A stretch of 40,347 bases of DNA, filler included, from Mycoplasmatota bacterium (lineage in GTDB: Bacteria > Bacillota_I > Bacilli_A > RF39 > UBA660): NCBI GenBank assembly GCA_012727915.1. It is 4 parts of 4 records of this genome, joined end to end, with 100 filler letters (N's around TTAATTAATTAA, not from the genome) between each part and the next. Parts side by side here need not be neighbours in the genome. Positions count along the whole stretch, not along the records: positions 10,275 to 20,859 come from JAAYGD010000019.1; 3 more parts are not named here. One strand, 5' to 3'. Within the stretch, counting starts at the first letter, position 1, and each line of letters opens with the position of its first letter. Below the pieces are notes generated by a model that had not been told where the DNA came from, searched no databases, and saw nothing but the letters and a program-made list of their open reading frames with translations. The position numbers and the translations under genes were made by a program. Below are positions 1-40,347 of this stretch, piece by piece.

Positions 1-156
1 GTAGCGTGGTCAGTGTATGTTAACGATACAGAAATGGGGTCAATAAGTGAAACTGGTTTATTTACCGCAACGACCCCAGGAACTGCAACAATTATTGCAA
101 AAGCATTAGATGGCTCATTAAAAGATGATACTTTTGATATAACAATAAATCCTTAA
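1..156 (+). CDS. 3' end of a surface protein ending in a bacterial Ig-like (Big_2-type) domain (partial)
   Basis: Frame 1 reads VAWSVYVNDTEMGSISETGLFTATTPGTATIIAKALDGSLKDDTFDITINP*, matching the W-S...G-x-x-TA...G-TATI-x-A...DGS Big_2 pattern; not in ORF track. Confidence 0.75.
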   Translation, partial: VAWSVYVNDTEMGSISETGLFTATTPGTATIIAKALDGSLKDDTFDITINP

Positions 157-177
157 CAGCAATTATTATTATTTTAT

Positions 178-209
178 AAACAATATCGATTATTCGATAT
201 TGTTTTTTT
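178..209 (+). terminator. Rho-independent terminator
   Basis: aaacaatatcga-ttat-tcgatattgttt hairpin followed by T run, just after the Ig-domain gene. Confidence 0.8.
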
Positions 210-231
210 ATCTTTATTAAAATATATATTA

Positions 232-240
232 TGATATAAT
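232..240 (+). promoter_or_regulatory. Extended -10 sigma-A promoter for tRNA
   Basis: TGaTATAAT 8 nt upstream of tRNA 5' end. Confidence 0.6.
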
Positions 241-248
241 TTTTATAT

Positions 249-322
249 GCCGTCTTAGTTCAGTGGTAGAACGGTTGCATGGTAAGCAACAAACACAAGT
301 TCGATTCTTGTAGGTGGCACCA
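249..322 (+). tRNA. tRNA-Thr (anticodon GGU)
   Basis: Cloverleaf: acceptor GCCGTCT/AGGTGGC, D arm GTTC/GAAC, anticodon arm GTTGC-ATGGTAA-GCAAC, T arm ACAAG-TTCGATT-CTTGT, encoded CCA. Confidence 0.95.
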
Positions 323-370
323 TTATATTAAATAAAAATATATTATTATATTTTAAAAAAAATTGTTTTG

Positions 371-394
371 TGATATAATTTTATCATTGGAGGA
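371..394 (+). promoter_or_regulatory. Extended -10 promoter and RBS for lipoprotein gene
   Basis: TGaTATAAT at 371-379, GGAGGA at 389-394 before ATG 398. Confidence 0.55.
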
Positions 395-397
395 TAT

Positions 398-1108
398 ATG
401 AAAAAAATTATTTTATTTATATTGTTTGTTTTAATTTTTTCTGGTTGCGGAAATGATAAAGTAACAGAAGTATATAATGGTGCTGTTACAGATTATTCAA
501 AAAGTTATTTAGATAAAGGTTATATTGTTAACGTATATAAAGAGATACAAAAAGAGGAAGAAGATTCTGAAAAAGGTTATGTAAGAATAAGATATAATGT
601 TATTACTGATTATTTTTCTAATAAAGAATTTGATCCTAATGCGGGTTATAATATTAAGAAGAAAGTTGTTAGTAATGTTAGAGTAATTAGTCAACCAAAA
701 AAAGGTATTGCTAATGAGTTGTTTGGAAATTCAACTTTGGAAGATATTGGTGATGAATTACTTGGAACAAATAATAAGTTTGAAATAGAATATGATAAAC
801 CTCATTCTACAGGCGTGCAATCTTCAATAAGTGTTGTTGTTAATAATATTGCGCTTTTTGATGCATCTAAATATGGAATTGGAGATCCAATATCTTTAGA
901 AACTTTGTATGATGATTTAGGGATTACTATAGAGGATGTTACACTTACTTTGGGATTTAGAGTAGAGTTAATTACAGTTGATAATAAAACATTGTATAAA
1001 GATTATGAAATAGTATTACCACCAAATGATTTTGATTTTGTTAATGAATTTCATATTGATTTAACTACTGATGATGTTAGTAAAATGGAACCATTTTTGG
1101 AAAAATAA
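398..1108 (+). CDS. Lipoprotein of unknown function
   Basis: MKK + hydrophobic stretch + lipobox-like FSG|C; RBS present. Confidence 0.8.
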   Translation: MKKIILFILFVLIFSGCGNDKVTEVYNGAVTDYSKSYLDKGYIVNVYKEIQKEEEDSEKGYVRIRYNVITDYFSNKEFDPNAGYNIKKKVVSNVRVISQPKKGIANELFGNSTLEDIGDELLGTNNKFEIEYDKPHSTGVQSSISVVVNNIALFDASKYGIGDPISLETLYDDLGITIEDVTLTLGFRVELITVDNKTLYKDYEIVLPPNDFDFVNEFHIDLTTDDVSKMEPFLEK

Positions 1109-1114
1109 TTTTAT

Positions 1115-1855
1115 ATGGGGAGTTTTAAGGTTATGGAGTTAAAATATGGGGATGTTTATGGTTTTAATATTGATGAAGAAATAATAAAAATAGAGAATAC
1201 TAAAGAAAAGATTGGAATAAAAGTTATACCAGATAATAAAGCACAGTTGTTTTTGATGGGGATATTATTTGCGGCTAATAAAAGAATAAAATTATTAAAT
1301 AAAAAAGATTTAGATATGTCTGGTAAAAAAACATTTAATATTATGTTTTCAATTTGGGAAAATGTATACAACACTAATTTTCCAAACAGAAAAAAAACAA
1401 ATGTAGTTCATTGGTTTGATGAAATTTTGTTAAATGAGAAAAAAAATAAGACCGTATTTAAACCTATTTTAAATAATGAAATTGATAAAAAATTATTTTT
1501 AATATGTCCTGTTAAGGATGCAAATAAAGAACAATTAGAAAAAATGAGAAAATATTTAAAACAAAAAAGAGATGAAGGATATTTAACTCATTTTCCTCAT
1601 GATGATACTAATCAAGTTGATTCTTTGGGTGGATATAACATATGTAAAGAAAATGGAAATGCAATTGGATCATCATCTGAAGTTCATATTTATTATGAAC
1701 CAAGTAGTAGGGGTTCTGCATTTGATTTGGGAATGGCATATTATATGAAAAAATCTCTTCATATAATAAATGAAAGAGAGTTTGTATATAATATGAGTGA
1801 TTATATAGATAAAAAAATATATGAAATGTCTAAACCAAAAACATTAATAAAATAA
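1115..1855 (+). CDS. Nucleoside 2-deoxyribosyltransferase (NDT/Rcl)-like protein with a degenerate N-terminal duplicate domain
   Basis: C-terminal FLICP...FPHDD...ICKENGNAI..SSEVHIYY..SRGSAFDLGMAY..KK matches the NDT-fold motif order. Confidence 0.65.
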   Translation: MGSFKVMELKYGDVYGFNIDEEIIKIENTKEKIGIKVIPDNKAQLFLMGILFAANKRIKLLNKKDLDMSGKKTFNIMFSIWENVYNTNFPNRKKTNVVHWFDEILLNEKKNKTVFKPILNNEIDKKLFLICPVKDANKEQLEKMRKYLKQKRDEGYLTHFPHDDTNQVDSLGGYNICKENGNAIGSSSEVHIYYEPSSRGSAFDLGMAYYMKKSLHIINEREFVYNMSDYIDKKIYEMSKPKTLIK

Positions 1856-1880
1856 AGCAACATTTAATATGTTGCTTTTT
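1854..1880. terminator. Bidirectional terminator between convergent genes
   Basis: aaagcaacat-ttaat-atgttgcttt hairpin with A and T flanks between stops at 1855 and 1879. Confidence 0.75.
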
Positions 1881-2529
1881 ATATATATTCTTTTAAATAA
1901 TGTATAACTGGTTGAATTGAGATAAAACCCTCTTTATTGCTTAATACTTGTCTAATATTTCCTTGTATATACCAACTAATGCAGGTTTTACTATTGTCAT
2001 TTAAATCATAATAGAAATCAACATCAGTCATAGTTAAAGTATCGATTTCTTTTACCCAATCTTCTTTATACTTTACTGAATAATTATAATTTATTTCATC
2101 TATTTCTTTAATAGTTAATTCTACTATTTCATCATATTCTTCTAGTGTTATTAGTCTTATTTTATATCCATATATTTCTTTTGTTTTATCTTTTCCTATT
2201 TTATTTAAATATTCTCCTTCAAAATACTTTTTTTCAGTTAAATATATATATTTTTTAAAACAATTATTAATTTTCCTTGTATAATTTGTATTTATTAAAG
2301 TAACATAATCTTCATTTATAGATGAGTTTTTAATAACTCTCCATTCTTCATCATTAATTATAATAATATCTCCAATAAAGTATTCTTTATATGTAATGGG
2401 TTCTTTTATTTCTTTTTGTATATAAATTTCATCTTTGGGTTCTGTATTTCTTTTTATTAGAAGATAAATATTTAGTGTAATAAGAAATAACAATAAAATG
2501 ATTCCTATTAGTTTTTTCAAATTTATCAC
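1879..2529 (-). CDS. Membrane-anchored hypothetical protein
   Basis: GTG start, single N-terminal hydrophobic helix, then soluble domain (GDIIIINDEEWRVIK). Confidence 0.75.
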   Translation of the reverse strand: MINLKKLIGIILLLFLITLNIYLLIKRNTEPKDEIYIQKEIKEPITYKEYFIGDIIIINDEEWRVIKNSSINEDYVTLINTNYTRKINNCFKKYIYLTEKKYFEGEYLNKIGKDKTKEIYGYKIRLITLEEYDEIVELTIKEIDEINYNYSVKYKEDWVKEIDTLTMTDVDFYYDLNDNSKTCISWYIQGNIRQVLSNKEGFISIQPVIHYLKEYI

Positions 2530-2570
2530 CTATTATTATTATAACATAATTATATAATTGAAATTAATAT

Positions 2571-2598
2571 AAAAAAAACACTAACTGAACTAGTGTTT
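2571..2598 (-). terminator. Terminator after rpmB
   Basis: Minus strand aacacta-gttcagt-tagtgtt followed by T run. Confidence 0.7.
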
Positions 2599-2767
2599 AT
2601 TTATTTCCTTTTTTAATTTTCTTAGCTTCTCTTGCGCTCATTACTACTTTTTTTCCATCGATAGTTACTTTTTGCATATTTAAACTTTGTTTCTTTTTAG
2701 TAGCGTTTAAAGCATGAGAGCGATTGTTACCAAATAAAGGTTTTCTATTTGTACTAGTATTTGCCAT
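2597..2767 (-). CDS. rpmB: 50S ribosomal protein L28 (Cys-free form, 56 aa)
   Basis: [27 protein letters not shown]28 signature; start moved to ATG 2767 behind AGGAGG. Confidence 0.93.
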
Positions 2768-2792
2768 ATTTCCTCCTAAAATCACTTAATAA

Positions 2793-2850
2793 ATGTTATC
2801 ATAATATTGAAGTTTAGTCAATTGAAATAAAGAATATTATAGTGTAAAAT
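2793..2850. promoter_or_regulatory. Back-to-back divergent sigma-A promoters (rpmB and dnaE)
   Basis: Minus: TTGACT(2821-2816)-17-TAACAT with TG extension; plus: TTGAAA(2822-2827)-17-TAAAAT(2845-2850). Confidence 0.6.
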
Positions 2851-2870
2851 TAATATGAGAAGGTGATAGA

Positions 2871-5747
2871 ATGAATTATATTCCTTTATATGTAAAAACT
2901 AGTTATTCTATGTTATCTTCTTTATGTGATATAAAAAAGCTTGTTAGATGCGCTAAAGAAATAGATATTAAGGCATTAGCTATTACTGATAATAATATGT
3001 ATGGGACATTGGAGTTTTATAAAGAATGTAAAAAAAATAATATTAAACCTATAATAGGATTAGAATTAAAGATTAATGAAGAGATTTTGTTGTTATATGC
3101 TAAAAACTATAAGGGATATCAAAATTTAACTAATTTAACTTATATTAATCAAGATAGAGATTTAAATTATGAAGATTTAAAAAAATATAATGCAAATTTA
3201 ATTTGTATAGTTTTAAATATAGATTTATATAAAGATTTAACTAGTATATATATTAATTTATATCTAGGATATAGTAATGATTATATAGAAAAAAGTTTAA
3301 TAACTAATAATTTAGTATATATAAATAAAGTACTTTGTTTAAAGAAAGAAGATATTAAGTATTTAAAATATCTATATTTAATTAAAGAAGGAAAAAAGAT
3401 AGATAGTATAGATGAATATAATGTTGATGATAACTGTTATTTGGAATATTCTATAAAAAGTGATTTTGAAATTGAAAATGAAATAATAAAAATGTGTAAT
3501 ATTGATTTTAATTATAATCCCGATTTATTTCCTATTTATTCAAAGGATATTAATTCAAAAGATTATTTAATGGAATTATCTAAAAAAGGATTGATAAAGA
3601 GATTCGGTTCTAAGGTTAAAAAGAGCTATTATGATAGATTATTATATGAATTAGATATTATTAATAAGATGAAATTTAATGATTGTTTTTTAGTGGCTTA
3701 TGACTATGTAAAGTATGCTAGAAAAAATAAAATATTAATTGGTCCAGGTAGAGGAAGTGCCGCTTGTTCTTTGGTTTCATATTGTTTAGGTATTACTGAA
3801 GTTGATCCTTTAAAATATGATTTATTATTTGAAAGATTTTTAAATGTTGAAAGAATTAGTATGCCTGATATAGATATAGACTTTGAGTCAAATAATAGAG
3901 AAAAAGTAATAGATTATGTAATTAATAAATATTCAAATGTGAGAGCAGTTCCTATAATAACTTTTTCTTCGTTATCTGGAAGACAAGTTATAAGAGATGT
4001 AGGAAAAATATTAAATATTGATATAAAGAAGATAGATAGAATAAGTAAAATAATTGGTTATAATTCTTTAAATGAAGCTTATTTAAAAAATAAAGATTTA
4101 AAAAGTTATATAGAAAGTAATAATCTTGACAGTTTAATGGATATTAGTTTAAACTTAGATGGTTTAAAAAGACAAATATCATTGCATGCAGCAGGAATTA
4201 TAATATCTAATTTAAATTTATATGATTATATACCTTTACAAAAATATAATGAAATATATATAAGTGGTTTTTCTATGGAGCATTTAGAAGAATTAGGACT
4301 ATTAAAATTGGATTTATTAGGTTTAAAAGATTTAACATTGATAGAAAAGGTATTGGGAAAAATAAATATTGATTATAACAATATTCCTTTAGATGATGAG
4401 AAAACATATAATTTATTTAAGAATGGATATACAGATGGTATATTTCAATTTGAATCTGATGGAATGAAAAACTTTTTAAAAAAATTAAAACCAGATTCTT
4501 TTGATGATATTATAGCTGCTATTGCGTTATTTAGACCGGGTCCTTCATCTAATATTGATGATTATATAAAAAGAAAATATAGGAAAGAAAAATTTGATTA
4601 TATTCATGAAGACTTGGAAGAAATATTATCAAGTACTTATGGAATAATAATATATCAAGAACAAATAATGAAGATAGCAAATAAGATTGCTAATTATTCT
4701 TTAGGTGAAGCTGATGTATTAAGAAGGGCAATAAGTAAAAAGAAAAAAGAAGTATTAATGGATGAAGAAAGTAAATTTATAAATAGATCTATTGAAAATG
4801 GATATTCTGAAGATTTAGCAAAAGAAATATATCAATTTATATTAAAGTTTGCAAATTATGGGTTTAATAAAGCACACTCGGTAGGGTATTCAATACTTGC
4901 GTATAGAATGGCATATTTAAAAGCCAATTATACTAAGGAGTTCCTGGCCGAATTGTTGACTAATGTGATAGGTCAAGAAAATAAAACTAAGAAATATATT
5001 GAAGAATGTAAAAAAATGAATATTAATATATTAAAGCCTTGTATAAATGAAAGTTTAGGAGAGTATAAAGCAGAACTTGATGGAATAAGATATTCTTTAT
5101 CTGCTATTAAAAATATTGGATCATCATTATCAAAAGAAATATTAAATGAAAGAGCTAAAGGGGAATATAAAGATATATTTGATTTTGTTTCTAGAACATA
5201 TAAGTTTTTTAATAGAAAAATGTTGGAAAGTTTAATTGATTCTAATTCATTTGACCTATTTGGATATAATCATAAAACTATGATAAATAATCTGGATCTA
5301 TTAATTACATATGGTGAATTAAATAATGGATTGGGTAATTCATCTGTAGAAAAACCTTTAATAGAAGTATATGATGAGTATACCAAAGAAGAATTATCTA
5401 AAAGGGAAATAGATGTATTTGGTTTTTATTTATCTAATCATCCAGTTATTAGTTATAAGTTAAATTATGAAAACATAATAAATTCTATAGATATTAGTAA
5501 TTATTTTAATAAAGAAATTAATATGATTTTGATGATTGATAATATTAAAGAAATAAATACCAAAAATGGTAAACAAATGGCTTTTGTAAAGGGTAGTGAT
5601 GAGTTTGGAAGTGTTGATTTAGTGCTGTTTCCTAAGGTATATGAAAACAATAAAATTGAAATTGGAAATATATTTTTAATTAAAGGTAATGTTGAAAAGA
5701 ATATGTCTAAATATCAAATTGTAGTATCTAATTTGAAAAAAAATTAA
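2871..5747 (+). CDS. dnaE: DNA polymerase III alpha subunit (DnaE)
   Basis: GPGRGSAA, LLFERFLN, MPDIDIDF, HAAG, YGFNKAHS motifs; C-terminal OB fold. Confidence 0.97.
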   Translation: MNYIPLYVKTSYSMLSSLCDIKKLVRCAKEIDIKALAITDNNMYGTLEFYKECKKNNIKPIIGLELKINEEILLLYAKNYKGYQNLTNLTYINQDRDLNYEDLKKYNANLICIVLNIDLYKDLTSIYINLYLGYSNDYIEKSLITNNLVYINKVLCLKKEDIKYLKYLYLIKEGKKIDSIDEYNVDDNCYLEYSIKSDFEIENEIIKMCNIDFNYNPDLFPIYSKDINSKDYLMELSKKGLIKRFGSKVKKSYYDRLLYELDIINKMKFNDCFLVAYDYVKYARKNKILIGPGRGSAACSLVSYCLGITEVDPLKYDLLFERFLNVERISMPDIDIDFESNNREKVIDYVINKYSNVRAVPIITFSSLSGRQVIRDVGKILNIDIKKIDRISKIIGYNSLNEAYLKNKDLKSYIESNNLDSLMDISLNLDGLKRQISLHAAGIIISNLNLYDYIPLQKYNEIYISGFSMEHLEELGLLKLDLLGLKDLTLIEKVLGKINIDYNNIPLDDEKTYNLFKNGYTDGIFQFESDGMKNFLKKLKPDSFDDIIAAIALFRPGPSSNIDDYIKRKYRKEKFDYIHEDLEEILSSTYGIIIYQEQIMKIANKIANYSLGEADVLRRAISKKKKEVLMDEESKFINRSIENGYSEDLAKEIYQFILKFANYGFNKAHSVGYSILAYRMAYLKANYTKEFLAELLTNVIGQENKTKKYIEECKKMNINILKPCINESLGEYKAELDGIRYSLSAIKNIGSSLSKEILNERAKGEYKDIFDFVSRTYKFFNRKMLESLIDSNSFDLFGYNHKTMINNLDLLITYGELNNGLGNSSVEKPLIEVYDEYTKEELSKREIDVFGFYLSNHPVISYKLNYENIINSIDISNYFNKEINMILMIDNIKEINTKNGKQMAFVKGSDEFGSVDLVLFPKVYENNKIEIGNIFLIKGNVEKNMSKYQIVVSNLKKN

Positions 5748-5784
5748 AAAAATGATATAATTTCAAAATACATGAGAGGTTATT

Positions 5785-7299
5785 ATGAATAAGAAACAAA
5801 AATTTATTAGTGTAATATTAACTTTATTTTTTTCAATGTTTGCATTAATTCCCTCATTTGAAAAAAACATATCAGCAAAAGAATTTCCCAAGAAATTATA
5901 CAATGTTTATTTGGATGGGAATCATATAGGAACTATAAATTCAAAAGATAGATTATATAAATATATTGATGATGATCAAATAGATTTAAAAGAAAAATAT
6001 GATATTGAGGAAGTGTATTTACCACAAAATCTTTATATTGAAGATTATATTGGGTTTGAATCAAATCTAATTGATGAAAGAAAGTTATACGAAACTATAA
6101 AAGACGAAAAACCTTTTACAGTTAAAGGATCTATTATTACAATAAAAAAGCCTAAAGAAGATGGTTCTTTTGATATTAAAAAAATAAATGTATTAAGAGA
6201 AGAAGATTATAAAAAAGCGTTGGAGAATACTATTAAAACTTTTATAGATGAAAATGAATACAATGTGTTTTTTGATGGTAATACTTACACTAACTTTGAA
6301 TTAGGAAGTACTATTGAAGATATATATATAGGTGATGAGGCGTTAGGAAATATTACTATTAAGAGAGATGCGCTTATTCCTTCTGATGAATATATATTTA
6401 CAGATGAAAAAAAGTTAACACATTATTTATTGTTTGGTACTTTGGAAGAACAAGAAAAATATATTATAAAAAGTGGTGAAACTATAGAACAAGTTGCTTT
6501 TGATCATAAATTAGGTACTAAAGAGTTTTTAATTATTAATCCCGAATTTAATAGTGAATCAAATCTTTTATATGAAGGTCAAGAAGTAAATGTAGGTCAA
6601 ATAGCAACAGTAGTTGATGTTTTAAAGGAAGAACAATTAGTAGAAGACTTTGTAACAAAATTTAAAACCGAAATAAAATATGATTCATCTAAACCTTATA
6701 GTTATTATAAAGTGACTCAAGAAGGAGAAAATGGTTTAGAAAGAGTAACTAAAAGAATTCAATATAAAAATGGTATAATTGCTAATGCTAAGATAACTAA
6801 TTCTGAAGTAATAAAAACCACAGTAAATAGAATTGAAGTTAGAGGGTCTAGAATATCAGGAGATCCTATTATTATTGCGGATGCTGGTAATTGGGAATGG
6901 CCTACCAAAACCCCATATATGATTTATAGTGATTATGGTTATAGATTTATATTTGGAGCTAGAGATTTTCATGATGGAATAGATATAATTACATTCCCTA
7001 CAATGGGTTCTCCAGTATATGCTGCAAATGATGGTAATGTTGTTGGAGCTTCTGGTGGTGGCTATAATAGCGGTAGAGGTGCTTATATTATAATTAATCA
7101 TAATAATGGATTTTACACCGCTTACTATCACTTATCAAAAGTATCTGTTACAATTGGTCAAGCAGTTACAAAAGGTGAGGAGATAGGAAAAATAGGAAAC
7201 ACAGGAAGATCTACTGGACCTCATTTACATTTTGGGGTAGGTAAAGGTGGACCACCAAGTTCAAATAATTCTATTAATCCAATTTTGTTATATAGATAA
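5785..7299 (+). CDS. LysM-G5-M23 peptidoglycan endopeptidase
   Basis: Signal/anchor helix, LysM-like YIIKSGETIEQVA..NP, G5-like QEGENG, M23 motifs HDGID and GPHLHF. Confidence 0.9.
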   Translation: MNKKQKFISVILTLFFSMFALIPSFEKNISAKEFPKKLYNVYLDGNHIGTINSKDRLYKYIDDDQIDLKEKYDIEEVYLPQNLYIEDYIGFESNLIDERKLYETIKDEKPFTVKGSIITIKKPKEDGSFDIKKINVLREEDYKKALENTIKTFIDENEYNVFFDGNTYTNFELGSTIEDIYIGDEALGNITIKRDALIPSDEYIFTDEKKLTHYLLFGTLEEQEKYIIKSGETIEQVAFDHKLGTKEFLIINPEFNSESNLLYEGQEVNVGQIATVVDVLKEEQLVEDFVTKFKTEIKYDSSKPYSYYKVTQEGENGLERVTKRIQYKNGIIANAKITNSEVIKTTVNRIEVRGSRISGDPIIIADAGNWEWPTKTPYMIYSDYGYRFIFGARDFHDGIDIITFPTMGSPVYAANDGNVVGASGGGYNSGRGAYIIINHNNGFYTAYYHLSKVSVTIGQAVTKGEEIGKIGNTGRSTGPHLHFGVGKGGPPSSNNSINPILLYR

Positions 7300-7303
7300 A
7301 AAT

Positions 7304-7326
7304 AAAAAGAGTGTAAACTCTTTTTT
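7304..7326 (+). terminator. Rho-independent terminator
   Basis: aaaaagagt-gtaa-actcttttt(t). Confidence 0.7.
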
Positions 7327-7380
7327 ATATTTTTGATATACAAATATAAAAATGTTATAATATTTATGTTAGGAGGAACT

Positions 7381-8536
7381 ATGAAAAAAATAATAGGAAT
7401 ATTTTTAGTATTTGTTACTATGTTTTCTTTTGTAGGTTATGCCAAAGCGGAGACTATTAGGAATTTAAAAAAGAAATTAGATGTGTTATTAGAAGATGCT
7501 AAAGATAAACAAGATACTATTAAAAAAACAGATTCTGAAATAAATCAAACTAAAGGAACAATTAATAAAATATATAGCGAGATGGAATTTATATCAGATG
7601 AATTAATAAGAATTGAAAAAGAAATAATAGATCTTAATGAAGAAATTGAGGAGAAAGATGAACAAATAAAAGAGCTTATTAAAACTTATCAAACAACTAC
7701 TGAAGGTTCTTTTTATATAGAATATATATTTGGTGCTGAAACTATAGAGGATTTTATATATAGATTTTCTATTACAGAACAAATAGCAGAATACAATGAC
7801 GAATTAATTGTTCAAATGGAAGATAAGATAGAACAAAATAAAAAGAAAAATGAAGAAATGAATGAAAAAACTATAGAATTAGAACAACAACAAGATAAGC
7901 TAAAAGTACAATTAAATTCTTTGGGTAGAGAAAAAGAAGAATTACAAGAACAAGAGCAATCATTAGAAGACGAAATAAAAAGTGCTAAAGATGTAATATC
8001 TATGTATGAAAGAGCCGGATGTGGTTTGGATGAAGATTTAAATGTATGTGCTAATAGATTATTACCACCAGATACTAGGTTTTATAGACCTTTAACAAAT
8101 GGTTACGTTACTAGTAATTTTGGTAATAGGTATCATCCGATTGATAAAATTTATAAGTTTCATAGTGGAATAGATGTATCATCTGGAACTGGAGTAAATA
8201 CAAAAGTATTATCAGTTGCTAATGGAGTAGTTGCAAAAATATATTATGCTATTTGTGGTGGTAATCAAGTATATATTCATCATAATATTAATGGTAAAAA
8301 ATATACTTCAGCTTATTTGCATTTATCGGTAGTTAACGTTGTTGAAGGACAATTTGTATCTAAAGATACTGTAATAGGCATGATGGGTGGAGCAAATAGA
8401 AAATTAGATATATGTTCTACTGGAGCTCACTTACATTTATCTATAGCTTATGGACTTAGATATAAAGATTATTGGACTTATAATGATTATAAAGCAAGAT
8501 TAATTAACCCTAGACAAGTAATTAATTTTCCATCAA
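7381..8536 (+). CDS. Coiled-coil M23 peptidase (CwlO/EnvC-like architecture), 3' truncated by contig end
   Basis: Start ATG 7381 behind AGGAGG; signal peptide, long coiled coil with YIEYIFGAETIEDFI, M23 HSGID and GAHLHL. Confidence 0.88.
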
Positions 8537-8636
8537 NNNNNNNNNNNNNNNNNNNNNNNNNNNNNNNNNNNNNNNNNNNNTTAATTAATTAANNNNNNNN
8601 NNNNNNNNNNNNNNNNNNNNNNNNNNNNNNNNNNNN
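8537..8636. other. Artificial contig linker
   Basis: N44-TTAATTAATTAA-N44, stops in all six frames. Confidence 0.97.
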
Positions 8637-8976
8637 GTATAAATAAGGCATCAATAATATTATATTTATCAAAATCATTGTATATTATTAAAGGTATTAA
8701 GAAGAAAATTATCATAATAGCAATTATTCTATAATCTAAAAACAAAGAATAATTATCAACATTAAATTTACTTAATATTAAAAATAGTGTACTTATATAA
8801 GATAAAAATTTAACAAAAGATGGTGTTTTTCTTTTTAATTCTTTTAAACCTAATAATTCTTTTAATGCAAGCAATCCCAATATAGAAACTGCTAATTTAA
8901 AAACATTTCTTCCATATATAATTACTGGTACAAATACTATTATCATTATTATTATTCCAATAATTCTTTTTTTCAT
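8637..8976 (-). CDS. cdsA: Phosphatidate cytidylyltransferase, N-terminal part (truncated by contig end)
   Basis: MKKRII..I....P....G..F......LG..ALKELL pattern typical of CdsA N-terminus; polytopic membrane profile; catalytic C-terminus not visible. Confidence 0.72.
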
Positions 8977-9021
8977 ACTCTCACCATATTAATTATATAT
9001 TAGTTGTCTATTTATATCAAG

Positions 9022-9981
9022 TTATTTAATGCTTATACCCCTATATAAAGTTTTATCTTTTAATGCTTTTGCATATGTATCTGTTATTAAAATATCTCCA
9101 TTAGGATTGATGCTCTTTCTCTTGGATATTTCGTCATAATATTCAACATTTGATTTTATAACGGATTCTTCATCGAGCATAAATAAATTTGCTCTCATAA
9201 AACAAGTTCTAAGAATATTTTTGCTATCTAATTTGCCTTTTACATTATGTTTTTTTAAATCAAATTGAGTTTTTTTCAAATTATCTAAAATTATCCCTCC
9301 GAATATTGATGCATTTATTTCATTAGGAATATCTGTAAATCTCATATAAAAATTAGCCATTATTGGGATATTATTATCAACTTCAAAGTTATTCATTAAC
9401 ATTTCTGATTCTAAATAATCATTTAAAAATATTAAATTATATTTTGCTTCAATCAATTCATATTTAATATTTTCATCTTCTATAGTATTTATGCTGTCTT
9501 GAATCATAGATAAATAAACCCTATTTATATCATCATTAAAAAGGTTATCACAATAAATTAGATACGAAGATAAACGCACCCCATATTTTATTTCACTATA
9601 TTTTTGAAGTTCTTCTTCTTTTTTTAAACTTTCAAGTTCCTGAAGTATACGATTAAATATTCTATTAAACAAATATCTATTTGGTAAATCTTTTGAATCT
9701 CTTATTATGCTTTCTTGATCATCAAATTGCCCTAACAATAATTCGTTTTTTAAATGTACACTTGCATTAATCATTTCTAATAATTTGTGTTCCTCTATAT
9801 CCATACAGTCTTTTATTAAATCATTTATGTTTGATAAAGAACTCATTGTTTCTTTAAAATCTTCGCTATCCTTAGAACCTATAGCTTCAAAATAAGCAAG
9901 GTCTTCATATAATTCTTTTCTTTTATTTATCAATGCTTCTTCTTTTTTATAGTTTAAATAAGCCAACTCAAATTCATCCAT
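9022..9981 (-). CDS. Hypothetical helical protein
   Basis: Long ORF; likely start ATG 9981 behind GGAGGG; no recognised motif. Confidence 0.75.
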   Translation of the reverse strand: MDEFELAYLNYKKEEALINKRKELYEDLAYFEAIGSKDSEDFKETMSSLSNINDLIKDCMDIEEHKLLEMINASVHLKNELLLGQFDDQESIIRDSKDLPNRYLFNRIFNRILQELESLKKEEELQKYSEIKYGVRLSSYLIYCDNLFNDDINRVYLSMIQDSINTIEDENIKYELIEAKYNLIFLNDYLESEMLMNNFEVDNNIPIMANFYMRFTDIPNEINASIFGGIILDNLKKTQFDLKKHNVKGKLDSKNILRTCFMRANLFMLDEESVIKSNVEYYDEISKRKSINPNGDILITDTYAKALKDKTLYRGISIK

Positions 9982-10088
9982 ACAACCCTCCATAAACATA
10001 TATAATATACTATTTTTATATATTTTCAAACTATAATTGATAATTTATTTCTTTTATGATAGAATATCAAATTAATTGAGGTGAAAGT

Positions 10089-10174
10089 ATGAAATATTCA
10101 TCAAATTTTGATTTTTATTTATTACCATCTAGATCTATTTTTACAGATTTTTTAAGCGAATATAAATATATAGA
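10089..10174 (+). CDS. 5' fragment of a gene cut by contig end
   Basis: GAGGTG RBS then ATG, open to the gap (MKYSSNFDFYLLPSRSIFTDFLSEYKYI...). Confidence 0.55.
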
Positions 10175-10274
10175 NNNNNNNNNNNNNNNNNNNNNNNNNN
10201 NNNNNNNNNNNNNNNNNNTTAATTAATTAANNNNNNNNNNNNNNNNNNNNNNNNNNNNNNNNNNNNNNNNNNNN
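10175..10274. other. Artificial contig linker
   Basis: N44-TTAATTAATTAA-N44. Confidence 0.97.
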
Positions 10275-11450
10275 GGAAAAAAGTCTACTGATTCATTAAA
10301 AAATATAGAAGAAATAAAAAAAGAATATACTGATTTAATATTAGTATTTCAAGAAAAAATAGATGTATTAACTAAAGCGCGAATAACTTATGAAAAAGAA
10401 ACACATAGAGGAGTTGAGTCTATAGCAAGCGTATCTCAAACACCAAACCCAACATCAACACCAAGCTCAACATCAACACCAAACCCAACATCAACACCGA
10501 GTGCAACGGATGAACCAATTGTAGCTCCAATATTAACACCACCACCAACCTTAGAACCAACGGATTCATCTAATATTCAAGATAATTCTTATATGCAAAA
10601 TGCAAATACTATAAAAGTTGATAATGGAATGTTACGTAACTTGGGAGTTAAATTTGATGGTGATGTTCCCAGAATGTATCAAAATGCTTATATATCTAGT
10701 TTAGGAGGAATGGATTATTTGGTTTCTTTTCCTAAAAATAATTTTGGAGAAACCCCAACAAATTTACCGGTTTTTGTTGAATTTCATGGAAATTCAGCAT
10801 CAAAAAATTGGGAAAAAGCTGGAGTTACTAACTCAACGTCGTTTAATGCTTTTATGGCGGGACCTGTTATGGGATTAAAGGCTACTCAAAATAATCCAAA
10901 TTTGCCGGCTATTATAATTATGCCACAATCTTCTGTACCTGGATTTATTGGCAATAATCTAGAAAGAGTTCATAATATTTATACCACTGTATCAAGTTCT
11001 TTAGATTCTGACAAGGCTGGTTTTAATGCTAATGTATTTAGTGCGGGTGGATCGGGTTTTTATAGATATTGTAAAGAATACTCTTCTGATGTAAAGGCAG
11101 CATATATTGTGGATCCGTCTACTTATGCTGATAAATTATCTAATGTTCCGCAAAATATACCGGTATATGTATTTACTTCAACTGATTCCGGCCCTTATAA
11201 CAGTCAGTTTTTAAAAGCTGTTGATAATTTAAATGCAAATTTAACAACACACGCTAATTTGTCAAAAGATGAACCTATTGAATTACTTAATATGATAGGA
11301 AATCCAAATTTAAATGGATATAATTTAATTAATGTTAATAATACTAAACATGAAGAATTAAGAGATTTGGTTTTTACACAAGATTTTTTTAACACTGTAT
11401 TAGCAAAAGATTTCAATCAACCAAATATGTGGATGTCCGCTTCAGAATAG
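10275..11450 (+). CDS. WXG100-like domain + P/T linker + alpha/beta-hydrolase, putative T7SS substrate, paralogue 1 (5' truncated)
   Basis: Frame of the 10593 ORF is open back to contig start (GKKSTDSLKNIEEIKKEYTDLILVFQEKID...), 37/49 aa identical to the WXG region of the next gene; hydrolase motifs LPVFVEFHG, AIIIMPQ, VFSAGG, IVDP, KH. Confidence 0.8.
   Translation, partial: GKKSTDSLKNIEEIKKEYTDLILVFQEKIDVLTKARITYEKETHRGVESIASVSQTPNPTSTPSSTSTPNPTSTPSATDEPIVAPILTPPPTLEPTDSSNIQDNSYMQNANTIKVDNGMLRNLGVKFDGDVPRMYQNAYISSLGGMDYLVSFPKNNFGETPTNLPVFVEFHGNSASKNWEKAGVTNSTSFNAFMAGPVMGLKATQNNPNLPAIIIMPQSSVPGFIGNNLERVHNIYTTVSSSLDSDKAGFNANVFSAGGSGFYRYCKEYSSDVKAAYIVDPSTYADKLSNVPQNIPVYVFTSTDSGPYNSQFLKAVDNLNANLTTHANLSKDEPIELLNMIGNPNLNGYNLINVNNTKHEELRDLVFTQDFFNTVLAKDFNQPNMWMSASE
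10440..10499 (+). repeat. 18-bp tandem repeat encoding TP(N/S)(P/S)TS linker
   Basis: acaccaaacccaacatca / acaccaagctcaacatca / acaccaaacccaacatca / acaccg. Confidence 0.85.
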
Positions 11451-11482
11451 AGTTTGTATTAAATAATAATAAAGAGGTGTTT

Positions 11483-12781
11483 ATGAATAATGTTTCAGTA
11501 GATTTAAGTAAAATGTTAAGTATTGAAAATGAATTAATTGTCTTAAAAGACAAGTTTTCAAACAAAATAAATGAAATAAATACAAGTATTGATTTAATAG
11601 ATAGTAATTGGGATGGAAAAAAATCAAATGAAACTTTAAAGAGTATAGAGGATATAAAAAAAAAATATAATGATTTGATATTAGTATTTCAAGAAAAAAT
11701 AGATGCATTAACTAAAGCAAGAACAACTTATGAAAATGAAACAAATAAAGGAGTTGAATCTACAGCAACAACAAGTCCGACGGCGACACCAAGTCCGACG
11801 GCGACACCGAGTCAGACAGCAACACCAAGCCCACAACCTCAATCAACAGTGGAAGCAACCACAAAACCCTATATGCCTACACACGATTTTTCAGGAAGCA
11901 CAGAAGCAATTGTTTTAGACAACCATGTGTTAAAAGATTTAGGAGTAGTTTTTGATGCTTCGGGAAATCCTATGAAAGTTGGAAATACATATGTAATAAA
12001 GCAACCTTATGGTAAGGGTTATAAAAACAATTTATTATATTTACCTGTTAATGAAAATGGAGATGTTCCAAAAAACTTACCAGTATTAATTGAACTTCAT
12101 GGAAATAATGAGGCGTCTAATTATATTGATGTTACTGAAATGCCTAATGTTATGGGAATTAGAGAAACAAATAATAATCCTAATTTGCCAGCAATTATCA
12201 TTATTCCCCAAGTAGATAACCCTAGATATTATGCTGATGATATAGATCCTATACATGATTACTATACTCAAGTAAAAAGTACTTTTGAAACACAGGACAA
12301 AGCCTTTTTATATGGATTTAGTGCTGGTTTGCATGGCGCAACAAAATATGCTGATAAATATGGTGATACAGATATTAAAGCCGCTGTTGTATTTGACGGA
12401 GCACCTAATAGTACAACATTAAAAAATATATCTCCAGATATTCCTGTTTTAGTAGTTGCATCCAATAATAAAATTAATGAAGTAAAAAGTACTTTTAATT
12501 ATTTAAAAAATTCAAATATATCATCTAGAGTGTATGACAGAATTGATGGGAGTCAGTTCTCTTGGTCGAAAATCGATGTTAATGATTTTAATGAATATGA
12601 TTCTGGAGATCCAAGAAATAGATATCGTTCTGTATTAGAAGATGCTTTAAATGGTAAAAATTCATCAAATGGAAATTTGAGTGTTGTAAATGTTTCGGGA
12701 GCAGGGCATGCTGCAATTAGGGATTTTGGAACTGGATCATATTTCTATGATACTGTCTTGAAAGTTTTATTTAGCAATTAA
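11483..12781 (+). CDS. WXG100-like domain + P/T linker + alpha/beta-hydrolase, putative T7SS substrate, paralogue 2
   Basis: Start ATG 11483 behind GAGGTG; N-terminal helical hairpin with central NWDG; PTATPS repeats; LPVLIELHG, nucleophile elbow GFSAG, VFDG, GAGH. Confidence 0.85.
   Translation: MNNVSVDLSKMLSIENELIVLKDKFSNKINEINTSIDLIDSNWDGKKSNETLKSIEDIKKKYNDLILVFQEKIDALTKARTTYENETNKGVESTATTSPTATPSPTATPSQTATPSPQPQSTVEATTKPYMPTHDFSGSTEAIVLDNHVLKDLGVVFDASGNPMKVGNTYVIKQPYGKGYKNNLLYLPVNENGDVPKNLPVLIELHGNNEASNYIDVTEMPNVMGIRETNNNPNLPAIIIIPQVDNPRYYADDIDPIHDYYTQVKSTFETQDKAFLYGFSAGLHGATKYADKYGDTDIKAAVVFDGAPNSTTLKNISPDIPVLVVASNNKINEVKSTFNYLKNSNISSRVYDRIDGSQFSWSKIDVNDFNEYDSGDPRNRYRSVLEDALNGKNSSNGNLSVVNVSGAGHAAIRDFGTGSYFYDTVLKVLFSN
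11772..11831 (+). repeat. 18-bp tandem repeat encoding SPTATP linker
   Basis: caagtccgacggcgacac x2 then cgagtcagacagcaacac. Confidence 0.85.
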
Positions 12782-12789
12782 TGTTTTGT

Positions 12790-12819
12790 AATAAGATTAA
12801 TGAATAATCTTATTTTTTT
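12790..12819 (+). terminator. Rho-independent terminator
   Basis: aataagatta-atgaa-taatcttatt + T run. Confidence 0.7.
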
Positions 12820-12821
12820 GT

Positions 12822-12850
12822 TTGCTTTTTAGTTCTATATAATATATAAT
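12822..12850 (+). promoter_or_regulatory. Sigma-A promoter for essC operon
   Basis: TTGCTT-17-TATAAT. Confidence 0.6.
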
Positions 12851-12889
12851 TAAATAAGATAATAGGGGTTATTTAAGGATGTGATACTT

Positions 12890-15800
12890 ATGCAGTTGTT
12901 ACTTATAAAAAAAGATAAAATCGATGTTATTAAGTTACCATCTAATATTTTTGGTAGTTATTGGATTCTAGATAAAAACATAACAAAAAAGAATCAAAAT
13001 TTAATTAATGTATTTGAAGAAAACGGAAGATGGAAAATAGTAAGCAATGAGGATAATAAAATTATCGAAAGTAATGGAATAACAGCCGAATCTTCCTTTC
13101 TTTCAGAGTACAGATTTTATTATATAAAAACAAAAGACAATATTGTTTATATATTATATGCTTGTCCGGCATATGATACTAGTACAATACAATTAGATTT
13201 TAATGAATTAAAAGAAATAAATATAGGGAAAGAAAAATCAAATGAGATAGTGTATGATTTAGAAATAATAGGTGATATAAACACAAAATTAATATTTCAA
13301 GATGAAAAGTGGAAAGTATTAGATTTAAATAGTAAATTTGGAACATATTTAAATAATAAATCTATTAAAGAGTCAGTTGTGGAAAATGGAGACATTATTT
13401 TTATTATGGGTCTGAAAATAATTGTTTTGGGGAAATCATTATTAATTAATAATCCATTTAATGTTGTTTCATATAATCAAAATATTTTTAAGTTAGCAAA
13501 ACCTGTAGTCTTTGAGTTTGAAAGAACAATCGAAGATGAAGAGAATATTGAATTGTATAAAGAGGAAGATTATTTTTCTAGATCTCCAAGATTCAAGAGT
13601 TTGATTGAAAAAGAAGTAATGGTTATAGATTCCCCACCTTCTAAGCAAAGTGCTGAAGAAATGCCATTAATATATATTATCGGACCTATGCTTACGATGA
13701 GTATGATGTCTCTAATGACTGTGTTCACTTCTTTAAACAGATATTTATCTGGAGAAGCTGAATTTAATACAGTTTTACCTTCATTAGTAATAGGCCTTGC
13801 AATGATGATTAGTATGATTTTGTGGCCTTTATTAAATAAAAAATATCAAAAGAAAAAGAAAATAGAATATGAAAAAGAAAGACAAAAAAAATATGGGGCA
13901 TATATTGATTCAAGAAGAGAACAATTAGAAGCCATATCAAAAAAACAAAGACAAATATTAATTGAAAATTATCTGCCAGCACCGACATGTGAGGTAATAA
14001 TTAATAATAAAAATAGACAACTCTGGGAAAGAAAAATAGAACAACCAGATTTTTTGGCGACTAGATTGGGTATAGGGAATACTCCTTTAGAGATCGATAT
14101 TAGGTATCCGGAATCCCATTTTTCAATGGATATAGATAATTTACAAGACGAGATAAATAGAATGGTAAATGTATCTAAAGAATTAAAAGACGTTCCAATA
14201 AGTATTTCATTTTGTGAGAAAAATTATTCTGCTTTGATTGGTAAAAGAAATTTAACAAATGATTTTATTAAAGAAATATTATTACAGTTTATTACTTTTC
14301 ATAGTTATGAGGACTTAAAATTAGTTTTTTTAATGGATGATAAGTACGAAGAAGAATGGGAGTATTTAAAAACTGTTCCTCATGTATGGTCTGATGATAA
14401 AACTATTAGGTTTTTTGCAACTACTTATGAGGAAATGAAAGAATTATCTTCAATATTAGAGCAAGAATTACAAGCAAGAATTGGTTCGGAAAACAATTCA
14501 TCAAAAGATTATAAATCTTTTATTCCTTATTATATAATAATTACAAATAATTATAATGTTTCAAAAAATATAAAAATATTAGGAGATGTATTAAAACAAA
14601 AGATTAATTATGGATATAGTGTGCTTGTAATTAATGAGACGTTATCTAATTTACCTAATGAATGTACTACGTTTATTAGTATTGATAGTAATAAAGGTGG
14701 AGTTTTTGAAAGCGAATTAATTTCTACAAAACAAAAAGAGTTTTTTCTTGATAAAGCTATATTAAATAATTTAAAACCCAGTTTAAAATTGCTTGCTAAT
14801 ACTCCAATTAAATTATCTAAAGAAATGTATTCTTTACCAAAAATATATACTTTTTTAGAGATGTTTGAGGTTGGTAAAGTTGAGCAATTAAACTCTTTAT
14901 ACAGATGGAAAACAAATGATTCTATAGTGTCATTACAAACTCCTATTGGGATAGATAGTCATGGAATGATTTCTAGATTAGATGTTCACGAAAAAGCGCA
15001 TGGTCCTCATGGTTTAATAGCGGGTATGACAGGTTCAGGAAAGAGTGAATTAATATTATCTTATATTGTTTCTTTAGCGGTTAATTATCACCCCGATGAT
15101 GTATCATTTGTATTGATAGATTATAAAGGTGGATTTTTAGTAGGAGCTTTGCAAAATAATGAAATTGGTATGAAATTACCTCATTTGGCTGGTTCAATTA
15201 CTAACCTTGATAATGTAGAAATGAATAGATCGTTATTATCTATTCAAAGTGAATTAAAAAGAAGACAAAGATTATTTAATGAAGTAAGAGAACAATTAGG
15301 AGAAAGTACTATTGATATATATAAATATCAAAAATTTTATCATGAGGGTTTGATTAAAGAACCAATTCCGCATTTATTAATAATTTCAGATGAGTTTGCG
15401 GAATTAAAAACACAACAATCAGAATTTATGGATCAATTGATAAGTACTGCTCGTATAGGAAGAAGTTTGGGAGTGCATTTAATATTATCAACTCAAAAAC
15501 CATCGGGTGTTGTTAACGATCAAATTTGGAGTAATAGTAGATTTAAAATATGTTTAAAGGTTCAAGAAAAAGCAGATAGTATGGATGTAATTAAGTCTCC
15601 TGATGCTGCTAGTTTGAAACAAGTTGGAAGATATTATTTGCAAGTTGGTTATAATGAGTATTTTTCTTTAGGTCAATCTGCATGGACGGGTGCTAAATAT
15701 TTCCCCTCAGATAAAATTAAAAAGGAAATTGATACTTCTATAGATTTTATTAACAATATTGGAACCATTGTAAAAGAAGTTGAAGAACAAAAAAACTTAA

Positions 15801-17500
15801 ATTTAAATTCTGAAGGAGAACAAATAACAGCAGTAGTAAATTATTTATCAAATATAGCTAAAAAAGAAAATATTAAAGTTAAGCAATTGTGGTTAGATAG
15901 AATACCTGATAAGGTATATATAGATAAATTAATCCAAAAATATAATTATAAAGTTGAAAAAGGAATTATTAATCCAATTATTGGTGAATATGATGATCCA
16001 TTTAATCAATTTCAAGGGGTTCTTACAATGCCTCTATCAAAAGAAGGAAACGCAATAATATATGGATCAGCTGATAGTGGAAAGGAATTACTATTAAACA
16101 GCATGATATACTCATCTATTACAAGTAATTCCGTAAATGAATTAAACTATTATTTGCTAGATTTTGGAACAGAGTCATTAAGAGTATTCACGGAGGCTCC
16201 TCAAGTTGGAGATGTTCTATATTCTGATGATGTTGAAAGAGTAAATAACATAATTAAAATGATAAAAAAAGAAATTAATAATAGAAAAAAAATATTTTCA
16301 GATTATTATGGAGACTATCAATATTATGTTAAAAATAGTGGAAAAGAACTCCCTACAATTGTTGTTGTAATAAATAATTTTGAAGCATTTCAAGAAACAT
16401 ATCCAAATTATGAAGAAGAAATTATTCAAATTACTAGAGAAGGTCCTAAATATGGAATAGTATTTGTGTTTACAGTTACTACTTCTAATTCAATAAGATA
16501 TAAATTATCTAAGAATTTTAGATTGAAGATATCTTTACAATTAAATGATGAAAATGATTATTCAAACATATTCGATAGAGTAAGAGGAAAATATCCATCT
16601 AAAGTATATGGAAGAGGTTTAATTGAATTGGATGCACTTCATGAGTTTCAAACATCTCATATAAAAGATGTTGAAGATATAAATGAATATATTATTTCAA
16701 CTTGTAACGAATTAAAAAACAAATATAAAGAACGCGCTAAAGAAGTGCTTATATTGCCTGAAAAAGTTACTTTAGAATTAGTTTCTCCATATTTTAAAGG
16801 GTTATCCTATGTTCCTATTGGTATAGAAAAGGAAGAATTAGATATTTCAACTTATAATTTTGAAAAGAATTTTACTAATATAATTACTTCACAAGATTAT
16901 TCTGGTTTTAGTAAGTTTATTAATGCGTTGATATCTCAATTAAGAAAGCAAAAAGAAGCAGATTTAATAATATTAGATAATGATGATATCTATGAAACTA
17001 GTGATACAAGTGGAATTAAATATTATAGAGCAGATCCAAATCAATTTATGATTGATTTAAGTTTGGAAGTAAATGAACAATATGATTTATATAAATCAAA
17101 TAATTATAATAAAAAAATACTAGATAAATATAAAAACAAACTAATAATAATATTGGGTATAGAGAAATTTAAAAACAGATTAACGGAAGAAAATCAAAGT
17201 TTACTGGAGGATTTCTTTTCCAAATCTCAAGAGTTATTTAAGCACATGTATATATTTGTCGAAAATGTTGACAAACTCAAGAAATTAGAATACGATAATT
17301 GGTATAGGAGTATAGTTAATACTAACCAAGGAATATGGTTAGGAAATGGCATCGCAGATCAATTTTCATTGAAACTTGTTAAAGTTGGAAAAGAGCTTTA
17401 TCAAGATATAGGAAATGGTTTTGGTTACATAGTTATTCGTGGTAATCCAGTATTAGTTAAGTTAATAGAACAAGAAAAATATGAGGGTGAAATATTATGA
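12890..17500 (+). CDS. essC: Type VII secretion ATPase EssC/YukB
   Basis: N-terminal FHA-like domains (DLNSKFGTYLN), FSRSPR, two TM helices, LWER, HGPHGLIAGMTGSGKSE, IDYKGG, DEFAEL, RIGRSLGVHLIL; start ATG 12890 behind AAGGATGTGA (GTG 12881 alternative). Confidence 0.96.
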   Translation: MQLLLIKKDKIDVIKLPSNIFGSYWILDKNITKKNQNLINVFEENGRWKIVSNEDNKIIESNGITAESSFLSEYRFYYIKTKDNIVYILYACPAYDTSTIQLDFNELKEINIGKEKSNEIVYDLEIIGDINTKLIFQDEKWKVLDLNSKFGTYLNNKSIKESVVENGDIIFIMGLKIIVLGKSLLINNPFNVVSYNQNIFKLAKPVVFEFERTIEDEENIELYKEEDYFSRSPRFKSLIEKEVMVIDSPPSKQSAEEMPLIYIIGPMLTMSMMSLMTVFTSLNRYLSGEAEFNTVLPSLVIGLAMMISMILWPLLNKKYQKKKKIEYEKERQKKYGAYIDSRREQLEAISKKQRQILIENYLPAPTCEVIINNKNRQLWERKIEQPDFLATRLGIGNTPLEIDIRYPESHFSMDIDNLQDEINRMVNVSKELKDVPISISFCEKNYSALIGKRNLTNDFIKEILLQFITFHSYEDLKLVFLMDDKYEEEWEYLKTVPHVWSDDKTIRFFATTYEEMKELSSILEQELQARIGSENNSSKDYKSFIPYYIIITNNYNVSKNIKILGDVLKQKINYGYSVLVINETLSNLPNECTTFISIDSNKGGVFESELISTKQKEFFLDKAILNNLKPSLKLLANTPIKLSKEMYSLPKIYTFLEMFEVGKVEQLNSLYRWKTNDSIVSLQTPIGIDSHGMISRLDVHEKAHGPHGLIAGMTGSGKSELILSYIVSLAVNYHPDDVSFVLIDYKGGFLVGALQNNEIGMKLPHLAGSITNLDNVEMNRSLLSIQSELKRRQRLFNEVREQLGESTIDIYKYQKFYHEGLIKEPIPHLLIISDEFAELKTQQSEFMDQLISTARIGRSLGVHLILSTQKPSGVVNDQIWSNSRFKICLKVQEKADSMDVIKSPDAASLKQVGRYYLQVGYNEYFSLGQSAWTGAKYFPSDKIKKEIDTSIDFINNIGTIVKEVEEQKNLNLNSEGEQITAVVNYLSNIAKKENIKVKQLWLDRIPDKVYIDKLIQKYNYKVEKGIINPIIGEYDDPFNQFQGVLTMPLSKEGNAIIYGSADSGKELLLNSMIYSSITSNSVNELNYYLLDFGTESLRVFTEAPQVGDVLYSDDVERVNNIIKMIKKEINNRKKIFSDYYGDYQYYVKNSGKELPTIVVVINNFEAFQETYPNYEEEIIQITREGPKYGIVFVFTVTTSNSIRYKLSKNFRLKISLQLNDENDYSNIFDRVRGKYPSKVYGRGLIELDALHEFQTSHIKDVEDINEYIISTCNELKNKYKERAKEVLILPEKVTLELVSPYFKGLSYVPIGIEKEELDISTYNFEKNFTNIITSQDYSGFSKFINALISQLRKQKEADLIILDNDDIYETSDTSGIKYYRADPNQFMIDLSLEVNEQYDLYKSNNYNKKILDKYKNKLIIILGIEKFKNRLTEENQSLLEDFFSKSQELFKHMYIFVENVDKLKKLEYDNWYRSIVNTNQGIWLGNGIADQFSLKLVKVGKELYQDIGNGFGYIVIRGNPVLVKLIEQEKYEGEIL

Positions 17501-17745
17501 ATAAAGTACATGTAATATTGTTTGTTCCAATGATAGAAGAAAAATATGAAATGTTTATTCCAATTAGCAAAAAAATTGGGATAATATCAAAACTATTAAC
17601 TAAATCAATAAATGAAATGTCTGATGGAGCATTTCCAATAAAAGACTCGCTTCTATACAACAAGGATGATGGCAAAATATATGATTTTAACATCACAGTA
17701 AAAGATTCAAACATACGAAATGGTTCTGAAATAATTTTGCTATAG
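17497..17745 (+). CDS. esaB: EsaB/YukD ubiquitin-like T7SS accessory protein
   Basis: 82 aa, YEMFIP...TVKDSNIRNGSEIILL pattern; ATGA overlap with essC stop. Confidence 0.8.
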   Translation: MNKVHVILFVPMIEEKYEMFIPISKKIGIISKLLTKSINEMSDGAFPIKDSLLYNKDDGKIYDFNITVKDSNIRNGSEIILL

Positions 17746-17763
17746 TAAGGAGGTGAAATGAAT

Positions 17764-18057
17764 ATGGATATTAAATATGATCCAGCTTTAGCTGAAGAGG
17801 AAAAAACAGGTATACAAAACAAACTTAATAAAGCGGTAGCTATATTAGATAGTATTAAAACTGATGTTAATGCTCTAGTTGGAGAGGGCGGCTCATTACA
17901 AGGAGCTGAATCTGCTCCTTTCAAACAAAAAATTGATACTTCAATTGATACAATGAATAAAAATTTGAGTAGCGTAGTAAATGGATATGTAACTGCATTA
18001 GAAAAAGCCGGACAAAACATTGCGGAAGCTAGTTCTAAAAATAGTAATTTAGGTTAA
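17764..18057 (+). CDS. WXG100-like (EsxA-type) protein with LQG instead of WxG
   Basis: About 97 aa helix-turn-helix, IKYDP start, central SLQGAESAPF; strong AGGAGGTG RBS (ATG 17758 alternative). Confidence 0.75.
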   Translation: MDIKYDPALAEEEKTGIQNKLNKAVAILDSIKTDVNALVGEGGSLQGAESAPFKQKIDTSIDTMNKNLSSVVNGYVTALEKAGQNIAEASSKNSNLG

Positions 18058-18073
18058 AAATAAGGAGGAAAAT

Positions 18074-18343
18074 ATGAAATATACAGTATCATATGAAGCA
18101 ATTGATACTACCATTATGAAATTGCAAAATGCAAAAGCAGCATTAAATTCTTATGTTAATTCAATAGCAGCTTCCATAAAATATTCAGTTGGCGTAAAAA
18201 GTCATGATGTTGATAAATTAAAAAATCAATATGAAACAGAAGTTGTTCCTTCTCAAAAAGAGTTGGAAAAAGCTATTAATGAAACAATAGATTATTTAAA
18301 TAATGTTAAAAAGAATTATCAAATTGCAACTGGTCAATTATAA
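18074..18343 (+). CDS. Second small WXG100-like helical protein
   Basis: 89 aa, amphipathic helices around central SVG, C-terminal YLNNVKKNY; AGGAGG RBS; context. Confidence 0.65.
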   Translation: MKYTVSYEAIDTTIMKLQNAKAALNSYVNSIAASIKYSVGVKSHDVDKLKNQYETEVVPSQKELEKAINETIDYLNNVKKNYQIATGQL

Positions 18344-18349
18344 TAATAT

Positions 18350-18411
18350 GTCTCTATTAATAGAGACTATTTCTAATTAAAATAAACATTATTTAATTAG
18401 AAATAGTTTTT
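18350..18411 (+). terminator. Double inverted repeat / terminator after the WXG pair
   Basis: Perfect 18-bp palindrome gtctctattaatagagac (18350-18367) overlapping a 16-bp-stem hairpin actatttctaattaaa..tttaattagaaatagt (18366-18407) + TTTT. Confidence 0.75.
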
Positions 18412-18429
18412 ATGGAAAGAGTGGTAAAT

Positions 18430-20859
18430 ATGGAAAAGGGTTTGTTAGTTGTTGATTTTGATGGGGTCTCAGCATATTCTCAAAATTTGAAAGTAAAAGC
18501 AAATAGTATAAAGAATAATTTAAGTATGCCAAGTTTGAGTGTGGCTGTTTTTGGATTGCTTTCTAATTATCAAATCGATTATACAAATCATGTAAACAAA
18601 TTAAATGTTTTTGCAGATGATTTATCAACCAAATTAAATTCATATAATGAAAATTTGCTTACTATAGAAGGATATGTAAAAAATGTGGAGAGTTCTTCAC
18701 GAAGCACAACGCCTTCACATGAAAATAATGATGGAAATTATTCTGGTGAAGGTCCAATAATGCTTCCTGGAAATCTTTTAGCAACTTCTGGATTTACACA
18801 TTTGCCAGTTAACGCTTCGTTAGAAGAAGTAAATCAAAGAATTAATGAACTTCTCAAAATATTGGGTTTAACTGTAACTGATTTATATTCGGGCAAATTT
18901 AATGAACTATTGCAACAAATTTTGTCTTTTGCACCAAGTTCGGTTACATATTTAGAGGTTTTAACTCAACTAGAAGAACTACTTATTCAAAAACATTTAA
19001 ATGATATGACTAAATCTCCAGCAAAACCAAAGCCTTTTCTACCAATAGAAGCATTCTTAATATATTTGGCATATAATAAAAATATTGATTATGAAAAAAT
19101 GTTGATTGATGAACAATATGCAAAAATGATTAAAGAAAGTTTAATTTTACATAAAGAATCATTAAAAGGATTATATGATTTATCATTAAAAGATGCTGTT
19201 ATTGCGCAAAAGGAATTGTTTAATATAATAAATTCACCAGACTTATCAAGCATCAAAGTTGATAATATTACTCTTGATATATTAAAAGGTTATTTAAATG
19301 ATGTTGCAAAAAGAAATGACATATCACTAGAGGCTATGCTTACAAAAGAAGAATATGCTCCGTTAGCAAAAAAATCGTTAGAAGAATTTTTAAAATTCTG
19401 GTTATATGGAGAAGAAGGAAATATTCCTATTTCTGATGTAGTTAAAAAAATAGAAGAAATAGCTTTAAGCAATAATTCAAGTGTAGAAGAAATATTAAAA
19501 GGATTAAATACTGGTGCTTTAACTGAACTGGCTAATAATATTGATAATAACTCATTTGGAGAAATTATAAATAACATGGATGGCAAAAATATTCAAAATT
19601 TTATTGAAGAAATAGTAATTAATAATCAACATCCAGAAGTTAAAGAAAATCCCGTTATTAAGGAAATAGTTAATTCTATTGTTAGAAATAAAGATTATAT
19701 TTTAAATAAAGGACCGAAGACAATATCTCCAATTAAAATGGAAGATATTTCTAGTATAGAACCTTTACCACAAGAAACAAATTGGGAAGAAATAGTAGAT
19801 GAGGATTTAAAAACAATTTTAACAGATCCTCAATACTCTGATAAATTAAAAGAAGTTATATCTGAGGATAGTAATTTTAATTGGAGTGGTTTAATACCTT
19901 TAGGAGCTGGTTTAGGGTTAATTCCTTTAATTGTAGCACTAAGCAAAAAAGATAAAACAAAAAAAGATTATAAACCTTCTACCGAGAACTCTAAGAGAGG
20001 CTTAATAAATGAAAGCTTCACTTATTTTGCGGACTCAAATATAGTAACTGAAGAGTCATTATTAGACGGAACAAATTTTGAATTATTAACTATTTATTTA
20101 AGTCAACTAGATAGTCTAACTGCAATACTAAATGTTTTGTCAATAATGAAAGACGAAATTTTGCAAAAATATTTTCTTGAATTATATAATCAAAAATATG
20201 AACATATTTGGGGAATAGGATCAATTAATTTAAAAATTATATTTAATAGTCTTGAACAAAAAGCAAAAAAACAAGGACTTGATTTGAATACATTTTTAAA
20301 TAATTCAAATTACGAAGTTTGGGTAAAAACTGCTATTGTAGAATTGCTTAAATTATATGAAAAATATGATCAAGACATATCTATAAAAGGAGGATTAACA
20401 TATTATTTAAACGACTTATTTATAAATTCAAATAATTCAAAAAATATATCTCTTTTGAAAGAATATCTAGAAGTTTATTCAAAAAGTTTAGATATCGATA
20501 CAAATTCTTATTTAAACCAATTGACTGATAATATAAGTAAAAATAAGATTTTTGCCATTATTAATTTTGGAGATGGTTTTAAAGGTTTTTCTTTTGGAAT
20601 TCTAGAAGAAATAAATATATTATTAAATAAAAACAAAAAGATTGAAAATATTGAATCTAATATTGTTGATAGTAGAGTTATTGAATCTTCGGGTTTAACT
20701 TTGTTGTTGTTTAATTCAACTGATGACCAAATAGAAAAATCTATATTAAATATTATTGACAAGTATTCTATTTCTAAAGAAGATTTCTATAATAATAAAG
20801 ATAACTATTTTAATCAAATTGTTAACACTGCACCAAATTTAAATGTTGTTTTGTTCTTA
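18430..20859 (+). CDS. Large T7SS-associated protein: helical N-terminus, one central TM segment, internal helical repeats (3' truncated)
   Basis: ORF of over 800 aa open to gap; TM WSGLIPLGAGLGLIPLIVALS followed by KKDK; recurring L..A....I.....L....Y....K..L motif; ATG 18412 alternative start. Confidence 0.8.
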
Positions 20860-20959
20860 NNNNNNNNNNNNNNNNNNNNNNNNNNNNNNNNNNNNNNNNN
20901 NNNTTAATTAATTAANNNNNNNNNNNNNNNNNNNNNNNNNNNNNNNNNNNNNNNNNNNN
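20860..20959. other. Artificial contig linker
   Basis: N44-TTAATTAATTAA-N44. Confidence 0.97.
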
Positions 20960-20960
20960 A

Positions 20961-21230
20961 GCAAAAAAATATATTATTGGTAAAGTAATGGTTCAAGTAT
21001 TTACTCACAATCTTGAAGATGTTTTAGTAGATGAAATAAGAAAACATGGATTTGGTGTTACTGTTTTAGAATATAAAGGAATAAGTGGTACCAAAGATGG
21101 AAGAATGCTAAATATAAGTATAAATAAATCAAAAGAAAAGAATTTAAGAAATTTAATTAAAGAATATGATAGTAGTGCATTTATTGTAGTAAATGAATCA
21201 AAATATGTTGAAAATGGATATTTTAAATAA
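20961..21230 (+). CDS. DUF2179 (YebE/YitT C-terminal)-domain protein, 5' truncated
   Basis: Frame open from contig start; IRKHGFGVTV...G...IKEYDSSAFIVVNE....NGYF pattern. Confidence 0.78.
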   Translation, partial: AKKYIIGKVMVQVFTHNLEDVLVDEIRKHGFGVTVLEYKGISGTKDGRMLNISINKSKEKNLRNLIKEYDSSAFIVVNESKYVENGYFK

Positions 21231-21291
21231 ATATCTTTTTTTATAGAGGGAATTATTATTATTACTCCAATAAACAATTAGGAGTGATAAT

Positions 21292-23277
21292 ATGTTTAGA
21301 GTAAAACAAAGAGATTCTAATGATTGTGCAGTAGCATCTTTGCTTTCTATTATAAAGTATTATAAGGGGAACATATCTTATAATAAACTTAGATTAATGA
21401 TGAAATGTGATAAGAGTGGAGTAAGTGCATATGATTTAATAAATACTGCGAAGAAGGTGGGTTTTAATTCTTATGGTATTAAATGTAATTATGATAATTT
21501 AAGTAATGTTAAATTACCTTGTATTGCGCATATTACAGTTAAAAAATATTATGATCATTTTGTTGTAATTGAAAAAATACATAACAAAATATATATTAAT
21601 GATCCTTATTATGGGAAAAAGAAATATAAAAGAAATGAGTTTGAAAAGATATGGAATAATATATTAATTATATTAGAACCAGTATCTGAACTATCTAAAG
21701 AATTTAATCATAAAAGATATTATTTAGAATTAATATATAAATATAAAAAAGATATAATCGTTTTAGTAATAATATCTTTAATTACGATAATACTTTCAAT
21801 AATTGGCTCTTATTATTTTAAATCATTAATAGATAGTAATAAATACATAGTTTTTTTAACTTTTTCGATAATATTGATAATAAGAATAATCTTAGAATTT
21901 ATAAGAAATAAAGTAATGATATTTATTGATAAAACAATAGAAAAAGATCTAATGTATGAGTCTTTTAATAACACGTTATCACTTCAAGAACAATATTTTA
22001 TTAATAGGCAAAATGGAGATATATTAAGTAGATTAAATAGTATAGATAGTATAAAAACATTAATATTTAAAATACCTTTTTTGTTTATGATTTATTTTTG
22101 TATAGTAGTATTTTGTTCTTATGTTTTAATTATTATAGATTTAAATTTATTTATTAAGGTGTTTATTTTATTGATTTTATATTTTATAATTTATCTTATT
22201 TTTTATAAAAAAAACAATAACATGATAAAAAGTATTAATGAAGAAAAGGGTTATGTTAATGGGTTTTTATATGAATCAATAGATGGATTAGTTACTATTA
22301 GAAATAATAATATAATAAGAAATAAGAATAATGAATTTAATGTTATATATTCCAATTATTTAAATATAAAAAATAATTTTAATGATTTCTTTAATTTTCA
22401 AAATACACTGAAAAGTTTGTTATTGTATTTATCTTTTAATTATATATTATATCTCAGTTCAATTTCATTAAATATTAGTAATATTATTTTGTTTTATTCT
22501 CTTTTTATTATGTTGATTGATGCTTTTAGAAATATATTTGAATTAGAAGAGGATTTTAGTAATGGTTTGGTAGCTATAAATAGAATAGATGAATTAATAT
22601 CTACTGATTATGAATATGGTTATAGTTCTTCTAAAATAGAAAGCATTATGTTTGAAGACGTTAGTTTTGCATATAAAAATGATAAATATATAGTTAATAA
22701 CTTAAATTTAAAAATAAATGGAAACGATAAATTGTTATTAAAGGGTAAAAGTGGAAGTGGAAAAACAACAATATTTTATTTGTTATTAAAATATTATGAG
22801 GTTGATAAAGGTAAAATAATTATTGGGGAAGAAAATATAAATAATTGGAATTTAAATAGTATAAGAGATAATATATATTATGTTTCTTCAAGTGAGAAAA
22901 TATTTAGAGGTACTTTGATAGATAATATTTCTTTTGATAATAAAGATATGAGTAGGATAGATTTATTGCTAAAACTTGTAAATTTGGAAAAAGATATAAA
23001 TATGTATATAGAAGAAGATGGTAATAATTTAAGTTTAGGTGAAAAATCCAAACTATTATTATGTAGAGCATTGTTTAGTAATAGAAATGTTTTAATTATA
23101 GATGAATTATTAAGTAATATTGGAATAGAAGAAGAAAATATAATATTAAATAATATAATAGATTTATATAAAAATAAGATACTAATATATACTTCACATA
23201 GAAATATAAATGAAAATCTATTTAATAAAATATTAAATTTAGAAAAGAAGGAGGTTAATTATGAAAACATTGAATAA
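21292..23277 (+). CDS. Peptidase C39-containing ABC transporter (PCAT, ComA/BlpA/LagD-like)
   Basis: QRDSNDCAVASL (catalytic Cys), HFVV, INDP; TM domain; Walker A GKSGSGKT, LSLGE, IIDE, SHR. Confidence 0.93.
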   Translation: MFRVKQRDSNDCAVASLLSIIKYYKGNISYNKLRLMMKCDKSGVSAYDLINTAKKVGFNSYGIKCNYDNLSNVKLPCIAHITVKKYYDHFVVIEKIHNKIYINDPYYGKKKYKRNEFEKIWNNILIILEPVSELSKEFNHKRYYLELIYKYKKDIIVLVIISLITIILSIIGSYYFKSLIDSNKYIVFLTFSIILIIRIILEFIRNKVMIFIDKTIEKDLMYESFNNTLSLQEQYFINRQNGDILSRLNSIDSIKTLIFKIPFLFMIYFCIVVFCSYVLIIIDLNLFIKVFILLILYFIIYLIFYKKNNNMIKSINEEKGYVNGFLYESIDGLVTIRNNNIIRNKNNEFNVIYSNYLNIKNNFNDFFNFQNTLKSLLLYLSFNYILYLSSISLNISNIILFYSLFIMLIDAFRNIFELEEDFSNGLVAINRIDELISTDYEYGYSSSKIESIMFEDVSFAYKNDKYIVNNLNLKINGNDKLLLKGKSGSGKTTIFYLLLKYYEVDKGKIIIGEENINNWNLNSIRDNIYYVSSSEKIFRGTLIDNISFDNKDMSRIDLLLKLVNLEKDINMYIEEDGNNLSLGEKSKLLLCRALFSNRNVLIIDELLSNIGIEEENIILNNIIDLYKNKILIYTSHRNINENLFNKILNLEKKEVNYENIE

Positions 23278-23398
23278 TGAAGAATTGAAAAATATAAATG
23301 GGGGAATTAGTTTTGGTTTATTAGCTCTTTTAGGAGGCGCAATTACATTTATAATTGGTATTCTTGATGGATTAACTAGACCATTAAAATGTAGATAA
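23261..23398 (+). CDS. Double-glycine leader peptide 1 (45 aa; class IIb bacteriocin-like)
   Basis: AGGAGG RBS; MKTLNNEELKNINGG|ISFGLLALLGGAITFIIGILDGLTRPLKCR; missed by ORF track. Confidence 0.92.
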   Translation: MKTLNNEELKNINGGISFGLLALLGGAITFIIGILDGLTRPLKCR

Positions 23399-23414
23399 AA
23401 AGGAAGGAGGAATA

Positions 23415-23579
23415 ATGATACTTTTAAATAATGAAGAATTAAAAAATATAAATGGGGGAAGTATTTCTGGTACACTAATAAGTTCTATAGTAAAAGGAAT
23501 AAGTTTGATTTTTGATTTAGGAAGATCTTTAGGAAGTGCGATATATAGATTAGTAAATAAAAAATGTTGTAAAGCATAA
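23415..23579 (+). CDS. Double-glycine leader peptide 2 (54 aa; class IIb bacteriocin-like)
   Basis: AGGAGG RBS; MILLNNEELKNINGG|SISGTLISSIVKGISLIFDLGRSLGSAIYRLVNKKCCKA; missed by ORF track. Confidence 0.92.
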   Translation: MILLNNEELKNINGGSISGTLISSIVKGISLIFDLGRSLGSAIYRLVNKKCCKA

Positions 23580-23606
23580 AAAAAGAACAAGGTTACTTGT
23601 TCTTTT
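23578..23606. terminator. Bidirectional terminator between peptide 2 and pilus ATPase
   Basis: aaaagaacaag-gtta-cttgttctttt with A flank. Confidence 0.8.
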
Positions 23607-24978
23607 AAAATAAGTCTTCAGGAGTATGAGCATTAGGAATATCTTCTTTTTCGGGCAATTCCACATTTTTTGTTTCGTTAACAATTTTTGCTTGTGGTTT
23701 GTTATCAGTATTAATATCAGCGTTATTTGCAATTTCAACATCATCTAAAGCTTTATCAAGATTATATTTATAATCAGACATTTTTCCATCGACATCATCA
23801 TCTAATTCGATTAATTTAACAACTTCTTCCATAGTTGTAATTCCATCTAAAACTTTTAATAAACCATCTTGTAATAAGGTAGTAACATTTGATGTATAAA
23901 CTAATTTTCTTAAACTTTCTTTTCTTACATTTCCCGCAATGGCATCTCTAATTTCTTGAGTAATAACTAATACTTCGTGAATTGCAATACGACCTCTATA
24001 TCCTTTTGAACATTCACTGCATCCTTGAGGGACATATATTTCATTTACTTCTTTATTTAGAACCTTTCTAAATAAATTCTTTTCATAATCATTAGTTTGT
24101 TTTTTAACTTTACATTTATCACATAGTCTTCTTGCTAATTTTTGAGATATAACTCCTTTTAATGCACTCGCTAATAAATATCTTTCAACTTCCATATCAA
24201 GTAAACGTTCTATCGTATTTAATGAGTTATTAGTATGTATTGTAGATAATACCAAGTGTCCTGTAATAGAAGCTCTTACTGCTATTCTAGCTGTTTCGTT
24301 ATCACGAATCTCTCCAACCATTATTACATTTGGATCTTGACGCAATATAGAACGTAGAACGTGCGCAAAGTTTAAACCAATATCACTATTAACTTGTATT
24401 TGATTAATACCTTCTATATCCATTTCTATAGGATCTTCAACTGTAATTATGTTTCTTTCTGGTGAATTTAATCTTTGAAGAATAGAATATACAGTAGTAG
24501 ACTTTCCGGTACCAGTAGCACCTGTTACTAATATAATTCCATTTGGAACTTTAATCAATTCTTCTAGTTTGTTATAATTTGAAGGAGTAAAACCTAGATT
24601 ATCTATACCTTTAAGACTCATAGAATAATCTAATATACGAACTACTATTTTTTCTCCATTACTAGTTGGTACGCAAGATACACGGAGATCTAAATCTAAG
24701 TCTTTTAATTTTGTTTTAATAGAACCATCTTGTGGAAGACGAACTTCAGTAATATTCATTCCTGAGATTATTTTAATACGAGTTATTAAGTTCTTTTTTA
24801 ATGTATTAGGAACTTTGGAATAATCTTGTAGTTGACCATCTATACGAATTCTAACTTTCATATATTCAAAAAGCGGATCAAAATGAATATCACTCGCATG
24901 TCTATTCGCAGCATCAACAATAATTTCATTTACTACTTCAACTATAGGTAGTTTTTCAAAATCAAATTCTTTTAACAT
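23605..24978 (-). CDS. pilB: Type IV pilus/T2SS assembly ATPase (PilB/GspE/ComGA family)
   Basis: ASDIHFDP, RLPQDG, Walker A GATGTGKST, TVEDPIE, LRQDPNVIMVGEIRD, TGHLVLSTIH, CDKC/CSEC zinc site; likely start ATG 24978. Confidence 0.92.
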   Translation of the reverse strand: MLKEFDFEKLPIVEVVNEIIVDAANRHASDIHFDPLFEYMKVRIRIDGQLQDYSKVPNTLKKNLITRIKIISGMNITEVRLPQDGSIKTKLKDLDLDLRVSCVPTSNGEKIVVRILDYSMSLKGIDNLGFTPSNYNKLEELIKVPNGIILVTGATGTGKSTTVYSILQRLNSPERNIITVEDPIEMDIEGINQIQVNSDIGLNFAHVLRSILRQDPNVIMVGEIRDNETARIAVRASITGHLVLSTIHTNNSLNTIERLLDMEVERYLLASALKGVISQKLARRLCDKCKVKKQTNDYEKNLFRKVLNKEVNEIYVPQGCSECSKGYRGRIAIHEVLVITQEIRDAIAGNVRKESLRKLVYTSNVTTLLQDGLLKVLDGITTMEEVVKLIELDDDVDGKMSDYKYNLDKALDDVEIANNADINTDNKPQAKIVNETKNVELPEKEDIPNAHTPEDLF

Positions 24979-25075
24979 ATTTTCCCCATTCTTATTCAAA
25001 ATTTTATTATTCCATTTATTATAAAAGTATTATATAATATTAATTATAGAATAGCAAGAAGAGTGGAGTAATAAA

Positions 25076-27121
25076 ATGAAAAAAAAGGGTGAAAAAGGTT
25101 TTTTTGTAGTTGAAACAATTGTAGTAATTGCTATTGTATCCATTGTAATTACTTATGTTTTTGTTAATTTTTCTAACACTTATAATAGATTTATAGTTAG
25201 TGAAACTTATAATAATATAAATGCTACTAATGCAGTTTTAAATTTAAAAGAATATGTAGATAATTGTGATATAGATTTTTCTGCAACTTTAGATACAAAA
25301 GACTATTTAGAATTGTCTTCTATTACTAAGGTTAGTTCAAATTATTATAATAAACTAAAAGAATATTTAAAGATAAAAACTGCTTATTTAATTAATACTG
25401 AAAACTTTTTTTCAAACGCTAATAATATGAATTCTTTTGATATAAAATTCCAAAATTATTTGGACACTCTTTCTATTGTAAAAAGTAAATATATTATAGT
25501 TATAGAACTAGAGAATTTAAATTATGGATATATATCTATTTATAACTATAATTTAGAATTGGTTGGTGAATCTGACAAAGATTATGTTACTTATGTAAAA
25601 GTTGGAGATGATTTTATTGAACCGGGATATACTGCAGAAGATAAAAATGGGAAAACTTTAGATGTATATATAACTGGTTTTGTTGATACGAGTATAGAAG
25701 GAACTTATTACTTGACATATACTTTACAAGATATTATTTCAAGAAGAAAAGTAGTTGTTTATGAAGATGTTTATGATTATGATTATACGGGTAATTATCA
25801 AGTATTTAGAGTGCCTGTTTCTGGTACTTATAAGGTTGAATTATGGGGTGCAAGTGGTGGAAAACCAGTAGCAAATACTACTGCATCAAAGGGAGGTTAT
25901 TCAACTGGTGAAATTTATTTAAATGAAGGAGATACTTTATACTTATATGTTGGTCAAGCAGGTAGTTTAGGAACTTATGGAGTTAATGCGACTTCAACTG
26001 TAGGTCAGGGAGGTATTGCTACTTTTAATGGTGGTGGTGCTGGAGGAAATGCAGGAGGAAGTATAACTTATCCTTACGCTAACTATAAGGGAGGACCTAG
26101 TGGGGGTGGAGCAACAGATATTAGATATTTATCAGGAACTTGGGATAATTCATTAAGTTTAAGAAGTAGAGTAATGGTTGCTGGAGGAGGAGGAGGCTTT
26201 TCTTCATCTGATGCTGGGTATGATGCTCAAAAAGGTAACTCTGGAGGATTAACAGGGCAAAATGGAGCAGTAGATGCTTATTTAATAGGAGCATATGAGG
26301 GAGATGTAATTAATAGAGGAGTAGGAGCTACTCAAACCACTGGAAATCTATTTGGAATAGGAGAAAGAGGAGACAACACTGGAACTTCAACATATTGTAA
26401 TGGACATGCTGGTGGTGGTGGTGGATATTATGGAGGAACTGGCGGAACCCAAACAGGTGGAAATTGTCATATCATGGGTGGCGGTGCTGGATCATCTTTT
26501 ATATCTGGTTATACTGGAGTAAACGCTATAAGAGTAGACGGAACTCATAGTGGAACAACAAAACATTTCTCGGGTTATGTTTTTGATAATATGGTTATGT
26601 ATAGCGGAACTCAAACCTTTTTAAGTCCGGCTGGAGTTAATGAAACTGGTCATACTGGAAATGGATATGCTAGGATTTCATTAATTGATCCAAATCAAAG
26701 TAATACTTTAAGTAAAGTAAGATATATATATAATGAAATGAATGGAAGTACATCTAATCAATCGTCTCATTGGGTAGAATTACAAGCTTATGATATTAAT
26801 GGAAACAATGTTTCTCAAGGTGTAACAACAATTACTAATAATTATTTAGGTGCGGTTGATTTAACAAGATTAACCAATGGTAACGTTGCAACTGCTGAAT
26901 ATATTGAGGGTGGAATTGGAGTATCTTTTGTTATGCTTGATTTAGGAAAAGAATATGATTTGTCAACTATTAGATTATGGCATTATTATGGGGATGGAAG
27001 AACTTATTATGATAATATAGTTAAGGTTGCAGGTAATGATGAATTGTTTAGAGTTGTATTAGATGAAGAATATCCTGAAACTAGTCATGGAAAAATTATA
27101 AGACCAGAAAGTATAGATTAG
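25076..27121 (+). CDS. Pilin-like protein with Ig-like (DUF5011-type), glycine-rich and discoidin-like domains
   Basis: Type III signal KG|FFVVETIVVIAI; EPGYTAED..G..VDT..EGTY; SGTYKVELWGASGG...GGGATDIR...RVMVAGGGGG; DLGKEYDLSTIRLWHYY. Confidence 0.85.
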   Translation: MKKKGEKGFFVVETIVVIAIVSIVITYVFVNFSNTYNRFIVSETYNNINATNAVLNLKEYVDNCDIDFSATLDTKDYLELSSITKVSSNYYNKLKEYLKIKTAYLINTENFFSNANNMNSFDIKFQNYLDTLSIVKSKYIIVIELENLNYGYISIYNYNLELVGESDKDYVTYVKVGDDFIEPGYTAEDKNGKTLDVYITGFVDTSIEGTYYLTYTLQDIISRRKVVVYEDVYDYDYTGNYQVFRVPVSGTYKVELWGASGGKPVANTTASKGGYSTGEIYLNEGDTLYLYVGQAGSLGTYGVNATSTVGQGGIATFNGGGAGGNAGGSITYPYANYKGGPSGGGATDIRYLSGTWDNSLSLRSRVMVAGGGGGFSSSDAGYDAQKGNSGGLTGQNGAVDAYLIGAYEGDVINRGVGATQTTGNLFGIGERGDNTGTSTYCNGHAGGGGGYYGGTGGTQTGGNCHIMGGGAGSSFISGYTGVNAIRVDGTHSGTTKHFSGYVFDNMVMYSGTQTFLSPAGVNETGHTGNGYARISLIDPNQSNTLSKVRYIYNEMNGSTSNQSSHWVELQAYDINGNNVSQGVTTITNNYLGAVDLTRLTNGNVATAEYIEGGIGVSFVMLDLGKEYDLSTIRLWHYYGDGRTYYDNIVKVAGNDELFRVVLDEEYPETSHGKIIRPESID

Positions 27122-27128
27122 GTGATTT

Positions 27129-27659
27129 ATGAAAAGATTAAATAATAAAGCTTTTTCTTTAGTTGAATTACTTGTAGCTTTTACTACAATTACAGTATTA
27201 TCTTTTGCAATATTTAGAACTGTTATAAGTATTCAAAGAAGACAGCTAATTAATATTGCGTATAATGATTATGTTGTCTTTCAAAGTTCTGTAAATAATT
27301 TAGTTCAAAATGATTTCACTAATAAAGTAATTGAGGCAGTAGAATACTGTGGAAAAAATTGTTATAAAATAAAATATATTGGTGAAATTGAAAAAACTTT
27401 ATCTATTAATACTAATGATAGCACTTTATCTTATGGTAATGTGTCAAATGCCGTAAAATTAAAGCTACCTAAAACATTTACTTTTTATAGAGATATAGAA
27501 CAAAAAGATGAGAATTTTACTGATGTTGAAGAAGATAGACATGATTCTTTAATATTGTTTAGAATTCCTATAAAAAGTACAATTGTTGATAAAGATTTAG
27601 ATATTATATATATTTATCAATTTGATAGTAGAAAAAATCCTGTAAGACCAAATATATAA
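27129..27659 (+). CDS. Minor pilin / pseudopilin
   Basis: KA|FSLVELLVAF prepilin cleavage-methylation motif. Confidence 0.88.
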   Translation: MKRLNNKAFSLVELLVAFTTITVLSFAIFRTVISIQRRQLINIAYNDYVVFQSSVNNLVQNDFTNKVIEAVEYCGKNCYKIKYIGEIEKTLSINTNDSTLSYGNVSNAVKLKLPKTFTFYRDIEQKDENFTDVEEDRHDSLILFRIPIKSTIVDKDLDIIYIYQFDSRKNPVRPNI

Positions 27660-27677
27660 TAGTAAGGAGTTGAAATT

Positions 27678-29222
27678 ATGAATAATAAAGGCGCAATATT
27701 TTCTGGATACATGTATGTATTGTTAGTGTTCTTTTTACTTTCTTTATCAACTTTATTAGTAGTTTTAAACAACTCTAAAAAAGTAAGCAATAAGGCTAGA
27801 GAAGGTGCTGAAAATATTATTGAAAATGATACTACTGAATTTAATTTGAGTCTAAATGGAAATACTACAGTATGTATTAATTTAGGACAAACATATTCTG
27901 ATTTAGGTGTTGTTTCAAAAGATTCTATGGGAAATGATGTTCCAGTTACTATTGTATCAGATTTAAATATTAATCAAATCGGAGAGTATACTGTTACTTA
28001 TACTGCTAAAGATAAGGGTAAAGAAAAAAGTATTGAAAGAAAAGTTAGAGTAATAAAAAATGATTATGTTTACATGGGAGCATCAGAAGAAATTACTTTT
28101 TATTGTGATGGATATTATCAAGTTGAATTATGGGGTTCTGATCATTCAAATGGGCTTGGTGGTTATACAAAAGGAGTTATTAATTTAAAATCTAATGAAA
28201 AACTTTATCTTTTTGTTGGTCAATTAAGTACTGTAGGAAATGCTACAGCTTTTAATGGAGGAACAGGAAGTTCTGGTGGATATCCTGGAGGTGGAGCAAC
28301 AGATGTTAGATTACTTAATAAAACTTGGAATGATTTAGAGTCTTTAAAATCAAGAATTATGATTGCGGGTGGTGCTGGTTCCGGTAATGTTCAATATTCT
28401 CATGGTGGAGGTCTTATTGGTCAAAAATCGGGTATTGCTACTGCAGGAACTCAAACTGCACCCGGAGTTAATCAAAGCGTTTCATATTTAGCTCCTTCAT
28501 TTGGAATTGGAGGAGGAGGCTGCGGAGGTGGCGGTGGATACTATGGTGCAGGTGGAGCAACATGTGTAGATGGTGGAGCTGGAGGATCAGGTTTTGTGTC
28601 AGGACTTGCGGGAGTAAATGCAATTACTAATGACTTAACTATTACTCATACAAATAACACACTTCATTATTCTGGTAAGTATTTTATTGATTCAATAATA
28701 GAAACGGGTAAAGTTGAACCTGATAGACTTACTGCATCTTCTGGTAAAGCAAAAATTACATATATAGGCACTGAATACCCTAAAACAAATACTAGTTTAG
28801 AAAGTGTAAGATATGTAAAAAGTTGTACAAATGGAAATTCAGTAAATGTATACAATAGTTGGGTAGAATTACAAGTAATTAAAGATGGAGTTAATCTTGC
28901 GCTTGGAAAAACTCCAACAGGTACATCTCCTGAAGCATCGGGATTGGAATCATATAATTTTATCGTGGATGGTATGATAGATAATTCAACTTGGACTACT
29001 GGATATGGAAGAAGTAGTTTAAATGGTAATCAATGTGTAACTATTGATTTAGGAAAAGTATATGATGTTGATGAAATTGCTGTTTGGCATTATTTTAATG
29101 ATGGAAGAACTTATACAGATAAAGTAGTGTCAGTTTCTTCTGATAATGTATCTTGGGCAGGAGTAATTATAGGAACAGGAGCAGAAACTCCTAATGGTTC
29201 TAGAGTTAATGCATGGAATTAA
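27678..29222 (+). CDS. PilX/GspK-like (no Glu5) pilin with Ig-like, glycine-rich and discoidin-like domains
   Basis: MNNKG|AIFSG + hydrophobic helix; GEYTVTYTA; GYYQVELWG...GGGATDVR...SRIMIAGG; DLGKVYDVDEIAVWHYF. Confidence 0.8.
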   Translation: MNNKGAIFSGYMYVLLVFFLLSLSTLLVVLNNSKKVSNKAREGAENIIENDTTEFNLSLNGNTTVCINLGQTYSDLGVVSKDSMGNDVPVTIVSDLNINQIGEYTVTYTAKDKGKEKSIERKVRVIKNDYVYMGASEEITFYCDGYYQVELWGSDHSNGLGGYTKGVINLKSNEKLYLFVGQLSTVGNATAFNGGTGSSGGYPGGGATDVRLLNKTWNDLESLKSRIMIAGGAGSGNVQYSHGGGLIGQKSGIATAGTQTAPGVNQSVSYLAPSFGIGGGGCGGGGGYYGAGGATCVDGGAGGSGFVSGLAGVNAITNDLTITHTNNTLHYSGKYFIDSIIETGKVEPDRLTASSGKAKITYIGTEYPKTNTSLESVRYVKSCTNGNSVNVYNSWVELQVIKDGVNLALGKTPTGTSPEASGLESYNFIVDGMIDNSTWTTGYGRSSLNGNQCVTIDLGKVYDVDEIAVWHYFNDGRTYTDKVVSVSSDNVSWAGVIIGTGAETPNGSRVNAWN

Positions 29223-29251
29223 TTGACTAATATATTTTATAAAGTTATAAT
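29223..29251 (+). promoter_or_regulatory. Sigma-A promoter for T-box/valS operon
   Basis: TTGACT-17-TATAAT. Confidence 0.8.
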
Positions 29252-29257
29252 ATTAGT

Positions 29258-29451
29258 GTATACAAAGATTAAGAGGAGTAGTATATATTTAATTAAAAGA
29301 GAGTTAGTGTTTGGTGAAAACTAATATATAATATATATGAATGTTACTTATGAGTATAATCGGGAATCTTCGTTAAGGATTTAAGAACATAGAAATCTAT
29401 GTAAGGTGGTACCACGCAAAGCGTCCTTAAGTTTTAAGGGTGCTTTTTTTT
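29258..29451 (+). promoter_or_regulatory. T-box riboswitch (valine)
   Basis: Stem I with AGTA/GAA motif, AGAGA and GGTGAAA boxes; antiterminator AAGG-TGGTACC-ACG..CGT-CCTT (29403-29428); terminator aaagcgtccttaa/ttaagggtgcttt + T run; valS downstream. Confidence 0.92.
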
Positions 29452-29460
29452 GGAGGATAA

Positions 29461-30225
29461 ATGAAAAAAGAGTTGTTAGAATTTAAAAAACATGTAGAGA
29501 AATATGATTTTAAAAATTTAGGAATTAAATTTAAATATAATCATTCAATTGGTGTAATGAAAATAGGGAATTCAATTGCGAAAAAATTAAAGTTAAAAGA
29601 TAATGAAGTTTATATGGTTACTTTAGCGTGTTTGTTACATGATATTGGAAGATTTGATCAATTAAAGATATATGATACTTTTAATGACAAAAAGAGTTTT
29701 GATCATGGTGATTATGCTTATAATTATATTAAAAAGAATAATTATTTAAGAAAGTATACTGATGATACTACATATGATACTGCTATATTAAAGTCAATTA
29801 AATATCATAATAAATTTAAAATTGGAAAATGTAATGAAATAGAGTTATTGTTTTCAAAAATAGTTAGAGATGCTGATAAGGTTGATATATTATTAAATGA
29901 TGGTTTTAAAAAATTTAGTGAATATGAAACTAATGAACTTGAAATATCTGATTCGGTGTATAATAAAATCTTAAATGAAAAAGATATTTCATATGATGAT
30001 ACTAATAATAAATTGGATAGAATATTATTGGGACTTGCAATGATTTATGATATTAATTTTGATTGTAGTTTTTCGTTTATTAAAGGTAAGGGAATAGTCA
30101 AAAGGGTAATTGGTTTTTTGAAAGCAAAAAATAAAAACAAAGATACTCTTGATAAATTAAATATAATAGAAAAGAAACTTGAAGAATATATTGAAAGGAG
30201 AGTAAATAATGGAAAAAAAGTATGA
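29461..30225 (+). CDS. HD-domain metal-dependent phosphohydrolase
   Basis: HSIGV, LLHDIGRF, DHG, YHN, VRDADK motifs. Confidence 0.9.
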   Translation: MKKELLEFKKHVEKYDFKNLGIKFKYNHSIGVMKIGNSIAKKLKLKDNEVYMVTLACLLHDIGRFDQLKIYDTFNDKKSFDHGDYAYNYIKKNNYLRKYTDDTTYDTAILKSIKYHNKFKIGKCNEIELLFSKIVRDADKVDILLNDGFKKFSEYETNELEISDSVYNKILNEKDISYDDTNNKLDRILLGLAMIYDINFDCSFSFIKGKGIVKRVIGFLKAKNKNKDTLDKLNIIEKKLEEYIERRVNNGKKV

Positions 30226-32689
30226 TCATAGACTAGTTGAATATGGTAAATATGATTATTGGTTAAAAAACGATTTATTTAAATCTGGGGATTTAAATAA
30301 GAAACCTTTTAGTATTGTTATTCCTCCTCCTAATGTAACAGGTAAATTGCACTTAGGTCATGCATGGGATACATCTCTTCAAGATATTATTGCAAGGTAT
30401 AAAAGGTTAAAAGGTTATGATGTATTATGGTTACCAGGTATGGATCATGCAGGAGTAGCAACTCAAGCAAAGATTGATGCTAGATTAAAAGAACAAGGTA
30501 TTAATCCCAAGTCTATTGGTAGAGATAAATGGATGGAATATGCTTGGAGTTATAAAGAGGAATACGCTAATATAATTAGAAAACAATGGTCTAATTTGGG
30601 TTTAAGTTTAGACTATAGTAAAGAAAGATTTACTTTAGATGAAGGATCTAGTAATGCTGTTAACAAAGTATTTATTGATTTATATAATAAGGGATATATT
30701 TATAGAGGTACTAAACCTATAAATTGGGATCCTATTGCAAAGACAGCGTTATCTAATATAGAGGTAATTTATAAAAAAACTAAAGGTAATATGTATTATT
30801 TTAAATATATGTTTCCTAATTCGGATCAATATATAGAAGTTGCTACAACTCGTCCTGAAACAATGGCAAGTGATAAAGCAGTAGTAGTTAATCCTAAAGA
30901 TGATAGATATAAAAATATTGTTGGAAAGAGTGTTATATCGCCTTTAAGAAAGGAATTAATACCAGTTATTACAGATGAATATATTGATATATCTTTTGGA
31001 ACAGGCGCTATGAAATGTAGTGCACATGCTATAGATGATTTTGATATATTAAAAAAGAATAATATAGAAATAGTAGAATCTATTGATACTAATGGTATAT
31101 TAAATGATTATGCTTTAGAATTTTCTGGTTTAACAAGAGAAGAAGCAAGAATAAAAATAGTTGAAAAATTAAATAAAGAAGGATTAATAACAAAGATTGA
31201 AGATTATAATCATGAAGTGGGTTATTCAGAAAGAACTGATGCAGTAATAGAAATAATGATTATGCCTCAATGGTTTGTAAAAATGGATGGATTATCTAAA
31301 GCTTTATTAGATGTTCAAAGTGATAAAGAAAAAAAAGTAAAATTTGTTACTTCAAGATTTGAAAAGATATTAATAAATTGGATGATTTCAATACAAGATT
31401 GGTGTATTTCAAGACAAGTTTGGTGGGGACATAGAATTCCTGCATGGTATAAAGATGATCAAGTAAAAGTACAAATTGAGTCTCCTGGTTTAGAGTGGAC
31501 TCAAGATGAAGATGTATTAGATACTTGGTTTTCATCTGCTTTATGGCCATTTAGTACATTGGGTTTTCCTAATAAAACTAATGATTTAGAAAGATATTTT
31601 CCAATAGATATAATGGTTACTGGTTATGATATTATATTTTTTTGGGTTGCCAGGATGATGTTTCAATCTATAGAATTTATGAATAACATTCCTTTTAAAG
31701 AAGTATTAATACATGGGTTAGTAAGGGATAAAAATGGTAAGAAAATGTCTAAATCCTTAGGTAATGGAATAGATCCTATGGATGTTATTGAAAAATATGG
31801 AGCTGATTCTTTAAGATACTTTATTACTACTAATACAGCTCAAGGTATGGATTTAAGATATGATGAGGAAAAAATAAAATCAACTTGGAATTTTATCAAT
31901 AAGATATGGAATGCATCTAGATATGTAGAAATGAATTTAAATAATGAATCAGAATTAAGTGTTATTGATAAATGGATATTATTTAAATTTAATAATAAAG
32001 TAAAATCTATTACAAAAAATATGGATAAATATGATTTTCAAAATGTAGGCTCTGAATTATATGAGTTTATTTGGAATGATTTTTGTGATTGGTATATTGA
32101 ATTATCTAAAGTACACTTAAATTCAAAAGTATTAAAATATATATTATTTTCTATATTAAAAATGTTACATCCATTTATGCCTTTTGTTACAGAAGATATT
32201 TATATGAATTTTGAGAATAAATCAATTATGTTAGAAGAATATCCTAAATATGATAAAGAATTAAATTATAAAAATGAATATAAATTAATAGAAGATTTAA
32301 AAGAATATATTATTAAAGTAAGGAATATTAAATTAGAATATAGTATTACTAAAGATGCTTTAATTGAATATACATGTAAAGATGAATTTGTTTTAAAAAT
32401 ATTAAATAAATTATTAAAATTAGATGATTATTTTAAATATAATGATGAAAACATGAATAAGATTTCAATAATATCCGATAATAAAGATATTACAATTAAT
32501 TATTATATTAATGAAAATGTTATTGATGATACTAAAGAAATAGAAGAATTAAAATTAAGTATTGAAAGAAGAAAAAAATTATTATCTAACGAGGGATATG
32601 TAAATAAAGCTCCAAAGAATATAGTAGAAGAAGAAAGATTAAAATTAGAAGAAGAATTAATAAAATTAAATAATTTGGAGGCTAAATGA
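30209..32689 (+). CDS. valS: Valine--tRNA ligase
   Basis: PPPNVTGKLHLGH, DHAGVATQ, ATTRPET, DWCISRQ, DVLDTWFSS, KMSKS, C-terminal coiled coil. Confidence 0.98.
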   Translation: MEKKYDHRLVEYGKYDYWLKNDLFKSGDLNKKPFSIVIPPPNVTGKLHLGHAWDTSLQDIIARYKRLKGYDVLWLPGMDHAGVATQAKIDARLKEQGINPKSIGRDKWMEYAWSYKEEYANIIRKQWSNLGLSLDYSKERFTLDEGSSNAVNKVFIDLYNKGYIYRGTKPINWDPIAKTALSNIEVIYKKTKGNMYYFKYMFPNSDQYIEVATTRPETMASDKAVVVNPKDDRYKNIVGKSVISPLRKELIPVITDEYIDISFGTGAMKCSAHAIDDFDILKKNNIEIVESIDTNGILNDYALEFSGLTREEARIKIVEKLNKEGLITKIEDYNHEVGYSERTDAVIEIMIMPQWFVKMDGLSKALLDVQSDKEKKVKFVTSRFEKILINWMISIQDWCISRQVWWGHRIPAWYKDDQVKVQIESPGLEWTQDEDVLDTWFSSALWPFSTLGFPNKTNDLERYFPIDIMVTGYDIIFFWVARMMFQSIEFMNNIPFKEVLIHGLVRDKNGKKMSKSLGNGIDPMDVIEKYGADSLRYFITTNTAQGMDLRYDEEKIKSTWNFINKIWNASRYVEMNLNNESELSVIDKWILFKFNNKVKSITKNMDKYDFQNVGSELYEFIWNDFCDWYIELSKVHLNSKVLKYILFSILKMLHPFMPFVTEDIYMNFENKSIMLEEYPKYDKELNYKNEYKLIEDLKEYIIKVRNIKLEYSITKDALIEYTCKDEFVLKILNKLLKLDDYFKYNDENMNKISIISDNKDITINYYINENVIDDTKEIEELKLSIERRKKLLSNEGYVNKAPKNIVEEERLKLEEELIKLNNLEAK

Positions 32690-34251
32690 ATTTGACAATA
32701 TTAGATATATTAAGAAATTATGATTCAAGTTTTTATTATGAAGATGATTATAGAAAAAAAGAAACAAATGGTGTTTATAATATTGAAGAATCACAACTCG
32801 ATTTGGATGATATTTTAGTATTTTTAAATAATAATAATTTATTTGATAATATAATTAAAGAAATTAATTCAATAGATAAAAAATATTTATATTCGAGTTT
32901 TAATCATGGTTATTATCACAATGAAAGAGTATTGTTTTTTGGATATTTAATAGGAAAAGAAAGAAAATTGAACGATATAAATATGAAAATATTAATGGAT
33001 GCTTGTAAGTATCATGATATAGGAAGAGTAAATGATATAAGAGATGATATTCATGGATTAATAAGTTCTAATAAAATTGATAAAGTAATAGAAAACGATG
33101 AATTTTATAAGAATCCAGAAAATTTAAAATTATTAAAATGTGCAATAGAATATCATTCTACTTTTGATAAATATTTAGAACCAATGATAGAAAATTATGA
33201 AATAAATGATAAAGAATCAGCAAAAGAAATAATGAAAATATTAAAGGATGCAGATGGATTAGATAGAGTAAGATTATCTATGGGAAGAACATATTCTGAT
33301 TTAGATCCAAGCTTTTTAAGAACAAAAGAAGCAAAAAGATTAATAAAAGCATCGCATCAACTAAATGAACTATATTTGAAAGTATTTAAAGAAAAAACCA
33401 AACAAAATGATTTGGATGAAGTTAAAAAAAATACTGAGGGTGAATTATACTTGCATTCAGTTGGGTTAGACTTTTTTAAATTTGAAAGCATATTGAATAA
33501 TGGAATATTATCAAAAAATGAATTATTAAAAAGAAATATTTTAAGTTCAAAAAATTTTGATGGATGTAATTTTGAAGATTATATTTCTGTTGCAATTTAT
33601 GGAAATGAGTATTATTCTCCAAATAATTCATATAATAATCATGTAAGAGGAAACATAATATTTTGTATTTCAAATATTGAAGCTTTTGATGGTCATAAAA
33701 CAACCGAATTAACAGTTGAAGATTATAAAAACAGATCAATATTATTACCAATAAATATGGGGGGATATGCAGATGAAAGATTTGTTAAGGAAGAGATTCC
33801 TATAGAAAAAATTGATAAAGTGATTATTCCAAAAAATATATTGAACTTAAAATTAACTGATATAAATTATATAAGTTCATCTTTATCTTTTGATGCTATT
33901 GAAAGTCAGATAAATTATTATACTTCTATTGTTGAATCAAAGTGGAACCAGCCTATTAATAGGGAAGAATTTAAATTTTTAGTAAATTCAGCAAGATCAA
34001 TTGAAGAAAAAAGAAAAAGGAAAGAAATATCTTCAAAAGATTTTCAAGATGAATTATATTCTTTTTCAAAAAAGATGAATTATAAAATTGGATTAATGGT
34101 TGATTCTATGTATAAATCTATATTTAATAAAGAGGATGTTAATATTGGAGATGTAGTTGAAGATATATTAGAAAGAAACAAATTAAACATTTCAATGGAT
34201 GACGAAAATTTTTTATATATTAATCTTGGAGAAACAAAAAAATTACAATAA
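32686..34251 (+). CDS. HD-domain protein fused to a putative ADP-ribosyltransferase-like domain
   Basis: HGYYH, YHDIGR, HG, KDADGLDRVR (HD); LYLH...ESILNNGILS...YISV...DE.FV...IPIEKIDKVII (ART-like, inferred). Confidence 0.7.
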   Translation: MNLTILDILRNYDSSFYYEDDYRKKETNGVYNIEESQLDLDDILVFLNNNNLFDNIIKEINSIDKKYLYSSFNHGYYHNERVLFFGYLIGKERKLNDINMKILMDACKYHDIGRVNDIRDDIHGLISSNKIDKVIENDEFYKNPENLKLLKCAIEYHSTFDKYLEPMIENYEINDKESAKEIMKILKDADGLDRVRLSMGRTYSDLDPSFLRTKEAKRLIKASHQLNELYLKVFKEKTKQNDLDEVKKNTEGELYLHSVGLDFFKFESILNNGILSKNELLKRNILSSKNFDGCNFEDYISVAIYGNEYYSPNNSYNNHVRGNIIFCISNIEAFDGHKTTELTVEDYKNRSILLPINMGGYADERFVKEEIPIEKIDKVIIPKNILNLKLTDINYISSSLSFDAIESQINYYTSIVESKWNQPINREEFKFLVNSARSIEEKRKRKEISSKDFQDELYSFSKKMNYKIGLMVDSMYKSIFNKEDVNIGDVVEDILERNKLNISMDDENFLYINLGETKKLQ

Positions 34252-34283
34252 TCATGTTATAATAAATAGAAGGAAGTGATTAT

Positions 34284-34832
34284 ATGTATTCTTATATAAA
34301 TGGTTTATTAACAGAAATTAATTCAACACATGTAGTAATAGATAATAATGGAATAGGATATAAGATATTTGTATCTAATCCTTATTCTTTTAAATTAGAA
34401 GAGATTTATAAATTATATATATATACTCATATAAGAGAAGATGAGTATTCTTTATATGGATTTAAAGAAATAGAAGAAAGAGATTTATTTTTAAAATTAA
34501 TTGAGGTAAAAGGAGTTGGGCCTAAAATGGCTCTTCCAATGCTTGCAACAGGTTCACCAAATGGTATTATGGACGCAATAAATAGAGAAAACATATTATA
34601 TTTAAAGAAATTTCCTAAGATTGGAGATAAGGTTGCAAAACAAATAATTTTAGATTTAAAAGGTAAATTTAAAGTTGAAAATATTGAGATAGAAGAGTCT
34701 GATGAATTATATGAAGCTTTAAAAGGATTAGGATATAAGAATCAAGATATTATGAAAGTGATATCAAAGGTTGAAAAAGATAAAACTATAGAGGAAAAAA
34801 TAAAACAAGCATTAAAATTATTATTAAAGTAG
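34284..34832 (+). CDS. ruvA: Holliday junction branch migration protein RuvA
   Basis: GIGY, LYGF, VKGVGPKMAL, KIGDKVAKQIILDL, ALKGLGY. Confidence 0.97.
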   Translation: MYSYINGLLTEINSTHVVIDNNGIGYKIFVSNPYSFKLEEIYKLYIYTHIREDEYSLYGFKEIEERDLFLKLIEVKGVGPKMALPMLATGSPNGIMDAINRENILYLKKFPKIGDKVAKQIILDLKGKFKVENIEIEESDELYEALKGLGYKNQDIMKVISKVEKDKTIEEKIKQALKLLLK

Positions 34833-34839
34833 GTGAATT

Positions 34840-35844
34840 ATGGAGGAAAGGGTTATTACTAATAAAAAACTAGAAGAAGATCAATTTGAATCTACTATTA
34901 GACCTGATAGTATTGATGAATATATTGGTCAAACTGAAGTAAAAGAGAATTTAAAAGTATTCATTGAAGCTGCAAAGATGAGAGATGAATCTCTTGATCA
35001 TGTTCTTTTATATGGGCCTCCTGGATTAGGAAAAACCACTTTAGCATATATTGTTGCTCATGAACTTGGAAGAAACATTAAAACTGCTAGTGGGCCTTCT
35101 ATTGAAAAAAGTGGTGATTTAGCGGCTGTATTATCTACATTAGAACCAGGTGATGTTTTGTTTATTGATGAAATTCATAGAATGCCTAGATATATTGAAG
35201 AAATATTATATCCTGCTATGGAAGATTTTTCTTTAGATATTATTGTTGGTAGTGATGGTAATAGTAGAAATATAAAAATTGATTTACCACCATTTACTTT
35301 AGTAGGTGCAACAACAAGAGCAGGAGATTTAACTAGTCCATTAAGAGATAGGTTTGGAATAGTATTTAAATTAGATTATTATACTGAAGATGAATTATTT
35401 CAAATAGTAAAAAGAACTAGTAGAGTATTAGAAATTGATATTGAAGATGATGCTGCTTTAGAACTCGCAATTAGAAGTAGAGGTACTCCAAGAGTAGCTA
35501 ACAGATTATTTAAAAGAGTTAGAGATTTTGCTTTAGTAATGGGTAATGGAAGTATAGATAAAAAGATAACCAAGTTAGCGCTCAAAAGATTAAAAGTAGA
35601 TGAATTAGGATTAGATAATACTGATAAACAATTATTAGAAGCTATAATATATAAATTTAATGGAGGTCCAGTAGGAATAGAGTCTCTAGCGGCTTCTATT
35701 GCTGAAGAAGTATCTACTATTGAAGATGTATATGAACCTTATTTATTAAAATTAGGATTCTTAAAAAGGACTAATAGAGGTAGAGTAGTTACTGAAAAAG
35801 CTTATGAACATTTAAATATTAAATTAGATGATAGATTATTTTAG
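34840..35844 (+). CDS. ruvB: Holliday junction DNA helicase RuvB
   Basis: [37 protein letters not shown]. Confidence 0.98.
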
Positions 35845-35853
35845 AGGAGAAAA

Positions 35854-36402
35854 ATGAAAAAAAAGTTAATGGTTGATATGGATGATGTTATTGTTAATGG
35901 AGGATTATTATATATAATAAATGATTTTTTAGGAACAAACTATACTGAAGACTATTTTAAGTCATTTTATATGCAAGACATTGTTGAAGATAAAGAAGCT
36001 TTTTTTAAATTTTTTTTGACAAAAAATATGTATGATTATTGTAAACTATCAGAAAATGCTTATGAGGTTTTAGAATATTTAAATGAAAAATATGATCTTT
36101 TTATTGGTACATCGTATATATTTAAAGAAATTCCGAAAGAATCTGGTAAAATATTATTAGATAAATTTAATTATTTGCAAGATAAATTACCTTTTATTAG
36201 TCCATATAAATATATATTTTTAGGAGATAAATCTGTATTGGATTTTGAAGTAAAAATAGATGATAAAGAAGAAAATCTGGAAGGAGCAGAAAAAAAAATA
36301 TTGTTTACAGCATATCACAATAAAAATATATCAGATGAAGAATTAAAAACAAAAGCTATAGAAAGAGCTTTAAATTGGTTAGATGTTAAAAAATTATTAT
36401 AA
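35854..36402 (+). CDS. 5'(3')-deoxyribonucleotidase (NT5C, HAD family)
   Basis: VDMDDV motif I, KIDD, ILFTAYHN, NW. Confidence 0.85.
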   Translation: MKKKLMVDMDDVIVNGGLLYIINDFLGTNYTEDYFKSFYMQDIVEDKEAFFKFFLTKNMYDYCKLSENAYEVLEYLNEKYDLFIGTSYIFKEIPKESGKILLDKFNYLQDKLPFISPYKYIFLGDKSVLDFEVKIDDKEENLEGAEKKILFTAYHNKNISDEELKTKAIERALNWLDVKKLL

Positions 36403-36419
36403 AAATAGGAGGTTTTGAA

Positions 36420-37604
36420 ATGAAAATAGACATATTACCAAATTATTATTTAGAAAAAGATGGAAGATTTAACAAAGAAAAAGCATTAAATTTATGTGGT
36501 AAAATTGCTGGTGTTTGTTATGATAAAGAAGGATATAAACATTTAGAAAACGAACCAATAGAAAAAACTAATAAGAGAATAGATATGACTTTAAATAATG
36601 GGCATCATAGTGTATATGATCATATAAATATTAGTTTAAATTTGCAAAACATACCTAAAATTTTAGCAATGGTTTTAAATAATGAACATCAATACACTAC
36701 TAGTGAAAAATCAGCAAGATATACCCCGGTTGTAAAAGAAGAAGGTTCAATAATAACTGAATTAGAAGAGAATTTATATAATAAATGGCTTGAAATATTT
36801 AAAGCAAAAATTAAAGATCAATATGGATATATTTATAATGATTCAAAAATACAAAAATTAGCGCAAGAAAATGCTAGGTATCTAGTAACAGTTTTTATGC
36901 CAACACAAATGATTTATACAACTTCATTTAGGCAAATTAACTATTTAGCATCTTGGATGGATAAATATACTTATAAAACTAATAATAATGATTTTGGAAA
37001 AAAATTGGGAAAAAATATGGAAGATTTTTATTTTGAATTACTTAGATTAAACATACTTGAATCAGGCTTAATGTTTAATGAAAAAGATAGAAACATTTCT
37101 TTATTTGGTAAAGAATTAAATAAAAAGGAAGAGATATTTAGTGATATATATCAAACTACTTATAAAGGTTCTTTTGCTCAATTGGCTCAAGCACAAAGAC
37201 ATAGAACATTAGATTATAAAATTGAACTATTAGATGAAAAAGAATATTTTGTACCACCAATAATAAAAGATGATGAACAATTAGTAGAAGAGTGGTTAAA
37301 TGATATGAATAAAGTAAAGGACTTTTATCCACAAGGAGAATTAGTATATATTAATGAAATAGGGAAATATGATGATTTCATATTAAAATGTAAAGAAAGA
37401 TTATGTTCAAGTGCTCAATTAGAAATTATGCAGCAAACAAAAGCTACATTAGTAAAATATAAAGATTCTTTAGAAAAAAGTAATAATCCTTTAAAAGATA
37501 ATATTAAATTATATTCTAAAGGGGCAAGATGTACTTTTCCAGACTATACTTGTTCAAATGATTGTAATTTTAAAGAAGGAAAATTATTATCAAGAAAAAT
37601 ATAA
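36420..37604 (+). CDS. thyX: FAD-dependent thymidylate synthase, long two-domain form
   Basis: AGVCY, GHHSVYDH, SEKSARY, QENARY, AQAQRHR, ERLC..AQLEI. Confidence 0.82.
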   Translation: MKIDILPNYYLEKDGRFNKEKALNLCGKIAGVCYDKEGYKHLENEPIEKTNKRIDMTLNNGHHSVYDHINISLNLQNIPKILAMVLNNEHQYTTSEKSARYTPVVKEEGSIITELEENLYNKWLEIFKAKIKDQYGYIYNDSKIQKLAQENARYLVTVFMPTQMIYTTSFRQINYLASWMDKYTYKTNNNDFGKKLGKNMEDFYFELLRLNILESGLMFNEKDRNISLFGKELNKKEEIFSDIYQTTYKGSFAQLAQAQRHRTLDYKIELLDEKEYFVPPIIKDDEQLVEEWLNDMNKVKDFYPQGELVYINEIGKYDDFILKCKERLCSSAQLEIMQQTKATLVKYKDSLEKSNNPLKDNIKLYSKGARCTFPDYTCSNDCNFKEGKLLSRKI

Positions 37605-37627
37605 CTGATTATTAATCAGTTATTTTT
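37601..37627 (+). terminator. Rho-independent terminator
   Basis: ataactgatt-att-aatcagttat + T run. Confidence 0.75.
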
Positions 37628-37653
37628 ATGTTATACTATTTAAGGAGTTTATT

Positions 37654-38667
37654 ATGAAATTAGATGATTTTAATTATGAGTTAGATGAAAGTTTTATTGC
37701 GCAATCTCCATTAATAAATAGAGATGAATCTAAATTATTAGTGCTTAATAAAGATGATGGTTCAATTGAACATAAAACTTTTAAAAATATTATTGATTAT
37801 CTTAATAAAGATGATATTTTAGTCTTAAATGATACTAAGGTATTACCTGCAAGATTGATTGGAGAAAAAGAAAATACAAAGGCTATAATAGAAATATTAT
37901 TATTAAAAAATATTGAAAATGATATTTGGGAATGTTTAGTTAAACCAGCTAAGAGAATAAAAGTTGGAACTATAGTTAATTTTTCAAACTTGTTAAAAGC
38001 TAAATGTATAGAAATTCAAGATGAAGGTATAAGAATATTTGAATTAATTTATGAAGGTATTTTTTATGAAATATTAGATAAATTGGGAACAATGCCTCTT
38101 CCTCCATATATTCATAAAAAATTAGAAGACAAAGATAGATATCAAACTATATACGCAAAAAATATTGGAAGTTCTGCTGCTCCTACAGCGGGGTTACATT
38201 TTACTGATGATTTAATAAAGAAAATTAAAGCAAAAGGAATAATTATATGTTTTATAACATTACACGTTGGAATTGGAACATTTAGACCTGTTTCTGTAGA
38301 CAATATTGAAAATCATAAAATGCATAGTGAGTTTTATTCATTAGACAAAGATACTGCTAATATTTTAAATAATAAAAAGGGTAGAATAATTAGTGTTGGA
38401 ACAACAACAACTAGAACTTTAGAAACAATATTAAAAAATAATAATAAATTTATAGAGTGTTCTGGATGGACAGACATATTTATTTATCCGGGTTATAAGT
38501 TTAAAGCAATAGATGCATTAATAACTAACTTTCATTTACCTAAATCTACTTTATTAATGCTAGTTTCTGCTTTTTCATCTAAAGATTTTATATTAGAAGC
38601 CTATGAAGAAGCCAAAAGGAATAAGTATAGATTTTTTTCTTTTGGGGATGCAATGTTTATAAAATAG
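37654..38667 (+). CDS. queA: S-adenosylmethionine:tRNA ribosyltransferase-isomerase
   Basis: [52 protein letters not shown]. Confidence 0.98.
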
Positions 38668-39801
<1,134 letters not shown>

Positions 39802-39802
39802 T

Positions 39803-40255
39803 ATGAAATGTCCAAAATGTGGTCAAGAAATAATAGATAATAAAATATTTTGTCCTAATTGTGGTAAACAGTTAAATAAAGAAACTAGTTTAGGCTTATC
39901 GCCTATGAAAATGTTCTTAATTTTTGTAGTTATAATGTTACTTTTAGGAGTTGGAACAATATATTATATTGCTAATATAGGTTTGAATAAAGAATTAGAA
40001 AAAATAATATCAGAACCAACTATAGATACAAAAAAAGAAATAAAAGATTTTTATGGTAGTTATATAATAAAGGATGTAATTGCTACTGATAATTCTTTAG
40101 AGAATATAAATGATTTAAAGAATAGCATAATAGGATTTGAAATTGAAATTTCTAAAGATAAATTTAAAGCGGGATTATATAAAATTGCGTGGGTTAAAAT
40201 TGATAAGCCAACTTTAGATGTTTTAAATAATTTTTTAATTAGAAAAAATAATTAA
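39803..40255 (+). CDS. Zinc-ribbon membrane protein
   Basis: MKCPKCG...FCPNCG then one TM helix; likely start ATG 39803. Confidence 0.82.
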   Translation: MKCPKCGQEIIDNKIFCPNCGKQLNKETSLGLSPMKMFLIFVVIMLLLGVGTIYYIANIGLNKELEKIISEPTIDTKKEIKDFYGSYIIKDVIATDNSLENINDLKNSIIGFEIEISKDKFKAGLYKIAWVKIDKPTLDVLNNFLIRKNN

Positions 40256-40347
40256 TAGGAGTTAGGGGCTTGGCGCTCGCTTTTGTAAGCATTTGTTTTC
40301 TTTTCAGCTCACTATTAGCCTTTAATAAGCCTAGGGCTGCATTGCTC

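Follow-up and report, generated by a model that had tools for sequence, protein, structure and literature searches.

Tandem genes for WXG100-like carrier, linker and serine hydrolase proteins upstream of essC in a Mycoplasmatota genome

Described carrier-enzyme systems and the present locus

The enzymes of Bacillota type VII secretion systems (T7SS) form, as a rule, one half of a toxin-immunity pair. LipY, a mycobacterial PE-linker-lipase in which a linker connects a helical T7SS carrier to a serine hydrolase, reportedly has a nutritional or lipolytic role and is said to belong to ESX-5, a T7SSa.

Fusions of WXG-type carriers to toxins are a class already described (PMC3482391). According to the consulted parts of that survey (Zhang et al. 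2012), WXG/LXG polymorphic toxins combine an N-terminal helical T7SS trafficking domain with a variable C-terminal enzyme, one carrier occurs on different C-termini per genome, and the genes lie beside a YueA/EssC-type ATPase. TslA (and TslM) of the Staphylococcus aureus T7SSb carries an alpha/beta-hydrolase-type esterolytic domain that is exported via a helical targeting domain, as the consulted parts of PMC10730906 describe (see also PMC13560087). TslA requires two small partner proteins, TlaA1 and TlaA2 (PMC10730906, same parts).

The gene pair analysed here lies in a window of 40,347 nt (the whole stretch of DNA that was analysed) from a Mycoplasmatota draft genome (GCA_012727915.1, called G000). 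Like the WXG/LXG toxins, its products combine a helical N-terminal module with an enzyme, the module recurs on other C-termini, and an essC gene is adjacent. Measured against what the consulted parts of PMC3482391 cover, the pair differs in having no adjacent immunity gene, a carrier of only ~90 aa and a repeat-encoded Pro/Thr linker. Its hydrolase is CE1/esterase-D-like with no Pfam match above threshold, whereas the lipase-like Tox-ABhydrolase-1 and -3 are described there. Compared with TslA, as far as the cited parts go, the domain order is opposite, and no small helical or lipoprotein gene adjoins the pair.

The first-pass annotation of this DNA had likened the pair to LipY. The shared carrier-linker-hydrolase layout stands, but no relationship was found: the PE domain had no match in hmmscan of the proteins, and the carrier family (PE, not WXG100), the secretion system and the hydrolase family all differ. 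The likeness is a design analogy and not homology.

Among the papers listed in a literature search, titles and abstract openings contained no WXG-esterase fusion from Bacillota, and more than half of these papers dealt with mycobacteria; the supplements of PMC11217815 and PMC3482391 may list related architectures. At the same depth, nothing relevant on type VII secretion in reduced-genome Bacillota or epibionts was found among the papers listed.

The gene pair and its three-part proteins

The window joins four contigs of the assembly (C70, C74, C75, C76) with N spacers. Gene 1 is 5'-truncated just past its WDG turn because a contig joint lies there. The genes at 8637-10174 are on a different contig and hence are not true neighbours of the pair. 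The features are collected in Table 1.

Table 1. Coordinates of the features at the essC locus (positions along the window)
Feature	Position	Strand	Basis or remark
Artificial contig spacer (N44, TTAATTAATTAA, N44)	10175..10274	.	C74 and C75 on its two sides are separate contigs
Gene 1, 5'-truncated, 391 aa seen: second carrier-hairpin helix, Pro/Thr linker, alpha/beta-hydrolase with VFSAG elbow	10275..11450	+	Translation
18-nt tandem repeat encoding gene 1 linker, 3.3 copies	10439..10498	+	TRF
Hydrolase domain, gene 1	10611..11447	+	HG 10785-10790, Ser 11040-11042, Asp 11112-11114, His 11349-11351
Shine-Dalgarno-like AAAGAGGTG ahead of gene 2 ATG	11471..11479	+
Gene 2, complete, 432 aa plus stop	11483..12781	+	Translation
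WXG100-like helical hairpin carrier, gene 2, residues 1-88; W43-D-G45 at turn	11483..11746	+	W at 11609-11611
Disordered Pro/Thr linker, gene 2, residues 89-138	11747..11896	+	pLDDT below 50
Alpha/beta-hydrolase (serine esterase) domain, gene 2	11906..12778	+	H206-G207 12098-12103, S280 12320-12322, D305 12395-12397, H409 12707-12709
Weak AT-rich hairpin plus T-run, gene 2-essC interval	12790..12824	+	Hairpin 12790-12814
essC, FtsK-type type VII secretion ATPase, N-terminal FHA domain	12881..17500	+	TIGR03928 1009.8 bits (cut-off 778.4); FtsK_SpoIIIE E 5.4e-37; FHA E 1.8e-5
Three small ORFs 3' of essC: 82 aa, 99 aa, 89 aa	17497..18343	+	Kept in G007 and G226
Large helical membrane protein, 3'-truncated by contig end	18412..20859	+

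The pair had been annotated as two adjacent paralogues directly upstream of essC and 32 nt apart, and both statements were borne out. The two ORFs are on the same strand, their proteins share 39% identity across 308 aa (E 2e-55), and the gap is exactly 32 nt. An NWDG motif had been read in both genes; it is present in gene 2, but in gene 1 it is lost at the contig joint. A near-identical full-length form of the gene 1 product (P0004, 423 aa) begins MNNIEV...NWDG, and the gene 1 orthologue in the same-genus genome G007 is intact. The closest relative of gene 2, P0003, is 71% identical at 100% query coverage. The terminator placed after the pair held in part. An AT-rich hairpin with a T-run is present, but it is weak (-6.6 kcal/mol, z -1.57, a stability equalled by 13 of 200 shuffles), and a consensus terminator scan made no call on it. 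It may be an intrinsic terminator.

The layout of WXG100-like hairpin, linker and serine alpha/beta-hydrolase holds. In the full-length AF2 model of the gene 2 product (pLDDT 77), the N-terminus forms two helices (H8-42/H48-87) with W43-x-G45 within loop 43-47 at the hairpin turn. Modelled alone, the domain gave H4-42/H46-91 at pLDDT 81. The best Foldseek matches in the PDB were nearly all WXG100 proteins, aligned end to end (TM 0.70-0.81, rmsd about 2 Å), among them EsxA/EsxB 4lws, CFP10-ESAT6 3fav, 3zbh, 3o9o, 4j11, 3gwk and 2vs0. All 11 family members keep the tryptophan at the turn; in one of them the motif reads W-S-S instead of W-x-G. Accordingly, the hairpin proposed from the sequence was recovered by structure prediction and structure search, one of the checks that the first-pass annotation had called for.

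The sequence models scored lower. PF06013 reached 21.5 bits against a cut-off of 27.3 on the N-terminal domain alone (E 2.8e-4), and TIGR03930 reached 22.3 bits against 44.85 (E 1.1e-4), both below threshold. LXG (PF04740) had no hmmscan match at E ≤ 0.1, and the carrier is only about 90 aa long as opposed to the ~200 aa of an LXG domain. A profile of the N-terminal domain gave weak matches to PDB sequences (E 0.012-0.8), with WXG100 entries mixed with coiled coils. Rather than standing alone as a protein of ~100 aa, the carrier continues into a linker and a 300-aa enzyme. A complex prediction that combined this domain with the two proteins of 99 aa and 89 aa encoded behind essC gave no answer (score 0.01) and speaks neither for nor against an interaction.

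The sub-threshold profile scores bear on the reading that the proteins are not secreted effectors; the hairpin would then be a coiled coil of a generic kind, for oligomerisation or as a stalk, and the proximity of essC would be incidental. Both domain assignments stay under the curated thresholds, the Foldseek E-values are weak for so short a hairpin (0.03-1), and the hydrolase genes of G449, another genome of the genus, do not adjoin essC. Against this stand the almost uniformly WXG100 top matches in the PDB and the invariant turn tryptophan. Moreover, the slot upstream of essC is filled by a module-bearing gene in five of the seven genus genomes (judged from coordinates), and the module is common to proteins with exo-acting enzyme domains. 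We regard this reading as very improbable.

Pro/Thr tandem-repeat linkers had been noted in both genes, and 18-nt repeats were found in each. In gene 2, where the modelled linker is disordered, TRF gave 3.4 copies at 11768-11829. The copy number of the gene 1 repeat differs between populations: contigs from runs X2 and X5 lack 36 nt, and P0004 is shorter by 12 aa at this site. In the gene 2 linker, a contig of run X1 has an 18-nt insertion behind 11785.

The alpha/beta-hydrolase assignment was likewise supported, with the motifs located and the fold backed by AF2 and Foldseek. The elbow reads GFSAG in gene 2 and VFSAG in gene 1, where Val replaces the first small residue. In the gene 2 model (pLDDT about 90 for this domain), the serine lies between strand 274-279 and helix 281-297, and H409 comes after strand 399-405. 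All 11 family members have S280, G282 and H409, and 10 of the 11 have H206(-G207). The catalytic acid of alpha/beta-hydrolases usually follows beta-7. The putative acid here, D305, follows beta-6 in eight of the 11 members, the other three having GDxD or GKKD after beta-7. Asp305 is the likely candidate for the catalytic acid, at a non-canonical position.

Pfam alpha/beta-hydrolase models did not match P0001 or P0002 at E ≤ 0.1; the best Pfam match for the hydrolase domain alone was Hydrolase_4 (E 0.1), and scans with NCBIfam and Pfam gave nothing above threshold. When 1.84 billion representative proteins were scanned exhaustively with HMMER, only 23 matched at E ≤ 1e-3; distant relatives at E 1e-7 to 1e-4 carry PF00756, PF02230 or PF00326. 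In a related-locus search of genome contigs with P0002, no relative was confirmed. P0005 matched one 2.2-kb locus among metagenome contigs, with its N-terminal part only.

Foldseek matched the C-terminal domain to EstA 2uz0, FphF 6vh9, S-formylglutathione hydrolases (SFGH) and LC-Est1 at E about 2e-7. The VIA structure comparison gave Z 15-18: 3doh scored 18.4, antigen 85 and esterase D 16-17. The pair shares its fold with esterase D, FphF, EstA, antigen 85 and CE1 feruloyl esterases (6vh9, 2uz0, 3doh, 1sfr, 1jjf) over ~200 aligned residues at rmsd 2.6-3.4 Å, and a phmmer match to 6vh9 aligns the GxSxG elbow as well as the HG oxyanion motif. The identity is only 10-21%; these enzymes have no T7SS carrier and differ from the pair in the position of the putative acid. 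The substrate is not fixed by the fold because the fold class spans feruloyl esterases, acetyl esterases and PHB depolymerases.

Secretion locus, related genomes and immunity genes

Export by a T7SSb had been proposed. The part that stood is the FHA-bearing essC beside the pair; the part that did not concerns YukC/EssB (PF10140) and YukD/EsaB (PF08817), which had no Pfam match at E ≤ 1 in G000, which is 93.8% complete. Behind essC, the 99-aa and 89-aa ORFs are helical and weakly WXG-like, and the 82-aa ORF is EsaB-like by eye only. The large membrane protein of the locus matched no known family. In G007 it has 1387 aa (a 1392-codon open frame), and inspection by eye shows hydrophobic stretches midway and at the C-terminus. 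With YukC/EssB and YukD not found by Pfam, the locus is not a textbook T7SSb.

The absence of a signal peptide on the pair was confirmed both here and in same-genus genomes. An M23 peptidase in the window (5785-7299) has a Sec-type N-terminus, read from its sequence, as have other exported enzymes in the same genome.

The linkage to essC was surveyed in related genomes and proved to extend beyond this one. The gene order is tex, hyd1, hyd2, essC in G007, with an intact pair, and tex, hyd, essC in G226; in G467, a single contig has the end of a hydrolase gene at 1001 and the beginning of the essC match at 1755. An essC gene was found in 7/7 genus genomes. Between G000 and G226, identity is 76.5% for Tex and 74.9% for EssC but only 28-34% for the hydrolase. 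Such fast divergence is typical of exported proteins.

The same N-terminal module is fused to other enzymes. In G000 its partners are a CHAP/NlpC-P60-like domain (contig C69; PF05257, E 2.8e-3) and, on contig C29, a papain-like domain; G449 has two such fusions in tandem. One carrier with varied C-termini suggests a polymorphic type VII effector family. In the C29 paralogue, the W codon of the WxG turn is TGA. The genetic code 4 suggested by this was rejected: 166 of 215 in-frame TGA codons lay in the first or last tenth of 377 long TAA/TAG-delimited frames, TGG was used 1060 times, and TGA ended 87 of 547 long ORFs. This copy is a pseudogene.

The claim that no immunity gene is adjacent was upheld by an ORF survey of the pair, G007, G226 and G449. 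In 10275-12900, the remaining ORFs of 30 aa or more, 15 in number, all fall within the pair and leave no space for such a gene. In G007 and G226, the intervals that separate tex, the hydrolase genes and essC contain no ORF reaching 50 aa. A small ORF next to the CHAP-type paralogue of G000 is not conserved in G007, and a tRNA-like stretch was seen there by eye. An immunity gene may still lie elsewhere in the genome.

This result weighs on the reading that the pair encodes classical interbacterial toxins (TslA-like or Tox-ABhydrolase-like) whose immunity protein has its gene at another site or is so divergent or small that it goes unrecognised. Helical-carrier T7SS effectors with variable C-terminal toxin domains and immunity partners are an established class, to go by the consulted parts of PMC3482391 and PMC10730906. 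Module shuffling, tandem duplication and fast divergence in the family would fit it, as would the relative G010, in which an LXG-like helical domain is fused to a hydrolase among three small WXG-like genes. Nevertheless, no immunity-sized ORF lies beside any hydrolase gene examined (two in G000, two in G007, one in G226, two in G449), tandem orphan immunity arrays are not present, and the nearest structures are carboxylesterases and CE1-type esterases, not the Tox-ABhydrolase-1/-3 lipase families. We consider the toxin reading unlikely, although it deserves to be kept in mind. If an unlinked immunity gene exists, the pair would represent one further polymorphic toxin family.

Proposed role of the esterases

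Our preferred reading, to which we give a probability of about 0.6, is that the proteins are substrates of the EssC system with a WXG100-type carrier, a linker and a CE1/esterase-D-like esterase that acts outside the producer without an immunity partner. The first ~90 residues would serve as a WXG100-type helix-turn-helix export carrier for the adjacent EssC-driven type VII system; by analogy with WXG100 proteins, this carrier is probably dimeric. A flexible, length-variable Pro/Thr linker of ~50 residues would tether the catalytic domain of ~300 residues, with Ser280 as the predicted nucleophile, His206-Gly207 as the oxyanion hole and His409 as the base. Once exported, the enzymes would cleave ester bonds outside the producer, most likely in envelope or lipid material of neighbours, and may work alongside the sister effectors that join the same carrier to cell-wall-hydrolase-like domains. 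We propose that no immunity protein would be needed, since the enzymes would attack from outside and the producer would not expose their substrates.

The target might instead be non-cellular, such as plant polymers with their acetyl or feruloyl esters, PHB, or the fats of digesters and manure, with the T7SS as a general export route for digestive exo-enzymes. The cellulosomal feruloyl esterases 1jjf and 1gkl are among the structural neighbours of the C-terminal domain, and the nearest protein-atlas clusters include one labelled 'poly(3-hydroxybutyrate) depolymerase'. Near-identical DNA occurs in 20 runs from 10 studies (landfill, bioreactor, anaerobic digester, manure and wastewater metagenomes), and no immunity gene is required. 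However, the cell-wall-hydrolase-like domains on the same carrier point to cells as the target, and Sec-type N-termini serve other exported enzymes of this genome, such as the M23 peptidase. Taken together, this makes digestion of non-cellular material improbable.

For the preferred reading, the lipid-synthesis genes provide context. The genus comprises ultra-small bacteria from anaerobic digesters and landfills, with genome sizes of 0.6-1.0 Mb in drafts that are 74-94% complete. Ketoacyl synthase (FabF) was found in 0/4 genus genomes searched (G000, G007, G226, G449) and not in G010. PlsC-type acyltransferase was missing from the same four, as against four matches in G010. PlsY and the DgkB-type kinase were found in 0/7 genus genomes each, and neither PlsX nor DegV in G000. 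As no canonical gene of fatty-acid or phosphatidate synthesis turned up in the genus genomes searched, a resource-harvesting role of the hydrolases is plausible; the lipid-auxotrophy context is circumstantial. The first-pass annotation had proposed a nutrient-scavenging or host/prey-surface-degrading esterase, and these searches, together with the cell-wall-hydrolase-like domains on the same carrier, lend such a putative role circumstantial support. A bolder and rather doubtful extension is that the type VII system as a whole is a harvesting device and not a weapon of kin competition, with immunity-free esterases and cell-wall hydrolases opening or stripping neighbours for lipids and nutrients. 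If true, this would be a Bacillota-type counterpart to the parasitic lifestyle of Patescibacteria.

If secreted and active, the proteins would represent a compact design of T7SS effector, in which a repeat linker ties an enzyme to a carrier of WXG100 size, and likewise an uncatalogued esterase family. The family seemingly works without adjacent immunity proteins, which questions the rule of toxin-immunity pairs for Bacillota T7SS enzymes. It would also offer a testable link between type VII secretion and the acquisition of nutrients or lipids in genome-reduced bacteria.

The gene pair and its place in the assembly

The feature under study is real and mostly as first described, apart from a truncation. 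The first-pass annotation had described two adjacent paralogues directly upstream of essC. Most of this was borne out, and gene 2 is whole, but gene 1 is cut at position 10275 and starts after the WDG turn. It lacks its 5' end because the contig that carries the pair at its start (C75, window 10275–20859) begins there. The two predicted proteins share 39% identity over 308 aa (E 2e-55), and the genes are separated by 32 nt, as noted before. The GFSAG and VFSAG elbows, the HG motif and the C-terminal His were all found where they had been placed, and essC follows directly downstream (TIGR03928, 1009.8 bits). Of the terminator proposed after gene 2, what was recovered is a weak hairpin, AT-rich and followed by a T-run (−6.6 kcal/mol, z −1.57), with no call in the consensus scan.

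Coordinates of features in the window
Feature	Position	Remarks
tRNA gene	249–319	
Spacers	8537–8636, 10175–10274, 20860–20959	Artificial
CdsA-like fragment	8637–8976	
Gene 1	10275–11450	5'-truncated; translation starts GKKSTDSL, just past the WDG turn
Gene 2	11483–12781	Complete, 432 aa; AAAGAGGTG upstream
A-run in the gene 2 carrier	11650–11659	Single-base deletion (minority contigs, two runs)
essC	12881 (start)	
Secretion locus	17497–20859	
T-box leader	29256–29431	97.9 bits

Several observations together account for the break in the assembly at position 10275. Another contig of the same assembly (C7) holds a tex-like gene followed, at the contig end, by a 100-aa N-terminal fragment (MNNVEV...NWDGKKS...). 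P0004, a protein of 423 aa from a public collection, is a full-length version of gene 1. The locus is intact in the same-genus genome G007, in the order ABC transporter, tex, hyd1 (419 aa), hyd2 (446 aa) and essC, where hyd1 and hyd2 are the counterparts of genes 1 and 2. Moreover, public contigs from four studies end at the same near-identical N-terminal region, and these contigs have two sequence variants of 11464–11629, with 0 and 14 differences. The fragment on C7 (L003, C7:7392–7691) is itself a mosaic, with a first half like gene 1 (as in P0004) and a second half like gene 2. It represents a third copy, or else a chimera that the assembly made where the carrier region is repeated.

The depth of the single-base deletion in the A-run of gene 2 was 2.5 of 60.3 in sequencing run X1 and 6.51 of 10.9 in run X5. 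Errors of assembly or mapping could explain it, as could slipped-strand variation.

The assembly has 76 contigs and 872,930 bases (25.2% G+C) and is 93.8% complete and 0.23% contaminated. The window consists of contigs C70, C74, C75 and C76, joined by three spacers of N44, TTAATTAATTAA, N44. Gene order across the spacers is artificial, and the genes at 8637–10174 are on a different contig, not next to the pair. Three ORFs enter spacers and are truncated, with X runs in their translations.

Judged by codon usage, the host genetic code is the standard bacterial one. In 377 long frames bounded by TAA/TAG there were 215 in-frame TGA codons, 166 of them in the first or last tenth. TGG was counted 1060 times, and 87 of 547 long ORFs had TGA as stop. 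T-box leaders are common in Gram-positive bacteria, and the one in the window is consistent with a Bacillota-type lineage.

Carrier, linker and hydrolase domains

The N-terminus had been read as a WXG100-like hairpin, and AlphaFold2 predicted this fold: two long helices with W43-D-G45 (gene 2 numbering) at the turn, and a pLDDT of 81 for the domain modelled alone. The best PDB matches of this model in Foldseek were nearly all WXG100 proteins (TM 0.70–0.81, ~2 Å rmsd); their E-values were weak (0.03–1), as expected for a domain of ~90 residues. Both Pfam WXG100 (E 2.8e-4, 21.5 bits) and TIGR03930 (E 1.1e-4, 22.3 bits) matched below threshold. Six relatives, each independently, gave WXG100 E-values of 2e-4 to 6e-3, and W43 was invariant in all 11 family members. 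We conclude that the modelled domain is a WXG100-like carrier, a sub-threshold and fused member of the family. Its identity as a canonical stand-alone WXG100 protein or an LXG domain was rejected in favour of this assignment.

The linker (residues 89–138) is predicted to be disordered. The linkers of both genes consist of 18-nt tandem repeats, as annotated, and the repeat number differs among populations. In contigs of two studies, 36 nt were missing from the gene 1 linker, and one contig of another study had 18 nt extra in that of gene 2. P0004 is 12 aa shorter at the gene 1 linker position.

With the whole proteins, no Pfam or NCBIfam model matched the hydrolase part even at E 0.1. When 1.84 billion representative proteins were scanned exhaustively with HMMER, only 23 matched at E ≤1e-3, of which 7 reached E ≤1e-10. 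Each of the close matches (P0003, P0005–P0009, P0011, P0012 and P0016) has a hairpin, then a linker rich in Pro/Thr or Ser, then a hydrolase. The distant ones bear Esterase PF00756, Abhydrolase_2, PETase-like, Esterase_PHB or Peptidase_S9 domains.

The hydrolase-domain model (pLDDT ~90) places Ser280 between strand 274–279 and helix 281–297. The proposed alpha/beta-hydrolase fold agreed with Foldseek matches at E ~2e-7 to EstA (2uz0), FphF (6vh9), S-formylglutathione hydrolases and LC-Est1. VIA-align gave Z 18.4 to 3doh and Z 15–17 to antigen 85A, B and C, esterase D and feruloyl esterases, and the protein atlas also pointed to generic esterases. Across 11 family members, S280, G282 and H409 were invariant and H206 nearly so. 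The acid is unusually placed: in eight members an Asp (D305) comes straight after strand beta-6, and beta-7 is followed by no acid. The remaining three lacked the beta-6 Asp and had GDxD or GKKD after beta-7. As the two acids are mutually exclusive, the alignment suggests that the hydrolases may have a complete triad whose acid sits at either of the two places. Alternative positions of the catalytic acid occur in the alpha/beta-hydrolase superfamily.

Module reuse, distribution and immunity genes

By its architecture, the N-terminal module on varied C-termini forms a polymorphic family of predicted effectors. In the same genome, contig C69 encodes a 403-aa protein with this module and a CHAP/NlpC-P60-like C-terminus (PF05257, E 2.8e-3), and contig C29 encodes the module with a papain-like C-terminus (L004, 3757–4650, minus strand). 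The L004 copy is a pseudogene under code 11, because TGA replaces TGG for the tryptophan of the WxG turn. Divergent ORFs of 187 and 81 aa, with no family assigned, lie beside it. The same-genus genome G449 has a tandem pair of module fusion proteins.

Module proteins and essC were each found in all seven genus genomes. The hydrolase type was found in five; the completeness of the other two is 74% and 86%. The reported adjacency to essC held in the study genome, G007, G226 and, by coordinates, G467. It did not hold in G449, where the hydrolase gene adjoins tex and essC is on another contig.

Outside the genus, the full-length architecture was not found in 201 sampled genomes of 200 genera or in 401 sampled genomes of 145 genera, both sets being samples drawn from larger groups. 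Of the 201 genomes sampled from the family, 80 had essC. In other genera, canonical hydrolases are fused to helical carriers of greater length. One hydrolase of G010, with an LXG-like carrier, lies amid three small WXG-like genes. G261, from another genus of the family, has three tandem hydrolase genes whose carriers have WXG (L052, C4:4723–10413), followed by a 95-aa WXG100 gene and two effectors with, by eye, C39-like peptidase and lysozyme-like C-termini. No obvious immunity genes were found between the effectors of L052.

The absence of an immunity ORF beside the pair was corroborated. The remaining ORFs of 30 aa or more in 10275–12900 number 15, and every one lies inside gene 1 or gene 2 in another frame, and there is therefore no room for an immunity gene in this interval. 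In G007, no ORF of at least 50 aa was found between tex and hyd1. An immunity-sized ORF adjoined none of the seven hydrolase genes examined. A 102-aa ORF beside the CHAP-type paralogue of the study genome was not conserved; G007 has, by eye, a tRNA-like stretch there.

Judged by protein identity, the effector parts have changed much more rapidly than the machinery. Between the study genome and G226, identity was 76.5% for Tex and 74.9% for EssC, and it was 28–34% for the hydrolase and 29–33% for the small helical proteins.

In a second effector cluster of the genome (L031, C15:4001–9609), two small WXG100-like ORFs encode 125 and 123 aa and a helical ORF encodes 103 aa. The cluster also has a protein whose N-terminus is long and helical; the contig ends within it, after >610 aa. 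A 231-aa frame on another contig (L030, C30, ORF 2820–3515) has an N-terminus scoring 27.1 bits to PF06013 and a Gly/Ser-rich C-terminal extension. It reaches the 27.3-bit cut-off only with neighbouring in-frame matches summed.

Known secretion systems and lipid supply

Besides an 82-aa ORF and two small helical proteins, the secretion locus (also L032 on contig C11, and L029 in G007) encodes a helical-repeat protein, which in G007 has 1387 aa (open frame of 1392 codons), followed by a WXG-like ORF of 104 aa. In G007, ORFs of 82, 97 and 89 aa and then a 1387-aa membrane protein lie 3' of essC. By eye, the helical-repeat protein has hydrophobic stretches mid-protein and at the C-terminus. YukC/EssB and YukD were not found by Pfam for this locus. 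T7SS gene clusters vary across Bacillota (PMC11217815). The locus is unlike T7SSc–j as described in that source and may be an undescribed T7SS variant.

Among the described T7SS polymorphic toxins are fusions in which a WXG, LXG or LDXD carrier bears a toxin domain, alpha/beta-hydrolases included (PMC3482391). TslA, a T7SSb phospholipase, has its domains in reverse order and comes with two partner proteins and an immunity lipoprotein, TilA (PMC10730906). Compared with described carrier-toxins, the carrier of genes 1 and 2 is of WXG100 size and has a repeat linker. In contrast to described systems, the esterase family is outside current curated models, adjacent immunity genes were consistently absent at the hydrolase genes examined and the family sits in ultra-reduced genomes.

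Ketoacyl synthase (PF00109) was found in none of four genus genomes searched (the study genome, G007, G226 and G449) and not in G010. PlsC-type acyltransferase (PF01553) was absent from the same four, whereas G010 had four matches. PlsY (PF02660) and DgkB-type kinase (PF00781) were found in none of the seven genus genomes, and PlsX (PF02504) and DegV (PF02645) were not found in the study genome. Going by gene content, the genus probably depends on external lipids. Mur ligases (4–5 per genome in all seven) indicate that peptidoglycan synthesis is present. Near-identical DNA turned up in 20 metagenome runs (10 studies) from landfills, bioreactors, anaerobic digesters, manure and wastewater, and the genome may derive from one of them. 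The Mur ligases, the missing lipid genes and these habitats together point to a member of anaerobic engineered communities that has a wall and probably depends on lipids. In such an organism, a harvesting role for the putatively secreted hydrolases is plausible.

Follow-up and report, generated by a model that had tools for sequence, protein, structure and literature searches.

An apparently undescribed, order-wide pair of double-glycine peptides encoded behind a C39-ABC transporter in a Mycoplasmatota bacterium

The window, that is, the whole stretch of DNA analysed here (40,347 nucleotides, filler included, from a Mycoplasmatota bacterium), is a scaffold, and the contig that carries the operon described below begins at 20960. 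The operon consists of a gene for a PCAT, a transporter of the C39-ABC type, followed by the genes of two short peptides, termed A and B, and a hairpin at the end:

21245-21274, + strand: predicted sigma-H-type promoter, with the -35 block at 21245-21253, a 13-nt spacer and the -10 block at 21267-21274
21292-23277, + strand: PCAT with C39, membrane and ATPase domains (Pfam), 661 aa
23261-23398, + strand: peptide A precursor, 45 aa, leader at 23261-23305; present in 131 of 133 loci
23415-23579, + strand: peptide B precursor, 54 aa, leader at 23415-23459; present in 193 of 201 genomes of the order
23581-23606, strand not assigned: intrinsic-terminator-like hairpin (folding and terminator scan)
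23605-24999, - strand: converging PilB/GspE-type pilus ATPase (T2SSE, E 4e-125), a neighbour outside the operon

A first-pass annotation had described a C39-ABC transporter and, behind it, two double-glycine frames with a common leader. The frames are as described and the PCAT is complete, with Peptidase_C39 (E 2e-33), ABC_membrane and ABC_tran domains in Pfam and with Cys12, His89, Asp104, Walker A and Walker B recognizable by reading its sequence; the C39 domain spans residues 1-135. Of 91 transporters compared, the catalytic Cys is found in 91 (by selection), the His in 86 and Walker A in 90. The NCBIfam models scoring best on this PCAT are NF045998 and TIGR01193, neither of which reaches its cut-off. 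The predicted promoter ends 17 nt ahead of the PCAT start, the peptide A gene overlaps the PCAT gene by 17 nt, and GGAGG ribosome sites lie ahead of both peptide genes. Each leader has 15 residues with Gly-Gly at its end, and the final 11 residues are identical between A and B (32 of 33 nt). C39 domains cut after Gly-Gly, and such cleavage is predicted for both peptides. Across the 873-kb genome, the leader pattern is confined to these two short frames, one further match lying inside a 601-aa frame, and the leaders of A and B are therefore not due to chance; a profile search of the genome returned no further copies of either peptide. As had been proposed, mature A, at 23306-23395, is a hydrophobic 30-mer (net +2, GRAVY 1.29) and mature B, at 23460-23576, a cationic, amphipathic 39-mer (net +5).

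The terminator that the annotation had placed directly after the peptides is borne out by the hairpin at 23581-23606 (-12.8 kcal/mol, z -5.3). It is called by the terminator scanner on the minus strand only; it lies between the operon and the converging ATPase gene and probably works in both directions. The ATPase gene also adjoins the operon in 7 of 7 loci of the genus and at the related locus L020. A DUF2179/PRK04164-type gene lies upstream in same-genus loci, and therefore nothing is hidden in the scaffold gap. No immunity, accessory or sensor gene is present at the locus, the terminator following directly after peptide B.

PCAT, A and B form an order-wide, single-copy core module and not a sporadic bacteriocin island. 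By profile search, peptide B is present in 193 of 201 genomes of the order (~96%, one of the 193 matches being borderline at E 1e-3) and in 97 of 98 genera, nearly always in single copy. The sporulation gene spoIVA is rarer (178 of 201), and a pair more widespread than a core sporulation gene does something that these bacteria can hardly drop. The order is taken to be RF39 because it has one dominant family and small genomes and because code-4 mollicutes fall in the same class. All 24 of the 24 family relatives possess a full-length PCAT orthologue with the same peptide pair after it. In a class sample of 351 genomes, B was detected in 44 of 44 genomes of this family and in the single genome of another family, and was absent from 26 other families. 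A code-4 family gave weak matches in 7 of its 22 genomes, which were rejected as members: they cover the leader region only (profile positions 1-32), they fall within a 130-aa ORF in the one genome examined, and a full-length PCAT match was absent from 3 of 4 searched code-4 genomes with such matches. Peptide B was also not found in 50,697 phage and 72,556 plasmid records.

Conservation and synteny, listed in the annotation as a check, hold across relatives, where the A-B pair follows PCAT. Among 133 loci, A is present in 131, B in 132 and both in 130, A being first in 130 of 130; the count for B is partly by construction, since L001-L027 were picked by transporter and nearly all other loci by B match. 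A and B are an obligate pair. Median identity to the copy in this genome, over 86 loci, is 0.46 for A, 0.43 for B and 0.33 for PCAT, and the mature peptides are closer to that copy than PCAT is in 75 (A) and 74 (B) of the 86. Both peptides are under purifying selection (pN<pS in 21 of 21 within-genus pairs). A has 830 relatives at E<=1e-5, and the relatives of B form 491 clusters at 50% identity.

The label 'unannotated', given to the peptides in the first pass, is correct for the mature parts, which match no bacteriocin family, but not for the precursors, as A lies above the cut-offs of TIGR03949 and TIGR01847 and B above that of TIGR01847. The bacteriocin-model match of A is driven by its leader. 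None of 18 mature A sequences and none of 18 mature B sequences matched a bacteriocin model in NCBIfam, the mature peptides of this genome match no Pfam family, and the cut-offs of NF038034 and NF038035 are not reached. Among 120 matches listed for A, 5 carry the name 'class IIb bacteriocin, lactobin A/cerein 7B family'. Solved structures gave no match for A or B (best E in PDB 0.68 and 0.59), and the nearest 30 clusters in the ESM Atlas share no common Pfam family. Complex prediction for mature A plus B with alignments scored 0.07 against a mark of 0.32, which speaks neither for nor against pairing. RNA reads were uninformative: one run contained 0.07 of the sequence words, and three runs yielded short pieces only, none on the peptide genes. 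Close identity to a characterised bacteriocin, which was to be checked, was not found for the mature parts among bacteriocin families. No description of the peptides was found in the open literature on RF39 and on bacteriocins or double-glycine peptides, although the supplement of PMC10868615 may list such genes. The idea of an undescribed two-peptide family accordingly stands, and the module is real and order-wide, and apparently undescribed.

Peptide A is predicted to be a hydrophobic helix with G-x-x-D-G and, later, P-x-x-C at the end, and peptide B a cationic, amphipathic one that bears D-x-G-R-x-x-G and has a Cys at its C-terminal end. The GxxxG pair noted earlier recurs in related loci (124 of 131 for A, 132 of 132 for B), where A has an acidic residue ahead of its second Gly in 109 of 131 cases and B has Arg/Lys behind its first Gly in 103 of 132; an Asp of A may pair with an Arg of B across the GxxxG faces. 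The C-terminal Cys, also pointed out in both peptides, is conserved near both C-termini in 128 of 130 loci and is lost jointly in the exceptions. It is missing from both A and B at L020 and, together with its tail, from both peptides of the second of two pairs at L145, while A at L018 ends early, before the Cys, in a genome where B was not found. These three concordant losses are suggestive of a link between A and B, short of proof, and a conserved Cys would also be expected from homodimers, metal binding or acylation.

The claim that immunity and accessory genes are lacking is true at this locus but does not extend to the group: many relatives have an accessory and a third gene, and their absence here is lineage-specific. 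Of 79 loci that could be scored, 44 (47 by gap size) have an accessory ORF of 114-162 aa between the PCAT and A genes, and its product in one relative weakly matches MAG1140 (E 0.003; 1 of 11 tested). The third ORF, peptide C, abuts or overlaps the stop of B in 51 of 133 loci (52 with one weak seed); an example lies at 1343-1507 on the minus strand of L037. It has ~42-70 aa, a basic N-terminus, a membrane segment and the motif G-x-x-x-G-T-x-x-R, lacks a Gly-Gly leader, and by HHalign (93.6%, E 2e-7, 29 columns) shares ancestry with the C-terminal half of B. In a whole-genome search, C was found in at least 60 of 201 genomes of the order, the sister family included, a figure that is a floor because at most 33 candidates were scored per genome. 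Neither profile nor whole-genome search found C in this genome, where the hairpin at 23581-23606 occupies the place that C holds in 51 of 133 loci. A FastTree phylogeny built from 91 transporters implies 12 changes in the state of C, of which no fewer than 10 are forced by well-supported branches. Peptide C is dispensable. The natural guess is that it would act as a membrane-anchored decoy conferring immunity against A, because it occupies the position that the immunity gene takes in class IIb and cibABC operons. This genome also encodes one unlinked CPBP/Abi protease, which could in principle be an immunity factor.

Upstream of PCAT, a two-block motif (R-R-A-G-G-A-A-W-T, 12-14 nt, N-S-A-A-T-A-W-W) is found in 56 of 77 regions, and 51 of 77 score above the 95th percentile of shuffles under leave-one-out. 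Its two blocks are similar to the B. subtilis sigma-H consensus. With a matrix trained on transporter promoters only and scores of at least 9 counted, the motif precedes 12 of 22 held-out PCATs (11 of 21 minus a duplicate of a training genome), 13 of the 21 comEA genes left after filtering 35 comEA/comEC loci, 8 of 30 comK and 4 of 331 remaining genes. The comK enrichment is weak (p 0.012), and promoter p-values are overstated because kin genomes are not independent. In this genome, 16 of 872 ORFs reach a score of 9, the highest being PCAT (18.7, a site itself in the training set), and dnaG (16.1), a penicillin-binding-protein-like gene (13.1), comEA (13.0) and comK (10.3) are also among them. 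The motif is absent from pilB (-2.7), recA (-1.9) and eight prepilin-like genes (at most 2.2), which range from -4.6 to 2.2. As comEA scores high and the pilus genes low, the promoter type of the operon is common to comEA-comEC and not to the pilus. The motif may mark a general transition-state regulon, because pilB, the prepilins and recA lack it and dnaG and the penicillin-binding-protein-like gene match comEA; comEA is the most consistently co-marked gene among those tested. A SigH profile retrieved one SigH-like factor (contig C22, 7505-8098), under family cut-offs, and one SigA-sized protein from this genome, and SigH is the putative reader of the PCAT/comEA motif. ComK-box half-sites (19 of 72 training and 4 of 22 held-out PCATs, 2 of 21 comEA, 22 of 331 others) are not consistent across the PCAT and comEA sets and were set aside as evidence.

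In the host background, ComEC is present in 5 of 5 genomes, ComEA in 41 of 41 (39 in ComEA-sized frames) and ComK in 41 of 41. DprA was found in 1 of 41 genomes (0 of 5 at E 0.01), and ComF, PurD and PyrD each in 0 of 5; control genomes gave matches in each of these searches, the absences resting on incomplete genomes (this one 93.8%) and, for ComF, PurD and PyrD, on five genomes only. Published accounts portray RF39 as highly auxotrophic and reduced (PMC6784871, PMC12306168) and predict that it largely sporulates (PMC10868615), and DNA uptake in nucleotide-auxotrophic Liberibacters serves as a precedent (PMC8513845). In S. aureus, comG and comE are reported to be transcribed by SigH (PMC3486894); the same is reported of com genes in L. 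sakei, with dprA among those induced (PMC3364868). The present system is like theirs in having a SigH-like factor in a non-sporulating genome and the motif ahead of comEA-comEC; it differs in that comG, as reported in both species, and dprA, in L. sakei, are induced there, whereas the pilus genes here are without the motif and dprA was not found.

Among known systems, the module is close to the class IIb bacteriocins (lactococcin G/enterocin 1071, lactobin A/cerein 7B) in its adjacent genes with double-glycine leaders, in GxxxG in both peptides, in the combination of a hydrophobic with a cationic amphipathic peptide, and in the PCAT next door with its catalytic Cys, His and Asp; A, moreover, passes TIGR03949. 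Unlike the named class IIb families, it has no mature-peptide homology to them, has conserved terminal Cys residues, is absent from the plasmid and phage records searched, and has no immunity gene directly downstream, where a candidate is found in 51 of 133 related loci. The Mycoplasma Mbov_0121-family PCAT (NF045998) is the best NCBIfam model for this transporter (273.4 bits, under the cut-off of 500), and the MAG1140-family neighbour in that system (NF045999) is the protein weakly matched by the accessory protein of one relative. Mbov_0121-type PCATs belong to the core genes of one family of code-4 mollicutes (19 of 19), but their loci have no A-, B- or C-like ORF within ~1.5 kb (14 of 14).

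CibAB and CabAB are sigma-X-induced two-peptide bacteriocins, and CabAB is reported to lyse another species on contact (PMC13059744; for CibAB, PMC5295010). The CibABC system of S. pneumoniae and the CabABC system of S. mitis have, as described in these sources, two double-glycine peptides, a small third membrane protein and a C39-ABC exporter (PMC5295010, PMC13059744), as is the case here or, for the third protein, in relatives. They are controlled by an alternative sigma factor that also drives DNA-uptake genes; the same may hold here through SigH, the motif being common to comEA (13 of 21 versus 4 of 331) but absent from pilB, the prepilins and recA. CibABC and CabABC are exported by ComAB and belong to a species, whereas here the exporter is inside the same operon and the set is core across an order. 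The third gene here is optional and a paralogue of peptide B, with the candidate for a co-encoded immunity protein in 60 of 201 genomes of the order, and both peptides end in a conserved Cys. Unlike in CibABC hosts, there is no ComDE-type sensor, and the full transformation set was not found (DprA 1 of 41, ComF 0 of 5).

Given a core, single-copy set whose promoter motif recurs ahead of genes for DNA uptake, A and B probably combine to form a membrane pore. The account we tentatively favour, with confidence somewhat short of even, is that of a CibAB-like two-peptide pore that would lyse non-kin cells for their DNA and nutrients and would be co-induced with comEA-comEC. SigH drives comE in non-sporulating Firmicutes, and two-peptide bacteriocins under competence sigma control lyse neighbours. 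SigH would switch the operon on together with comEA-comEC, and the transporter would remove both leaders and export A and B, which would pack through their GxxxG faces with the Asp-Arg pair and possibly a C-terminal disulfide. The pair would open pores in the membranes of neighbouring non-kin bacteria, and the freed DNA and metabolites would be imported as food through the ComEA/ComEC machinery, the DNA being eaten more than recombined. The producer would be intrinsically insensitive, with peptide C, where kept, as a membrane-anchored decoy for A; insensitivity is needed as an extra assumption because no immunity candidate was found in 141 of 201 genomes, this one included. The action on distant taxa suggested in the first pass agrees with this reading, which is the best one. 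Against the pore, order-wide conservation is unusual for an arms-race weapon and fits a structural job equally well.

A wider version, which we regard as doubtful, would make the members of the order obligate micro-predators or epibionts, with a disulfide-linked pore kept as housekeeping equipment and deployed in step with a DNA importer without recombination, and with decoy immunity from a membrane-anchored copy of one peptide. If true, such a life would explain why this uncultured, nucleotide-auxotrophic order of gut and digester resists pure culture. Bacteriocins are normally patchy accessory genes, whereas the A-B pair is core in its order. With a promoter common to comEA and with no DprA, ComF or nucleotide-synthesis markers, a 'DNA as food' role of competence becomes testable, and so does the lifestyle of an abundant uncultured gut lineage, with two synthetic peptides of 30 and 39 residues. 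Antimicrobial peptide work, too, gains a resource in the hundreds of naturally occurring variants (491 clusters) and in a candidate protein for immunity by mimicry.

The strongest competitor of the lytic pore, although unlikely, is a non-toxic structural role, in which A and B would lie in the producer's own envelope or bridge to a host cell, with C as an optional anchor; a DNA or nutrient uptake apparatus or a cell-cell junction would be the setting. It would account for a near-universal single copy, for conservation stronger than that of the transporter, for co-regulation with comEA and for the many genomes, the majority, in which no protective gene was found, and one family of code-4 mollicutes has a related PCAT among its core genes (19 of 19). 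The anatomy of A and B, however, is that of class IIb killers, and protection is the best reading of a membrane protein that mimics B and stands in the place of an immunity gene. We also know of no uptake machine that uses double-glycine peptides.

Markedly less probable is kin fratricide for transformation, in which induced cells would lyse non-induced siblings and recombine their DNA, as with pneumococcal CibABC. The layout of two peptides and a small membrane protein is the same as reported there (PMC5295010), control by an alternative competence sigma factor would be as well, and ComK, ComEA and ComEC are present. Fratricide, however, requires self-immunity, yet only 60 of 201 genomes yielded C, whose state switches no fewer than 10 times along the PCAT tree, and DprA (1 of 41) and ComF (0 of 5) were not found. 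We give just as little weight to an ordinary bacteriocin of stationary phase that SigH would control and that would be functionally unconnected to DNA uptake. The motif does precede dnaG and further genes outside competence, and the pilus genes and recA lack it, but comEA is the most consistently co-marked gene tested, and ordinary class II bacteriocins are patchy and variable, whereas this pair is core in its order. For comparison, 26.9% of S. mitis carry cibABC, and 95 Cab variants are reported (PMC13059744).

The signal role raised in the first pass as an alternative to killing fared worse. A quorum or competence pheromone pair of the ComAB/ComC kind, which we hold to be improbable, would be served by the ComA/ComB-like exporter and by the accessory gene, which gap size indicates in 47 of 79 loci, would require no immunity, and would suit the link to competence genes. 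The AgrC-type kinase and LytTR regulator of ComAB/ComC or Blp/Agr-type systems were not found together: an AgrC-type kinase domain, present in 3 of 5 genomes, is absent from this genome and from G001, and LytTR regulators were found in 0 of 5 genomes of the genus. No sensor gene is among the next-downstream ORFs listed, and two long, hydrophobic peptides conserved across an order are unlike species-specific pheromones. A sporulation factor, for instance a substitute for the SpoIIIA channel between mother cell and forespore, is the least credible reading and is largely refuted: entry into sporulation is likewise under SigH, some loci have GerM-, SpoIIIAH-like (by eye) or SpoIVB genes as neighbours, and SpoIIIAE was found in 0 of 5 genomes, but the SigH profile showed no further sporulation sigma factors in this genome, and peptide B is retained in 21 of 23 genomes without spoIVA, this genus among them.

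Peptide C, an optional third gene beside that of peptide B in relatives of the source genome, encodes a small membrane protein that has no leader and resembles peptide B's C-terminal half; the gene itself overlaps the stop codon of peptide B. Peptide C is a candidate immunity protein that would act by mimicry of peptide B. It occurs at the locus below and at 50 others, and was not found at position 23580 of the window.

L037:1343-1507, minus strand: example of peptide C

The leaders of the two double-glycine precursors, peptide A (23273-23305) and peptide B (23427-23459), are identical at 32 of 33 nucleotides in the window. Across 125 loci, A and B leaders are more alike within genomes than between them, both in amino acids (0.50 versus 0.42) and at third codon positions (0.49 versus 0.44), which may be a trace of gene conversion or of co-adaptation with the transporter. 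Additional double-glycine peptides were seen in the cluster at L104, L140, L145 and L020, and L145 carries two A/B pairs, one of which is missing the cysteine tails.

In a family of mollicutes using genetic code 4, one ORF combines a double-glycine leader with a B-like start; its own genome yielded no full-length match to PCAT, the C39-ABC exporter. Similar matches are present in 7 of the 22 genomes of that family.

L061:4039-4431, minus strand: 130-aa ORF, 5′ of rplU

The Mbov_0121-type PCAT, known from Mycoplasma, is core in one code-4 family (19/19). Judged by eye, these transporters (L220-L233) mostly adjoin a YbeY-like gene, and no substrate peptide lies near them at these loci.

The predicted sigma-H-type promoter motif, common to PCAT and comEA, has a strong copy at dnaG (matrix scores of 16.1 in the source genome and 16.6 at L062), in keeping with the sigma-H promoters of the Bacillus subtilis sigA operon. 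A divergent Spo0A-like protein is retained in the genus, which lacks spoIVA, and a genome of another family (G030) has two Spo0A copies.

G000:C43:2957-4681, minus strand: dnaG
G000:C23:23013-23717: Spo0A-like protein (137 bits, cut-off 200)

ComEA, ComEC and ComK are retained, with DprA found in 1 of 41 family genomes and ComF in none of the five genomes searched: a DNA importer that seems to lack its recombination-loading arm.

Several contigs, including C70, C74, C75 and C76, make up the window; genes left of 20960 lie across a scaffold gap, so their synteny with the operon is not proven. One interval there is a type VII-like secretion locus, with a weakly matching WXG100-like protein (E 0.006) and a 1539-aa protein with FHA and FtsK/SpoIIIE domains. 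Elsewhere in the source genome, a further cluster includes a TcpE-like gene bearing the promoter motif (12.1); together with the many prepilins of this genome, it is reminiscent of the toolkit of epibiotic bacteria.

Window 11429-17500: type VII-like secretion locus
Window 20860-20959: scaffold gap
L234:4621-12627, minus strand: TrbL-, TcpE-like, TraG/VirB4-type ATPase and M23 peptidase genes
Window 25076-29222: a pair of Ig-like surface proteins, both glycine-rich (ALK_LTK_GRD), either side of a prepilin-type gene, divergent from pilB
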